64,000 bases of DNA from an uncultured virus (IMG/VR IMGVR_UViG_3300044991_001638) (IMGVR_UViG_3300044991_001638); one strand, 5' to 3'. Positions 1 to 64,000 are shown, counted from the first letter of the stretch. Numbers and translations: made by a program. The notes: generated by a model from the letters alone, not told the origin.

Positions 1-219
1 TTTCTTTGATAATTCAGTATTATTAGAATTGGAATTAATTGGCATACCAATAGCAATTGTTGGAATTCCTGTTTTGGCACATAATGTGGATACCACCGCA
101 GAATCAATACCACCTGAAACACCAACAACCAATGTTTTTATATTATGTTTATTCACATAATTAATAATCCAAGTTTGGATTTTTTCGGATAAATTTTCAT
201 AATCAATTATTCGATTCAT
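1..219 (-). CDS. nadE: NH3-dependent NAD+ synthetase, 5' part (runs off the window edge)
   Basis: Not in the ORF track. Manual translation MNRIIDYENLSEKIQTWIINYVNKHNIKTLVVGVSGGIDSAVVSTLCAKTGIPTIAIGMP contains the NadE-type PP-loop VVGVSGGIDS. Its ATG overlaps the upstream TGA (ATGA, 216-219). Confidence 0.85.
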   Translation of the reverse strand, partial: MNRIIDYENLSEKIQTWIINYVNKHNIKTLVVGVSGGIDSAVVSTLCAKTGIPTIAIGMPINSNSNNTELSKK

Positions 220-1844
220 TCTAAAATTTTTATATATTCATCTTTTATTTTTTGTGCGACATTCATCGTATAATATTTCTCAATATCTGTTGGTGGTTCA
301 TGTTTTTCTTTAGATAAAATAAATCCACCAGAATCTACTTTATATATCCAACTTGATTTACCACACATCCAACTTTCAATTGTTGTTCTACCTAACTGAA
401 TACCTGCGGTTTCATATGATTTTAAAATAAAATCTTCAACTTTCCAAGTTGACGGGAAATATCTAACATGGTCTTCCAATAAAATATTTTCTAAATAATT
501 TCCATTATTTTCACCAACCAACCAAAGTTCTTTTCCAATTTCTTTAGTATATTCAATTAAATCTAAAATAGATTCTTTTCTCAAATAATCTATAGTACCA
601 ACAAATAATACGTAATTTTCCTCTGACGCATTTTTTAATTGGAATTTTTCATTATCAACAGGGTTATAAATTACCTCAATCATTTCTTCAGGTATTTCAA
701 AATTGTTCATCATGTGTTCCTTAATTTCAGGACGAATTGCAACATATTTTTTAATTGTTGGGTCAACAACAGGGTCTTCTAATGAAATTACTTCTGAATG
801 TATTGCACATATTTTAGGTAATTCAGGGTACATGTTAAGGATTCTTTCGGCAACTGGTTTGTGCTGGAAATGAACGATATCATAATCTACTTCGGATACA
901 CGATATAATGCGTTTGGTGTTGATGGTTTAAACCCTTCAGGTGTATTTGTTCCCCATTGTCCATCACCAAGTTTGAAACCTGGCGCGTTTTCAAATGACA
1001 CACATTTAATTCCAAGTTTTTTTGCCATGTCAGTTACAGGTCCACCAATTTGTGAAAGAACCGTAACACTACAGTTTAATTTAATTAAACTTTTAGCTAA
1101 CTCAAAAACATATAACTCAGAACCTGTAAAGTTTCTAAAGGAAATACAAGATAATAAAACCTTTAATCGTTTATTAACATCAAACGGAATTTTTGATGGT
1201 AAGTTCCCCCCATATTTTTTAACAAAAAATTCTCTATTATCTTCCCATTGTTGATTGGTCTGACCAATTGACTTGTGAGTGATTCTAACGTTTGTGATAA
1301 CACCAACCTTAACATCTTCTATATAATTCCTATAACAAAATGCAATGTCATAAAAATGAAACCCTTCAAACTCCTCGTCAAAAGTATATTTAATTCTTGA
1401 TTTACTTAACGCAATAAACACACCATCAACAATAACAGTCGGTTTAATTGATTTACCTAAATCATCAGAGTATTTTGATGTCCATTTTTTTCCTTCACTC
1501 TCATGGTTAACAATACCAATCATGGTATTTCTTGAATCCCACCATCTACCTGTTTCTGGCATATTGGTAGTGCCCGCAACACCTAAGATACCGTAATCAG
1601 TTTTTTCAAAATGAGTTTTAATTTTGTGGAACCAACTTGATGTATCAAAGTAAATGTCATCATGACAAAGAACCACTATGTCAGTTTTTGATTCCTCAAG
1701 AATTTCATTATAAACTTGAGATAATGATTTCTCTCCGTTATTAATCTTTTCAATAACTTCTATTTTTTTAAACCCCGAACTTTTTTTTAAGTACTCGATA
1801 AATTGGGGGTTATGTTCTCTTGTTGAATATCCTACTGTAATCAT
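216..1844 (-). CDS. Two-domain glycosyltransferase (GT2/GT-A N-terminus, GT4/GT-B-like C-terminus)
   Basis: N-half has YNE, LCHDDI and FDEEFEGFHFYD. C-half has FTGSELYVFELAKSL, VIYNPVD, LFVGTI and GRTTIESWMCGK. Confidence 0.75.
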   Translation of the reverse strand: MITVGYSTREHNPQFIEYLKKSSGFKKIEVIEKINNGEKSLSQVYNEILEESKTDIVVLCHDDIYFDTSSWFHKIKTHFEKTDYGILGVAGTTNMPETGRWWDSRNTMIGIVNHESEGKKWTSKYSDDLGKSIKPTVIVDGVFIALSKSRIKYTFDEEFEGFHFYDIAFCYRNYIEDVKVGVITNVRITHKSIGQTNQQWEDNREFFVKKYGGNLPSKIPFDVNKRLKVLLSCISFRNFTGSELYVFELAKSLIKLNCSVTVLSQIGGPVTDMAKKLGIKCVSFENAPGFKLGDGQWGTNTPEGFKPSTPNALYRVSEVDYDIVHFQHKPVAERILNMYPELPKICAIHSEVISLEDPVVDPTIKKYVAIRPEIKEHMMNNFEIPEEMIEVIYNPVDNEKFQLKNASEENYVLFVGTIDYLRKESILDLIEYTKEIGKELWLVGENNGNYLENILLEDHVRYFPSTWKVEDFILKSYETAGIQLGRTTIESWMCGKSSWIYKVDSGGFILSKEKHEPPTDIEKYYTMNVAQKIKDEYIKILE

Positions 1845-1854
1845 TATTTAATAT

Positions 1855-2484
1855 TTAAATTCCCGTACTTCCAAATCCATTATCACCTCTATCTTTTTCA
1901 TCAAGTTGGTCAACTTTTTCAAATCTAACATATTCCCCATTTATGACAGGACATAGAACTGCTTGTCCAACTTTCATTCCTTTTGAAATCATTACGGAAT
2001 GGTTATTTGTATTAAACACAATTACTTGTATTTCACCTGTATATCCTTGGTCTACAGTTCCTGGTGTATTAAGAACGGTTAATCCTTGTTTAATTGCTAA
2101 ACCGCTTTTAGGTCTAATTTGAAGTTCATAACCTTTCTCAAAAGAAACTTTAATCCCTGTTGGAACTAAAATTCTACCAAATGGTTTAATTTCTAAATCT
2201 TGTGTTGAGTGTAAATCAAATCCTGAATCGGATAGGTATGCATATTTTGGGAAAACGGCATCTTTGTGAATTAATTCAACTTCAATAGTTCGTGTCTGAG
2301 AATTTTTAAAAAACTCATCATCTAAATCTTCAAAACCCTCTAAATCAACTCCAAAAAGTTCTTCAAGTTCTTTTTGAGATTCTTCATCTGGTTCTATTCC
2401 AGAGTCAGATTTAATTTTTTCAAATTTTTCAAGAATGTCATTATAAATTTTTGGGTCAAATCCCATATTATTTAAATTTTTCAT
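1855..2484 (-). CDS. dut: Trimeric dUTPase with acidic N-terminal extension
   Basis: Motifs SGFDL, RPKSGLA, GTVDQGYTGEI and RGDNGFGSTG. Confidence 0.95.
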   Translation of the reverse strand: MKNLNNMGFDPKIYNDILEKFEKIKSDSGIEPDEESQKELEELFGVDLEGFEDLDDEFFKNSQTRTIEVELIHKDAVFPKYAYLSDSGFDLHSTQDLEIKPFGRILVPTGIKVSFEKGYELQIRPKSGLAIKQGLTVLNTPGTVDQGYTGEIQVIVFNTNNHSVMISKGMKVGQAVLCPVINGEYVRFEKVDQLDEKDRGDNGFGSTGI

Positions 2485-3185
2485 TATTTTAAATCTATTA
2501 ATTTTTTTATTACTTCAATTAATACGGACACATCCTTTTCACAATACTTTACAATTCCCTCAATATCCTTTTTAATCCAAAAAGCTTCATGTACTTTATT
2601 CCCTGTTATCTCCATTGTTTTTGATGACTCAACACCCAAACAAACACACATAAGTTCAAGAGACGCAATAGAACCATATCCACCGTATTGCCAAACTTCT
2701 TTTGTGTCTAAAGCTTTAATTTCCCACGGTTTAGTGTCGTGACCAGGTAAAATTTTTGGTGGCATAATTCCATTCATAATCATTCGTTTTGCTAACATAG
2801 GGATGTCAAATCCCTTTACATTATGTCCACATAAAAAAAATCCTAGTTCTCCAACTCTATGTAAAAGTTTTTGAACATCTAATAACATTTTTTTCTCATC
2901 AGTATCACTAAATGATTGCATTTTTATTTCGCCACTTTCAGTTACAAATGCAACACTAATACAAGCAATTCTTGCAAATTCGGGAACTAAGGCAGAACGA
3001 TTGACAAACATTTGAGAGACTCCATTAGCCCCATCTTCAGGAAATCTTTTTTGAAACCAATCAAAATAGTGTTCAAATTGAAATGAAAGGGATTCGTTAT
3101 TTTTAACTAATGAATCCCAATCAGGTTGTATTCCGACAGTTTCAATGTCTAAAAATAAAATTTTGGTTAATGGTATGTTAATCAT
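2484..3185 (-). CDS. Stand-alone PolB-like DEDDy 3'-5' exonuclease
   Basis: ExoI FLDIET, ExoII GHNVKGFDIP, ExoIII YCEKDV. Confidence 0.85.
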   Translation of the reverse strand: MINIPLTKILFLDIETVGIQPDWDSLVKNNESLSFQFEHYFDWFQKRFPEDGANGVSQMFVNRSALVPEFARIACISVAFVTESGEIKMQSFSDTDEKKMLLDVQKLLHRVGELGFFLCGHNVKGFDIPMLAKRMIMNGIMPPKILPGHDTKPWEIKALDTKEVWQYGGYGSIASLELMCVCLGVESSKTMEITGNKVHEAFWIKKDIEGIVKYCEKDVSVLIEVIKKLIDLK

Positions 3186-3191
3186 ATTATA

Positions 3192-4409
3192 TTATTTAAT
3201 TATTGATAAATAAAAAGCTCTTCTATCTTTTGTTACGTTATTTAAATCATACTTGTCTTTAACAGTTTCATATAATCTTTCCCCCATATCTTTTACCATG
3301 TTAGGGTTCTCAACTAATTTTTTAATATGTTTCGCCCAATCAGAGTGATTTCTATTTTCATCAACTAACATTGCGTTTCCATCAACAAAGTTACCGTGAT
3401 TTAAACAATGTTTTAAATCTATTGTATATGGACCTAAATCAGATGCAATAAGAGCTTTTTTATAAAATCCCGCTTCAATTACTTTTAATTGTGATTTCAT
3501 TCTATTAAACATTGTATTTTTAATAGGTGATAAAGATACATCAAATTTTGAATAATTTTTGGCGTAAGATGTTACAGGTTGAGTCCAAACTCTTACATAT
3601 GATTCGTCATATTGATTTGGGTAAACCTCTTGAGTATAGTTTAATAAATACTTTTTGTAGTCTTCTGACACCAATACATGGTTTTGGGTAAATATTTTTT
3701 CGTACTGAGCCCAAACAGTCTCATGTGGCAAAATATCTCTTTTATTATGTTCTCCTGTTTGGTTATTAATTTCCGTTACGGTTCCTCTTGTATCAAAACC
3801 ACATAAAACAAATTGTAATTTATCTTTAAGATTAATAATCTTATTAAAAGATTGGTCTAATAATTGAATGTCATGTAAATGAGAAGAACCTCCTAACCAA
3901 CCAATTCTTAATCGGTCTGATTCTAATGTTGGTTCTTTAAATTGTGTTTCATTTGGATTAATTGCATTTGGAAAAACAAAAACGTTTTTATTAAATTTTC
4001 TAATTTCAGTTGCAAATATTTCAGTTGTTGTTGTAATATATGTTGCGACTTTAAGATTTGCAACAATTTTTTCATTAATCTTATTAAATTTAATAATATC
4101 ATGAATTGGGTGTTCTTTACCTGGCATCCAATAATCATCAATATCAGCAACAGTGATTATCCCTAATAAATTTAATTTTTGAATTAATTCATGGGCTTTT
4201 TCAAAATCAGAACCAATACTTCTATGGAATACCACTATTTGATATTTAGACCAAAAGACCATATCATCATACTGTGGGTCAAATATAATATCAACATGAA
4301 ATTCATCTGAATATAAATTTTGTAAAAAAATATGAGGGTCTATTGAACGAAATTTTCCAACACCAGTTTTATCACTAGGGATAACTAAAACATTAATTTT
4401 TTTTTCCAT
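3192..4409 (-). CDS. GT-B (GT4-like) glycosyltransferase
   Basis: Motifs DIDDYW, VFPNAI, IGWLGGSSHLHD, FNRMKSQLKVIEAG and IASDLGPY. Confidence 0.8.
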   Translation of the reverse strand: MEKKINVLVIPSDKTGVGKFRSIDPHIFLQNLYSDEFHVDIIFDPQYDDMVFWSKYQIVVFHRSIGSDFEKAHELIQKLNLLGIITVADIDDYWMPGKEHPIHDIIKFNKINEKIVANLKVATYITTTTEIFATEIRKFNKNVFVFPNAINPNETQFKEPTLESDRLRIGWLGGSSHLHDIQLLDQSFNKIINLKDKLQFVLCGFDTRGTVTEINNQTGEHNKRDILPHETVWAQYEKIFTQNHVLVSEDYKKYLLNYTQEVYPNQYDESYVRVWTQPVTSYAKNYSKFDVSLSPIKNTMFNRMKSQLKVIEAGFYKKALIASDLGPYTIDLKHCLNHGNFVDGNAMLVDENRNHSDWAKHIKKLVENPNMVKDMGERLYETVKDKYDLNNVTKDRRAFYLSIIK

Positions 4410-4449
4410 ATTTTTTAATAACTTTTTAAGACTATTTAGTTTGTTATAA

Positions 4450-4478
4450 ATTATAACAATATTCTTTTATATTATCAA
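4450..4478 (-). promoter_or_regulatory. Putative early/middle promoter TTGATA-N17-TATAAT for the GT/exonuclease/dut/nadE operon
   Basis: Minus strand reads TTGATA atataaaagaatattgt TATAAT, about 40 nt upstream of the ATG at 4409. Confidence 0.5.
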
Positions 4479-4528
4479 CTATTAAAAAATATAAATTAGT
4501 GTTGTGTGGGTGGTATATATTAGAGCAC

Positions 4529-4559
4529 AAAAAAACCCTAAACTTTTTAATTTAGGGTT
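4529..4559 (-). terminator. Intrinsic terminator
   Basis: Stem aaccctaaa/tttagggtt followed by a U-run on the minus strand, just after the 4572 stop. Confidence 0.65.
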
Positions 4560-4571
4560 AACATATCTTGG

Positions 4572-5216
4572 TTAAGATACTTTTTTAATTTTTGTAATTT
4601 TACCTTCAAAAATATGTTTTCCAACTTTAAAATTAAAATTTTCATTAGATTTTTCAGAACTTTCAGTTATTAACCCATTTTCAGCAAATGCGTTTTTAAT
4701 CGCTTCATTAATCATTTTTTGTATTAATTTATAATTAACGGTTCCATTTGTTGATGTCGATTGTTCTGTTTGTTGTATTTGTTGTGTTTGTTTTGCGGAT
4801 TCAGGAATATATCCACTATTATCTTGTTTCATTAACCTTGTTGCTCTTTCAATAACTTCGTTAGAAATTGTGGTAGATTGTTGTTGAGGTTGAGCAATTG
4901 GATGCTCCATCATTAATCTTTTAATTTCGTCAGGTAATTTAGAATTTTTAATTGCATCTACAGTTGGAATTCCGACTGGAGTAGTATTTTCTCTTGGTAT
5001 GTGAGATAGGTAAGGTTGTTGCGATATGTTAGATTCCTGCAAAAATTCTTCAGGGATATTATACTTTGCCGTTGGGACATTAAATGATTCAGGTAAATTC
5101 ATTTGCTGTAATGATGTTAGTGGTAGCCCACCATTCATAGAATTTGTATTTTTAATTCTATCCGCTTTATCCATAATTGCCTTTGATAATGCTAATTTTT
5201 CTGTTAATCTATCCAT
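4572..5216 (-). CDS. Hypothetical protein (Gln/Pro-rich)
   Basis: 214-aa ORF in a tightly packed minus-strand operon. No recognisable motif. Confidence 0.6.
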   Translation of the reverse strand: MDRLTEKLALSKAIMDKADRIKNTNSMNGGLPLTSLQQMNLPESFNVPTAKYNIPEEFLQESNISQQPYLSHIPRENTTPVGIPTVDAIKNSKLPDEIKRLMMEHPIAQPQQQSTTISNEVIERATRLMKQDNSGYIPESAKQTQQIQQTEQSTSTNGTVNYKLIQKMINEAIKNAFAENGLITESSEKSNENFNFKVGKHIFEGKITKIKKVS

Positions 5217-5223
5217 ATTATGT

Positions 5224-5625
5224 TTATTGTATTAATGGGTTATCATTAAATGTTGCGTTTATAATCACACTAACCATACTTTTGTCTCCATTAAAATTAT
5301 AACCAGGCTTAGGTTCATTGTAAACCTCACCAGTTGGTTTGTTTGATAATATTTTATCTAGTCTAAATAATCTCCAACCTGGTAATGGTTGTTCACCATT
5401 ATAACTTGTATGTGACGCTCCCTCACTATCCCAAGCTCTTAAAACTTTATTTCCCGATTTACTAACACCTAAACAGACAGGTTCAATTTGTCGTATACCT
5501 GTACCACCTGGCTCATCACCATTATAATTAATAATAATAATTTTTCGTTTTTTAATCGCATCAACTATACTATCTAAAGAAGCGATTTCACAAATTAAAC
5601 CTTTTAAAGTTCCATGAAGTTTCAT
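5224..5625 (-). CDS. Stand-alone WYL-domain protein
   Basis: IIINY...RQIEPVCLG...LRAWD...WRLFRLDKI fits the WYL pattern. Confidence 0.75.
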   Translation of the reverse strand: MKLHGTLKGLICEIASLDSIVDAIKKRKIIIINYNGDEPGGTGIRQIEPVCLGVSKSGNKVLRAWDSEGASHTSYNGEQPLPGWRLFRLDKILSNKPTGEVYNEPKPGYNFNGDKSMVSVIINATFNDNPLIQ

Positions 5626-5918
5626 TAGAAATTTGGGTATGTTTTTACTGCACTATATTGATTAATTTTTACTTCGCTTTTTCTTTCGGATACGTCTTCT
5701 ATTGTTCCTGCAGTTGCATTATATACATCTAAGAAAATCCCCGTACCTCTACCTTTAGAATCTCCGTCAGCGATTGCATCTTTATTAACTGATGAATATT
5801 CATTTCCCGATTTAGTATAATTATTTTTAGGAATTAATTTTCCTCTCTCTAGTTCAGCAATAGATGAAAGAGTGTTTGGTTCTGTTTGATTTAAATCTAC
5901 CGTAATTTGAGTTGCCAT
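5625..5918 (-). CDS. Hypothetical protein
   Basis: 97-aa ORF whose stop overlaps the next start. Confidence 0.6.
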   Translation of the reverse strand: MATQITVDLNQTEPNTLSSIAELERGKLIPKNNYTKSGNEYSSVNKDAIADGDSKGRGTGIFLDVYNATAGTIEDVSERKSEVKINQYSAVKTYPNF

Positions 5919-5922
5919 AATT

Positions 5923-6390
5923 TTATATTTTTGATATTATTTCGTTTATTCTCATAACATTTTCATTAACTGATGGCGTATATTTGTCCACAGTCTTTAA
6001 GTGTTCTTGAGATGTTCTTACATTTGTAAAATTTTTTTTTTCATGCGGGTCAATAAATTGATTCATCATGCCGGCATTCATCTTATTAGTTTTTGTATTG
6101 GCGATGTAATCCCTCATTTTTCTTAATTCATTGTTAACCCAATTTTTAATTTCAACACCACCATTTAAAATAAATGACGGCTCTTTGTGACTACCTTTAA
6201 AATTATCAAAAAAATTTTTAATTCTTTTAAGTTGTTTATATGTAATAAATTTTTGATTTTGAAGTTCTTTATTTCTTTTAAATCCTTCAGTATTCTCATC
6301 CGCATTTTTAACCATATGAAAAAATTTTTTCATATGTTCCCGTTTGTCAGATGGGAATTCAATTTCGTTATCGTATAAACTTTTATTCAT
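5923..6390 (-). CDS. Hypothetical protein
   Basis: 155-aa ORF overlapping the upstream gene by 8 nt. Confidence 0.6.
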   Translation of the reverse strand: MNKSLYDNEIEFPSDKREHMKKFFHMVKNADENTEGFKRNKELQNQKFITYKQLKRIKNFFDNFKGSHKEPSFILNGGVEIKNWVNNELRKMRDYIANTKTNKMNAGMMNQFIDPHEKKNFTNVRTSQEHLKTVDKYTPSVNENVMRINEIISKI

Positions 6391-7195
6391 TTTTAAACAT
6401 CTTTAATAATTCAGAAAGAGAAACTCCTTGTTTTTCCGCTTGTTTTTTTAACGATAAAATATTTTTCTTTAAAATATTTGGTATATCTAATTCTTTTTTA
6501 CCTATTTCAAGATTATCATATTTTTTTTTACCCATTAAAATATCTTCAACAACTTTAATCATCTTTTGTTTTTGTATTTCAGATATAGTTGCTTTTGTTA
6601 TAAAATTTTTATCATCATAGTAAGGCGAATTTTCATCTTTTTTACCTGTTGGGTCTTGTCCTTTTTGTTTTGTTCTTTTTTTTGCCTCATCAGGAGTCAT
6701 ACCCATTTTCTTAACTAAAAATTTAAAAGTTTCTTTTCCATCCATATCTTTAGTTTCTTCATAACCAAAAGCTCCTGACATATCAACTTCATCAATCTCT
6801 TTAACTGATTCTCTAAAATATGTTCTATATCCTCTTGAAATTGGGTCATTTGTAATACTAGCGGCAGAAACCGTTTGGTCCATAGTTTTTTTTGGGTGAA
6901 GTTTTGGGTCAACAATTGGGATTTTTGAGTTAGATAATGTCCCATCTAAATTTACCAATTCTTCTAAATCTTTTTTAAGACTTTTTGTTGTTTTAACTTT
7001 TTTATCTTTGGCAACTTTTTTAAGATGGTTTTTAACCATTTCACCTTTACTTTTTTTAAAGTGAATTACCTCATCTTTTTTACGAGCTTCGTTTAAATTT
7101 TCTTCCACAGAAAAGTATAAGGAGTATTTATCCCCCTTATCTCTTAATAAAAAATAATATGGAGAAGAATAAAATTCTTTGTTTATAGTAATCAT
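6383..7195 (-). CDS. Hypothetical Lys-rich protein
   Basis: 270-aa ORF preceded by a TATTTAT motif on the minus strand (7211-7217). Confidence 0.6.
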   Translation of the reverse strand: MITINKEFYSSPYYFLLRDKGDKYSLYFSVEENLNEARKKDEVIHFKKSKGEMVKNHLKKVAKDKKVKTTKSLKKDLEELVNLDGTLSNSKIPIVDPKLHPKKTMDQTVSAASITNDPISRGYRTYFRESVKEIDEVDMSGAFGYEETKDMDGKETFKFLVKKMGMTPDEAKKRTKQKGQDPTGKKDENSPYYDDKNFITKATISEIQKQKMIKVVEDILMGKKKYDNLEIGKKELDIPNILKKNILSLKKQAEKQGVSLSELLKMFKNE

Positions 7196-7210
7196 CTTTC
7201 TTTTTTATCT

Positions 7211-7237
7211 ATAAATATTACCTCATAAGGTATTTAT
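7211..7237. promoter_or_regulatory. Back-to-back TATTTAT motifs (putative late promoters) at a divergent junction
   Basis: ATAAATA at 7211-7217 (TATTTAT on minus) and TATTTAT at 7231-7237, in a 51-bp gap between divergent genes. Confidence 0.55.
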
Positions 7238-7246
7238 CATTAGTAT

Positions 7247-10200
7247 ATGGCATATCAAAACATTAATCAGTATAATTTTCGTAAATGGGGAATAAAACCT
7301 GTCAACGAAATCACCGACATTTGCTTAGCATCGGACGAGAGAGATTATGACCAAGAAGTCGTTTTTTCACCTTTATTAATTGGTGAATTGGATGGAAACA
7401 GAATGCCATTTAAATTTGACTTCAATAGTTCAGGGACAACATTATGTCAAACATCAGCATGTTCTTTTGATTACCAAACAATTGTTTCAGAGAATTATTG
7501 GAACCCTGATGACATTGAACCCAACTTTTGTCCAATTGTCACACAATTATGTGATATTGGTTTAACAGGAATTGACAACGGACTGGTTCAAAACATGTCG
7601 GGAGAAACAATAGAAATTACAACAGGATTATATTCAGGTACAACGGATAAGTTTAGTCGATACAAATATGACAGGAGAATGAAACTTCATCCTATCACAG
7701 GTTTTACTACAACTCAAAACAGATTATGGAATGATAACTCATACACTTATGATTTAAATTATCAAAATGTTGGTGGAGATATTGGATATGTTGCAAACTT
7801 ACAAGGTGGATTCTTCCAAGGGTTTTACAAAATACCGGGGTATGATTACCAAGTTTTTCCTCAAAGAGTTCCATTAGGTTGGACTGCTGAATTTATGTTA
7901 AAATATAGATGGACTGGTGATACATCAGGAGGACTTAACAATAGATATCCCGACAATAAGGGTACGTTCTTTTACATGGGGGCAAGAGCCGAGAATAAAT
8001 TTTATCATTATGCCGATGGTAGTCCAAAACAAGATTCAGGATATACAAGAGTTACATCAGGTTTAACTTGTATGCACACTTGTGGTTGTGCAAGTAGTGC
8101 CAATACATCATCACAATGTCTTCAAGTATATCAACCATCAGGTGGTACGATTACAAATTGTACTTGTGGATGTGAGTGTGATTGTACAACAACGGCAGAA
8201 TATCCGGAAAAAGACCCATTATATGATGAGGTTTCAAATGCGTTGTCTTTAAGATTAAGCGGTGACACGGGTAGTCCAAGATTATGTGTTAAGACATATA
8301 GAATAACAGGTGGGTGTGAAAGCACGGGAACTTGTTTAACAGGGATTACTTATGTAACGGGAACTTCATTAACTGAATGGTGTTCAACAAGAGGTATCTT
8401 TGACGATTGCTCAGGGACAACATATCAAAATGTTGAACATTGGGTTCAGATTGATGCCGTATTCCAAAGATATGAATGGTTGGATATCTGTGACCTTTAC
8501 GATAAAGGTGGGCTTGGTCTGCTTGTTAAAGACGTATATTATGCAACAATCGAAGGTAGAAGTGTTACTTTAATTGAGCCTCCAATAACCCATGAGCAAC
8601 CTTATGACCCAGCATCGACTGAAGTTGTGACATTCACAGATATGTGGACTGAAGAACAAAAGTTTAGATTGGGAACACTTAAGTTTTATGTGAATGGAAA
8701 GTTATTCATGGTTACCGAAAACTTTGAAGAAATCATTCCAAGATTGTTAAACACTCCAAAAGAAAAACAAATTGGAGTTGGATATAACATTTCAATTGGT
8801 GGTGGTACTCAAGGACTTCACGATAACTTAACATTCTCAGGTGGTTGTCCCACAACTATAAACGAAATCGTTTATCAACAAGACCCTGAAAGTTTAACAA
8901 CTTATGACTTAGACCATACAATTTATTCTGGTTTAACAACTCATATTAAATTGGAAGAATATTTTGGAGGTAGCATGATTGGTGATATCAGTGCATTTAG
9001 AATGTATACTGAACCATTAAATGCTTCCCAAATTAAACACAACTTTAGAATATTAAAATTTAAATATAATTTATTAGACCCTGATTGTTTAAATTGTAGA
9101 ATAACAATTCCAGGAAATGATTTAACTTATATTTTAATTCCTAATAATGATTTATATTATTTGAGTATACCTGCAAATGATTTGTATTATGAAATAATTG
9201 AACCAACACCTACACCAACTGTAACTCAAACTCCATCTGAGACACCAACAAACACACCCACAGGGACTCCTACCAACACACCAACATTAACGGCAACAGT
9301 AACACCAACCAATACTGTAACACCAACTAATACTCCAACTGTTACACCAACTTCAACACCAACAAATACTCCAAGTAACACCGCAACGCCAACTAATACA
9401 ATTACCCCTACGGTAACGACAACTAACACTGCGACACCAACACAAACTTCTACCGTAACTCCTACCAATACTTTAACACCAACAAATACTCCAACTGAAA
9501 CTCCAACAAACACTCCAACTCCAACATTAACCCAAACTCCAACATCAACACCAAATCTATTTACATCAACTTGGACAACAACAAGTGCAAGTGAAACAAT
9601 TACTTTACCTTACGATATTGCTGGTACTTATTCGGGGTTTATTGATTGGGGAGATGGCGGTGCGACAAGTATTAATAGTTATGCAAATAGAACTCATACC
9701 TACGCAATTGAGGGGACATATACAATAGTAATAGATGGAGACTGTATAGGGTGGAATTTTGGTTCTTATGGAGGTTCAACTAACATTACTTCCGTAGTAC
9801 ATTGGGGACAACTTCAATTAGGTAGTAATATAGGTTCTTATTTTGCCGCTTGTAATAACTTAAATTTATCTTCAGTTCAAGGCACTTTAAATTTGACAGG
9901 AATAACTACTTTAGAAGGTTTGTTTAGTTCATGTTCTTCTTTAACTACAATTAATAATATAAATTCTTGGAACACTTCATTAATTACTAATATGAAGGAT
10001 ATGTTTTCTTCTTGCCAAAGTTTTAATCAAGCATTATCTTTTAACACTTCAGCAGTTACTACTATGCAAGGTATGTTTACACAAACAACAAACTTTAATA
10101 GTGCATTGAATTTGAATACAATATCAGTTACAAATATGAGAAATATGTTTACTAGTGCAAGAGCGTTTAATCAACCATTATCATTCAATACGATATCAGT

Positions 10201-10483
10201 TACAAATATGAGTTTTATGTTTCAAAGTGCTACCGCATTTAATCAAAACATAGGTGCGTGGAATGTAGCAAATGTTACACTTTTCACAGGTTTTATGTCA
10301 AACAAAACACCTGCAACATTCTCTACTACAAATTTAGATGCTATCTATAATGGATGGGTGACAGTTCAAACAAGTATAAATATATCATTTGGAACCGCAA
10401 AATATTCAGCAGCAGGAGTTGCAGGAAGAAATTATTTAACAGGAACAAAATTATGGACAATAACAGACGGAGGACAAGTATAA
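7247..10483 (+). CDS. Putative virion surface protein: Cys-rich/LamG-like region, Thr/Pro repeat stalk, PKD-like and DUF285/BspA repeats
   Basis: LamG-like LKFYVNGKL...[22 protein letters not shown]. About 120 aa of TPTNT repeats. IDWGDG, repeated NTxxVTNMxxMF..FNQ units and a WTITDGG end typical of DUF285 proteins. Confidence 0.7.
9202..9553 (+). repeat. Degenerate coding repeat (TPTNT/TPTVT), mucin-like stalk
   Basis: Run of acaccaac/actccaac units. Confidence 0.9.
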
Positions 10484-10671
10484 TGAGCAAAATAAAATAC
10501 CCTACAGAAACTACTTACTTTATATCTTACACTAATACTAATGTCTTTGGATATGGAGTAGTGACACCAGAACAAGTTATGGACTCAGGACAGCCTTATC
10601 TCTACACTACATTAAGTGAAGAGGACTGGCTTAAAGAGTTACTAACAAAGTTCAACACAATACCTGAATAA
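10483..10671 (+). CDS. Small hypothetical protein (62 aa, [12 protein letters not shown]...)
   Basis: TAATG stop/start overlap with the upstream gene makes 10483 a better start than 10354. Confidence 0.55.
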   Translation: MSKIKYPTETTYFISYTNTNVFGYGVVTPEQVMDSGQPYLYTTLSEEDWLKELLTKFNTIPE

Positions 10672-10672
10672 T

Positions 10673-10720
10673 ATGCAAACACCAACACATACTCCGACAA
10701 GAACTAGAATACCAACATAA
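10673..10720 (+). pseudogene. Remnant of a Thr/Pro-repeat gene
   Basis: Reads MQTPTHTPTRTRIPT* with the same codon flavour as neighbouring repeats. Confidence 0.3.
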
Positions 10721-10778
10721 AAGAATTAATTATTCGCATTAGTTTCCAATATGATAATTTTGTGTATTTATAGTTGAA

Positions 10779-10937
10779 ATGGAAATTACAATTGGTCAGA
10801 ATTTAAGTTTACCTGTTTTAAAACTTCAAGTTCCATTCAAGGGAACTGTCGAAATTATAAGAATGTACAACACATCATTAACAGTATTTCAAGTCCTACA
10901 AAACTTCAATGCGGATAAATCTAAATACGCACTATAA
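10779..10937 (+). pseudogene. Internally deleted gene (52 aa): start like ORF 19601 joined to a LamG-like C-terminus
   Basis: MEITIGQNLSLPVLKLQV resembles MEFFIKQNSTLPVLKMQV (19601) and is fused to PFKGTVEIIRMYNTSLTVFQVLQNFNADKSKYAL. It has its own TATTTAT at 10765. Confidence 0.55.
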
Positions 10938-10939
10938 AA

Positions 10940-11506
10940 ATGTACACCACAGATTGTAATTACTATAGAATAACAAATTATAATAATGTCCAAACAGGAT
11001 ATTATAGATGGACGGGTTGTACTGATATTATTAGTGTTAATCCTGTAGAACCATTACAAACAAGTTATGTCTGTGCAAAAGATTTATATGTTGAGGATTA
11101 TGCGGCACCTTTAGATGTTGTTAATATGGGATTATGTCCTTCCACAACCCCTACGCCAACTGTAACACCAACACCAACCCAAACATCCGTCACTCCAACA
11201 CCAACCCAAACATCCGTCACTCCAACTCAAACGCCAACACCAACTCAAACCCCATTAGTTATTTACCAATATAATTTATGGACGGGAGGTTATTATCAAA
11301 ATGTTTGTGAATCAACTCATGTCGGTACACCATCAAATGTAACAATTTATACAACAAAACCGTTTGAACTTTTGGTGCCAGGAGATAATGCCTTCGGTAA
11401 TTCATTATTAACCATTCCACCTGTGAACGCAAATTTCACAATTTCAAATGGTAATAGATTTATACAAATGAGCGGAACATTAATTCTTAATGCTGGATTG
11501 TGTTGA
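10940..11506 (+). CDS. Thr/Pro-repeat protein with Cys-containing N- and C-terminal modules
   Basis: 188 aa with a central PTPTQTSVT repeat (27 bp x2). Confidence 0.7.
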   Translation: MYTTDCNYYRITNYNNVQTGYYRWTGCTDIISVNPVEPLQTSYVCAKDLYVEDYAAPLDVVNMGLCPSTTPTPTVTPTPTQTSVTPTPTQTSVTPTQTPTPTQTPLVIYQYNLWTGGYYQNVCESTHVGTPSNVTIYTTKPFELLVPGDNAFGNSLLTIPPVNANFTISNGNRFIQMSGTLILNAGLC

Positions 11507-11555
11507 TAAAAACTAATTAATATGTCTAAAACAAAAAGAATAAGTATTTATTAAC

Positions 11556-12260
11556 ATGGCAATAGGTGTAAGAATTTTAAGTGATAATTTGAGTGGTCAA
11601 ACCACAAATGTTACGTATTTACCAGATACAGGTGGGACTATTGATTTAGGGTCTAAAGTTTTTCCATTTAATTATATTTCAAGTTATTATTATGGTATGT
11701 ACGATTGTTATGTTCCAACATATGGTTATACATATTCTTTAAATGTTCCAGGCCCAACACCAACAAATACTGTTACACCAACACCAACACCAACAAATAC
11801 TGTAACACCAACAAATACTATAACACCGACAAATACTGTAACACCAACAAATACTGCAACACCTACTAACACACCTACGGTAACAAAAACTCCAACAGGA
11901 ACACCATCGGTAACACCAACAAATACTCCAACGCCAAATGAAACTCCAACTCCAACTCCGACAAATATACCAACTGTGCCGCCTGTTAATACGACACCTC
12001 CTTTAATTACGGGGACTAATATGCCAAATCCTTTTGTCGGAACCACAATTACAACTTCAAACGGAACATGGGATAATTCTCCAACATCATTTACTTATCA
12101 ATGGTCTAGAGGACTTTTCGCAATAGTAGATGCAGTGTTATCTACTTATGTACTAGAACCAGGAGACATTGGACAAGAAGTAAAATGTACTGTAACAGCA
12201 ACAAACGAAGTAGGCTCAACATCTGAACCAACTTCAAATAGTGCTTATTCTCTTGGATAA
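11556..12260 (+). CDS. Thr/Pro-repeat protein with C-terminal Ig-like domain
   Basis: TPTNTV repeats, then PPVNTTPPLITG...SNGTWDNSPTSFTYQW...VKCTVTATN. Confidence 0.7.
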   Translation: MAIGVRILSDNLSGQTTNVTYLPDTGGTIDLGSKVFPFNYISSYYYGMYDCYVPTYGYTYSLNVPGPTPTNTVTPTPTPTNTVTPTNTITPTNTVTPTNTATPTNTPTVTKTPTGTPSVTPTNTPTPNETPTPTPTNIPTVPPVNTTPPLITGTNMPNPFVGTTITTSNGTWDNSPTSFTYQWSRGLFAIVDAVLSTYVLEPGDIGQEVKCTVTATNEVGSTSEPTSNSAYSLG

Positions 12261-12342
12261 CAGAAACCGGTAATTGTAATTAATCTTTGAGTGATAGAGA
12301 CCACAAATTAAAACTTTAAACTATTTATTAAAATAAAAAAGA

Positions 12343-12450
12343 TTATCAAGTTTACGAGTAACAATAGGAACATACTATTATACATGGGGTAGTGGGGAAA
12401 CATTAGGAACTTACTATTCCAAGTTGAGTAATACTCCGACAAATAAATAA
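12343..12450 (+). pseudogene. Start-less coding remnant behind an orphan TATTTAT (12322)
   Basis: Open frame LSSLRVTIGTYYYTWGSGETLGTYYSKLSNTPTNK* with no start codon. Looks like a surface-protein module followed by a T/P repeat stub. Confidence 0.35.
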
Positions 12451-12553
12451 ATTGTACTATAAAAATTTTATTAAGTATTAAAAATTATTAAAGAATAAAA
12501 AAATATTTATAATAATATAAAATAACGTAGTATTTATAATAAAATATATAAAA

Positions 12554-14944
12554 ATGGCTTGTAGCAAATATACCTTAACAAATACTGGCTCAACTATAGT
12601 AAATTTTAACTATAGACGATGCGACGATTCTATGTGGGAGTACCAAACGGAATTGACACAAAATGAAACTAAAACAATTTGGTTAATTGATAATACTTAC
12701 TCAACCGCACCTTTATTTTATTCTAGTATTGTTTTAATTAATAATGGTGTTTTTCCACCTCTTTTCCCAACTCCAACCCCAACTTCAACACCAACACAAA
12801 CGCCTACAAATACTCCAACACCAACAAATACTTCTACTCAAACTCCAACTCCAACAAATACTTCCACTCAAACTCCAACACCAACAAATACTTCTACTCA
12901 AACGCCGACTAACACCTCAACTCAAACGCCGACTAACACCTCAACTCAAACGCCGACTAACACCTCAACACCGACAAATACTGTAACACCAACAAATACT
13001 GTTACACCAACAAATACACCAACAAATACACCAACAAATACTCAAACACCAACTGTTACTCCAACAAAAAATAGATTTAGTTTTGTAGTTTCAACAGGTA
13101 CAACAGCTTATGATTCATGTAATGGTATTAACACACCAACAATAACAATATATGGTGATGAGGTAATTTTTGACCAAAATGTATTATTTTATGATTCGTT
13201 ATTTGGTCCAATCACAACTAACATGTCAGGATACTATACAAATTCAGGTCAAGTTGTTCAATTACTTTCAACAGGATATGAAACCGGAGGATTCTCACTT
13301 TGTTCGATGATAATTACAAATACTCCTACACCAACAAATACTGTAACACCAACTAACACACCAACCGTAACTACAACACCAACGGCAACATTTGCATATT
13401 ATACATATAATTTAGGAAGTGGTACATCAATATATGATGCATGTTTCGCAGTTCCATCTTTAGTTTATGGTAGTGTTGCTGCAGGACCTGGTCCAAACGT
13501 AGGAGAAATTTTATATTCTAATACATCATTAACAACTCCAATTCCGGATGGTTTTTATTCTAAAAATGGACTTGCTTGGTATAACGTTACTGGTGGTCTT
13601 GGACAAGTTACTACATCAGACCCTAACGGATGTTTATCAATTCCAACATCAACACCAACATTAACGGCAACAGTAACACCAACCAATACTGTAACACCAA
13701 CAAATACACCAACTAATACTGTAACACCAACTAATACACCAACTAATACTGTAACACCAACTAAAACTGCAACACCAACTGTAACACCAACTAAAACTGC
13801 AACACCAACCGTAACTACAACACCAACGATTACTCCAACAAAAACTAGATTTCCTTTTGTAGTTTCAACAGGTACAACAGCTTATAATTCATGTAATGGT
13901 ATTAATACAATAACAATATATGGTGATGAGGTAATTTTTGATGAAAATGTATTATTTTACGATTCATCATTAGGACCAGTTACAACTGACATGTCAGGAT
14001 ACTATACAAATTCAGGACAAGTAGTTCAATTACTTTCAACAGGAGTGGAAACCGGAGGATTCTCATCTTGTTCATTAATCCCAACTAATACACCAACCGT
14101 AACTCAAACTTCAACACCAACAAATACTCCTACCGTAACTAAAACACCAACAAATACACCAACCATAACTTCAACACCAACAGCAACATTGGCGTATTAT
14201 ACATATAATTTAGGATATGATGGATTTGCGGCAATTGACGCATGTACAGCATATGACCCAGGAACACCAGTTTATGTTTATGGTAGTGTTGCTGCAGGAC
14301 CTGGTCCAAACGTAGGAGAAATTTTATATGATGATACCGCATTAACAACACCAGCATCAAATGGTTATTATTCTAACGGAATTGCTTGGTATAACATTAC
14401 TGGCGGTCTTGGACAAGTTACCACATCAGACCCTAATGGATGTAATTATACCATAGGTGACAATGCTTTAGGTGGTTATATCGCTTACATATTACAACCT
14501 GGAGATTCAGGATATGACGCAAATGTTCAACACGGTTTAGTTGCTACAACAACAAATGTTTCAAGTTCTGCATCATGGGGTTGTCCGGGTACTCTATTAA
14601 CAGGAGCTAGTGGAACTACAATTGGGACAGGTAATCAAAACACCATAGATATAGTAAATGGATGTGCTAATGCGGGAATTGCGGCTAGATTGTGTTCAGA
14701 TTTATCACTAAATGGATATAATGATTGGTATCTACCAAGTATAGATGAGTTAAATAAAGTATGGGATTTTAGAAATGCTTTTGGAGGATTTACAGAAGGA
14801 GAATATTTAAGTTCTACTCAAATTGGAGCTGACGAAATAAATTATATCTTCTTTAATATGGGTATTACTCCAGAACATCTTCCATTAATAGAGACTACTG
14901 GTAAGGGTCAACTTATGAACGTTAGAGCGATTAGGTCTTATTAA
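12554..14944 (+). CDS. Multi-module Thr/Pro-repeat protein with duplicated domains and C-terminal DUF1566/Lcl (C-type-lectin-fold) domain
   Basis: Four T/P tracts separate A-B-A-B modules. C-terminus [20 protein letters not shown]...YLSST...VRAIRSY. Confidence 0.75.
12812..12967 (+). repeat. Tandem 30-bp x3 (near-perfect) and 24-bp x3 (perfect) coding repeats
   Basis: actccaacaccaacaaatacttctactcaa-like x3, then actcaaacgccgactaacacctca x3 (12896-12967). Confidence 0.9.
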
Positions 14945-14980
14945 CAATTTATTTAAAATATAATATAAATTATTATAGAT

Positions 14981-15010
14981 AAAACCCTTCAGTTTTTTGA
15001 AGGGTTTTTT
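14981..15010 (+). terminator. Intrinsic terminator
   Basis: Stem aaaacccttca/tgaagggtttt followed by a T-run. Confidence 0.75.
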
Positions 15011-15035
15011 ATTTTTAGGTATAAAATAATATTAT

Positions 15036-16301
15036 ATGAAAATTTTCGTTCAAATCGCCTCTTATAGAGACCCTCAGTTAATTCCAACAATTAAAGACAT
15101 GTTGGCAAACGCCAAAAAACCAAATAACCTTGTCATAGGTATTGCAAGACAATATAGTGATGAGGATGGTTTTGATAATTTAGATGAATACAAAGACGAC
15201 AAAAGATTTAGAATCTTAGATATTCCTTATCAAGACGCCAAAGGTGTATGTTGGGCGAGACACCAAGTTCAACAACTTTATAAAGGTGAAACTTACACCC
15301 TACAAATTGACTCTCACATGAGATTTGTAAAGGATTGGGATGATATCCTTATCAAAATGATAAAGGGGTTACAGAAGGACGGATACAAAAAACCTCTACT
15401 TACGGGTTATGTTCCTTCTTTTGACCCCGAAAATGAACCAGCAGGAAGAGCTCAAGAAGCTTGGAGAATGGTTTTTGACCGATTTATTCCTGAAGGAGCA
15501 GTGTTTTTCTTACCTGAAACAATTCCAGGATGGAAAGAAATGAAGAAACCTGTGACCTCAAGATTCTATTCGGCTCACTTTTGTTTTACATTAGGACAAT
15601 TCTCAACGGAAGTCCAACATAACCCTGAATATTATTTTCACGGTGAAGAAATTTCAATTGCCGCAAGAGCTTACACTTGGGGTTATGATTTATTTCACAC
15701 TCATATTCCTGTTGTTTATCACGAATATACTCGTAAGGGTAGAACAAAACAATGGGATGATGACAAAACTTGGGGACAAAAGAATAGTCACTCTCACTTA
15801 ACAAATAGAAAGTTATTTGGTATGGACGGTGAAAAACAAGAAGGTCATGATGGTCCTTATGGTTTTGGTCCTGTTAGGACTTTAACGGAATATGAAAAAT
15901 ATGCTGGTATTTTGTTTTCAAAGAGAGCGATTGACAAACATACCTTAGATAAAAATTATCCACCAAATCCATATAATTTTGAAACAGAACAAGAATGGAA
16001 AGATAGTTTCTGTATGATGTTCAAACATTGTATTGATATCGGATATTCACAAGTTACTGAAACTGATTATGATTTTTGGGTTGTTGCATTCCATAATGAT
16101 AAAGATGAGACTTTATTTAGAAAAGATGCCGACAAAAACGAAATTGCAGGTTTTATGATAGACCCTGACAAATACTGTAAAGTATGGAGAGAGTTCCAAA
16201 CTGATGAAATGCCTTCTCATTGGGTTGTTTGGCCTCACTCAGAATCAAAAGGATGGTGTGATAGAATCACAGGTAGATTAACCAATAACCAAGTTAGTTA
16301 A
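15036..16301 (+). CDS. GT60-like polypeptide/hydroxyproline alpha-GlcNAc transferase (Skp1 Gnt1-like) with C-terminal extension
   Basis: IFVQIASYRDP, AKGVCWARH, LQIDSHMRFVKDWD, SAHFCF and FHGEEISIAARAYTWGYD match the GlcNAc-transferase (GT60) family pattern. Confidence 0.8.
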   Translation: MKIFVQIASYRDPQLIPTIKDMLANAKKPNNLVIGIARQYSDEDGFDNLDEYKDDKRFRILDIPYQDAKGVCWARHQVQQLYKGETYTLQIDSHMRFVKDWDDILIKMIKGLQKDGYKKPLLTGYVPSFDPENEPAGRAQEAWRMVFDRFIPEGAVFFLPETIPGWKEMKKPVTSRFYSAHFCFTLGQFSTEVQHNPEYYFHGEEISIAARAYTWGYDLFHTHIPVVYHEYTRKGRTKQWDDDKTWGQKNSHSHLTNRKLFGMDGEKQEGHDGPYGFGPVRTLTEYEKYAGILFSKRAIDKHTLDKNYPPNPYNFETEQEWKDSFCMMFKHCIDIGYSQVTETDYDFWVVAFHNDKDETLFRKDADKNEIAGFMIDPDKYCKVWREFQTDEMPSHWVVWPHSESKGWCDRITGRLTNNQVS

Positions 16302-17044
16302 TGAAATTTAATGAAATACCTAAATTTGTTGTTAATTTAGAAAGACGACCTGACCGATTGGAACATATCAAAAAAGAGATGGAATATATTGGTTGGGATT
16401 ATGAAATATTCAAAGCGATAGATACTAATTCTTATATGGGTATTACTCGTTCTATTTTGGAAATAATTAAAATTGCAAAAGAACAAAAATATCCTCGTGT
16501 AATGGTAATTGAAGATGATTGTTCCTTCATGCCATACGCTAAAAATTTCTTAGAAAAATTAGAAAATAAATGTGATGGATTAACGTTTGGGGTTTTTAAT
16601 TTATCACCAACTTTAAATAGATTTATTAATAGAAGTCAGGATAATGAAATGTTATTAGATATGACTAATTTACCTGAGAAAGAAGAACATTTACGAGACA
16701 TTTACGCTTGTAATATGATTATATTTGACGAATCAATTTATGATGAATTGTTTAACATTAAAGATACGGCATTTCAAAGTGGTGAATATTTCTATGCAAT
16801 TGATGATTATATCTTTAAGTATATAATAACAAAACATCAAAGTTATTGTCCAATTTTACCTGTTGCACCACAAGGTAATGATTTATCCAATATTTCTGAC
16901 GGTGTTTATAATAACTTTTATTTACAAACATATAATTGGAATTTATTTAGTCCTATAAAAATTCCAAATGAATTTATGGACCAATATAAAAATCAAGAAA
17001 TAAAAAATAACAAAGAATATAAAGAAGTTTATTATGTCGGTTAA
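16301..17044 (+). CDS. GT25-family glycosyltransferase
   Basis: VVNLERRPDRLE, IFKAID, VIEDD and AIDDY. Confidence 0.75.
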   Translation: MKFNEIPKFVVNLERRPDRLEHIKKEMEYIGWDYEIFKAIDTNSYMGITRSILEIIKIAKEQKYPRVMVIEDDCSFMPYAKNFLEKLENKCDGLTFGVFNLSPTLNRFINRSQDNEMLLDMTNLPEKEEHLRDIYACNMIIFDESIYDELFNIKDTAFQSGEYFYAIDDYIFKYIITKHQSYCPILPVAPQGNDLSNISDGVYNNFYLQTYNWNLFSPIKIPNEFMDQYKNQEIKNNKEYKEVYYVG

Positions 17045-17915
17045 AATTATCACATCAATTTATAGTGATTTACATGGTACAGAGTTTGGTGGTCGAGTTG
17101 GTAGAGGAGGTCATTACAGATTTAGTCTATTGTCGTTATTAAAAATAACAGACGCCGATTTTTTATGTTACACTTCAGACAGAGAAATTAAATCCTTAGA
17201 ATCATTTTTTTACGACGAAAACGGAGTGTCTCCCGAAAAATTACAATTTCAAGTTTTTGACATTGCAAACACAAAATTCAAAGATTTAATTAACCAATAT
17301 AAAAATATTGAAGGAACTAAGAAATCGGATAGATGTATTGAAATACAATATTCAAAATTTCATTGGTGGTCAAATGAAGATAAATCTTACGATTATTATT
17401 ATTGGATTGACGCTGGTCTTTCTCATTGTGGTTTAATACCTTTGAAATATCTAACAAGTACTCACCCGCAAGGTAGATATTATGAAAGTAACCTGTTTAA
17501 TAATGATTTTATTAAAAATGTTATTGAGGATACTGGTGATAAATTTTTACTTTTGGGTAAAGAAAATGACCGAAATTATTGGTCTGGAACTGTAAAAAGA
17601 AAATGGTATACTGAATACGATAGAAGTATTCATATTATTGGTGGAATGTTTGGTGGTCATAGAGATAAGTGGGATGAGGTAGTTAATATATTTGAAGGAT
17701 ACACTAAAAATATTATTGAGGAAGATAAAGGATTACCACATGAAGAAGAGATAATGTCATTAATGTATGTAAACCATAAAGAATTATTTGAAAGAAAACA
17801 TTTTGATATTTGGTGGTGTAGGGATAATGCACCTACAGGGGTAACAGATGAAATGTTTACATTAAACAAAAGTTTTTATAAAATTTTAGAAGAATTCAAT
17901 AGAATATATGAGTAA
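17034..17915 (+). CDS. HtrL/YibB-like putative glycosyltransferase
   Basis: IITSIYSD, SKFHW, YYWIDAGL, IGGMFGG and EEEIMS. Confidence 0.6.
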   Translation: MSVKIITSIYSDLHGTEFGGRVGRGGHYRFSLLSLLKITDADFLCYTSDREIKSLESFFYDENGVSPEKLQFQVFDIANTKFKDLINQYKNIEGTKKSDRCIEIQYSKFHWWSNEDKSYDYYYWIDAGLSHCGLIPLKYLTSTHPQGRYYESNLFNNDFIKNVIEDTGDKFLLLGKENDRNYWSGTVKRKWYTEYDRSIHIIGGMFGGHRDKWDEVVNIFEGYTKNIIEEDKGLPHEEEIMSLMYVNHKELFERKHFDIWWCRDNAPTGVTDEMFTLNKSFYKILEEFNRIYE

Positions 17916-19584
17916 TATAACGTTAGTAACAGGAATATGGGATATCGGTCGAGAAGAATTAACCGAAGGTTGGTCAAGACCCTACCAACATTATTTAGAT
18001 AAGTTTGAACAACTTTTAAAGTGTGATGAGAACATGATTATTTTTGGGGACGAAGAACTTCAAAAATTTGTTTTCGAAAGAAGAAGTCATGACAATACAC
18101 AATTTATTCTTAGACCAATGTCTTGGTTTAGAGAATCTGAATTTTTTAACAAAGTTCAGAAAATTAGAACTGATGAAAATTGGCAAAATTTATCTGGTTG
18201 GTTAAAAGAATCAACACAATGTAGATTAGAAAATTATAATCCATTAGTTATGTCCAAGGTATTCTTATTACACGATGCTAAGATTATGGACAGATTTGAC
18301 TCTGAATATATGTTTTGGATTGATGGTGGTTTAACAAATACCGTTCATCAAGGTTATTTTACTCATGATAAAGTTTTAAATAACTTGTCAAAATACATTT
18401 CAAAATTTTCATTTATTTGTTTTCAATATGACGCTGAAACTGAAATTCATGGTTTTGAATATAATAAGTTAAATTCTATTGCGGGTTCAAAAGTTAATAA
18501 AGTCGCGAGAGGTGGATTTTTTGGTGGCCCAAAGCATACCATTAGTGATATTAATGGAATATATTATAATTTGTTACAAACAACTTTAGATGAAGGTTAT
18601 ATGGGTACCGAAGAATCAATCTTCAGTATTATGTGTTATAAACACTCAGATATGGTTAATTATTTTGAAATTGAATCTAATGGTTTGGTTGGTAAGTTTT
18701 TTGAAGATTTAAAGAATAATGAATTGAAACCTAAATCTGAAAATATTCATAAAGAAACAAACACATTAGATGTTAATAAAGTTGGTTTATATGTGATTAC
18801 ATTTAATAGCCCAAAACAATTTTCAACTTTAATTGAATCCATGAATGCTTACGATAAAGATTATTTATTAAAAACTAAAAAGTTTTTGTTAGATAATTCA
18901 AGTGATACTTCAACATTTGATGACTATGCTAAATTGTGTGAAGAAAATGGGTTTGAACACATTAAGAAAGATAATTTAGGGATTTGTGGTGGTCGTCAAT
19001 GGATTGCCGAACATTTTCAAAATGAAACAGATTTAGATTTTTATTTGTTTTTTGAAGATGATATGTTCTTTTATCCAAAAGAGGGAGATGTATGTAGAAA
19101 TGGTTTTAACCGATATGTTCCAAATTTATATTCAAAAACATTACAAATTGTTAAAAAAGAAAACTTTGACTTTTTAAAACTCAATTATAGTGAATTCTTT
19201 GGAGACAATGGCACTCAATGGTCATGGTATAACGTACCTCAAGATGTTAGACAAAAGTATTGGCCAGGTAAAGACAGATTACCTGTTCAAGGATTAGACC
19301 CAAATGCTCCAAGAACGGTATATGATTCAGTTAATTCATTTCAAGGAGTTCCTTATGTAACAGGTGATGTTTATTATTGTAATTGGCCTCAAATTGTTAC
19401 AAGAACAGGAAATCAAAAAATGTTCTTAGATGTAACATGGGGACATCCATTTGAACAAACTTGGATGAGCCATATGTATCAGTTGGTTAAGAAAGGTGAG
19501 TTGTATCCTGGATTATTACTTATGACACCAACAGAACATGATAGATTTGAACATTATGAAAGAAGTTTAAGAAAAGAGTCATAA
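17908..19584 (+). CDS. HtrL/YibB-like domain fused to a GT-A (GT2-like) domain
   Basis: N-half TLVTGIWDIGR, SKVFLL, FWIDGGL, GGFFGG and TEESI. C-half YVITFN, LLDNSS, NLGICGGRQ and FFEDD. Confidence 0.65.
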   Translation: MSNITLVTGIWDIGREELTEGWSRPYQHYLDKFEQLLKCDENMIIFGDEELQKFVFERRSHDNTQFILRPMSWFRESEFFNKVQKIRTDENWQNLSGWLKESTQCRLENYNPLVMSKVFLLHDAKIMDRFDSEYMFWIDGGLTNTVHQGYFTHDKVLNNLSKYISKFSFICFQYDAETEIHGFEYNKLNSIAGSKVNKVARGGFFGGPKHTISDINGIYYNLLQTTLDEGYMGTEESIFSIMCYKHSDMVNYFEIESNGLVGKFFEDLKNNELKPKSENIHKETNTLDVNKVGLYVITFNSPKQFSTLIESMNAYDKDYLLKTKKFLLDNSSDTSTFDDYAKLCEENGFEHIKKDNLGICGGRQWIAEHFQNETDLDFYLFFEDDMFFYPKEGDVCRNGFNRYVPNLYSKTLQIVKKENFDFLKLNYSEFFGDNGTQWSWYNVPQDVRQKYWPGKDRLPVQGLDPNAPRTVYDSVNSFQGVPYVTGDVYYCNWPQIVTRTGNQKMFLDVTWGHPFEQTWMSHMYQLVKKGELYPGLLLMTPTEHDRFEHYERSLRKES

Positions 19585-19600
19585 CAATATATTTATTGTT

Positions 19601-19978
19601 ATGGAATTCTTTATTAAACAAAACTCGACGTTACCTGTATTAAAAATGCAAGTAGTAAAAGATGGTAGAGCGGGTTACTTGGAACTGATGCAGGACTTGG
19701 AAGTTTCTACTATTTTTTTTACAATGATTGATGTTGAGACCGAAATCCCTAAAATTGTGTCTGCCCCTTGTGAAATTGTTTCACTTATCTTACCTTTAGG
19801 TGCGACACCTGAATATTATATCTATTACAAATTCACTTCAAGAGACACAAACACACCAGGTAGGTATGTTGGTCAGTTCTTAATTAAGAATGACGAGGGA
19901 AATTTAATTCTTCCAATCAGAGAGGAATTATATATTAATATTCAACCAAGTTTTATTTCGGAAACTGCTTGTTGTTAA
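19601..19978 (+). CDS. Putative virion adaptor protein (BppU N-terminal-like)
   Basis: Pattern YYKFTSRDTNTPGRYVGQFLI...ILP. Preceded by TATTTAT. Confidence 0.45.
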   Translation: MEFFIKQNSTLPVLKMQVVKDGRAGYLELMQDLEVSTIFFTMIDVETEIPKIVSAPCEIVSLILPLGATPEYYIYYKFTSRDTNTPGRYVGQFLIKNDEGNLILPIREELYINIQPSFISETACC

Positions 19979-20009
19979 TTTGATTAATCCAATTTTTTAT
20001 TTATATTTA
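19979..20009 (+). promoter_or_regulatory. Putative host-RNAP promoter for DNA polymerase (TTTG-N19-TATATTTA)
   Basis: Same architecture as at 50845-50876. Confidence 0.45.
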
Positions 20010-20067
20010 TTTACGAAGGTAAATTTCACGACGGTGTGAAAGCTAATGAACCAAAGAAATAAGTATT

Positions 20068-22797
20068 ATGATATCTAACGAAGAAATTGAATCTTTCTTG
20101 CACGGCAACGACCCTGAAGAATTTATTGTGGCAATTGAATTTGACTACGCATCCAACTCCATTTACAAAATAAAAGAAATTCCTGGCAAAGGAAAAGAAA
20201 TACGTAAAGACACATTTACCCCATTTGCTTGGGTTGGTGATTTACGAAATATTAACTTTTACGGTGGTTCTAAATCCGCCCAAAAAGTTGCCATGACCAA
20301 ACATGGTATTATGATTGATAAATTAGAAACTCATGGTGATGAACGATTAGAAAAAGGTATGACTTTTATGGTTAAATCTCTTAAAGGTTATCGTGAACTA
20401 ATCCAATTCTTTAGAGAAGGTGGGTGTGACCCGTGGGGAGAAAAGACAAAGGATAAAATTATTGTTTTACCACCTGTAGAACAATATCTTATTTCAAAAG
20501 AAAAACGATTATTTAAAGGTTTTGAAAATTATAATGAAGTCACCCGACTTGTATATGACTTAGAGACAACCTCTCTTGAACCACAACACGGTCGTATTTT
20601 TATGATTGGAATTAAAACAAATAAAGGATACCACAAAGTTATTGAATGTATTGATGAATCTGAAGAGCGAGGAGCAATCATCGAATTCTTTAATATTATC
20701 GACGAGTTAAAACCAAGTATTATTGGTGGATATAATTCTGCAAACTTTGACTGGCATTGGATTTTTGAACGTTGTAAAATCTTGGGTCTTGACCCAAAAA
20801 AGATTTGTAAATCATTGCACCCCAAACATTCATTCACAAGAAAAGACGGAATGTTAAAACTTGCAAATGATGTGGAAATATTTACTCAAACTTCAATTTG
20901 GGGTTATAATGTCATTGATATTATCCACGCAGTTCGTAGAGCTCAGGCAATCAATTCTAGTATTAAAGCCGCTGGATTAAAATACATTACCAAATATATC
21001 AATGCTGAGTCACCGAGTCGTGTGTATATTGACCACGATAATATCGGTAAGATGTTCCTTAACAAAGAGGAATATTGGTTAAACACACAGAATGGTAATT
21101 ACAAAAAGTCCAACAATCCTGCATATAATGATTTAGACACAAAGTTTCCTAACGTATACAAAAAGATTACAGGTGATAAGATTGTAGAGATGTATCTTGA
21201 TGATGACTTAGATGAAACCTTAAAGGTTGACCAAGAGTTTAATCAGGGGTCGTTCCTACTTGCAGCGATGATTCCAACAACATACGAGAGAGTATCTACA
21301 ATGGGTACCGCAACTCTATGGAAAATGTTAATGTTAGCTTGGTCTTATAAACATGGACTTGCAATCCCCGCCAAACAAGGTAAAACAGACTTCGTAGGAG
21401 GTCTCTCACGACTACTTAAGGTTGGGTATAGTAAGAATGTACTTAAACTAGATTTTTCTTCGTTATATCCATCTATTCAGTTAGTACACGATGTATTCCC
21501 TAAGTGTGATGTAACGGGGGCAATGAAAGGAATGTTAAAATACTTCCGTGACACTCGTATCAAATACAAACAACTTGCCGAAAAATACTATGAAACCGAC
21601 CGTAATAAGTCAGAATCATATGGTAATAAACAATTACCAATTAAGATTTTCATTAACTCGATGTTTGGGGCGTTGTCAGCGCCACAAGTGTTTGCTTGGG
21701 GAGATATGTACATGGGAGAACAGATTACTTGTACAGGTAGACAATACCTTCGTCAGATGATTAAGTTCTTTATGACTAAAGGTTATGTTCCTTTGGTAAT
21801 GGATACTGACGGTGTAAACTTTTCAACTCCTGATGATTCAAAAGACAGGGTTTATGTTGGTCGTGGATTAAATTGGAAAGTTAAGTTGGGTAAAGAATAT
21901 TATGGTCCTGAGGCTGATGTTGCCGAGTATAATGATATTTTCATGAGAGGCGAAATGGCACTTGATACGGATGGGGTTTGGCCTTCATGTATTAACTTGG
22001 CTCGTAAGAACTATGCGGTTATGGATGACAAAGGTAAAATCAAATTGACAGGTAACAGTATCAAGTCAAAGAAACTTCCATTATATATTGAGGAGTTTTT
22101 AGATAAAGGGATAAAGATGTTATTGGAAGGTAATGGTCAAGCATTTGTCGAATATTATTATGAATACCTACAAAAGATTTTCGACAAACAAATACCGTTA
22201 AGTAAGATTGCTCAACGAGCAAAAGTTAAACTATCTGTAGATGACTATAAGAAAAGATTAACAACTAAAACTAAATCGGGTAATAGTATGAGCCGAATGG
22301 CTCACATGGAACTTGCAATACAAGAAAATCTTGCGGTAAATCTTGGTGATGTTATTATGTATGTGAATAACGGATTAAGAGCTTCACATGGTGATGTTCA
22401 GAAAAAAGGAGACGGAGTTCAAATCAATTGTTATATGTTACACAAAGACATTTTGGAAAATGACCCTAATTTAACAGGTGATTATAATATACCAAGAGCA
22501 ATTACTACATTTAACAAAAGAATGGAACCATTGATGGTTGTATTTCAAGACGAGGTTAGAAATAACTTAATTGTTAATGACCCTGAAAATAGGGGTATTT
22601 TTACAAAATCACAATGTGAACTTATCAATGGACATCCATTAGGTAATGGTGACCAAGATAGATTACAAGAAGACGTACTTGATATAACAGAACAAGAATT
22701 AAATTATTGGGAAAGAAGAGGTTTAAGTTGTGATTATATCTATGATTTTGCTGAAGAGGATTGGAAAGAAAAATTAGGAATTCTTGAGACCGTCTGA
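20068..22797 (+). CDS. Family B DNA polymerase
   Basis: Exonuclease motifs YDLETT and GYNSANFDW. Polymerase motifs DFSSLYPS, KIFINSMFG, MDTDG and RKNYA. Confidence 0.95.
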   Translation: MISNEEIESFLHGNDPEEFIVAIEFDYASNSIYKIKEIPGKGKEIRKDTFTPFAWVGDLRNINFYGGSKSAQKVAMTKHGIMIDKLETHGDERLEKGMTFMVKSLKGYRELIQFFREGGCDPWGEKTKDKIIVLPPVEQYLISKEKRLFKGFENYNEVTRLVYDLETTSLEPQHGRIFMIGIKTNKGYHKVIECIDESEERGAIIEFFNIIDELKPSIIGGYNSANFDWHWIFERCKILGLDPKKICKSLHPKHSFTRKDGMLKLANDVEIFTQTSIWGYNVIDIIHAVRRAQAINSSIKAAGLKYITKYINAESPSRVYIDHDNIGKMFLNKEEYWLNTQNGNYKKSNNPAYNDLDTKFPNVYKKITGDKIVEMYLDDDLDETLKVDQEFNQGSFLLAAMIPTTYERVSTMGTATLWKMLMLAWSYKHGLAIPAKQGKTDFVGGLSRLLKVGYSKNVLKLDFSSLYPSIQLVHDVFPKCDVTGAMKGMLKYFRDTRIKYKQLAEKYYETDRNKSESYGNKQLPIKIFINSMFGALSAPQVFAWGDMYMGEQITCTGRQYLRQMIKFFMTKGYVPLVMDTDGVNFSTPDDSKDRVYVGRGLNWKVKLGKEYYGPEADVAEYNDIFMRGEMALDTDGVWPSCINLARKNYAVMDDKGKIKLTGNSIKSKKLPLYIEEFLDKGIKMLLEGNGQAFVEYYYEYLQKIFDKQIPLSKIAQRAKVKLSVDDYKKRLTTKTKSGNSMSRMAHMELAIQENLAVNLGDVIMYVNNGLRASHGDVQKKGDGVQINCYMLHKDILENDPNLTGDYNIPRAITTFNKRMEPLMVVFQDEVRNNLIVNDPENRGIFTKSQCELINGHPLGNGDQDRLQEDVLDITEQELNYWERRGLSCDYIYDFAEEDWKEKLGILETV

Positions 22798-23109
22798 CGA
22801 CAAGATATACCAGTTACCAACACAAAATCTAAATTCAATACATGAGTATCTATCAGCAATTACTTCATCATACTCTTCATCAATTTTACCAATATCTGGT
22901 TTAATTTTTAAATAAGTCATAGATTTTATAACTACATGGTCTGTTGTTTTTGAATCTAATATGATTGTTGACTCTTGTACATTTCTAACGATAACACACT
23001 CTTCACCATTTGTTCTATATTCTTTTTCAGATACTATTGAAATTTCAGAAGTTTCAATAACTTCACCATTAATTAATCTTGTTGATGGTATTGTTTTAAT
23101 AATTGCCAT
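22774..23109 (-). CDS. Hypothetical protein (beta-rich, possibly structural)
   Basis: 111 aa, 3 nt downstream of the neck gene. Its 3' end overlaps the polymerase by 24 nt. Confidence 0.55.
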   Translation of the reverse strand: MAIIKTIPSTRLINGEVIETSEISIVSEKEYRTNGEECVIVRNVQESTIILDSKTTDHVVIKSMTYLKIKPDIGKIDEEYDEVIADRYSCIEFRFCVGNWYILSSDGLKNS

Positions 23110-23112
23110 AAT

Positions 23113-24228
23113 TTAAATTACATATATTTGACGAGGCATTGCTCTGAATTTCATTTGTTTATTTAGATTTTCAGCGAGTAACGCTTCTTTTTCCATTACT
23201 TTTTCAGGACGTAATCTTGTTAACCAACCTTCAGCCCCTGTCAATTCTTCAATCAACTTTGTCTTTTCGTCTTTACCTTCAGTTAATAAACTTGTGTAGT
23301 CCATTGTTAATTCTGAATCAGGAGCCTTTAAATTTCCACTGTATTTTCCTCTAACTCGACCTAACGTTTCTTTAACATATGCGGTGAACCATCTTCTTAC
23401 CCATTGTTGTGCGGGAACATTTAAGTCAACCCAATTCATTTCTTCTAAAGGAACTTCGTTTGGCATTTTAATTACGTCAGGATTATTTTTTAAACAATCA
23501 GCTCTACTATCAGGTGTTACATCGTAGTACCAATACCAAACAGCATTACCAACGTATTGACTATAATTACTCCAATTAAATCGACTACCAGGTGCATTGT
23601 ATAACTGTAAATCTTTTTTACCATCAGGTAATGCAGTAATTCTATAAGTTAAAGAACCACCAAGGATTCTTTTTATAATATTCGCTTCTTGCATTCTTAT
23701 CAAGTAATCAAACCCTGACATCATATAATAAGAACCCTGATTACCCACTTGGGCAAAACCAGATTCATTTGCACCAAGACCTGCTCCAGCACCAATACCT
23801 CCCATACCAAATGCAGTAATAGGTCGATTACTAAACCATAGTACTTCATTTATTTCACGACCTGCAGGGATTTCGTAGTTTTGTTTGTTTTTTTCAAGAA
23901 CAATATAATCTTTTTTTAATACCCAAGGACCTTCAGCTTGAAGACCCACAATTTTTGAGTATGAATATGAGAATTGTTTTTCAAAATCCATTGTTCTTGT
24001 GATTAACGCTTGAGCAACAGATTTTTCACTCATATTAAGATTAACCAAGTTAACCCATTGACTATCAATTAGCCAATTTAAGATATACTGTTCGTAATCT
24101 TGAATGGATAATTCCATTAACGAATCCATCATTTCATCAGTGACTTCAACACTTCTTAATGGTGCACCCAATAGATGTTTTATTCTCGTATAAATTTTTG
24201 ACCTTTCTGGTTCTGGTATAACTGACAT
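23113..24228 (-). CDS. Neck / head-tail adaptor protein (T4 gp13-like)
   Basis: LGAPLRSVEVT at the N-terminus and WVRRWFTAYVKETLGRVRGKY near the C-terminus. Confidence 0.7.
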   Translation of the reverse strand: MSVIPEPERSKIYTRIKHLLGAPLRSVEVTDEMMDSLMELSIQDYEQYILNWLIDSQWVNLVNLNMSEKSVAQALITRTMDFEKQFSYSYSKIVGLQAEGPWVLKKDYIVLEKNKQNYEIPAGREINEVLWFSNRPITAFGMGGIGAGAGLGANESGFAQVGNQGSYYMMSGFDYLIRMQEANIIKRILGGSLTYRITALPDGKKDLQLYNAPGSRFNWSNYSQYVGNAVWYWYYDVTPDSRADCLKNNPDVIKMPNEVPLEEMNWVDLNVPAQQWVRRWFTAYVKETLGRVRGKYSGNLKAPDSELTMDYTSLLTEGKDEKTKLIEELTGAEGWLTRLRPEKVMEKEALLAENLNKQMKFRAMPRQIYVI

Positions 24229-24252
24229 ATCTAATAAATATCGTTTAGTTTA

Positions 24253-25782
24253 TTATATACTATATAAAAGTGAATCAAGTGGAAAAACAAAATTACCACC
24301 AACAATTTTTGGTTTTTTATCAAACACTAAAACATTCTTTCCTCGTTGAAAAACCATCCAATCCGTTTTATATAATTTAACACTTGCGGTACCCTCCAAT
24401 TCAATTCCACTTTCAGTTTTTTTCATTTCTCTAAATGGTTTAACTTGTGCGGTGTGTAACTTACCATCTTTAAATATTTCTAAATCAACACCTTGAATTG
24501 CATCTTTTTTATTTCCTAACTCACCAACCAACTCAACTTTTGCATTTTGACCAAAAAATCTTTTAAGGATTGATAACGTAATTTGTTCTCTTTTATCACC
24601 TGCATTATTTTTTTCTGTTAAGGTTCTTAATAAATTAATAAATGTTGAACTTTGTTTATCAAATATTCTATATTTAAAATGTCCTAACGCATTTACAAAT
24701 CTCTCAACTTCTTTTTTCTGTTCTGCGGGAGTTTTATCGGTAAAAACGATTGGTTTTTTATTTGGTATAGTTGTAATAACTTGATTTAAATCTTTTAATA
24801 AAATACAAAATGCTGTGTAATTTGTGTTGAGTTTATTAATTACTGACCTACCAGGTCCCTCAATATCATAAATACCCGGTAATTGATTATTTGGAGGAAT
24901 TTCAATATAATTTTCATTAAAAACTTCTTTGAGGATTCTATTGATACCATTCATGTAAGTCCATTTAATATCTTGATTTACGTTGAATAACATTCTGTAA
25001 AATTCGTTATCAGATTTTGAACACATTTCAGATTTACCTTCACTTAATATTTGTTTCATTTTGGTAGATTCTGTTATTTTGGTTTCAACTCTCATTTCGT
25101 ACATTTTAGTTACAAATTCCCAATTAACAACTTTCCAAAAGTTTGTTATGTATTCGTCTCTTTTATTTCGGTACTTCAAATAATAAGCGTGTTCCCATAA
25201 ATCTAACCCCAACAATGGAAACCCACCACCTTCAATCACATTCATTAATGGATTATCTTGGTTTGGAGTTGACATAATCTTTAAAGTGTTATTAGAGGTT
25301 AGAATTAACCACGACCAACCTGAACCAAAACGGTCTTTGGATTGTTTTTCAAATTCTTTTTTAAAGTTTGTAAATGTTCCCCACTGTTTGGTGATTTTTG
25401 TATAAAGTTCACCAGTTAGTTTTTTTGGTTCGGGAGTTAACATATTCCAAAACAAAGCGTGGTTAAATGCTCCACCTGCGTTATTTCGAATTGTTTTATC
25501 AAAACGATTAATAGTTTTGATTATTTTTTCTAAATCTAAATCTCCGTATTTTTTCTTTGATAATGCGTCGTTTAGTTTATCGACATACCCTTTGTAATGT
25601 TTATTGTAATGGAAACTCATGGTTTCGGGGTCAATAAATTGTTTAAGGGCTGAGTAGGAATAAGGTAGTTTCTCTATTCCGATTTTTTTCATTTCTGTAA
25701 TCAACAACTCTTTTTCTTTGGTTACGTGATTTTCAAGTATCTGTAATTCTAGTTGTTGGATTTTCTCTTGTGTTTTTTTCAT
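24253..25782 (-). CDS. Fe/Mn superoxide dismutase fused to a C-terminal domain with a PD-(D/E)xK-like motif
   Basis: LPYSYSAL, FHYNKHYKGYV, NNAGGAFNHALFW, FGSGWSWL, PNQDNP and LDLWEHAYY. An extra 270 aa or so carries E...GVD...AQVK. Confidence 0.85.
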   Translation of the reverse strand: MKKTQEKIQQLELQILENHVTKEKELLITEMKKIGIEKLPYSYSALKQFIDPETMSFHYNKHYKGYVDKLNDALSKKKYGDLDLEKIIKTINRFDKTIRNNAGGAFNHALFWNMLTPEPKKLTGELYTKITKQWGTFTNFKKEFEKQSKDRFGSGWSWLILTSNNTLKIMSTPNQDNPLMNVIEGGGFPLLGLDLWEHAYYLKYRNKRDEYITNFWKVVNWEFVTKMYEMRVETKITESTKMKQILSEGKSEMCSKSDNEFYRMLFNVNQDIKWTYMNGINRILKEVFNENYIEIPPNNQLPGIYDIEGPGRSVINKLNTNYTAFCILLKDLNQVITTIPNKKPIVFTDKTPAEQKKEVERFVNALGHFKYRIFDKQSSTFINLLRTLTEKNNAGDKREQITLSILKRFFGQNAKVELVGELGNKKDAIQGVDLEIFKDGKLHTAQVKPFREMKKTESGIELEGTASVKLYKTDWMVFQRGKNVLVFDKKPKIVGGNFVFPLDSLLYSI

Positions 25783-25823
25783 AGTATTGGATTATCCGTT
25801 ATATATAAATAATCCGTTCTTTG

Positions 25824-27578
25824 TTAATATCTCAATTCATTAATTCTTTGTAGGATTTCTTCTGCAGCATCTGCTGGATGTTGGTTGTCTCCCATTACAG
25901 TTGCAATGACTTGTTTTTTGTTGTTTAGGATATCGTAGATGATACCTTCGATTGTATTTTCGAATATTGGATAATAAACCAAAACGTTATTTTTTTGACC
26001 GTAACGATAAGCTCGGTCTTCAGCTTGGGCGTGGTCTGATGGAAGGAATGATAAGTCATTCATAATAACAGCTTCAGCAGCAGTTAATGTTATACCGACA
26101 CCAGCAGCTTTAATATTACCTACAAAGACTTTAATCTTGGGGTTATCTTGGAATTGGTCAACGGAGTTTTGTCTGTTGGGTTTTGACATAGAACCATCAA
26201 GTTTAACCGCGGCTTTACCAAAATGTTCTGCAATTTTATTTAACGAATCGGTGAAATTACAGAAAATGATTACTTTCTTATCTTGTTCAAGAATATTTTC
26301 CGCTAGTTCAATAGTTTGTTCAATTTTTTCATCGGCAATAATTTGTCTAATTTTTGTTAACTTTGAAAATTGAACGGTTAATGATTTGGATTCGTCAGGG
26401 TTCTTGTCATACCAATCATAGTATTCTCCCATAACATTTTCATATAATTTTGATTTTAATCTTAGGTAAACAGGTGTGATAATCTTATCGGGTAAATCAA
26501 GAACATTTTCTTTTAATCTTCTTAATGTTAAACCTAAGGTTCGGTCTCTTAACTCTTCCAAGTTTGACGCCCCTGTTACATTCCAAATCTTTCTTCCCCC
26601 AACATTAAATTGGTATCCAGAACAATAACGGATAGCGTATGCCATCCAATTCTTTGCAACAGGAGAATCAATTATACTTAATAAATTAAAATAATCGATT
26701 GGCCGTGATGTCATTGGTGTACCCGTTAACAACCAAAGTCTTTCGGTATTTTTGACAATATCATTGATTAGTTTCGTCCTCTGCGCCGTACCATTCTTAA
26801 TATAATGGGCTTCATCGATAATAACTAAATCAAAGTTGGACGCAAGGACTTGAGATTCGTTTTTCTTTTTAGGGTCATGGAAATTTTTAATTATGTCGTA
26901 GTTTATGATTACAAAATCAGCTTCGGTACTGAAATTTTTACTTTCTGCAATGTAGATTGATTTGTCTGAGTAATTTTCAATCTCACGTTTCCAGTTAATT
27001 TTTAATGTTGCAGGACAAATGATTAATACTTTTTTTGAGTTTGATTCTAACGCAGCAATAATTGTTGAGGTTGTTTTACCAAGACCCATATCGTCGGCAA
27101 GGATAAACTTTTTATTCTCAACCAATTTTTGTATTGCTTCTTTTTGGTGTTCAAGTGGTGGACGATGTGAATACTTCGAGTAATCAATTACCACATCTTT
27201 AACTGAATTGTCTTTGATAATTGCGGCCTTTGGTAACCAAAAATCGTGAAGTTCTTCATTTTCAAAAACTCTACCCCAAATGTGGTAAGCCTTTTCTTTA
27301 TCCGCCAATAACTTCTCAACCCAAACTTTTTGTGGAATTTCAGTATATAATTTGTCGTCGGCTAATTTCTGAGCAAAGTATGTGTCAAGGATTACCCATT
27401 TTTTTGCGACTTTTGGTTGTTTATTGTGAAAATTAATAATGTATTCTGATTGGCTCCTTGTTGGATAAAATTTTCTATTAACCTGTGATTTACGTTTTAA
27501 TTCCAAGATATAGTTATTGCCACCCTCATATGACTCAAGAATGGACATTGCCTTTGATTCTAAACTAACGTTACTCAT
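25824..27578 (-). CDS. SNF2-family helicase/translocase
   Basis: LADDMGLGKT, DEAH, LTGTP, GVGITLT and QAEDRAYRYGQ. Confidence 0.92.
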   Translation of the reverse strand: MSNVSLESKAMSILESYEGGNNYILELKRKSQVNRKFYPTRSQSEYIINFHNKQPKVAKKWVILDTYFAQKLADDKLYTEIPQKVWVEKLLADKEKAYHIWGRVFENEELHDFWLPKAAIIKDNSVKDVVIDYSKYSHRPPLEHQKEAIQKLVENKKFILADDMGLGKTTSTIIAALESNSKKVLIICPATLKINWKREIENYSDKSIYIAESKNFSTEADFVIINYDIIKNFHDPKKKNESQVLASNFDLVIIDEAHYIKNGTAQRTKLINDIVKNTERLWLLTGTPMTSRPIDYFNLLSIIDSPVAKNWMAYAIRYCSGYQFNVGGRKIWNVTGASNLEELRDRTLGLTLRRLKENVLDLPDKIITPVYLRLKSKLYENVMGEYYDWYDKNPDESKSLTVQFSKLTKIRQIIADEKIEQTIELAENILEQDKKVIIFCNFTDSLNKIAEHFGKAAVKLDGSMSKPNRQNSVDQFQDNPKIKVFVGNIKAAGVGITLTAAEAVIMNDLSFLPSDHAQAEDRAYRYGQKNNVLVYYPIFENTIEGIIYDILNNKKQVIATVMGDNQHPADAAEEILQRINELRY

Positions 27579-27601
27579 TTAATATTAATAAACTTATTTA
27601 A

Positions 27602-27630
27602 AATATAATAAAACTTTAAGTATTTATCAA
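27602..27630 (-). promoter_or_regulatory. Putative promoter TTGATA-N17-TATATT for the SNF2 gene, overlapping a plus-strand TATTTAT (27621-27627)
   Basis: Read directly in the 55-bp divergent intergenic region. Confidence 0.45.
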
Positions 27631-27633
27631 TAT

Positions 27634-28158
27634 ATGAAACGGACATTAGAAAAGTTAGTTCCAGTTACAAGATTAGGTAAATTTTTTGGTAATGAAGATT
27701 TTGACCTTGATATTGATATGGGACAAGAATGGCTTGAGGGTGATATGAATTTTACCGTTGTGTTGTATCGTATTGATAGGTACAAAACAAAAAAAGACGA
27801 TGTTTACGGTGAAGTTTTAGAAGATGGGATACAATTTATGGCCCCTATTGAATTAAAAGGTTTAGTTCAAGTTATGGCACCAACTAATAAGTTATACGGT
27901 AGTTCTAAAGTTGAAATACAAGAACCTGGAAATTTAAAGTTCTCAATTTATCAAAAACAACTTGATGACTTAGGTGTTGAGATTTTTATGGGGGATTACC
28001 TTGGATATTATGAAACAGAATCTAAAGTCAGATACTATTCCATTAGTGATGACGGATATGTTGTGTCTGACAGTAAACACACTTACGGTGGATATAAACC
28101 ATTCTATAGAACAATTGTTGCAACATATGTAAGTCCTGATGAATTTACAGGATTATAA
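27634..28158 (+). CDS. Putative head-closure/neck protein (gp14-like)
   Basis: DDVYGE motif, size, and position before the tail terminator and sheath. Confidence 0.5.
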   Translation: MKRTLEKLVPVTRLGKFFGNEDFDLDIDMGQEWLEGDMNFTVVLYRIDRYKTKKDDVYGEVLEDGIQFMAPIELKGLVQVMAPTNKLYGSSKVEIQEPGNLKFSIYQKQLDDLGVEIFMGDYLGYYETESKVRYYSISDDGYVVSDSKHTYGGYKPFYRTIVATYVSPDEFTGL

Positions 28159-28181
28159 TAAAATTATTATTAAATAATAAC

Positions 28182-29225
28182 ATGCCACTACCAAGAACAA
28201 TAGTTAAACCAACATTACCTTTAGTACCAAAAAAAATTTTATCTGAAAGGAGAGAACAACTTTTAGAATATATTAAAGATGATGGAACTTATTTACCCAA
28301 ATCAGTATTACATGCGGATTTGGATAAGGGTATGCTTGAATTTGTTAAAGACAAACTTAAAGTTGTTACCTCAGGTAAAATAGTTCCATTATTAGATATT
28401 ATAATCACAACTCAAAATTGGTCACAATATTTAGAAACTTGGAAATTTGTGGATGTTGACTATAATCCAACCCCCCCATTTATTACTGTTGTTAGGACTC
28501 CTGAAGTTAAGTATGGCACAAATCCATCACTTCAATATACAATACCAAACAGAAAACAATTTTATTACGCATCGGTACCAACTTGGAATGGAAACGAACA
28601 AGGAATGGATATTTATACAATTCCACAACCAGTTCCTGTAGATATTACATATAATGTAAAAATTATTTGTAATAGAATGAGAGAGTTAAATCAACTTAAT
28701 AAAATTGTGATGCAAACATTTTCATCAAAACAAGCATATACCTTCATTAAAGGTCAATATATACCAATAATATTAGCCAACATTTCCGACGAATCTCAAT
28801 TAAGTATGGAATCTAGAAAATATTACGTCCAAAATTATGAGTTTACTATGTTGGGTTATTTAATAGATGAAGAAGAATTTGAAGTAAAACCAGCAATTCA
28901 AAGAGTGACTCAATTAATTGAAATGGACACAGCACCAAGAAAAAAAAGAATAAACAAATATCCTAAAAACCCTGATAATTTTGAAACTCCGTTTTTATTT
29001 GTTTCAGGTAATACAAGTTTAACAGATGTAATTGAATTTAGCTCAAATATGAATTTACTTTCAACAAGTAATGTTGATACTTTTGATGTATATATTAATA
29101 ATGATTATTATGGGAGCGACCTTCAAAAAATTGAGATTACAACAAACGATATTTTAACTATAGAAGTCACAAAAAATGACAATACTAAAGAATCAAACAT
29201 ACTATATGAAAATAAATTAATTTAA
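28182..29225 (+). CDS. Putative tail terminator / sheath stabiliser (gp15-like)
   Basis: PVPVDITYNVKI...NQL motif and position upstream of the sheath. Confidence 0.55.
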   Translation: MPLPRTIVKPTLPLVPKKILSERREQLLEYIKDDGTYLPKSVLHADLDKGMLEFVKDKLKVVTSGKIVPLLDIIITTQNWSQYLETWKFVDVDYNPTPPFITVVRTPEVKYGTNPSLQYTIPNRKQFYYASVPTWNGNEQGMDIYTIPQPVPVDITYNVKIICNRMRELNQLNKIVMQTFSSKQAYTFIKGQYIPIILANISDESQLSMESRKYYVQNYEFTMLGYLIDEEEFEVKPAIQRVTQLIEMDTAPRKKRINKYPKNPDNFETPFLFVSGNTSLTDVIEFSSNMNLLSTSNVDTFDVYINNDYYGSDLQKIEITTNDILTIEVTKNDNTKESNILYENKLI

Positions 29226-29383
29226 TTTTCCCCATAAATGTCTTTCTTTTCTTTACATTTTTCTATAATTAAATTTTCTAAAAATTTGTAAATTTTTATT
29301 CCCCGTTTATCACAATATTTTTTTAAAATATCGTGTGATTCAGGAGATATTTTGATGTTTTTTATTTCTTTTTTAGTATTCAT
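29222..29383 (-). CDS. Small ribbon-helix-helix-like DNA-binding protein (53 aa)
   Basis: Below the ORF-track cutoff. MNTKKEIKNIKISPESHDILKKYCDKRGIKIYKFLENLIIEKCKEKKDIYGEN, with a minus-strand TATTTAT at 29419-29425. Confidence 0.6.
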   Translation of the reverse strand: MNTKKEIKNIKISPESHDILKKYCDKRGIKIYKFLENLIIEKCKEKKDIYGEN

Positions 29384-29503
29384 AGGTAGAAAAAAAGCAG
29401 TATTTATTCATACTCTTTATAAATACTTATCTAAAAGTAAAGTTTTTTCATAAAAACTCTAATATTTATCAATAAAATAAATCTGTAACAGAATAATTTA
29501 ATA

Positions 29504-32500
29504 ATGGCAGCACAAGCAAATCAAAAAGTATTTGTATCACCTGGAGTGTACACATCGGAAACCGACTTATCATTTATCGCCCAAAGTGTGGGGGTAACAA
29601 CTTTAGGCCTTGTTGGAGAAACTTTAAAAGGTCCAGCATTTGAACCAGTATTCATAACGAATTTTGACGAATTCCAATCATATTTTGGTGGTTCAGAGCC
29701 CGTTAAATTTTATGGTACTCAGATACCAAAATATGAGGCGGCATATATTGCCAAATCATATTTACAACAATCAAATCAATTATTTGTAACAAGAATTTTA
29801 GGATTGTCCGGATATGATGCAGGACCGTCTTGGAGTCTTTCATTAGTTGCTAATGTTGACCCAACAACTATTTCTGCACCATCAAATCCTGTGGCTTTTA
29901 CTGCAACGTTTACCGGTACATCATCTGGAGGCACATTTAACCTTATAAGTGGGACATTACCAAATCAAGTTGAACTAAATAAACAATATAAATTACAAGA
30001 CGGTTCAGTATCTACAATACAAACCGATTTTAACAATTATTTAAGCGAGATTGTAAATACAACATCACTTTCAGCAACAACGTCAGTTATATATGGCTCA
30101 ATACTTTATGATGACAATTATTCTCTTACATATGGAAGACCTAATGTAAAAACTCCATATGATTGTGTACCTATTTTAGAAGAAAATAATTTATCTGCGT
30201 CGTCAAACGACCCTTGGCTTTATGCTAATTTTAATATTTCTTCAGGAAATAATTATTCGGGTTATTCTTTTTATTATGTTATTGATAATATAATTTCTAA
30301 TGTGGATTCTAATTTTACGGTTACTATTTCTGGAGCTTCCGTTAATTTTACAGGTATGGCGTACACCGACTTCAATAATATGGTTGTTGGTACTATTCGT
30401 TCACGAGGTATTTGTAATTATGTTAATAGTGCCGGAAGTAATGACCATGGTCCAGTTTATGAGGTTGGTATTGATTACAACAATAATAATACTTGGGTTC
30501 CAAATAATTTACAAATAGTTTGTACTGGACAATATTCAGGTATTACAGAATCACCTTATTCATCTTTTTTATTATCGGGTTTAACAAATGATAATAAAAC
30601 ATTTTCATTTGAAACGTCATTAAGTGCATCTTCGTCAAAATATATTACAAAAGTATTAGGTGTTGATAATTTTGGTAAATCAAGGTATGAAGTTCCTATT
30701 TACGTTGAAGAGATTTATCAAGGAAGTTTGAATTATGCTTATAGTCAAAATTATATCCGTGGATTAAGTTGTGATTTAATTGCTTTACCTGATGCAAGAA
30801 GTCAATCAAGTCAATCAATTGCTTGGAATTTAGAACAATACCAATCACCTGAAACACCTTATTTGGTTTCTGAATTAAGAGGTAACCAAGTTTATAATTT
30901 ATTTAAATTTATATCAATTTCCGATGGAAATGATGCAAATACTGAAGTTAAAATTTCAATCGCTAACTTATCATATAATAATATGTCGTTTGATGTTTTT
31001 ATTAGAAATTTTTATGACTCTGACTCAAATCCAGTTGTAATTGAAAAATTCACAAATTGTAATATGGACCCAGCATCAAATAACTTTGTTGGAAAAAAAA
31101 TAGGTTCATCTAATGGCGAATTTGCGTTAATTTCAAGATATGTTATGGTTGAAATGGCGGATGAATACCCAATTGACTCACTACCTTGTGGTTTCCGTGG
31201 TTACACACAAAGAGAATATGAAGACGCTTCGGTTTACCCATCACCATATCCAAAATATAAAATAAAATATGATTACCCTGGAGAAGTTATTGCTAACCCA
31301 CCATTTGGAACACCTATTGGTGGCTCAAATACTGTTGAATCTCCTGGAGATGTTATAAGAAGAACATATTTAGGATTCTCAACACAGTATGGAATTGATG
31401 AATCATTTTTAACTTATAAAGGAAAACAAAACCCTCAATCAAATTGGGCTTTGGCAACTGACTCATTTAAATGGAACTACACTAGTAAAGGTTTCCATAT
31501 GGACTCAGGAGCAACTGTTGTATCAATTGCTAACACATCAATGACAAGTGGTCAAACAGCTTTTGAATGTGGTACTGCTGAATTTAGAAGTGACCCAGAA
31601 ACACAAGAAAATCCGTATTATTTCATATATTCAAGAAAATACACACTATGTTTTGCTGGTGGGTTTGATGGTTGGGACATTTATAGAGAGTGGAGAACTA
31701 ACGAAGATAGATTTCAATTAGGAGCTGCGGGTTATTTAGCTGGTAGTGCACCTTCATCAAGATATCCAACCGCAACAGGTGATGGATTGTTTAAAAGAAT
31801 TGTGGTTCAGAACAATACTCAAGATTTTGCAAATACTGACTACTACGCATATTTACTTGGTATTCTATCATTTGCAAATCCAGAATCAACTAACATTAAT
31901 ATATTTGCAAGTGCAAGCATTGACTACGTAAATAACTCAAACCTTGTTGAGGAAGCGATAGACATGATTCAATTTTCAAGAGCGGATTCGGTTTATATTT
32001 GTACAACACCTGATTATAAAATGTATACTCCAGACGGAACAAGTTCTTTGGACGTTATTTATCCTCAAGAATCAGTTGACAATTTAAATAATACAGGAAT
32101 TGACTCTAACTATACAGCAACTTATTTCCCTTGGATTTTAACAAGGGATACTGTTAATAACACACAAATTTATTTACCTCCGACAGGTGAGGTTTGTAGA
32201 AACTTAGCTTTAACCGATAACATTTCATTCCCTTGGTTTGCATCTGCGGGTTATACTAGAGGACTTGTAAACTCTATTAAGGCTAGACAAAAACTTACAC
32301 AAACCGACAGAGATGTACTATATCAAGGTAGAATAAATCCTATCGCAACTTTCTCTGATGTTGGAACTGTAATTTGGGGTAATAAAACATTACAAATTGC
32401 TGACTCAGCACTTAATAGATTGAATGTAAGAAGATTGTTACTTCAAGCTCGTAAGTTAATTTCCGCAGTAGCTGTAAGATTATTATTTGAACAAAACGAC

Positions 32501-32725
32501 CAAGTTGTTAGACAACAATTCTTGGATAGTGTTAATCCTATTTTGGATTCAATTAGAAGAGATAGAGGTTTATATGATTTCCGTGTAACAGTTTCATCTT
32601 CACCTGAAGATTTAGACAGAAACACATTAACAGGTAAAATTTATTTAAAACCTACAAGGGCGTTAGAATTTATAGATATTGAATTCTTAATTACACCAAC
32701 AGGGGCTTCATTTGAAAATATTTAA
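29504..32725 (+). CDS. Contractile tail sheath protein (gp18-like)
   Basis: VSPGVYTSETD, PWFASAGYTRG, INPIATF, WGNKTLQ, LNVRRL and KPTRALEFI. Confidence 0.95.
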   Translation: MAAQANQKVFVSPGVYTSETDLSFIAQSVGVTTLGLVGETLKGPAFEPVFITNFDEFQSYFGGSEPVKFYGTQIPKYEAAYIAKSYLQQSNQLFVTRILGLSGYDAGPSWSLSLVANVDPTTISAPSNPVAFTATFTGTSSGGTFNLISGTLPNQVELNKQYKLQDGSVSTIQTDFNNYLSEIVNTTSLSATTSVIYGSILYDDNYSLTYGRPNVKTPYDCVPILEENNLSASSNDPWLYANFNISSGNNYSGYSFYYVIDNIISNVDSNFTVTISGASVNFTGMAYTDFNNMVVGTIRSRGICNYVNSAGSNDHGPVYEVGIDYNNNNTWVPNNLQIVCTGQYSGITESPYSSFLLSGLTNDNKTFSFETSLSASSSKYITKVLGVDNFGKSRYEVPIYVEEIYQGSLNYAYSQNYIRGLSCDLIALPDARSQSSQSIAWNLEQYQSPETPYLVSELRGNQVYNLFKFISISDGNDANTEVKISIANLSYNNMSFDVFIRNFYDSDSNPVVIEKFTNCNMDPASNNFVGKKIGSSNGEFALISRYVMVEMADEYPIDSLPCGFRGYTQREYEDASVYPSPYPKYKIKYDYPGEVIANPPFGTPIGGSNTVESPGDVIRRTYLGFSTQYGIDESFLTYKGKQNPQSNWALATDSFKWNYTSKGFHMDSGATVVSIANTSMTSGQTAFECGTAEFRSDPETQENPYYFIYSRKYTLCFAGGFDGWDIYREWRTNEDRFQLGAAGYLAGSAPSSRYPTATGDGLFKRIVVQNNTQDFANTDYYAYLLGILSFANPESTNINIFASASIDYVNNSNLVEEAIDMIQFSRADSVYICTTPDYKMYTPDGTSSLDVIYPQESVDNLNNTGIDSNYTATYFPWILTRDTVNNTQIYLPPTGEVCRNLALTDNISFPWFASAGYTRGLVNSIKARQKLTQTDRDVLYQGRINPIATFSDVGTVIWGNKTLQIADSALNRLNVRRLLLQARKLISAVAVRLLFEQNDQVVRQQFLDSVNPILDSIRRDRGLYDFRVTVSSSPEDLDRNTLTGKIYLKPTRALEFIDIEFLITPTGASFENI

Positions 32726-32733
32726 CAAAATTA

Positions 32734-32755
32734 ACGGGGTATATAACTGCCCCGT
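32734..32755 (+). other. GC-rich hairpin after the sheath gene (no U-tract)
   Basis: acggggta-tataac-tgccccgt. Confidence 0.45.
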
Positions 32756-32766
32756 ATTATCTAATT

Positions 32767-33597
32767 ATGAAAGGACAACTTAGAGAAGGATTTAAAGAAG
32801 AAGGAACTCCAGACATGAAATATTACGCGTTTGATTGGGATGACAATATTGTCCACATGCCAACAGAAATAATAATAAAAACTGAAGACGGTGACGAAAT
32901 TGGTATGAATACTAATGATTTTGCAAAACATAGGGAGAAAATTGGAAAAAAAAATTTTAAATATAATGGAGAAATTATTGTTGGGTTTGGTAAAAATCCA
33001 TTTAAAAATTTTCGAACCGAAGGTGATAAAGATTTTTTAGTTGACGCTATGATGGCAAATGTTGGACCAGCTTTCGATGATTTTAAAGAAGCCATTAATA
33101 ATGGTTCAATTTTTTCAATAATTACTGCAAGAGGTCATAACCCAAATATTTTAAAACAAGCTGTTTATAATTATATTATCAACGGATTTAATGGGATTGA
33201 TAAAAATCAACTAGTTAAAAACCTTAAAAAATACAGGACGTTTGTCGGTGAAAATGATATAAGTGATGATGAATTAATTAAGTCGTATTTGAACCTAAAT
33301 AAGTACTATCCAGTGTCTTTTGGTGATGAGTCAGGTGCAGTTAATCCTGAAGAGGCTAAAGTTCGTGATATGGAAAAATTTGTTTCCTATATTAGAAAAA
33401 TGGCTAATAAGTTAAATAAAAGAGCGTTTATTAAAAATGATATATCAAATAACTTTATACCAGAGCAACCAACTATTGGATTTTCAGATGACGACATTAA
33501 AAATGTAGAAGTAATGAATAAACATTTTATAAATAAACCAAATAACATAATTAAGACTTATTCTACTGCTAGTGGCATTAAAAATAAATATAACTAG
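32767..33597 (+). CDS. HAD-superfamily hydrolase/phosphatase-like protein
   Basis: Motif I AFDWDDNI, motif II ITARG, K in EEAK, motif IV FSDDD. Confidence 0.6.
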   Translation: MKGQLREGFKEEGTPDMKYYAFDWDDNIVHMPTEIIIKTEDGDEIGMNTNDFAKHREKIGKKNFKYNGEIIVGFGKNPFKNFRTEGDKDFLVDAMMANVGPAFDDFKEAINNGSIFSIITARGHNPNILKQAVYNYIINGFNGIDKNQLVKNLKKYRTFVGENDISDDELIKSYLNLNKYYPVSFGDESGAVNPEEAKVRDMEKFVSYIRKMANKLNKRAFIKNDISNNFIPEQPTIGFSDDDIKNVEVMNKHFINKPNNIIKTYSTASGIKNKYN

Positions 33598-33699
33598 ATT
33601 ATAATTTTGATAAAATAAAAGTAAATAGAAAAAAATTTTAACAAGGATATATTTATACATATAGAATATAAACAACTAAAACAAAAAAAATAAAATAAC

Positions 33700-34188
33700 A
33701 TGGCTGATTTATTAATGAAAATGCCGATACCTTATGAACCAAAACGACAAAATCGTTTTATTTTAAGGTTTCCATCAAGTTTAGGTATTAACGAATGGTT
33801 TGTTGAAAGTGCTTCAAGACCATCAATTAAAATTGGGGCAACTGAAATACAATTCTTAAACACATCAACATTTGTTGCGGGTAGATTTAATTGGGACCCA
33901 ATTAGTGTTAAGTTTCGTGACCCTATTGGTCCATCAGCCGCTCAAGCACTTATGGAGTGGGTTCGTTTACACGCTGAATCCGTGACAGGTCGTATGGGTT
34001 ATGCTGCGGGATACAAAAAAGACATTGACCTTGAAATGTTGGACCCAACAGGAGTTGTTGTTGAAAAATGGATTCTTTATGGGACATTCTTAACCGATGT
34101 AAATTTTGGAACTTTATCTTATAGTCAAGATGCTTTAGCCGAAATTACCGCTTCTTTAAGAATGGATAGATGTGTGTTGGTTTATTAA
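33700..34188 (+). CDS. Tail tube protein (gp19-like)
   Basis: EPKRQNRF, YKKDIDLEMLDPTG..VEKW and position after the sheath. Confidence 0.85.
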   Translation: MADLLMKMPIPYEPKRQNRFILRFPSSLGINEWFVESASRPSIKIGATEIQFLNTSTFVAGRFNWDPISVKFRDPIGPSAAQALMEWVRLHAESVTGRMGYAAGYKKDIDLEMLDPTGVVVEKWILYGTFLTDVNFGTLSYSQDALAEITASLRMDRCVLVY

Positions 34189-34268
34189 TAATACAATACT
34201 TCTATTCATTTACTATAAATCATAATTAAATAAGAATTATGTTTATAATTAAAAAAATCTAATTATAT

Positions 34269-34306
34269 TTAACCGTAAAGACAATAAACTTTACGGTTAA
34301 TTTTTT
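34269..34306 (+). terminator. Perfect 12-bp hairpin plus U-tract immediately before the next ATG
   Basis: ttaaccgtaaag-acaataaa-ctttacggttaa-tttttt. Confidence 0.7.
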
Positions 34307-34308
34307 AT

Positions 34309-35052
34309 ATGGATACTCAATCAATGGACTACGGTCAAGAAAACTTCACATTACCACATGATGTGGTACAATTACCTTCACAAGGAATTTTTTATAAAAA
34401 TAAAAAAAAATCAATTAAAGTTGGTTATCTTACCGCCTCAGACGAAAACATTTTAATGGGTGGCGCAAATGATTTAACGATGACTTTATTACGAGCAAAA
34501 ATTTACGAACCTGATATTAAAGTTGAGGAATTACTTGAAGGTGATGTTGAAGCAATCCTAATATTTTTAAGAAATACAGGATTTGGGCCTGAAATAACAT
34601 TAAATGTTACTGACCCTGTCACTAAAAAACCATTTAAATCAAACGTATTATTAGACCAATTAAATATTATTAATGGTCAACAACCAAATGAGGATGGTTC
34701 ATTTACAACGCTTTTACCAAAATCACAATCTACAATTAAACTTAAACCATTAAGTTATGGTGAAATTATTGAGATTGGTAAATTAGCAGAAACATATCCT
34801 CAAGGTAGGGTTGTTCCAAAGGTAACTTGGAGAATGCAAAAAGAAATTATTGAAGTTGACGGGTCAACCGATAAAGCATCAATTGCAAAGTTTGTTGAGT
34901 CGATGCCAATTTCAGACTCAAAGTTCATAAGAAAATTTATGAATGAAAATGAACCAAGATTAGATATGACTAAAACAATTATAGCCCCGTCAGGAGAAAA
35001 GCTAACAGTGAATGTTGGTTTTGGGGTTGACTTTTTTCTCCCTTTCTTCTGA
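34309..35052 (+). CDS. Baseplate hub / tail assembly chaperone (T4 gp26-like)
   Basis: LPSQGIFY, YLTASDENIL, LLEGDVEAILIFLR and an FF.PFF end. Lies between tube and tape measure. Confidence 0.65.
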   Translation: MDTQSMDYGQENFTLPHDVVQLPSQGIFYKNKKKSIKVGYLTASDENILMGGANDLTMTLLRAKIYEPDIKVEELLEGDVEAILIFLRNTGFGPEITLNVTDPVTKKPFKSNVLLDQLNIINGQQPNEDGSFTTLLPKSQSTIKLKPLSYGEIIEIGKLAETYPQGRVVPKVTWRMQKEIIEVDGSTDKASIAKFVESMPISDSKFIRKFMNENEPRLDMTKTIIAPSGEKLTVNVGFGVDFFLPFF

Positions 35053-35191
35053 TTATAGAAAAGTTCAAATCGACGAATTTTATTATTTAACAACACTAAT
35101 GAAAATTTCTTATCAAGATTTTGAAAGAATGCCCTTGTTTGTGAGAAAATACTTACTAGATAAGTGGATAGAAGATAACCAAAAAACTTAA
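35012..35191 (+). CDS. Small overlapping ORF (59 aa) in the +1 frame; second tail chaperone or frameshift extension
   Basis: MLVLGLTFFSLSSDYRKVQIDEFYYLTTLMKISYQDFERMPLFVRKYLLDKWIEDNQKT. The SY.D...MP...R..L pattern is typical of such chaperone tails. Confidence 0.6.
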   Translation: MLVLGLTFFSLSSDYRKVQIDEFYYLTTLMKISYQDFERMPLFVRKYLLDKWIEDNQKT

Positions 35192-35290
35192 AAAAAATTT
35201 TTTAATCTATTTATATTTAAGAAATAAACCAATCTTTGTTGGTTTGTTAGTTCACACGTAAACTAAAAAAAAATATAATAACAAAAATAG

Positions 35291-37177
35291 ATGTCAGAAG
35301 GAAATGAAGGTTCTATAGAGCAAGTTAAAAAAAGTATTGAAAGTTTAGGTTCTCCAATTGAAAAAATTATTGATGCCATAGGCGGCATGTATAAGCAGGC
35401 TGACATCCTTAATCAAGCATTTTTAGAAGGTAGAACCAGAATGGATGAAATGGCCGATGCCGTTTCAAAATCTGCTGCAGGAGTTATTCGTTTAGGTGGT
35501 TCAATAACTGATGTTGGTACAACTATGCAAGATATTGCCGCAGGGGCAAGACGAAATGTTATTGCAACTGAAGAACAAGTTAAAAAATTATTTGCGGCAT
35601 CTAGTGTATTAGGAACTAGCACAGAAACTTTAGTTAATAATTTTGCGGAAGTTGGGTATGAAACTTCTCAAATTGGTGTTAATTTAGAAGGTTCTATTCA
35701 ATATATTCAAAGTCTTGGTTTAAATGCGAAAGATGTTATGGGCGATGTTAATACTAACATGAAGAACATGAATAAATACAATTTTGCAGATGGTGTTGTT
35801 GGGTTGGCTAAAATGGCGGCACAAGCGTCAATGTTACGGTTTGATATGTCAGATACCTTTAGTTTCGCAGAAAAAGTAATGAACCCTGAACAGGCAATTA
35901 ATATGGCGGCAGGACTCCAAAGGTTAGGTCTTGCTGTTGGTCAATTAGGTGACCCATTTGCATTAATGAATGATGCAATCAATGACCCAGGAGCATTACA
36001 AGATAGTTTAATTAAGGCAACAAAACAGTTTGTTCAATTTGATGAAAAAACAAAATCATTTAAAATAAACCCACAAGGAATGTTAACTTTGAGGGAAATG
36101 GCAACAGAAACTGGAATTTCTTATGATAATTTAGCAAAAAGTGCTTTGGCCGCTGTAGATTTAGATAAAAGACTTTCGTTCATTAATCCAGCTTTAAATT
36201 TTGACAAACCTGAAGATAAAGAATTGTTGGCAAATATGGCAACAATGGGAGAGGGTGGAGAATACATTGTACAACTTAAAAATGATAAGACGGGAGAAGT
36301 TGATAAAATTAAGTTAAGTGAAATTACAAATGAAGAACTTAAAGCTTTAAGAAAACAACAAGATGAAAAACCTAAGACCTTAGAAGAAATTCAAATAAGT
36401 CAGTTGGATGTATTAGAAAATATTCAGGCAGCAATTGAAGGAACTGCCGCCAAAGGAACTTATGGTGTTGCCGGCGCATCCGTTGTACGAGGTAATATTG
36501 TTGGAGCGGAAAGAATAACAAATGCCCTTGCAAATTCTGTCGATAAAAATGTTCCTGAAAGTGAGGCAATAACTGACAAAATTAATAAAGCAGTAGATAA
36601 AATGAGTGGATTATTTATTGCAAAAGACGCAGGTAAACTAACTAACGATGAATTTGCAAAACAATTAGAAACCCTCCAAAGTACTATAGTAAATGATGCA
36701 AATAGTTTAGGTGAAAAAGGAATTGAAGCTTTTAAAAATATTCTTTCTGATGCAAATAAAAAAGTAACAGGTAGCAGTGGTATTGAAAAAGAATTTAAAA
36801 AGTTTGCTTCTGAGATTTTAACCGCAACAGGGACTCCACTAAGCGAAGCTGATAAAGCTAAAACAAAAATCAAAGACAAAGAACCCAACAAAACGATAGA
36901 CGATAAAACATTAGGGCTTTCAGATGTATTCGGAAATAAAACAAAACAAATTCAGGAAAATTTAAATAATAAAGGTTCAAGTAGTCAAAATTTAAATACC
37001 AATAGTAAAGTTGATTTTGGAGAATTTAAAATCACAATTCAAACACCACCAGGAACAACTTTAACTCAACAACAATTAAATGATATATTCAATAACGATA
37101 AATTTAAACAATATGTTGTTAACCTTACAAAACAAAATTCTTCGGAAAATAAAGGGTCTGGAGTTTTATCATACTAA
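35291..37177 (+). CDS. Tape measure protein
   Basis: Ala/Gly/Met-rich helical 628 aa in the canonical position after tube and chaperones. Confidence 0.7.
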   Translation: MSEGNEGSIEQVKKSIESLGSPIEKIIDAIGGMYKQADILNQAFLEGRTRMDEMADAVSKSAAGVIRLGGSITDVGTTMQDIAAGARRNVIATEEQVKKLFAASSVLGTSTETLVNNFAEVGYETSQIGVNLEGSIQYIQSLGLNAKDVMGDVNTNMKNMNKYNFADGVVGLAKMAAQASMLRFDMSDTFSFAEKVMNPEQAINMAAGLQRLGLAVGQLGDPFALMNDAINDPGALQDSLIKATKQFVQFDEKTKSFKINPQGMLTLREMATETGISYDNLAKSALAAVDLDKRLSFINPALNFDKPEDKELLANMATMGEGGEYIVQLKNDKTGEVDKIKLSEITNEELKALRKQQDEKPKTLEEIQISQLDVLENIQAAIEGTAAKGTYGVAGASVVRGNIVGAERITNALANSVDKNVPESEAITDKINKAVDKMSGLFIAKDAGKLTNDEFAKQLETLQSTIVNDANSLGEKGIEAFKNILSDANKKVTGSSGIEKEFKKFASEILTATGTPLSEADKAKTKIKDKEPNKTIDDKTLGLSDVFGNKTKQIQENLNNKGSSSQNLNTNSKVDFGEFKITIQTPPGTTLTQQQLNDIFNNDKFKQYVVNLTKQNSSENKGSGVLSY

Positions 37178-37241
37178 CGAGAAAACATTTAATTAACAAT
37201 TAAAAAATACAAACTAACCTATTTATATAATAAAGATATTG

Positions 37242-40200
37242 ATGGGTAGCCCGTTAGATTTTGTAAATAGTGAGGGATTTAGACAAAAATTAATTCCTAG
37301 AAATTTAGCTCCATACGCTAAATCACCTAGTCCTGCCACCCCACCTATTAATTTTGAGGTTATTCAATCAAATTATTCTGTTGTTGATAGTCCCGATTAT
37401 TTAATTGATACCCCATACTTTGCCAATTCAAGTTATCCACTTAACAAGTGGGGAGCTGAAGGAGGATATCACCAAGCTCCCGATGTTAGTGGAAATTTAA
37501 ATACCCTTTCAAATCAAGGAGAATATGGGCCAGGACAACAAGATGCTCATATTGTTGATTCTGGATTTGCAGCAACTCAAATATGGAGACCGTTAAATGG
37601 GTACTCAAGTAATAATAATTTTGATGCTGGAGAGGCAATAACAACTTTAAACACTTTTTTACCTGACCAAAAACAATCAAATGGACAACCTTATTTTAAA
37701 TTTGTTCCTTCGTCCTATCGACCACTCTCAATCTTATTAGATAATGACCCACAAGGTAGTAATGGTTTATTGAGCGATGACTCATTTATTGCTAGATTAG
37801 GGGCAAAAACTTTAAAAAAAGAATTTGAAGACCGTATTGGTCGAGAACTATTAAGACAAACTCTTGGACATGCTAACATATTAAATATTAATAGTGGTAG
37901 TAACCTTGTTAATATTTTAAGTGGTCAAATACCCTTAATAGAACCAAACTATACAATTACCGTATCGTCAAATCCATTAGCGGTTGCTGCAAATTTTGCG
38001 GTTAGTCTTGGTGGAGTTACTGCACCATTTTCAATAATACCGGGTTCTTATTTTGACACTAGTATAAATCCACCGCAACCAACAACAATAGCTCAATCTT
38101 TGTTAGCAAATCCAATTGCTGCGGTAGGTAATTTTGTTAGTAACTTATTAGGTGCAAATAAAACAGGAACTCAAATATTTTACAACAATACAGGTGCAGG
38201 TCAAAAATCTATTTTATGGAAAAACCTTAATTTTAATAAGTTTAAACCAAATTATGATAAGAGTTTATTAGATACTTTAGGTGGTGCACTCGTTGGAACT
38301 AGTACAAACACTTCAAATTTTTATGTTGGAAGTACATCTTCAGACCCATCAAGAGTATTTTCACCATCAGGGGCACTACCAAATGATGCATTTGGTAATG
38401 AACAACAAGACCCTGTTTATGGCCCATCTGAGTTAGCTCAATTGTATGAAGGTCCAAGTAACGAAATTCGTTTAGGTGCTAACGGACCAACATATAGTAA
38501 TGGAGGAGGTATTGAAGGTGGATTTACTTGGGTGTCACCAAAATATAAAGATAATGCGGGTAAACATGTTGGTGTTGGAGGAGAAGTAACAAATCAAGAT
38601 TCTGATTTTAAACCATCATCTTATAATTCAACCCAATCAACTGAAAGGACTTTTAAAGAAGGTTCTATACTTGATAAGACACAAAGAATTATTGATAGCC
38701 AACCAAAAGGTGGTAAAAGATTACAACATGCTGGTAATGCGATTGACCAAGTTAGTAAAGTATTCAATGATGGATATAAAGAAATGACTAAAGGTTCAAG
38801 AGTTTTATCATATGTTGGAGCAATTGGACAAGAAGTTGGAACTGAATATTGTAGAGTATTTACAAAAGATACTCCATACCTTCAGTATAATGACCTTCAA
38901 AAAACAGACGGTATTACAACTGAAGGAAGACGATTTTCTTATTCTGTGTTAGATAAGACATATAATCTTAACATTGCACCTAACAAACAAGAAGGGGGTA
39001 AAGACTCAACAAATATTATTGGTTCACTAAATAATGCTTATGCTAAAAAATATATGTTCTCATTAGAGAACTTGGCGTGGGCAACATCAAACAGTCCAGG
39101 TCTTGCGGTTTCTGACTTGGCGGTATGTGAACGAGGGCCTAATGGAGGTAGAGTTATGTGGTTTCCACCATATAATTTAGTATTTAGTGAGTCAGTTCAA
39201 GCAAGTTGGCAATCAAATGATTTTATTGGAAGACCTGAACCAATTTATACTTACAAAAATACAAGTAGAACTGGTAGTTTAACTTGGGATATTGTTGTTG
39301 ACCACCCATCTGTGTTAAACATTATTGTTAATAAAGTTATGGCCAACGAAACCAACAAAACAAGAATTGATAGTATTTTGGATTCATTCTTTGCTGGATG
39401 TAGAAAATACGATTTATATGAATTGGCTAAAAAATATGCAACAATAAATCCAAATGATTTATTTCAAATGCAACAAGCAATTACATCTAAAGAAATTACA
39501 AAAGAACAGATGGAATATGTTGTTAGTACAATTACTGTAGAGAGTCCAATTGCCAGTAGTAATGGTGGTGGTGCAACTAGTGCTAGTACTCCAATTATTG
39601 GTAATACCGAATATTTTATGAACAAATATAATCAAATCGGGTTTTATTTTGGTAATGATTTTCCTAAACCAGATACCTCACCAAATTATACCGAAGAATA
39701 CAATAGATACACAAGTGCAACAAACAAAAATTTATATGCGAGTAAATCAAACGGAGCTCAGTTAACCCAAACTTTTGATACAATGGTAACACCAAACTAT
39801 GAAATTGCTAAACAAATGGCAATTGATGTTGCCGAACAAATTAAAAATAGTGAGGCTGGTACAGTAACAATTAGAATTAATTCAAGTTGTTCCGCTCCTG
39901 CAACTGTTGGTTATAATGATGAGTTATCGGTTAGAAGAATTAATTCAGTTATTAAATTTTTTGCAGAAAATCCGGCAACAAAAGATTATATTACACAAAG
40001 AAGATTAATGGTGGTCGCTGGAACCGCAAGTGGTGAAGTAACAAGCTCAACCCCAATGGTCTCAAGCACCAATGTTGCACCATACACTTTACCATTTTCA
40101 CCTGGAAATTCTGTAAACTGTACTGATACAAATCTAAATGCTGCGGGTGGAGACACAATGTCATCAACCGCAGTTTTTACATCAAATGCCATGGCTTGTC

Positions 40201-42329
40201 GGAGAGCATTTATTGCTGATATAAGTTCAACTCTAACCGCTCCTCCACCTGCTCCTCCAATAATTGTTGAGAATCCAAGAGAAACAAGAACAGTTGTTAC
40301 CGGTAATGTTGTAACAACAACAGAAAAGGTTAATAGTGTGGAAAATGTTCCAGTTCAAAAAGATAATATTAGTAAAAGAGTGTTAAGAGCATTACTATCT
40401 GAATGTGATTATTTTGAAGTTATGAAAGAAGAAACTCCTATGGTTTATGACAATCTTAAAGATAAATTAAAATTTTTTCAACCGGCATTTCATTCAACAA
40501 CACCTGAAGGTCTTAATACAAGGTTAACTTTTTTACAACAATGTATGAGACCTGGTGATACAATACCCGTAGTTAAAGGTGATGACTCAGGGGGTAAACC
40601 AATCTTAGAATATAATAATGCTACCAATACGGCTTTTGGGGCGCCACCAGTACTAGTATTAAGGGTTGGTGATTTTTATAACACTAAGATTATACCAACA
40701 AGTTTAAGTCTTGCATATGAAAATTTAGACATTAATCCTGAAGGTATTGGTATTCAACCTATGATTGCAAAAGTAACAATGGCATTTAATTTTGTTGGTG
40801 GTAGCGGATTAAAAGAATCCGTAGATAAACTACAAAATGCTTTAACGTTTAATTATTATGCTAACACTGAAATTTATGATGATAGAGCGGATTCAACAGA
40901 TTTAAGTTATAAAGTCATTGACAAAGACTTTATACAATCGTCAGCTTTAAGTAACGTTCCACCACCAACAATTAATGACGCTAAACCTAATGACGCATTA
41001 AGTAATGAATCAACTATTGGTACTATTATAACAAATAATATTAGTGAATCGGGACAAACGGGTAGCATTAGTTATGAAACATTTATGGATAAGCTTGTGG
41101 GTGAAACTCAAAACTATTTTAATACTGTTGTTAGTAAAAATAAAGAAGTGACAACTCAATATAATAATGCACTACGACAACAATGGATGTTAGAAAGAAA
41201 TTATACTAAAGGTGATATGACTGTTGGCACTGGGGATGGTATCTATACGGAGAAAAAGGTTGATTTATTTGGTAAACCATATAATACTGATAAAAGAATT
41301 AATGAAATAATCTCAGATTTAATTAAGGAAATTACATCAGACAACGACCCATTCATGCAATTTATAAGCAACCCTTCTAAAAATTTCTCATCAAGATTAG
41401 TTAAACAAGTTAAAGAAAATTATGTTAATGTTGTTAATACTAAAAAGGGGTCATATCAAAACGCGTTAACGACTATTATTCAGACTACTGTTGGAGTTCA
41501 ACAAAATTATATTGGATATCTGGCCAGAGCAAATACAGTCCTTTATAAGTCTATTCCTACTATTTCAGGAACTGACGGCTCACAACAAAAAAATGGTAAT
41601 GTTAGGTCGTTTATATTGTTTCCAACAACTGAGGTTAATTCAAGTTCACAAGGTTCAACTGATACATTATCGGAGTTTTTAATTGATGTCACAAAAATTA
41701 GTGACAATATTAAAGAATTTAATGGTATAGTTTTCAATGAAACTAATTTTCAATTTTCAGGTATAAATTATAAAGGTACTTTAGTTTTTCCGGTAGATAC
41801 TCCTTATACATTTCCTGGAAACGAAAAAGTTTTTGTACCTTTTAGTACAAATCAATCATACATTAATTTAAGTCCTACTTCAACATTTCAAAATACAACA
41901 TTTAAAATGGTTTACATGATTATTTCTGATGATGTTGTTGACGCAAAAAAATATGAAACTTTTAAAACTGCAATGATTGGTAATATACTTGGTAACGCTG
42001 GAATTATTGGAAACGGTGCAGATAATTTAAGTGAAGTTTTTGATGCTTATTGGGATAAAATAGCAAAACCGTTATTTATTGAAGAAAATAAAATAACTGA
42101 AGCGTTTATTTCATACATGGAAAAAGAAAAATTAGAACCCTTTTTGAAATATACACCATTCCCAAGTAAAAAAAGAATTTTTACTTATACAACGGAAGGT
42201 GCCGGAAGTGATGGGCAAGTTAAACTAATAAAATCATTAGGAGCAACACAAAACCAAAATACAAATAATCAAACATGGAACGACGTTGATGGTGCGTCGT
42301 TATTCATATCAAAAGTAAACTTTAATTAA
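37242..42329 (+). CDS. Very large baseplate/tail-initiation protein with internal OmpA-like domain
   Basis: WFPPY...W...FIGRPEPIYTYKNTSR and PPVLVLRVGDFY tube-initiator-like segments. Internal SAPATVGYNDELSVRRINSVIKFF. ATG at 37242 preferred to TTG at 37239. Confidence 0.6.
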   Translation: MGSPLDFVNSEGFRQKLIPRNLAPYAKSPSPATPPINFEVIQSNYSVVDSPDYLIDTPYFANSSYPLNKWGAEGGYHQAPDVSGNLNTLSNQGEYGPGQQDAHIVDSGFAATQIWRPLNGYSSNNNFDAGEAITTLNTFLPDQKQSNGQPYFKFVPSSYRPLSILLDNDPQGSNGLLSDDSFIARLGAKTLKKEFEDRIGRELLRQTLGHANILNINSGSNLVNILSGQIPLIEPNYTITVSSNPLAVAANFAVSLGGVTAPFSIIPGSYFDTSINPPQPTTIAQSLLANPIAAVGNFVSNLLGANKTGTQIFYNNTGAGQKSILWKNLNFNKFKPNYDKSLLDTLGGALVGTSTNTSNFYVGSTSSDPSRVFSPSGALPNDAFGNEQQDPVYGPSELAQLYEGPSNEIRLGANGPTYSNGGGIEGGFTWVSPKYKDNAGKHVGVGGEVTNQDSDFKPSSYNSTQSTERTFKEGSILDKTQRIIDSQPKGGKRLQHAGNAIDQVSKVFNDGYKEMTKGSRVLSYVGAIGQEVGTEYCRVFTKDTPYLQYNDLQKTDGITTEGRRFSYSVLDKTYNLNIAPNKQEGGKDSTNIIGSLNNAYAKKYMFSLENLAWATSNSPGLAVSDLAVCERGPNGGRVMWFPPYNLVFSESVQASWQSNDFIGRPEPIYTYKNTSRTGSLTWDIVVDHPSVLNIIVNKVMANETNKTRIDSILDSFFAGCRKYDLYELAKKYATINPNDLFQMQQAITSKEITKEQMEYVVSTITVESPIASSNGGGATSASTPIIGNTEYFMNKYNQIGFYFGNDFPKPDTSPNYTEEYNRYTSATNKNLYASKSNGAQLTQTFDTMVTPNYEIAKQMAIDVAEQIKNSEAGTVTIRINSSCSAPATVGYNDELSVRRINSVIKFFAENPATKDYITQRRLMVVAGTASGEVTSSTPMVSSTNVAPYTLPFSPGNSVNCTDTNLNAAGGDTMSSTAVFTSNAMACRRAFIADISSTLTAPPPAPPIIVENPRETRTVVTGNVVTTTEKVNSVENVPVQKDNISKRVLRALLSECDYFEVMKEETPMVYDNLKDKLKFFQPAFHSTTPEGLNTRLTFLQQCMRPGDTIPVVKGDDSGGKPILEYNNATNTAFGAPPVLVLRVGDFYNTKIIPTSLSLAYENLDINPEGIGIQPMIAKVTMAFNFVGGSGLKESVDKLQNALTFNYYANTEIYDDRADSTDLSYKVIDKDFIQSSALSNVPPPTINDAKPNDALSNESTIGTIITNNISESGQTGSISYETFMDKLVGETQNYFNTVVSKNKEVTTQYNNALRQQWMLERNYTKGDMTVGTGDGIYTEKKVDLFGKPYNTDKRINEIISDLIKEITSDNDPFMQFISNPSKNFSSRLVKQVKENYVNVVNTKKGSYQNALTTIIQTTVGVQQNYIGYLARANTVLYKSIPTISGTDGSQQKNGNVRSFILFPTTEVNSSSQGSTDTLSEFLIDVTKISDNIKEFNGIVFNETNFQFSGINYKGTLVFPVDTPYTFPGNEKVFVPFSTNQSYINLSPTSTFQNTTFKMVYMIISDDVVDAKKYETFKTAMIGNILGNAGIIGNGADNLSEVFDAYWDKIAKPLFIEENKITEAFISYMEKEKLEPFLKYTPFPSKKRIFTYTTEGAGSDGQVKLIKSLGATQNQNTNNQTWNDVDGASLFISKVNFN

Positions 42330-42652
42330 TGGCCTATCAATATTGGAATAGATATAGCGATTTTCTTATAAATGGAGAACAAACTACTGTGCCTTTTGTA
42401 AAAATACCACAAAAACCTACAGATAACGCTTACATATATAAGGTAGCTAGAAGTAGATTAGATGTTATTTCTCAAGAATATTATAACTCACCATATTTTG
42501 GTTGGTTAATATTACAAGCAAATCCACAATTTGGTGGATTAGAAAACAATATATATGATGGTGCGGTATTGATTATTCCTTATCCTCTACTACCTTCATT
42601 ACAAGATTATAAATCAGCTTTAGACAATTATTTTTATTATTATGGCAGGTAA
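42329..42652 (+). CDS. LysM-like baseplate wedge protein (gp53 / tail X-like)
   Basis: RLDVISQEYYNSPYFGWLILQANP...LIIP. Confidence 0.7.
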   Translation: MAYQYWNRYSDFLINGEQTTVPFVKIPQKPTDNAYIYKVARSRLDVISQEYYNSPYFGWLILQANPQFGGLENNIYDGAVLIIPYPLLPSLQDYKSALDNYFYYYGR

Positions 42653-45600
42653 TACACCAGGGGACAATAGCGGAAATATATATACAGAATTTGAATATAA
42701 TAATATTATTGTTGTAGACCCAAATAAAACTATTGATGCGTTTGGTAATATTAGGGAAAGATTGGTTGACCATGAAAAATTGGTTATGTTTGCCAACCTT
42801 GAAGCCGAAGTTGTACCAAGAACCAAACTATCAATTGGCGGAAGTCCCGAAGATAGGATTAGAACTATTTCTGTTGCAAAGATTAATTTTTTAAAACCAA
42901 CAAAAGGAACATCACTTACTTCTAGTTACTATGATGAGTTAACTGGTAAAAATTCAAGTACTGGGTCAGGAGAAAATCAAATAAGAGAAAAAACTATAAC
43001 CCCAAATGACGGAACTAAACCATACCAAACCGCTGTTATCAATAACCCTGGTAATACGTCAACAGATAACGGACTATTAGGTATTACAAGTATTAGGGTA
43101 ACAACAAATACTTCTTTTGTTCCAACAGTATCAATTGAATTAGAAGATATACAAGGAAGAGCTCTGTTTCAGTTAGGAGATAATTCACCTTATGCCGCGT
43201 TTTTTAATTTACCTTATTGCCCTTTTTATTTAACCCTTAAAGGTTTTTATGGTAAGGCAATTAGATACCAATTAAATTTAAAAACATTTAATGCCAGATT
43301 TAATTCTTTTAGTGGGAATTATCAAATAACTTTAGAATTTGTTGGATATAAGTTTAATATTTTAAACGAAATATCCATGGGTAGTTTATTGGCAACCCCA
43401 CACATGTACAGTACTAGATTTGATATTTCCAACTCATCTCCTAATAATACAGATAATGTCGTGACTCAAATTGTTAGTGAAAAAGGATATCAAAAAATTA
43501 GAGAAGTTTATAGTGAATATAAAGCAAAAGGATTAATTGCTCCTGATTTTCCGGAATTAACATTTGCGGAATTAATTGCTAGTTTAACAAATTTTGAAAA
43601 AAACATTATTAATACTTACACTAAAGTAGATGTCCAACCATTAACTGATATTAGAGCATATAAAGAAACTTTAAAAAACTATTATAATGAAATCTATGGG
43701 GCGACAACTTCTTGGTATAATACTTACATAAATCCAAAACCAATAGTTTTAAATAATAAAACTTTGGTTTACGCTTTAAAGGAAGAAATATTAAAAGACC
43801 CGGTAAAAGAACTAAAAGCCAAAACACTTTTAAGTGGTTATACAATTGAATATAATAAATTATTGGAATCTAATCAAACATTAGGTAAAACAGGTAAATC
43901 GCCGATTAAAAATGCGATTAATTACAACTCAATGTTAATTAATCTTACCCTTATTGATATTAATTTAGAAAAAACAACGATAGAACAAACAGGTAAGTTA
44001 TTACCAACAACCGCTGATACCAAAACTATTAAAGAGTATTTGGAAAAGATATTAGGACCAGAAAACGAAGTACCAAAAAATTCACCCGAACTCATACCAA
44101 TTAATACTATAATAAGACCATTATTTATTTTTAAAGAACAAAACGTTTCAAATTCATCTCCACCAAGATTTGAAAATTTAATTTCTCAGATTGAGGTAGA
44201 CGTTAGTCAAAAACTTACTGAATATGAAACAAAATTAACTGCCGATTTTGCAAAAAAAATTGAGGACACAAAATTAGGTATTGGGTTCAGTCCTACCGTT
44301 AGGAATATTTGTGCGGTTGTTATGGCGTCCGCCGAGGCGTTTATTAGATTACTTGATGAAGTACATACAAATGCGTGGAACGTTAAATATGACCCAGTAA
44401 GACAACTTGCAATTTTAGAAAACCCTTCTTCAGTTCAAGGTAGTGATACGCAAGATAATCTTAAAATGACTAATGAAGCCAAAAACGAAAATCAAGGATT
44501 ATCAACAAGTCAAATACCAGTATATCCTTGGCCGCAATTTTTTGTTGAAACTCCTGAAGATAAAAAAGGAAGATTCCAATTAAAATATCTTGCAGACCCT
44601 TCTGTTGTTGATATAACGCAAGGATGGAATTATTCAAAATGGCCCGAAGTTCAATTTGTTGAAGAATATATGAAAGGATTAACTCAAAAATTTAATCCTC
44701 CAAGTCCTCAATCCGATATTGATAGTCAGTCAACAACAAATATTATTAATATTAATGCTATTGAATATCCATCAAATGGTATCGCGTATGTTAATAAAGA
44801 AGAAATTAAATTTTTTTATGAAATATGGGAAAGACAGTTCTTAACCTCAAATTATTCTGGATTTATTAGGGCAAATGGAAATCAACTAAACCAACTAATT
44901 GATTTAGTTTCAAATTCTGAAACAAATAATATTATAACTAGTTTAGGTGTTAGTTCTCCATTTTTAAGTTTAAAATTAAAAAATTATGACTTAACTGCAG
45001 AAAAATATGAAAGTTTCTTGAACACCATATCAAATCAAGGAACTGGTAGGTCATATCAAGAATTTATTAGGGATATATATGTTACCCCATATATTAAAAA
45101 TATTACCGAAAATTCTTTCAATATTATTAATATAAATGAATTAGGTAAGTCACCAAAAAATAGTATTAAATTAGAATTATTAGAACAATTAGTTAAAAAT
45201 GCCAGTAACACGCCAATGATTATTGACACTTATCCGTTTACAAATTCAACATGGGTAAAAAATAATATGAGTCTTAGTGATAAATCAGAAGGTTTTGAGG
45301 TTTATAAAACAAATGAAAGTTTAAAAGTCTTCCAAGACAGAAATGTAATTTCAAATTTTAGTAGTGTGTATGATTATACTACTAACAGACCTGTTACAAA
45401 TTTTTCATATTTAAATGTTAGTAATCCAATAAATGAGATTAACGCAACAAATTTAAAAACATTTCTTGACACAAGAAAAAATCCTGACATTTTTATACCA
45501 ACAGAAGGTTATGTTAATCATTTTAGACCTGCAACAAATTTAACTACCGAAACGACTACCACAATATTAAACACACCTTACTTTATAAACGCAATTCAAA

Positions 45601-48600
45601 ATGGTGTTTATAGTTGGAGACAAAAAGATAAATACCCCTACATTCAAGCGGCATATCTTTTTATAAATTCATTGCCGTTGGCGTCTTTAAGGGAACGATA
45701 TAAAACATACGGTTCACCAAATGACTTAGATTATATCGCATCTTGTTTTAAAAAATTTGGAGCTATTCATAAAATGCCATATGCTTGGATTTTAAAAATG
45801 GGTTCTTTATGGTATCGTTATAAAACATATAAAATAACTGGAATTGATTTTATTGATACCGCTTGGGACAATTTTGACCCTAAAATTAATTTTGACCCAA
45901 TAACTAGTTCAGACACTAAAACATATAAATTTGAATTTGATGGAGTAAAAAACATATCATTAGTAAACAGTGAATCAAAAATGCAAGTAGGGTTTTACCC
46001 AAAGGTAATTAACGACTTTAATGTTTTTTATAATAGTTATGATTTATATAGTGGATATACCGATTCTGAAATACAAACAAGTGTTAATGGTGGTATGAAA
46101 GTTTATAATTTTCCTGAATCAAATATTAATCCAAGTTCCTCAGTTTCAAATCTTCTTGGTGGGACAACTAATACATCGTCTATCCAAACTTGGTCGGTTA
46201 TTTTACCTAATAATGTAATGGATTTTGAGGCGTTATCAGGAAATTGTTCACCAAATACAAACACAAGTAGTCCTAAATATTTTATTGTGCCTTCATTTGG
46301 TTCTCAAATAAATCAAGTTAATACTGAGTGTTTAATAAACAATGTTCAAATTTTACCATTCTCAAATGACCCGTCAATCTATAATGGTTCTGTTAGATTA
46401 CTATGGGCGGCACCAAACTACGGTTATTTTAATAATCTTCAAGTGGTTAAACCACAACCCGATTCATACATTAACGAAATTTTAACTGGTAATACAAAAC
46501 AATCATCATTTAAATTATTATTGGAAAATAACTATTCAAATATTGAAGAAATATTTTCGGTTTTTGATAAAGGAATTTTAGATAAATTCGAACAAGAATT
46601 TTTAAATTTTTCTAAACCTATTTCAGACATTGATTTAGGACCACAAGCTAATGTACCTATTAATACTTCACCTGTTGATAACAACGCAATTTTTAAAAAC
46701 TTTCAGTATTTGTTTAGAAGTTTAATGTCAGTTAATTCAAATAGCGAATTAACCAATACAGAATATTTTAATACACTTGGTAATTCACAATTAATTTCAT
46801 TTTCAAATACAATTAAATCATTCTTAGAATATGATGTTATTTTAAAATATGGTAATCCGGCAAATTATAAACGAAGAATTGTTGACTCGTTTTTAGCATC
46901 TAATGGTGGAAACAACGCAATTGTAGACCCAATACCTTTTAATTTATATGTCAACAATACATTACCATCAGCAAACGGAACAATTACTTTGGCACAATCC
47001 CAAGCAACATATCCTGAGGCTTGGTTGGCTTTAGAAACTGAAGTAGGGTTTTCGACAATTACAAATTTAAAATATACAAACCAAGGTTCTTATATTACAG
47101 ATTTTTTTATTGATAATAAAATTGAATTTTCAGTAGATAATATTACATTGTGTTCGCAACTCATTAAACAATATGCAACTCAAAAATTATATACCCCAAC
47201 AATAACTAGTTCAGAATTTAAAGGTAGACTTCAAGATTATTTACAAGGAACAAATACAATTCAAAATATTTTTTTAAATCAAATACTAACAAAGGTTAGA
47301 GCTGAATTACCAAACCAACAACAGTTACCTGAGAAAAAAATAGAAAGTGTGATTGACGGTCAACAAAGTAAAGTTGAAAATTATGAAGTGTTTAAAGCTT
47401 TAAATGATAAATGGATTGCTGGTGGAGATTTTACAAATAAAACTTTATTTGAAGATTTTTTATTTTTGGATAGAGCATCAAGAAATGTTGGTGATATTAT
47501 TCTTGTTGATATTTTTGATTTAAAAAATACTTTAAAAGAGAGTTCTATTAATATGGAAATGAGTGTATTCACATTTCTTAGTGGAATATTAATTAAGAAT
47601 AAATTTAATGTAATGCCATTGCCAGCATATGTTAATTTTTATAATGTACAAGATGCGGACGGGACTACAATATCTCAAAGTGCTGAAGGTTCTTTAGAGT
47701 TTGCCGATAATATGTGGGGAACGTTTTTAGATGTTGATTATAGAAAATCAGGTCCAAAATTAGTTTGTTTTTATGCCGGACTCCCCTCAGCTTATTTAGA
47801 TTTACCAAAAGGTAATTCTAGATTTAGAGACGATGCTTTTGATTTAAAACGGGCAAATAACCCGTTAATTGAAAATCAAGTTGGTAAAAAGGATTGGGCA
47901 CTGTCAAATAAATGTGTTGGATTTAATGTTGACATTGGAACAAGAAATCAAAATATATTTTATTCTTTTAATGTTTCTATGGATAGTGGTAAAGCAACTT
48001 CAGAAACAATTCAAACTCAGTTGAACATGGTTAACCAAGCAAATGGTAAAACTGTTGCAACTCAAAATAATGGTTTATATAATTTATATAAACAAAGAAG
48101 TTACCAATGCCAAGTTGTTTGTTTGGGAAATGCATTATTACAACCAACAATGTATTTTAATCTTAGACATGTTCCAATGTTTAATGGACCTTACTTAATT
48201 ACTGATGTTACTCATACTATTGGTTCGGGAGAATTTATTACAGCATTTACCGGAGTTAGACAAGGAGTTTTTGATTTACCTTCAATTGACAACTTTTTAC
48301 AAAGTATTAATCAAAATCTTTTAACCCAAATTGAAAGTATTATTTTAACAAATAAAGATAACGTTCCAGATAAACCATTAACTAACATTAATAAAACGGC
48401 ATTGTTGTCTCAAAATGGTGATAATGTTGCTGCGGCAGCAAATTCTTGTACTAATAATTTAAGTGATAATTATGTAACTTGGGGTGATTTTGTTGAATCT
48501 ATAACAACAGGATTATCACCTTTACAGTTTGCAAACGCAATAACCGCCAAAGTAACTAATACTGAGTTACAAACTACAATTTATTTGTTATGTTATGTCT

Positions 48601-49871
48601 TAACTTTTAATAAAGATAAATTTTATGGGTATAATAATAATTTTGCAAATGTTCCATTAAGTACAAATTGGGGGGCTAGTTCTATTTATTTTGTTCAAAA
48701 ACAATCATCTTGTGTTAAAATTCCTAATTCCTTAGGGGGATTAGTCTCACAACCTATTGCTAATTTTACAAATCTTGATAAATTTTTAGATTTTATGGTT
48801 GCAAGATTAACACCAAATATTAAAAGAATTTATTATGGAGAAAACGGTAATGCTCCTTTAGGTCTTTTAAAATACTACGTTTGTTATTGGAAACCACCAA
48901 CGGCAGAAAACCAAAACATTCCAGAATCTTATTTTGACGAAAATCAAGATGAGTTTACAAAATTATATGATACTTTTGAAGATGCTTACAAATCAGCAAT
49001 ACTAGTACAATTAGATTTTGAATCTGTAAAAAAAGCATATGATGCGGTTAAGCGTCAAACCCAACAAATTGTAAACCCTAATACAACAAATACAACTAAT
49101 AATCTTAATACAACAACATTACCACTACCAACTTGTTTTCCACCAACTATCACATCATTTTCACCATTAACGGGTGTTACTGGAACAATATTGAATATTA
49201 CAGGTACTGATTTAGGTACGGTAACCGCTGTGACAATAAATAATGTAACAACTACAACTGGAATTACTATTAATAGTGGTGTGAATATTGTGGTATTAAT
49301 TCCATTTAGTAATACACCAATACCTCAAGATAATACAATTACATTAAGTGGTGTTCATGGTATTGGAACAAGTACTACAATCTTTACATATAATCCATTA
49401 CAAACATCTGCCGCACCACCAACAGTTGCACCAAATCTTCCGTCAAATGTTAATACAAATTCACAACAAACTGGTCCGATACCTATGATTGGACAAACTC
49501 AAAATGGTGTTACATTTATTGGAAATGCGTCAGTTAATGTTGATATTAATCCTGTTCTTATTGGTACTTATACTTTCTTACCTACTAACAATTATCCTAA
49601 CATGAGATTTAAGGTTACTCAAGAAAACGTCGTGAATGATTCAACAATAACATCTACCGTATATGAAAGTAATATTATTGGTTTAGGCGATACTTACTTA
49701 ACTTCAAATAACTTCTATATGAATCAAGCCAACATATTAAGTGTCATTACTACTAATTGGCAAACACCACCATCAAATTGTAATATTATTTGTGACTTTA
49801 CATTATTTGCTAGGTCTTTAGTGTCTGGTCAACTATCAACTTACACTTTCAAACTGAATATACAATTATAA
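42642..49871 (+). CDS. Giant (2409 aa) baseplate hub-like virion protein with C-terminal IPT/TIG domain
   Basis: Hub-like ends (LLGITSI...IELEDIQG and LGNALLQPTMYF...GPYLITDVTHTI). PPTITSFSPLTGVTGTILNITG near the C-terminus. Confidence 0.55.
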   Translation: MAGNTPGDNSGNIYTEFEYNNIIVVDPNKTIDAFGNIRERLVDHEKLVMFANLEAEVVPRTKLSIGGSPEDRIRTISVAKINFLKPTKGTSLTSSYYDELTGKNSSTGSGENQIREKTITPNDGTKPYQTAVINNPGNTSTDNGLLGITSIRVTTNTSFVPTVSIELEDIQGRALFQLGDNSPYAAFFNLPYCPFYLTLKGFYGKAIRYQLNLKTFNARFNSFSGNYQITLEFVGYKFNILNEISMGSLLATPHMYSTRFDISNSSPNNTDNVVTQIVSEKGYQKIREVYSEYKAKGLIAPDFPELTFAELIASLTNFEKNIINTYTKVDVQPLTDIRAYKETLKNYYNEIYGATTSWYNTYINPKPIVLNNKTLVYALKEEILKDPVKELKAKTLLSGYTIEYNKLLESNQTLGKTGKSPIKNAINYNSMLINLTLIDINLEKTTIEQTGKLLPTTADTKTIKEYLEKILGPENEVPKNSPELIPINTIIRPLFIFKEQNVSNSSPPRFENLISQIEVDVSQKLTEYETKLTADFAKKIEDTKLGIGFSPTVRNICAVVMASAEAFIRLLDEVHTNAWNVKYDPVRQLAILENPSSVQGSDTQDNLKMTNEAKNENQGLSTSQIPVYPWPQFFVETPEDKKGRFQLKYLADPSVVDITQGWNYSKWPEVQFVEEYMKGLTQKFNPPSPQSDIDSQSTTNIININAIEYPSNGIAYVNKEEIKFFYEIWERQFLTSNYSGFIRANGNQLNQLIDLVSNSETNNIITSLGVSSPFLSLKLKNYDLTAEKYESFLNTISNQGTGRSYQEFIRDIYVTPYIKNITENSFNIININELGKSPKNSIKLELLEQLVKNASNTPMIIDTYPFTNSTWVKNNMSLSDKSEGFEVYKTNESLKVFQDRNVISNFSSVYDYTTNRPVTNFSYLNVSNPINEINATNLKTFLDTRKNPDIFIPTEGYVNHFRPATNLTTETTTTILNTPYFINAIQNGVYSWRQKDKYPYIQAAYLFINSLPLASLRERYKTYGSPNDLDYIASCFKKFGAIHKMPYAWILKMGSLWYRYKTYKITGIDFIDTAWDNFDPKINFDPITSSDTKTYKFEFDGVKNISLVNSESKMQVGFYPKVINDFNVFYNSYDLYSGYTDSEIQTSVNGGMKVYNFPESNINPSSSVSNLLGGTTNTSSIQTWSVILPNNVMDFEALSGNCSPNTNTSSPKYFIVPSFGSQINQVNTECLINNVQILPFSNDPSIYNGSVRLLWAAPNYGYFNNLQVVKPQPDSYINEILTGNTKQSSFKLLLENNYSNIEEIFSVFDKGILDKFEQEFLNFSKPISDIDLGPQANVPINTSPVDNNAIFKNFQYLFRSLMSVNSNSELTNTEYFNTLGNSQLISFSNTIKSFLEYDVILKYGNPANYKRRIVDSFLASNGGNNAIVDPIPFNLYVNNTLPSANGTITLAQSQATYPEAWLALETEVGFSTITNLKYTNQGSYITDFFIDNKIEFSVDNITLCSQLIKQYATQKLYTPTITSSEFKGRLQDYLQGTNTIQNIFLNQILTKVRAELPNQQQLPEKKIESVIDGQQSKVENYEVFKALNDKWIAGGDFTNKTLFEDFLFLDRASRNVGDIILVDIFDLKNTLKESSINMEMSVFTFLSGILIKNKFNVMPLPAYVNFYNVQDADGTTISQSAEGSLEFADNMWGTFLDVDYRKSGPKLVCFYAGLPSAYLDLPKGNSRFRDDAFDLKRANNPLIENQVGKKDWALSNKCVGFNVDIGTRNQNIFYSFNVSMDSGKATSETIQTQLNMVNQANGKTVATQNNGLYNLYKQRSYQCQVVCLGNALLQPTMYFNLRHVPMFNGPYLITDVTHTIGSGEFITAFTGVRQGVFDLPSIDNFLQSINQNLLTQIESIILTNKDNVPDKPLTNINKTALLSQNGDNVAAAANSCTNNLSDNYVTWGDFVESITTGLSPLQFANAITAKVTNTELQTTIYLLCYVLTFNKDKFYGYNNNFANVPLSTNWGASSIYFVQKQSSCVKIPNSLGGLVSQPIANFTNLDKFLDFMVARLTPNIKRIYYGENGNAPLGLLKYYVCYWKPPTAENQNIPESYFDENQDEFTKLYDTFEDAYKSAILVQLDFESVKKAYDAVKRQTQQIVNPNTTNTTNNLNTTTLPLPTCFPPTITSFSPLTGVTGTILNITGTDLGTVTAVTINNVTTTTGITINSGVNIVVLIPFSNTPIPQDNTITLSGVHGIGTSTTIFTYNPLQTSAAPPTVAPNLPSNVNTNSQQTGPIPMIGQTQNGVTFIGNASVNVDINPVLIGTYTFLPTNNYPNMRFKVTQENVVNDSTITSTVYESNIIGLGDTYLTSNNFYMNQANILSVITTNWQTPPSNCNIICDFTLFARSLVSGQLSTYTFKLNIQL

Positions 49872-49909
49872 TTTAACAAATAACGATATATTTATATATA
49901 AAGATAATT

Positions 49910-50134
49910 ATGGACATTAAAACAACATTAGACAACTACCTTGGTAAATCTACAAGATTTTCACAAGAAGATAACGGAGACGGAACTAAACAAGTTTGTG
50001 ATTTAGATACGGGAGATTGTTATACCGTAAGAGAAAAAGATGGTCTTATTGAAAGAGCCGGACACCAAACAACCGCCAATAGAAAAGTTAGAGTTGAAAC
50101 ATCTAAAGGTATAAAACAATTATTAAACGGATAA
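49910..50134 (+). CDS. Hypothetical protein
   Basis: 74 aa with VCDLDTGDC. Preceded by TATTTAT at 49889. Confidence 0.6.
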   Translation: MDIKTTLDNYLGKSTRFSQEDNGDGTKQVCDLDTGDCYTVREKDGLIERAGHQTTANRKVRVETSKGIKQLLNG

Positions 50135-50138
50135 TATA

Positions 50139-50795
50139 ATGAGTATAGATAAAAAGATATTAAGCGAAATTCAACGATACAGAAGTATCAATAATTATAT
50201 TTTGGAACAAGAAGCGGTTCCACCGCCTGTTGACGCAGCGTTACCTCCTGAAGGGGAAGCTCCACCTCCACCAGCAGCAGGTGAGGCACCCGCCGAGGCA
50301 CCCGCCGAACCAATTGATGTTGAAAATGACCCTGACGTTGAAAAAATTGATGACGAGGGAGAATCAGAAGAAAAAGATAAAGATAGTGAGGGTAGTGAAG
50401 AACTTGATATTACTGATTTAGTTACCGCTCAAAAAGATATTCAGTCAAAACAAGATGATTATTTTGACAACTTATTTGGACAATTAGGTAAATTGGAATC
50501 AAGATTAGGTGAGATGGATGCAATTATGAACAAGTTAAATGCTCTTGAAAATAAAATTGAGAAATACAGAGAAAAAACTCCACAAGAAAAATTGGAACTA
50601 AGAAGTTATGACTCATATCCATTCAACCAAAAATTATCACAATTCTTTGATGATAAAACTGATGAGATGGAAAAAACAGGAAAAAATGAATATGTTTTAA
50701 CTTCTGATGATGTAACCGACATTAATGTTAATGACATTCAAGATTCTTTTCGAAACAAATCAAATGATATTAATGACAAGTTTAAATACAAATAA
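50139..50795 (+). CDS. Acidic Pro-rich / coiled-coil hypothetical protein (possible head core component)
   Basis: 218 aa with a PPP/EAPA low-complexity tract and a heptad LGKLESRL...LENKIEK segment. Confidence 0.6.
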   Translation: MSIDKKILSEIQRYRSINNYILEQEAVPPPVDAALPPEGEAPPPPAAGEAPAEAPAEPIDVENDPDVEKIDDEGESEEKDKDSEGSEELDITDLVTAQKDIQSKQDDYFDNLFGQLGKLESRLGEMDAIMNKLNALENKIEKYREKTPQEKLELRSYDSYPFNQKLSQFFDDKTDEMEKTGKNEYVLTSDDVTDINVNDIQDSFRNKSNDINDKFKYK

Positions 50796-50816
50796 TCTTA
50801 AAATAAAATAAAATGG

Positions 50817-50843
50817 AAGGTCACTCAAAAAGTGACCTTTTTT
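50817..50843 (+). terminator. Intrinsic terminator
   Basis: aaggtcact-caaaa-agtgacctt followed by a T-run. Confidence 0.75.
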
Positions 50844-50844
50844 A

Positions 50845-50876
50845 TTTGACAAATCAATAGAATTTTATTATATTTA
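50845..50876 (+). promoter_or_regulatory. Putative promoter of the replication operon (TTGACA-N17-TATATT, also TTTG-N20-TATATTTA)
   Basis: Read directly upstream of the SSB gene. Confidence 0.6.
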
Positions 50877-50907
50877 TAACACAAATTAAATTTAAATATA
50901 TAAAAAC

Positions 50908-51756
50908 ATGATGAGTTCATTAGACGCCGTATTGGCACAGTACGAAAAAGCACAACAAGGGGGCGGGGCCCAAAGCAAAATGTCGCAAGACGAAAGAATG
51001 AAAAAGTATTTCGCTTGTATCCTTTCTGACAAAGAGAAATCAGGACAACGTAGAGTACGTATCCTACCAACACCAGATGGTTCTTCACCATTCAAAGAAG
51101 CATGGTACCACGAAATTCAAGTTGGTGGACAATGGAACAAATTCTTTGACCCAGGAAAGAATGATAACGAACGTTCACCTTTGAATGAGGTTTACGAAGA
51201 GTTGATGTCTACAGGTAAAGAATCAGACAAAGAATTGGCAAAACAATACAAGTCTCGTAAGTTCTACATCGTTAAAGTGATTGATAGAGACCACGAAGAA
51301 GACGGTGTTAAATTTTGGAGATTTAAACACAACTATAAGAATGATGGCATCTTAGATAAAATCATTCCAATTTGGAGAAACAAAGGCGATATCACTGACC
51401 CTGAAAAAGGACGTGACCTTGTTATCGAATTAAGTAAATCTAAGACACCTGCGGGTAAAGAGTATACAAGTATCTCTACAATCATGTACGATGACCCAGC
51501 TCCTGTTCACGAAGACAAAGCTCAAGCTAATGTTTGGATTAATGACGAGATGACTTGGTTAGATGTATATTCTAAAAAACCTGTTGACTATCTTGAAGCG
51601 ATTGCTCGTGGAGAAACTCCAAAATGGGATACTGAAAAAGGTGGATATGTATATTCAAATAATGATGAATTGACCACATCTATTGGCGGGAGTAAAACAA
51701 CCAAAATTGTTGACCCACAATTAAATGACGAAGCTGACGGAGAGTTACCTTTCTAA
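50908..51756 (+). CDS. Single-stranded DNA-binding protein (gp32-like)
   Basis: RVRILP, FYIVKVIDR, DITDPEKGRDL and an acidic tail ending DGELPF. Confidence 0.75.
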   Translation: MMSSLDAVLAQYEKAQQGGGAQSKMSQDERMKKYFACILSDKEKSGQRRVRILPTPDGSSPFKEAWYHEIQVGGQWNKFFDPGKNDNERSPLNEVYEELMSTGKESDKELAKQYKSRKFYIVKVIDRDHEEDGVKFWRFKHNYKNDGILDKIIPIWRNKGDITDPEKGRDLVIELSKSKTPAGKEYTSISTIMYDDPAPVHEDKAQANVWINDEMTWLDVYSKKPVDYLEAIARGETPKWDTEKGGYVYSNNDELTTSIGGSKTTKIVDPQLNDEADGELPF

Positions 51757-51779
51757 ATAAATTATTAAAAAAAAATCTG

Positions 51780-51809
51780 ACGGGAGCAGTTTATTGTTCC
51801 CGTTTTTTT
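51780..51809 (+). terminator. Intrinsic terminator
   Basis: acgggagca...tgttcccgt followed by a T-run. Confidence 0.75.
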
Positions 51810-51835
51810 GTTTATATTTTATAAAAAAAAACACT

Positions 51836-52066
51836 ATGAAACCATTTATCGCAGAAAAATTAAAAACAGCTTTAATAAAAAAATACGAGGCTGAGATATC
51901 AGATTCTGAAGCAAGATTATACATTTATTTCAGTAGCTCAGTTGGTATTGGAGAACATCCACAACATACAGAAGAAATGGATAATTTAGTTGAAAAATTA
52001 ACAAACGCAAAAGACAAACTACAAACAATTATAAATTTTAATATTTATGGGGAAAATGGCAATTAA
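51836..52066 (+). CDS. Small phage hypothetical protein (VGIGEHP motif)
   Basis: ATG at 51836 lies after the terminator. 76 aa, helical. Confidence 0.65.
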   Translation: MKPFIAEKLKTALIKKYEAEISDSEARLYIYFSSSVGIGEHPQHTEEMDNLVEKLTNAKDKLQTIINFNIYGENGN

Positions 52067-53063
52067 AAAAAACGACTTTAACTCAGTAAAGAAAAAATTC
52101 TCTACTTCTGCTAAATACAAACCACAAAGATTTTTTGACTTAGGTCCGGACTTCTTAGACGCGGTTGGACTACCAGGTCCTGCAATTGGGCACTTAAATA
52201 TGTTCTTGGGTCACTCTGACACAGGAAAAACAACTGCGTTAGTTAAAACTGCCGTTGATGCCCAAAAGAAAGGTATTCTACCTGTATTCATCATTACAGA
52301 ACAGAAATGGTCGTTCGAGCACGCTAAATTAATGGGGTTTGAATGTGAAGAAGTTGTTGATACTGAAACAGGAGAATTAGATTGGGATGGATTCTTTATA
52401 TTTAATAATAATTTTGAATATATAGAACAAATTACTGATTATATTAATTCGTTACTTGACGCTCAAGAAAAAGGAGAATTAGATTATAGTTTATGTATAA
52501 TGTGGGATAGCGTGGGTAGCGTTCCCTGCAAAATGACTTTTGACGGAAAAGGTGGGAAGCAACACACGGCTGGCGCATTATCTGATAAAATTGGAATGGG
52601 TATTAATCAAAGGATATCAGGTAGTAGAAGGTCAGATTCAAAATATGAAAATACTTTAATTATCGTAAACCAACCTTGGGTTGAATTACCTGACAACATA
52701 TATGGACAACCTAAAATTATGGCGAAGGGTGGAAATGCTATTTGGTTAAACTCATCTTTGGTATTCTTATTTGGTAACCAAAAAGGTGCAGGAACTAATA
52801 AGATTACTGCAACCAAAGACAAAAGAAATGTTAAATTTGCTATCAGAACTAAAATTTCTGTAATGAAGAATCACATTAATGGTTTGGGTTATGAGGATGG
52901 TAAGATAATTGTAACACCACATGGGTTCTTGGCGGGTAAAGAAGCTGCGGAAGAAAAAATATCTATTGAAAAATACAAAACAGAACATGCGGAATATTGG
53001 AAAGAAATTATTGGTACTGATGGTGATTTTGATTTGAAAGAAGAAAAAGACGAAAAAGAATAA
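52047..53063 (+). CDS. RecA/UvsX-like recombinase
   Basis: Walker A GHSDTGKT, Walker B IMWDSVG, IVNQ, KGG and KNH. True start may be 52056. Confidence 0.85.
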   Translation: MGKMAIKKNDFNSVKKKFSTSAKYKPQRFFDLGPDFLDAVGLPGPAIGHLNMFLGHSDTGKTTALVKTAVDAQKKGILPVFIITEQKWSFEHAKLMGFECEEVVDTETGELDWDGFFIFNNNFEYIEQITDYINSLLDAQEKGELDYSLCIMWDSVGSVPCKMTFDGKGGKQHTAGALSDKIGMGINQRISGSRRSDSKYENTLIIVNQPWVELPDNIYGQPKIMAKGGNAIWLNSSLVFLFGNQKGAGTNKITATKDKRNVKFAIRTKISVMKNHINGLGYEDGKIIVTPHGFLAGKEAAEEKISIEKYKTEHAEYWKEIIGTDGDFDLKEEKDEKE

Positions 53064-53102
53064 AAAAAGTAACAAGATTTTATATTAATTTAAATCACAA
53101 AT

Positions 53103-54107
53103 GTGATTAAGACATTACTAGTAGACGGAGATAATTTATTTAAGATAGGATTCCACGGAGCAAAAGACGTGTTTAACGACGGAGCTCATGTGGGTGGAGT
53201 ATTTCACTTTGTGAGTGTACTCCGTAAATTTCTTAATGAACACAACCATGATAAAGTTGTTGTGTTTTGGGATGGAGATTCAAATTCATCCATCAGAAAA
53301 TCTATATACCCCCAGTATAAGGCGAACAGACGAAAAGACGATATGAATGAATATAAGTACGAATCGTATTTGTATCAGAAGTCTCGAATCAAACAATATC
53401 TTGAGGAGATATTTGTAAGACAGGTTGAGATGCACGACAATGAGGCAGATGACTTAATTGCTTATTATTGTAAGATATCTAAAGACGAGAAGATTATCAT
53501 TTTTTCTGCGGATAAAGACCTTACACAGCTTATCTCTGAACATGTGACAATCTATTCACCTATCACAAAACAGTACTTTAAAAACGGAGACATGATATCT
53601 CTGAACAAAGTGGATATACCTCACTACAATGTATTGTTGACAAAGATATTCACGGGGGACAAATCAGACAATATTGAAGGAATACAGGGACTTGGAGAAA
53701 AAACATTAGTTAAGTTTTTCCCTCAGGTGCAGAAGAAACCTTGTACTATGGAAGAAATTTTAGATTGTGCTCGAAATCTTTTGCAGGACAAACCTTCAAA
53801 AACATTCACAAATCTTTTGACTGGTAAGACAAAATCAACTATACTTGGTGAAGAGTTTTATACAACAAACAAAAAGATAGTCGACCTTACAAACCCTTTA
53901 ATCACTACCGATGGAAAAAAATTAGTTGAACAAATTTTAACTGACACTATAGACCCTACAGATAGGGGATATAAAAATTTAATGAGAATGATGGTGGAAG
54001 ATGGACTTTTCAAATATCTACCAAAAAATGACGAGGCTTGGGTAAACTTCCTAACACCTTTTATGAAATTAACAAGAAAAGAAAAAAGAAACACAAAAAA
54101 AAATTAA
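53103..54107 (+). CDS. 5'-3' exonuclease / RNase H (FEN-like)
   Basis: LLVDGDN, YKANR, EADDLIA, SADKDLTQL and GDKSDNIEGIQGLGEKT. Confidence 0.92.
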   Translation: MIKTLLVDGDNLFKIGFHGAKDVFNDGAHVGGVFHFVSVLRKFLNEHNHDKVVVFWDGDSNSSIRKSIYPQYKANRRKDDMNEYKYESYLYQKSRIKQYLEEIFVRQVEMHDNEADDLIAYYCKISKDEKIIIFSADKDLTQLISEHVTIYSPITKQYFKNGDMISLNKVDIPHYNVLLTKIFTGDKSDNIEGIQGLGEKTLVKFFPQVQKKPCTMEEILDCARNLLQDKPSKTFTNLLTGKTKSTILGEEFYTTNKKIVDLTNPLITTDGKKLVEQILTDTIDPTDRGYKNLMRMMVEDGLFKYLPKNDEAWVNFLTPFMKLTRKEKRNTKKN

Positions 54108-54109
54108 TT

Positions 54110-54562
54110 ATGAAAGAACAAGACAGCACTAAAATAGAATTTTTATTAACATTAAACGATAACATCGTTGTTCAAAGATTCTTTAATGTCAGAGGGTATA
54201 ACCCAAAGGCAAAAAATTCCGTAGACTTATACGATTTTATCTCACAATTTAAAAGAGAACTTGAGTATCACCTAAAAATGAAAACAGTAATTTATATGAT
54301 GGACAATATGAATTTAATTATCAATGACCCGTTAATCATGGAAACATCCCTTACTGAAGGTAGTGAACAATTCAATATTTATCTTAAAATTGGTGAACAG
54401 ACAATTTGTCATAGATGTATTGATGGAAAAAAATTCCCACCAAAAGTTCGTTATACTGTTGACGTAAGACCATTTTTAAAAAACATGTTAAAAGAATTAA
54501 CTGACATTTTTTCCGAACAAAAATTAAGTTTAGAATATTTGGGATTTGACTTAAACAAGTGA
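54110..54562 (+). CDS. Hypothetical protein
   Basis: Likely start MKEQDSTK at 54110, 2 nt after the upstream stop. Confidence 0.6.
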   Translation: MKEQDSTKIEFLLTLNDNIVVQRFFNVRGYNPKAKNSVDLYDFISQFKRELEYHLKMKTVIYMMDNMNLIINDPLIMETSLTEGSEQFNIYLKIGEQTICHRCIDGKKFPPKVRYTVDVRPFLKNMLKELTDIFSEQKLSLEYLGFDLNK

Positions 54563-54596
54563 ATATTTAATAAAACAGACGAGAGAAATATATCAT

Positions 54597-55976
54597 ATGA
54601 ACAAAAACTTTGACTACTTAGGAAACACATTCCAAATCCAACTTTTAAACCAACTTATTGTAAATAAAGAATTTTCAACATCAATTATGGATGTTATTGA
54701 AACAACATATTTTGATAACAAATACTTTAAGATTATCTTGCAAATGACCAAGGAGTATCACACCAAATACCAATCTACCCCTAATTTTGATACTCTCGAA
54801 CAAATTGTAAAATCTGAGATTTCACAAGAATTGGTTGCAAAAATTGTTATTGACACTATTAAAAAAGTAAAAGATGCACCATTTGAGGGTACACAATTTG
54901 TTCAAGAAAAAGCGTTGAAGTTTTGTAAACAACAAGAACTACAAAAGGCGATGGACAAAGCCCAAAAAATTATTACTGAAGGTGACTTTGAATCTTATGA
55001 CAAAGTTGAGAGTTTGGTTCGTGAAGCGTTACAGGTTGGGGAAAAAGATACTGGAACCCTTGATGTTTTTTCTAATCTTGAAACAGTCCTTGATGAGGAT
55101 TTTAGACATCCAATTCCATTAGGAATACCTGGTATTGACAGATTACTTAAGGGAGGTCTTGCAAAGGGTGAAATTGGAGTTATCCTTGCACCGACAGGTG
55201 TTGGTAAAACTACCATCTTAACAAAAATTGCCAATACCGCGTTTAATCTTGGGTATAATGTTCTCCAAATTTTTTTTGAGGACAATCCAAAAATTATACA
55301 ACGTAAGCATTTCACACTTTGGACTGGAATTGAACCTGATAATTTAGTAAAACACAAAGACGAGGTTATGTCTAAAATTACAGAAATTAAAGAAACCATG
55401 AAGAATGAGTTAATTATGAAAAAACTACCTTCAGATTCTATAACTATGAATCAGATTAAAAACCAAATCAGAAAAATGATTGCTGACGGAACAAAAATTG
55501 ACTTGGTACTTTTAGATTATATTGATTGTATTGTACCGGAAAGTACAAGTAAGGACGAGTGGAAAGCTGAGGGTTCAGTTATGAGAGGTTTTGAGGCAAT
55601 GTGTCACGAACTGTCATTAGTTGGATGGACGGCAACACAGGGTAACAGAAGTTCTATATCTTCTGAGGTTGTAACCAACGACCAAATGGGAGGTTCTATT
55701 AAGAAAGCACAAGTTGGACACGTTATCATTTCCGTGGCAAAAACTTTACAACAAAAAGAAATGAATTTAGCAACAATAGCAATTACCAAATCACGTATTG
55801 GTAAAGATGGGGTAGTGTTTGAGAACTGTAAGTTCAACAACGAACTACTTGAAATTGATACAGAGTCATCTGTAACGTTCTTAGGTTTTGGAGAACAACA
55901 AGAGGAAAGAAAAAGAGACAGAGTTAAAGAACTGTTGGACAAAAGAAAACAAAGAGAACAAGAACAAAAATCTTAA
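54597..55976 (+). CDS. DnaB/gp41-like replicative helicase
   Basis: [21 protein letters not shown] and KSR. Confidence 0.92.
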
Positions 55977-55986
55977 AAAAAAAATT

Positions 55987-56934
55987 ATGGAAAAAATATT
56001 AATGGAGAACCCTAATAGGTTTGTTATCTTCCCAATCCAGCACAATGATATTTGGGAGTACTACAAAATGCACCAAGCGGCTTTGTGGACAGCTGAAGAA
56101 ATTGATTTAACTAATGACATCAGAGATTGGAATAATCTATCTGAAAATGAGCAATATTTCGTTAAGAATATTTTATCGTTCTTTGCGGCTTCTGATGGTA
56201 TTGTTAATGAAAATTTGGCGGAAAACTTTTATCGTGAGGTACAATATCCCGAAGCAAAATTCTTTTATGGGTTCCAACTTATGATGGAGAACATTCATAG
56301 TTTGATGTATTCACTTCTTATTGATACATACATTTCAAATGAAGAAGAAAAAAATCTATGTTTCACTGCTTTGGATAATTTACCGGCAGTTCAAAAAAAG
56401 GCTAAATGGGCTTTGGATTGGATTGAAAAATCATCTTTCCAAGAAAGATTGGTTGCCTTTGCAGCAGTTGAAGGTATTTTCTTTTCAGGTTCATTCTGTT
56501 CAGTTTTTTGGTTAAAATCAAGAGGTATCCTACAAGGATTGTGTAATGCTAATTCATTAATCTTTAAAGATGAAAATTTACATTGTGACTTTGCAATTCA
56601 CCTATTAAACAATCACATTGAAAATAAACCAAGTGAAAAAAAAATCAGAGAGATTTTATTATCGGCATTAGAAATTGAGAAAGAATTTATTACCGAGTCA
56701 TTACCAGTATCTTTAATTGGAATGAACTCAAACTTAATGAAACAATATCTTGAGTTTGTCGTTGATGGGTTATTGGTTAAGCTAGGATGTAAAAAGGAGT
56801 TTAATGTTGAACAACCATTTAAGTTCATGGAACAAATTGCGGTTGAGACAAAAGGAAATTTCTTTGAGTCAAGAACTGTTGAGTATCAAAAAGCAAAATT
56901 AAACGAAACAATTTCTTTCGAGGAAGATTTCTAA
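55987..56934 (+). CDS. nrdB: Ribonucleotide reductase class Ia beta subunit
   Basis: [34 protein letters not shown] and NFFE. Likely start 55987. Confidence 0.95.
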
Positions 56935-56946
56935 TATTAAAATAAT

Positions 56947-59373
56947 ATGATGTCATTAAAAATTAAAAAAAGAAACGGTGAGGACGTATCATTTAATCCT
57001 CAAAAAATATATAATCGAGTTAAACGTGCAGCTAAAGGGTTGAACGTAAATTCTGATGAAATCTTCATCAAAGTTATTACCTCGGTACCAACTGAAGGAC
57101 TTATCACAACTAAAGAGTTGGATAAGTTGGTTTATGAAATTGCTGCGGCATATACTGGTAGTCATCACGACTATTCAAGATTGGCTTCATCAGTTGCAAT
57201 TTCTTCATATCATAAAGAAACTAACCCAAGTTTTTCAGAAACAATATCAGAGTTACATTCACATGGAATTATTAATGATGTGTTAATAGAAACAATTCAA
57301 AAATACGGAGAAAAAAATATTGATGAAATTATAAATCATAATAACGATTATAATTTCGATTATTTTGCTTGGCGTTCATTGCAAGAAATGTACTTGTTAA
57401 AGACACCACAAGGTAAAGTAATTGAAAGACCACAACACATGTATATGAGAGTTGCTCTATGGGTGACAAACTCATTTGAGGAAGCGGTAGAATACTATAA
57501 TTCATTGTCTAATCAACTTATTTCTCCCGCAACACCAATCATTATTAATTCAGGTAGTAAAGTTCCTCAATTAGCATCTTGTGTATTACATTATAATAAC
57601 TCAGATTCACGTAATGGTTTATTAGAAACTTTAAATGATATTTCAACTTACTCTTCAGACGCTGCCGGAATTGGTTTATCTATGTCTAACATTAGAAGTA
57701 AGGAAAGTAGAATATCTACATCAGGAGGACACTCGGGGGGATTGTTGAAGTATTTAAAAATTGTTAACGAGTCATTAAGATTCTTTAACCAACAAGGAAG
57801 ACGACCTGGTAGTGCTGCAATCTACATTGAACCATGGCACAAAGATGTTATAGATTTATTGGAAATCAAAAAAAATACAGGAGCCGAAGAATTAAGGGCA
57901 AGAGATTTGTTCACGGCTCTTTGGATTCCTGATAACTTCATGAGAGCGGTAAAAGACAGTACTGATTGGTATCTGTTCTGCCCTAACGATATTCTTAAAG
58001 CGGGTATTAAACCACTTCAAGAATGCTATGGTGATGAGTATGAAAATAACTACAACATGGCAGTTGAATTAGGTCTTGGTAAAAAAGTTAAAGCTCAAGA
58101 TGTTTGGACTAAGATTATTGAGTCACAAGTTGAAACTGGTGTCCCTTACTTATGTTCTAAAGATAGTGCTAACAAAAAAACAAACCATCAGAACATTGGT
58201 GTAATTAAACAATCAAATCTTTGTAATGAAATTTACCAATATACTGACGAGAAAACCACAGCAATCTGTACATTATCCTCAATGGTATTAAAAAACTTTA
58301 TTGAAAAGGGTGAGTTTGATTTTAACCTACTTTATGATGAAGTTAGAAAAGTTGTTAGAGCACTTAATAAAGTTATTAATATCAATCGTTACTCAACTGA
58401 AAAAGGTAAAAAAGGTGGATTAGACCAAAGAGCAATTGCAATTGGAACTCAAGGATTGGCCGATGTATTCTATTTAATGGATTACATTTTCACATCTGAA
58501 GAAGCAAAAAAATTAAACAAAGCGATTTTTGAAACTATCTATTTTGCAGCAATCACCGAAAGTAATAAATTATGTATGGAAGGTAAATACGAACCATACG
58601 TTCACTTCAAGGGTTCACCTATGTCTAAAGGAGTATTTCAATTTGATATGTGGGGATTAAATGAAGATGACCTTTCAGGTAGATGGCCTTGGAACGATTT
58701 AAAACAAAACGTTAAAAATTATGGTGTTTGTAATTCATTATTTACCGCTCAAATGCCTGTAGCATCTTCAGCAAAAATTACAGGTTCGTTTGAAATGACA
58801 GAACCCGCACATTCTGCTCTTTTTAATAGACGAGTTGTTGGTGGTGAAATAATGATTGTGAACAAATACTTGATTAATGATTTTGAAAAGATTGGTATTT
58901 GGAGTGAAGAATTAAAAAATGAAATCATTTTAAATGAAGGTTCAATTCAAAACATTAACTTTAATAACCATCTTGACACTGAGGATAAAAACTATACTAA
59001 GAAAGTTAAACGTATAGAATACTTGATTAGTAAATACAAAACAATTTGGGAAATTTCACAAAAAGAATTGATTAATATGGCGGCAGATAGAGCACCATTT
59101 ATTGACCAATCACAATCAATGAATATTTATATGGCAAATCCAACATTGTCTAAAATTACCTCATCACATTTCCATTCATGGGAAAAAGGATTAAAAACTT
59201 TATGTTATTATGTTAGAACTAAAGCAATTTCAACGGGAGCAAAACACTTGGCGGTTGATGTTTCAAAAATATCAAAACCTAATGTTAAGATTGAAATACC
59301 AAAAGTTGAAATAATTGAATTAAACACAAAACCTAAAGATAGTCCTTTTGAATGTTTTGGGTGTAGCTCTTAA
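56947..59373 (+). CDS. nrdA: Ribonucleotide reductase class Ia alpha subunit with ATP cone
   Basis: KIKKRNG, ERPQH, SPATP, QLASC, SNLCNEI, KTLCYYVR and C-terminal CFGC. Confidence 0.97.
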   Translation: MMSLKIKKRNGEDVSFNPQKIYNRVKRAAKGLNVNSDEIFIKVITSVPTEGLITTKELDKLVYEIAAAYTGSHHDYSRLASSVAISSYHKETNPSFSETISELHSHGIINDVLIETIQKYGEKNIDEIINHNNDYNFDYFAWRSLQEMYLLKTPQGKVIERPQHMYMRVALWVTNSFEEAVEYYNSLSNQLISPATPIIINSGSKVPQLASCVLHYNNSDSRNGLLETLNDISTYSSDAAGIGLSMSNIRSKESRISTSGGHSGGLLKYLKIVNESLRFFNQQGRRPGSAAIYIEPWHKDVIDLLEIKKNTGAEELRARDLFTALWIPDNFMRAVKDSTDWYLFCPNDILKAGIKPLQECYGDEYENNYNMAVELGLGKKVKAQDVWTKIIESQVETGVPYLCSKDSANKKTNHQNIGVIKQSNLCNEIYQYTDEKTTAICTLSSMVLKNFIEKGEFDFNLLYDEVRKVVRALNKVININRYSTEKGKKGGLDQRAIAIGTQGLADVFYLMDYIFTSEEAKKLNKAIFETIYFAAITESNKLCMEGKYEPYVHFKGSPMSKGVFQFDMWGLNEDDLSGRWPWNDLKQNVKNYGVCNSLFTAQMPVASSAKITGSFEMTEPAHSALFNRRVVGGEIMIVNKYLINDFEKIGIWSEELKNEIILNEGSIQNINFNNHLDTEDKNYTKKVKRIEYLISKYKTIWEISQKELINMAADRAPFIDQSQSMNIYMANPTLSKITSSHFHSWEKGLKTLCYYVRTKAISTGAKHLAVDVSKISKPNVKIEIPKVEIIELNTKPKDSPFECFGCSS

Positions 59374-59377
59374 ACAT

Positions 59378-59401
59378 AAATCCCGACGTGTCGGGATTTT
59401 T
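59378..59401 (+). terminator. Intrinsic terminator
   Basis: aaatcccga-cgtg-tcgggattt followed by Ts. Confidence 0.75.
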
Positions 59402-59449
59402 CATTTTTAATCTATTTAAAGAAAAATAGATAGTACTATATTTATAGTT

Positions 59450-59920
59450 ATGGCAAATGGTGTTACTTATGGTATTAATTTCCCTTTTCGAGATTCTAGA
59501 CGAGGGGATTATTTAGAACTTACTGAACTACAATCCCAAGAAATTAAAGCGGACTTAATACATTTATTGTTAACAAGAAGAGGTTCTCGATACTTTTTAC
59601 CTCAATTTGGTACAAGATTATATGAATTTATCTTTGAACCATTTGATGGCGTTACTTTTACTGCAATTGAATCTGACATAAGAGACGCTATTGAAAATTT
59701 TATGCCAAATTTATTAGTTAATAGTTTAAGTATATTACCTGCAGACCCAGAAGAAGAAGTTGATATTGCAACAGGTCAAAATTTTGTGGGAACTAGTGAA
59801 TCATCAATTTACAGATTTCCGGGTAAAGGAACTTCTGAATACACTGCAAAAATAAGATTAGATTACTCAACAAACGGCTCAACATACGCACAGAGTGATT
59901 TTGTTATTATTAATATTTAA
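59450..59920 (+). CDS. Baseplate wedge protein gp25-like
   Basis: LIHLLLTRRGSRYFLPQFGTRLYEFIFEP. Confidence 0.88.
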   Translation: MANGVTYGINFPFRDSRRGDYLELTELQSQEIKADLIHLLLTRRGSRYFLPQFGTRLYEFIFEPFDGVTFTAIESDIRDAIENFMPNLLVNSLSILPADPEEEVDIATGQNFVGTSESSIYRFPGKGTSEYTAKIRLDYSTNGSTYAQSDFVIINI

Positions 59921-59925
59921 TATAA

Positions 59926-61764
59926 ATGGCAAATAATAAAATATCATACGCAACAAGAGATTATCAGTCAATTAGGACAGAACTTTTAAATTATACTAAA
60001 ACTTACTATCCTGACTTAATTCAAGATTTTAATGACGCTTCAATATTTTCCGTATTTATTGATTTAAATGCGGCAATTGCCGACAACTTACATTATAATA
60101 TTGACCGAAGTATTCAGGAAACAGTATTACAATATGCACAACAAAGGTCATCAATATATAATATCGCTAGAACTTACGGATTAAAATTACCAGGTCAAAG
60201 ACCTTCAGTTTCTTTGGTTGATTTTTCAGTTACAGTTCCTGCTTTTGGTGATAAAGAAGATGAAAGATATCTTGGAATATTAACAAGAGGGTCACAAGTT
60301 GTTGGGGCCGGAATTGTATTTGAAAATGTTAATGATATTGATTTTGCTTCACCATATAATTCCCAAGGGTTTCCAAATAGATTAAAAATTCCAAACTTTA
60401 ATTCTAATAATATTTTAGTTAATTATACTATTACAAAAAGAGAAGTTGTTGTTAATGGTATAACAAAAGTATTTAAAAGAGTTATTGGTGCAAATGATGT
60501 TAAACCTTTCTTTGAATTATTTTTACCAGAAAAGAACGTATTAGGTATTACAAGTGTCATATTAAAAAATGGTACACAATATACAAATACACCGACAACT
60601 GCAGAGTTTTTAGGTTTAGATAATAAATGGTATGAGGTAGATGCTTTGGCGGAAGACCGAGTTTTTATTGAAGACTTAACAAAAGTTTCCGACCAGCCTG
60701 GAATTAAAGTTGGAAAATACATTCAAACACAAAATAGATTTATTACGGAATTTACTCCTGAAGGATTTAAAAAAATGACATTTGGTGGAGGAACAAACAC
60801 TGCTCAAGACCAATTAAACCAATTTACAACTTTAGGTACCACATTAGAACTTCAAAAATACTCAAATAATTTTTCATTAGGTTCGGCATTATCTCCAAAT
60901 TCAACATTGTTTATTCAATATAGAGTTGGTGGTGGATTAGCAACAAATTTAGGTTCAAATGTAATTAATCAATTAGGTACCATATCTTTTTATGTTAATG
61001 GGCCTTCTGAAACAACAAACTCTACTGTAGTTAATTCATTAAGATGTGTAAATGTCACGGCAGCTGTTGGTGGAGCGGGAATTCCCTCGTTAGAAGAAAT
61101 TAGAAATTACGTTTCATTTAATTTTTCAGCACAAAAAAGGGCGGTAACAGTACAAGATTATGAATCAATTATTAGAAACATGCCATCCCAATTTGGTGCA
61201 CCTGCCAAAGTTTCTATTACCGAAAATAATAATAAAATTTTAATTCAAATACTATCTTTTGATACTTCAGGTAAATTAACAAACATTGTTTCAAATACTT
61301 TAAGACAAAACATTGCAAATTATTTATCAAATTACCGAATGATGAATGATTATATTTCTATATTCAGTGCTGAGGTTATTGATTTGAGTGTTGATGTTGC
61401 AATTGTCTTAGATTCCGCTCAAAACTCAGGACAAGTCATTTCAAGTGTTATTGATAAAGTATCAACATATTTTAACCCTCAAACAAGACAATTAGGTCAA
61501 AATGTCTATTTATCAGAACTTAGAAGTATTATTCAAAACACAAATGGGGTATTAACCGTGACAACCTTAGATATATTTAATGAAGTTGGAGGTCAGTATT
61601 CATCCGCAGAAACATCTATGGAGTATTCAGACCCGGCAGTAAAACTTATTGGGCCTGTTGATGATACTATATTTGCGCAACCGTCACAAGTTTATCAAAT
61701 TAGGTACCCTGGTAAAGATATTAAAGTTTCAGTTAAGAACTTCCAATCGATTACTTTCTCTTAA
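59926..61764 (+). CDS. Baseplate wedge protein gp6 / J-like
   Basis: RDYQSIRTEL, YRVGGG and AQKRAVTVQDY. Confidence 0.88.
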   Translation: MANNKISYATRDYQSIRTELLNYTKTYYPDLIQDFNDASIFSVFIDLNAAIADNLHYNIDRSIQETVLQYAQQRSSIYNIARTYGLKLPGQRPSVSLVDFSVTVPAFGDKEDERYLGILTRGSQVVGAGIVFENVNDIDFASPYNSQGFPNRLKIPNFNSNNILVNYTITKREVVVNGITKVFKRVIGANDVKPFFELFLPEKNVLGITSVILKNGTQYTNTPTTAEFLGLDNKWYEVDALAEDRVFIEDLTKVSDQPGIKVGKYIQTQNRFITEFTPEGFKKMTFGGGTNTAQDQLNQFTTLGTTLELQKYSNNFSLGSALSPNSTLFIQYRVGGGLATNLGSNVINQLGTISFYVNGPSETTNSTVVNSLRCVNVTAAVGGAGIPSLEEIRNYVSFNFSAQKRAVTVQDYESIIRNMPSQFGAPAKVSITENNNKILIQILSFDTSGKLTNIVSNTLRQNIANYLSNYRMMNDYISIFSAEVIDLSVDVAIVLDSAQNSGQVISSVIDKVSTYFNPQTRQLGQNVYLSELRSIIQNTNGVLTVTTLDIFNEVGGQYSSAETSMEYSDPAVKLIGPVDDTIFAQPSQVYQIRYPGKDIKVSVKNFQSITFS

Positions 61765-61856
61765 CAAGTTCACTTATTTTTTCTTTAGATTATTATTTAA
61801 TTGTGTGTGTTCATTTTAAAAATCCCACATAAACTATTTATTAATTAAAGGTATTA

Positions 61857-64000
61857 ATGGGTCAATCATATAGAATAAGGACTGAGTTAGGTATTAACAA
61901 AACAATCAACGTACAATTAGACCAAGAGTTTGAACAATTAGAGATTTTATCTTTAACATTACAACAAGAAGATGTTTATAATAGAAGTTGCGCTGATTAT
62001 GGAGTTATTGTTGGAAGAGTAACGGCAAACAATGGGTTTGGATTACCAAACGCTAGAGTATCAATCTTTATTCCTATTAGTAATATTGATGTATCAAACC
62101 CAATAATTTCCAGTATCTATCCGTATAAATCACCTAACGATGTAAATGAAGATGGATATAGGTATAATTTATTACCTTACATGAAATCTTATTCCGCTCA
62201 TGCGGCAACAGGAACTCTTCCATCAAGAATGGATGTGTTAACAGAAACAACCACAATTGAAATTTATGACAAATATTATCTTCTAACATCCAAAACAAAT
62301 GAAAGTGGTGATTACATGATAATGGGTGTACCAATAGGGTTTCAAACTGTAGTTATGGATGTTGATTTATCTGACATTGGAGAGTTTTCATTAACACCAC
62401 AAGATTTAATTAGAATGGGTCTTGCAACTGAAGGACAAGTTGCGGGTAATAGATTCAAAACGTCGACAGATTTAAATTCATTACCACAAATTATAAATTC
62501 TGTTAAACAGTTAGACATTTCACCACTTTGGGGTGAACCTGATATTTGTGACATAGCCATTAATCGTTTAGATTTTGATTTAAGAGATGATTCAAATGTT
62601 GACATACAACCCACTGCGGTTTTTATGGGGTCAATATACACAACTCCAGATAAATTTAGAGTTAGAAAAAAAGGAAGACCAAAAGATAATATGGGAAATC
62701 TTTGTAGTTTACAGTCAGGACCTGGACAAATATTGGTAATTAGACAAACTATTCAACAAGATGATACAGGTAAACCAATATTAGAAGAATTTAAATTAGA
62801 ACAATCAGGAAATATTATTGACGGTGATGGGGTTTGGTTAACTGAATTACCGATGAATTTAAATTATATTATAACTAATGAATTTGGTGAGAGAGTTATC
62901 TCAAATGACCCAACATTGGGAATACCAACTAAATCAAAATATAGATTTAAAATTAAGTGGCAACAACCTCCATCATTAACTGATGTAAAACGACCATATT
63001 TCTTAGTTCCAAATATTAAAGAGTATGGTTGGACACAGACCGGAACTGACCCAAATTTGGCGCCCGACTATTTAGATAATGAAGAATTAGCGGGTTCTTA
63101 TTATTTTGGATTAGATTGGACGGGATATACAAATACACAAGCGGCAATAAATTGTGAAGATACTTTTTATGAATTTGAATTTAATAGAGTTTATACGGTT
63201 TCAGGATTTATTGACCAATTTAAAAATGGTTTTAGAGGTAGATTTATTGGCATTAAAGAAATTGATAGTCAAGATTGTGATAGCATCAATAAATTTCCGG
63301 TAAATGAGGGGTTTAGAAATTTTGATTTAATATATTTTTTATTTTCAGTTCTTATGACAATATTACAACCAATTGGACTGATACTTCTATTCGTAGGTAC
63401 TCTAATACAGTTTGGGGAAAATTTTATTTATTTTATTTTATGCGAATTTTCTAAAATTGAGATTAATTTTTTTAGACCATTCAAGAATTATAGTAAATAT
63501 TGTATAAGAAAAGATAGACCAGTCAGACTACCAATGATTACCTATCCGGACTGTGAGGCTTGTGAATGTGATATTCTAGTTCCAGGAACGACTACTACGA
63601 CCTCAACAACTCCACCAGACGCTAATTTTTTAACTCAGGTATCTGAACCATCACTATATTATGATTTACTTGAACAATATTTTGCTTCCGTTTTGGGTGA
63701 TGGTGCCCCATCCGGTCCTGACATTGGTGTACTTGCTCCGGGCGAATGGGGGGCGTATAATTATCAAGAACAATTTACTCTAAATTTTGCTGATGCTCTT
63801 GCAACAAACCCTGTAAATGTTCCTAGTCAATTTAATTATAAAATAGCGGTTAGTGATACAAGACAAATATTAGATGACCTTACGCCAGGAATAATTACAG
63901 GTCCATCTGTATTTGTTGATGGACCATGGGGATATAGCTTTCAAAGCACAATACCGTTAGGTATTAGAATTAATATTTTTAACACGAATAACAAGTATTA
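61857..64000 (+). CDS. Large putative structural protein, 3'-truncated by the window (over 700 aa)
   Basis: Absent from the ORF track, consistent with no in-window stop. Starts MGQSYRIRTELG, has VIVGRVTANNGFGLPNARVSIFIP and KTNESGDYMIMGVP (carboxypeptidase-regulatory-like beta sandwich). TATTTAT at 61835. Confidence 0.7.
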   Translation, partial: MGQSYRIRTELGINKTINVQLDQEFEQLEILSLTLQQEDVYNRSCADYGVIVGRVTANNGFGLPNARVSIFIPISNIDVSNPIISSIYPYKSPNDVNEDGYRYNLLPYMKSYSAHAATGTLPSRMDVLTETTTIEIYDKYYLLTSKTNESGDYMIMGVPIGFQTVVMDVDLSDIGEFSLTPQDLIRMGLATEGQVAGNRFKTSTDLNSLPQIINSVKQLDISPLWGEPDICDIAINRLDFDLRDDSNVDIQPTAVFMGSIYTTPDKFRVRKKGRPKDNMGNLCSLQSGPGQILVIRQTIQQDDTGKPILEEFKLEQSGNIIDGDGVWLTELPMNLNYIITNEFGERVISNDPTLGIPTKSKYRFKIKWQQPPSLTDVKRPYFLVPNIKEYGWTQTGTDPNLAPDYLDNEELAGSYYFGLDWTGYTNTQAAINCEDTFYEFEFNRVYTVSGFIDQFKNGFRGRFIGIKEIDSQDCDSINKFPVNEGFRNFDLIYFLFSVLMTILQPIGLILLFVGTLIQFGENFIYFILCEFSKIEINFFRPFKNYSKYCIRKDRPVRLPMITYPDCEACECDILVPGTTTTTSTTPPDANFLTQVSEPSLYYDLLEQYFASVLGDGAPSGPDIGVLAPGEWGAYNYQEQFTLNFADALATNPVNVPSQFNYKIAVSDTRQILDDLTPGIITGPSVFVDGPWGYSFQSTIPLGIRINIFNTNNKY

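Follow-up and report, generated by a model that had tools for sequence, protein, structure and literature searches.

A candidate phage-borne mucin-type O-glycosylation locus pairing a GT60-family enzyme with Thr/Pro-tract proteins

The GT60 alpha-GlcNAc-transferases of protists include the mucin pp-GlcNAcT of Trypanosoma cruzi, Golgi enzymes of Dictyostelium, and the cytosolic Gnt1, which acts on a hydroxyproline of Skp1. Virion glycosylation occurs in mycobacteriophages of the Che8, Corndog and Myrna type. In many proteins, tracts rich in Thr and Pro (T/P tracts) serve as ordinary linkers between domains, and LPS-core loci are the main known setting of the GT25 and HtrL/YibB families. The protist enzymes are covered in a description of the GT60 family (PMC8724618), and the mycobacteriophage modifications are placed at the C-termini of capsid and tail-tube subunits (PMC12619734). 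For the cultured jumbo phage XacN1, Yoshikawa et al. (2018; PMC5852040) suggested that the GT60 homolog ORF334 glycosylates virion proteins, of which at least two bands were Schiff-positive, as glycoproteins are, and were not assigned to ORFs (their Supplementary Fig. S4); the main text of that paper does not link ORF334 to T/P tracts and names none of the T/P ORFs.

Here, we analysed a 64-kb window (the whole stretch of DNA under study) from an uncultured jumbo phage, in which 4 consecutive ORFs carrying T/P tracts (7247–14944) lie directly 5' of a GT60 gene, ORF 15036. With the protist GT60 enzymes, this protein has in common the PF11397 domain, a DxH motif with a distal His and a Thr/Pro-rich acceptor region, and it is soluble like Gnt1. 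In contrast to them, it belongs to phage and bacterial genes with no secretory pathway, its activity is a candidate one predicted from sequence, it has an extra C-terminal beta domain of ~100 aa, and Thr alternates strictly, as (Thr-x)n, in its candidate acceptor tracts. Relative to the GT27 polypeptide GalNAc-transferases of animals and Toxoplasma, the initiators of mucin-type O-glycosylation, it is only 11–15% identical, lacks a membrane anchor and would act in a cytoplasmic setting. As in the mycobacteriophages, phage-encoded glycosyltransferases (GTs) are proposed to act in the cytoplasm on structural proteins of the same phage, whereas here a GT60 leads the set and the proposed sites lie within fibre-like proteins, in long internal T/P tracts. 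XacN1, with its Schiff-positive virions, shares the GT60 homolog (ORF334, 45% identity) and the cassette partners, but its cassette adds a carbamoyltransferase and sits away from T/P genes. An initial annotation of the window had regarded this arrangement as undescribed; we found no paper describing GT60–T/P tract coupling, but the suggestion that ORF334 glycosylates virion proteins was already in print.

T/P-tract proteins upstream of the GT60 gene

Using a 30-residue window with at least 60% T+P and frames of at least 100 aa, the four ORFs were the only frames in the whole 64 kb with such tracts, which comprised 136, 50, 104 and 284 residues in T/P proteins 1, 2, 3 and 4, respectively. A 20-residue window gave 9 tracts with a total of 517 aa (T 44%, P 21%, N 9%, V 7%), in agreement with the initial annotation of four consecutive genes encoding several hundred tract residues. 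Thr alternation was strict, as the probability of T at i+2 given T at i was 0.92 compared to 0.03 for T at i+1, and at the DNA level the tracts were made up of tandem repeats whose periods ranged from 12 to 48 nt. The absence of an evident signal peptide was likewise borne out, since none of the 4 N-termini, as read from the translations, had a hydrophobic signal-like segment.

All four genes are on the + strand. T/P protein 1 (7247..10483, 1078 aa), a candidate glycosylation substrate and appendage protein, has a conserved 650-aa N-terminal part that belonged to no known family and had no match among 50,697 cultured-phage records, followed by two (Thr-x)n tracts at residues 649–776 and a C-terminal DUF285/BspA-type repeat domain (PF03382, E 2.1e-36). 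It was matched in 43 of 80 related loci, with a median identity of 83% over 60% of its length. T/P protein 2 (10940..11506, 188 aa) has a single 48-aa tract (residues 61–108) and no Pfam family, and was found in 46/80 related loci. In T/P protein 3 (11556..12260, 234 aa), a 96-aa tract (residues 59–154) precedes a C-terminal stretch of ~90 aa (residues 141–229) that resembles a phage virion structural protein module (phrog_26223, E 1.8e-10; phrog_12736 'virion structural protein', E 3.9e-7). T/P protein 4 (12554..14944, 796 aa) is laid out as beads on a string, with five tracts (250 aa) between duplicated globular modules, and its C-terminus is Lcl_C/DUF1566-like (PF07603, 21.7–25.9 bits, below the curated cut-off of 34.9). 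Related loci covered only ~24% of the length of T/P protein 4 at a median identity of 57%, and it thus appears modular and fast-evolving. Lacking signal peptides and combining conserved N-terminal parts with C-terminal domains that are variable and of binding type (DUF285, Lcl_C-like, Ig-like), these proteins are most likely virion appendages.

The GT60-family enzyme and its operon

ORF 15036 (15036..16301, + strand, 421 aa) leads the GT operon. Its assignment to GT60, for which the initial annotation had asked for confirmation, was upheld by PF11397 (GlcNAc; 218.7 bits against a cut-off of 21, E 2.1e-64), matched in two stretches that extend to position 349 of the 352 in the profile, and by phrog_24687 (E 7.2e-167). 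The catalytic domain, of GT-A type, contains H229 and a DxH motif (D92, H94), a signature shared with GT27; these three residues, the presumed Mn2+ ligands, were invariant in 35 homologs and in a 15-sequence set that included bacterial homologs. A C-terminal beta-rich domain (about residues 320–415) is absent from the ~300-aa bacterial homologs. In a high-confidence model, the closest solved folds were the polypeptide GalNAc-transferases (GT27) of animals and Toxoplasma, with 11–15% identity over the aligned catalytic domain. The type II membrane anchor and stem of the Golgi GT60/GT27 subgroup were not found in ORF 15036: its N-terminus is MKIFVQIASYRD, and because residues 3–10 already form the first strand of the modelled fold, the enzyme is taken to be soluble. 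We propose it as the initiating polypeptide HexNAc-transferase. Dense candidate Ser/Thr/Pro acceptor domains are encoded alongside the proposed initiating enzyme, as in a mucin-type O-glycosylation system.

The last T/P gene and ORF 15036 are 91 bp apart, and in this gap lies an intrinsic-terminator-like hairpin (14981..15008, + strand) with a 12-bp stem, a 4-nt loop, an A run before and a T run after. It was the strongest terminator-like site within 7000–20200, which agrees with the terminator previously placed at 14981 between substrates and enzymes, and the T/P genes and the GT operon are therefore probably separate transcripts.

The four operon genes overlap successively by 1, 11 and 8 nt, all on the + strand. 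ORF 16301 (16301..17044, 247 aa), which overlaps the GT60 gene by 1 nt, is a GT25-like protein (PF01755, 40.2 bits against a cut-off of 24) whose best stretch covers only residues 7–45 and profile positions 3–41 of 199. Present in 56/80 related loci at a median identity of 56%, it is the most variable operon member, and is proposed to be an elongating enzyme. ORF 17034 (17034..17915, 293 aa), a conserved cassette partner that is possibly HtrL/YibB-like, had no match in Pfam or NCBIfam; it aligned with ORF 17908 by BLASTP (E 0.007, a shared GGxFGG region), an Atlas language-model lead (score 0.97) placed it in a cluster of which 51% of members have HtrL_YibB, and its homologs within the XacN1 and Xoo-sp13 cassettes were 30% identical to it. 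ORF 17908 (17908..19584, 558 aa) is a two-part protein with an HtrL_YibB N-half (PF09612, 66.4 bits against a cut-off of 24.1). Equivalence of this half to E. coli YibB was rejected, as TIGR02192 gave 79.5 bits, below the equivalog cut-off of 264.9. For the C-half, possibly GT2-like, neither Pfam (E up to 1) nor a sequence comparison with PDB gave a match, and the one GT2 lead comes from an Atlas cluster with PF00535 on 25% of its members. ORF 17908 was found in 77/80 related loci and is tightly linked to GT60 across phages; among cultured phages, full-length homologs occurred only in the same 4 that have GT60. Thus, of the four overlapping GT genes in the initial annotation, the overlaps, the GT60 and the HtrL half of ORF 17908 stand, GT25 holds above its cut-off for an N-terminal stretch only, and the HtrL-like ORF 17034 and the GT2 half had no curated match.

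Two further GTs are encoded on the − strand: a two-domain GT2-like and GT4 enzyme (216..1844; PF13712, E 5.2e-28; PF13439, E 4.4e-9) and a GT-B type enzyme (3192..4409; phrog_7162 'glycosyltransferase', E 2.7e-44; weak PF13692 and PF00534 matches below their cut-offs). Both may belong to the same glycan pathway. Elsewhere in the window, the tail tube gene occupies 33700–34188; the capsid gene is outside the window.

Linkage of GT60 to T/P tracts across phages and bacteria

Co-occurrence of GT60 and T/P genes in related phages, set beforehand as a test, was observed. In IMG/VR loci with a GT60 83–100% identical to that of the window, T/P ORFs were upstream on the same strand in 75/80, and the remaining 5 had <160 bases of upstream flank each. 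Across these loci, GT60 (median 88%) was conserved to a similar degree as DNA polymerase (84%) and the T/P genes were reshuffled. Three T/P ORFs form a second cluster in the nearest relative, downstream of the baseplate module and beside a collagen-like tail fibre of 949 aa (phrog_5073, E 2.8e-87). Among 80 distant viral contigs (GT60 31–67% identical to the window enzyme), 37 had a T/P tract (≥25 aa) no more than 2 kb away and 43 had none at that distance. The first kb upstream contained a tract in 25/76 loci, compared to 37 of 563 one-kb bins 5–10 kb away.

In cultured jumbo phages, the TPTxTPT DNA pattern occurred 51 times in XacN1, 51 times in Xoo-sp13 and 22 times in RAS14, all of which carry GT60, and 0 times in Atu_ph07 and SCTP-2, both without PF11397, a contrast that amounts to about one lineage with GT60 versus two without; the reversed pattern, used as a control, gave 0–1. 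Identity to XacN1 and Xoo-sp13 was 45–48% for GT60 and 40–41.5% for ORF 17908, compared to a genomic background of 32% over 178 aa for the sheath, 23% for RNR and no match for DNA polymerase. By these identities, the cassette is common to the window and these phages far beyond the genomic background. In XacN1, Xoo-sp13 and RAS14, replication genes (DNA polymerase, RNase H) surround it and no T/P gene is adjacent; that of XacN1, with its extra carbamoyltransferase, is distant from the T/P genes.

We also examined 82 bacterial PF11397 loci, 79 from an alignment-based scan (25–65% identical to an Arcticibacterium reference) and three others (L097, L098 and L100; 28–37% identical to the window enzyme). 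A T/P tract was present within 2 kb in 26/82, mostly on the same strand, and absent at that distance from the other 56; in 14 of the 26, the T/P ORF was ≤100 bp from the GT gene. Bins with a tract numbered 25/282 near the gene and 3/505 far from it (odds ratio 16, p 4e-9, with bins of the same locus non-independent). For the 32 loci with full flanks, tracts were found within 2 kb in 9, at 2–6 kb in 4 and at 6–10 kb in 2. The enrichment was nearly gone with a relaxed S/T/P criterion (39/282 vs 43/505, p 0.02), and a relaxed same-strand S/T/P count found a tract in only 3 of 23 loci below 50% G+C. After tract masking, the 26 neighbouring T/P proteins fell into 16 unrelated families, so the tract, rather than any one protein family, is the common element. 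Overall, the adjacency spans several bacterial phyla and other phage lineages at GT60 identities of 25–67%.

Proposed function and alternative explanations

What genes the locus contains, the enzyme's family and fold, and the linkage of PF11397 to T/P tracts across genomes are established. We consider it probable (roughly 0.62) that the locus is a phage-borne cytoplasmic mucin-type protein O-glycosylation system acting on the phage's own T/P proteins. The initial annotation had paired the GT60 and the tracts as enzyme and substrate, and this is supported in part: the comparative evidence (the 25–67% identity range, the unrelated T/P families and the GT27-like fold) is strong.

The tracts could instead be plain, unglycosylated flexible linkers in adhesin or fibre proteins that evolve fast, next to an operon that makes or modifies a non-protein glycan (such as host LPS core, capsule or exopolysaccharide) and so blocks superinfection or alters the cell surface, their adjacency reflecting a shared accessory region. 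The classical association of GT25 and HtrL/YibB with LPS, the terminator that splits the T/P genes from the GT genes, the XacN1-type cassettes without adjoining T/P genes and the 56/82 bacterial loci without a nearby tract all fit this explanation, which we nevertheless regard as rather unlikely. A variant that is not exclusive of the proposed system resembles Skp1 modification, with a phage 2OG-Fe(II) oxygenase hydroxylating tract Pro and the GT60 then glycosylating hydroxyproline rather than Thr. The family includes the Hyp-directed Gnt1 of Dictyostelium and Toxoplasma (family description in PMC8724618), the phage enzyme is soluble as Gnt1 is, and, with three PF13640 2OG-Fe(II) oxygenases in complete clade genomes, Thr is not the only possible acceptor. 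Yet XacN1, with the cassette, T/P tracts and Schiff-positive virions, has no PF13640 match; the nearest oxygenase in a clade genome is ~40 kb from GT60, with a best NCBIfam match, far below cut-off, to a peptide-maturation oxygenase; and Thr is the invariant alternating tract residue, Pro taking only 21% of positions. Hydroxyproline as the acceptor is a less likely option still.

Glycosylation of other phage proteins (capsid, sheath or decoration), as in mycobacteriophages and with the T/P proteins not being substrates, would be compatible with the known modification of capsid and tail-tube C-termini (cited in PMC12619734) and with the unassigned Schiff-positive bands of XacN1, but it leaves the T/P–PF11397 adjacency in bacteria, which have no capsids, unexplained and seems very unlikely. 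Hypermodification of phage DNA through glycosylated hydroxymethylated bases is hardly credible, although the operon adjoins DNA polymerase both here and in XacN1 and DNA-glycosylating phage GT-A enzymes exist. The latter are reported to have R...DDD...EDY/F motifs and to cluster with 5mYOX, ThyS/hydroxymethylase or C5-MT genes (10.1101/2023.12.21.572611), whereas ORF 15036 has DxH and no 5mYOX, ThyS/hydroxymethylase or C5-MT neighbour in the window. The only PF00303 gene in a complete clade genome is ~88 kb away and by score an ordinary thymidylate synthase (302.8 bits against an equivalog cut-off of 108), and the bacterial homologs adjoin T/P proteins in chromosomal loci.

For the proposed O-glycosylation system, we infer the transfer, the acceptor residue (Thr or hydroxyproline), the sugar, the order of elongation, the virion location and the benefit. 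During infection, ORF 15036 would transfer the first sugar, by family analogy most likely GlcNAc, from a host UDP-sugar to the hydroxyls of the alternating Thr in (Thr-x)n. Its substrates would be the four upstream T/P proteins and further T/P proteins elsewhere in the genome, and the glycan would be extended by the translationally coupled GT25-like, HtrL-like and two-part HtrL/GT2-like proteins. Glycosylated bottle-brush fibres on the virion would be consistent with the T/P cluster beside a tail fibre in the nearest relative and with the Schiff-positive virions of XacN1. The linkers of the T/P proteins would become stiff, protease-resistant glycosylated stalks. Because the pairing of GT60 with T/P tracts recurs in distant phages and many bacteria, this phage probably sugar-coats its own appendage proteins.

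The Thr/Pro proteins and the glycosyltransferase operon

The four Thr/Pro (T/P) proteins named in the initial annotation (ORFs 7247, 10940, 11556 and 12554) were all present, and they were the only frames of at least 100 aa with Thr/Pro tracts in the 64 kb. Nine tracts were counted in the window, totalling 517 residues (44% Thr, 21% Pro, 9% Asn and 7% Val), with strict alternation of threonine (probability of Thr at position i+2 given Thr at i, 0.92); imperfect DNA tandem repeats of 12–48 nt underlie them. Direct reading of the sequences bore out the claim that these proteins lack a signal peptide, as none of the four had a signal-like hydrophobic start. The gap directly upstream of ORF 12554 (12459–12554) contains AT-rich tandem repeats with periods of 18–27 nt, which may act as a promoter or regulatory region. 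Two additional glycosyltransferase genes lie upstream of the T/P genes on the opposite strand, and the block between the two glycosyltransferase regions encodes a 133-aa protein with a WYL domain (5224–5625, minus strand; E = 7.4e-5).

A hairpin with a 12-bp stem followed by a T run (14981–15008) separates the T/P genes from the glycosyltransferase operon, which consists of four genes with overlaps of 1, 11 and 8 nt. ORF 15036 belongs to GT60 (PF11397) by both family and fold, as first proposed. ORF 16301 scored above the GT25 cut-off through an N-terminal stretch only. For ORF 17908, the HtrL label held for the N-terminal half (HtrL_YibB), and the C-terminal half matched no curated family; its earlier GT2 label and the HtrL-like label of ORF 17034 were not confirmed and stand as weak leads only. 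Sequence searches of the PDB with ORF 15036 and ORF 17908 gave no match. The ORF 15036 model was built from an alignment, since a single-sequence fold was unusable (pLDDT 34.6) and was discarded. In this model the C-terminal domain (residues ~320–415; 15993–16298) is beta-rich and confidently predicted; it matches no Pfam family and is absent from the ~300-aa bacterial homologs. In some structural alignments of ORF 15036, the match extended to the part of GalNAc-T2 and T4 that holds the lectin domain.

The PF11397 family comprised 4456 representatives at 50% identity (E up to 0.001). Fusion of GT60 enzymes to a T/P tract of their own was considered and rejected, as a tract was found in only 1 of the 150 best representatives; thus, the substrate is not part of the enzyme itself. 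Some PF11397 relatives (P0122, P0123, P0124 and P0150) are giant proteins of 1600–2460 aa with 4–5 tandem GT60-like stretches.

The phage and the location of its Thr/Pro proteins

The window comes from a large phage with a contractile tail and encodes a tail sheath, tube, baseplate hub and wedge, family-B DNA polymerase, helicases, ribonucleotide reductase and dUTPase at a G+C content of ~30%; no tRNA genes were found in it. The nearest record (G001), a fragment of 104 kb with a completeness rating of 28%, encodes an identical GT60 protein, and relatives with an 84% identical GT60 are complete genomes of 317–321 kb, one of them with terminal repeats. Only the last ~280 residues (about 794–1071) of the 1073-aa tail sheath protein (29504–32725, plus strand) matched sheath profiles, its first ~800 residues falling outside the match. 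Two giant ORFs of 1696 and 2409 aa (37239–42329 and 42642–49871, plus strand), located between the baseplate-hub and SSB genes, had no PHROG or Pfam matches. An unusual auxiliary gene for a phage is the 509-aa ORF at 24253–25782 (minus strand), which contains a complete Fe/Mn superoxide dismutase (PF00081 and PF02777) and ~280 extra residues.

Two short contigs binned with Saprospiraceae MAGs, probably of phage origin, carry a GT60 (69% identity) and an ORF 17908 homolog (60–62%), a weak hint of a Bacteroidota host. Aquatic jumbo phages of Bacteroidota ("moraphage", PMC12619734) are described as having four core glycosyltransferase orthogroups.

Several features suggest that the T/P proteins sit on the virion, and the absence of signal peptides was counted among them. 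ORF 7247 combines a conserved N-terminal part with a variable C-terminal DUF285 domain, a layout common in phage fibres, and ORF 11556 ends in a module similar to one from a PHROG annotated as a virion structural protein. The nearest relative has three further T/P ORFs clustered 3' of the baseplate genes, flanked on one side by an ORF containing a Hoc-like module and on the other by a 949-aa collagen-like tail fibre. This second cluster is far from the GT60 gene in the relatives (G001, 2897–8784; the related genome G002, 307.8–313.5 kb and 6.2–6.7 kb) and adjoins a tail fibre gene; by position, it would fall about 14–19 kb past the right end of the window. The N-terminal 651 aa of ORF 7247 had no tblastn match among 50,697 phage records and no Pfam family, which leaves a role in virion anchoring putative.

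Pairing of GT60 with Thr/Pro tracts in phages and bacteria

Linkage between enzyme and tract was tested at four evolutionary distances, namely in close relatives, distant phages, bacteria and cultured phages. The expected co-occurrence in related phages was seen in 75 of 80 IMG/VR loci (GT60 83–100% identity), which had T/P ORFs upstream on the same strand; the five others had almost no upstream flank. These loci are kin, so adjacency among them shows conservation, not independence. GT60 and DNA polymerase were equally conserved in the close relatives (median identity 88% and 84%, respectively), and the T/P genes varied in number and length and matched only piecewise. In 80 distant viral contigs (GT60 31–67% identical to that of the window), a tract of at least 25 aa was found within 2 kb in 37 and was absent from this interval in 43; the first upstream kilobase contained a tract in 25 of 76 loci, compared to 37 of 563 one-kb bins located 5–10 kb away.

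Bacterial PF11397 loci had a T/P tract within 2 kb in 26 of 82 cases, mostly on the same strand, and in 14 of these 26 the T/P ORF was less than 100 bp from the glycosyltransferase gene. Near bins contained a tract more often than far bins (25/282 vs 3/505; odds ratio 16, p = 4e-9, with bins of one locus being non-independent), and among the 32 loci with full flanks a tract occurred within 2 kb in nine, at 2–6 kb in four and at 6–10 kb in two. According to record titles, these loci span Bacteroidota, Verrucomicrobiota, Actinomycetota, Acidobacteriota, and Alpha- and Gammaproteobacteria. The 26 neighbouring T/P proteins fell into 16 families after tract masking; among them were a Sphingomonas protein of ~1200 aa whose glycoside-hydrolase domain is Rv2525c-like, and a BNR/fn3 protein. 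The surroundings of a Scytonema homolog are prophage-like: they encode an amidase, part of a recombinase, a collagen-like ORF and a (Pro-Thr)n protein of 826 aa. On an Arcticibacterium chromosome, amid housekeeping genes, a 422-aa protein, two-thirds of which is T/P tract, is encoded 86 bases 5' of a 305-aa GT60 homolog. By eye, this protein (locus L100, 1835–3103) begins with a basic RR start and a hydrophobic run, resembling a twin-arginine export signal. If bacterial substrates were exported after folding and modification in the cytoplasm, their topology problem would be solved. Three results count against generality: 56 of the 82 bacterial loci had no nearby tract, low-G+C bacterial loci rarely had one (3/23 by a relaxed S/T/P count), and the relaxed S/T/P definition gave a high background with little bacterial enrichment, which is why the T+P-specific definition is reported.

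Only four of 50,697 cultured-phage records had a GT60 homolog (XacN1, Xoo-sp13 and the Stenotrophomonas phages CM1 and RAS14), and the same four alone had a full-length ORF 17908 homolog. In a scan of five cultured phages (reversed-pattern control, 0–1), the back-translated TPTxTPT pattern occurred 51 times in XacN1, 51 in Xoo-sp13 and 22 in RAS14, and was absent from Atu_ph07 and SCTP-2, both of which lack PF11397 and are named beside XacN1 as very large sequenced phage genomes (PMC5852040). The three XacN1 regions examined contained tracts (TPTVTPTITPT...) in at least 15 ORFs, including the large ORF369, 370 and 372 adjoining the tail sheath genes, five in a row (ORF232–236), and ORF325 close to the cassette; the window T/P proteins had no homologs in the fetched XacN1 and Xoo-sp13 regions. 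The cassette is far better conserved than the phage cores between the window phage and the XacN1 group, with identities of 45–48% for GT60, 40–41.5% for ORF 17908 and 30% for ORF 17034, compared to 32% over 178 aa for the sheath, 23% for ribonucleotide reductase and no match for DNA polymerase. The closest matches of the window DNA polymerase (20068–22797) were in Salinibacter and Nostoc/Anabaena phages (23–26% identity) rather than the XacN1 group, and thus the cassette and the replication core have had different histories.

In XacN1 replication genes surround the cassette, which is set apart from the T/P genes and has an extra 765-aa carbamoyltransferase (ORF333; locus L082, 13409–15706; also in L083 and L181) directly after GT60, which hints at an O-carbamoylated glycan in that group. 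The XacN1 paper reports at least two virion glycoproteins and suggests the glycosyltransferases ORF328 and ORF334 as their makers (PMC5852040); of the two, ORF334 is homologous to GT60. In the paper's Supplementary Fig. S4, according to the legend, virion proteins were Schiff-stained; the stained proteins are left unnamed, and the T/P ORFs looked for in the main text are not mentioned there (PMC5852040).

Proposed glycosylation of the tracts and its meaning

Our preferred reading is that a GT60-led system glycosylates the T/P tracts, to which we assign a probability of roughly 0.6. Modification would be mucin-type-like O-glycosylation on (Thr-x)n tracts inside the cytoplasm of the infected bacterium. 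The enzyme-substrate relationship put forward by the initial annotation is partly supported: the comparative linkage is strong, and the sugar chemistry is what we infer.

Action of the operon on LPS or another non-protein glycan fits the GT25 and HtrL family names and the terminator between the two gene groups, but leaves the adjacency of tracts in bacteria and the enzyme fold unexplained. Glycosylation of DNA is unlikely, as the phage DNA GT-A enzymes known so far have different motifs and cluster with base-modifying enzymes, and the sole PF00303 gene of the clade scores as an ordinary thymidylate synthase. Within the tracts themselves, the acceptor may be hydroxyproline instead of threonine; three oxygenases of PF13640, candidates for prolyl hydroxylation, occur in the clade genomes, although XacN1 has none.

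Dense Thr/Pro domains are the targets of a polypeptide HexNAc-transferase in mucin-type O-glycosylation, which is regarded as a trait of the eukaryotic secretory pathway. Glycosylation of T/P tracts by GT60 would proceed in a similar mode, but in the cytoplasm of a bacterium and on (Thr-x)n tracts. Virion glycosylation is described for mycobacteriophages on acceptors other than T/P tracts (cited in PMC12619734), and coupling of GT60/PF11397 to phage or bacterial T/P tracts was not found in the literature searched, which covered few subscription journals. More broadly, we hold it evenly balanced whether an undescribed enzyme-and-tag pair, made up of soluble PF11397/GT60 enzymes and (Thr/Pro)n tracts, is widespread among bacteria and their phages and performs cytoplasmic mucin-type O-glycosylation outside eukaryotes. 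With it, jumbo phages would glycan-coat hypervariable appendage proteins, and it is a possible prokaryotic or viral source of the eukaryotic GT60/GT27 mucin-initiating enzymes.

Given the size of the PF11397 family, the question concerns many organisms, not one phage. A soluble version of mucin-type O-glycosylation in prokaryotes and viruses, with a simple acceptor tract that is easily recognised, would, if true, extend the known scope of protein glycosylation among bacteria and phages. Its enzyme and tag would be ready for use in glycoengineering in the E. coli cytoplasm, and its existence would be relevant to how the GT27/GT60 enzymes originated. The T/P "linkers" that many phage fibre proteins have in abundance would then be functional glycan carriers, with a bearing on host recognition, protease resistance, particle stickiness in water and mucus, and immune recognition of therapeutic phages.
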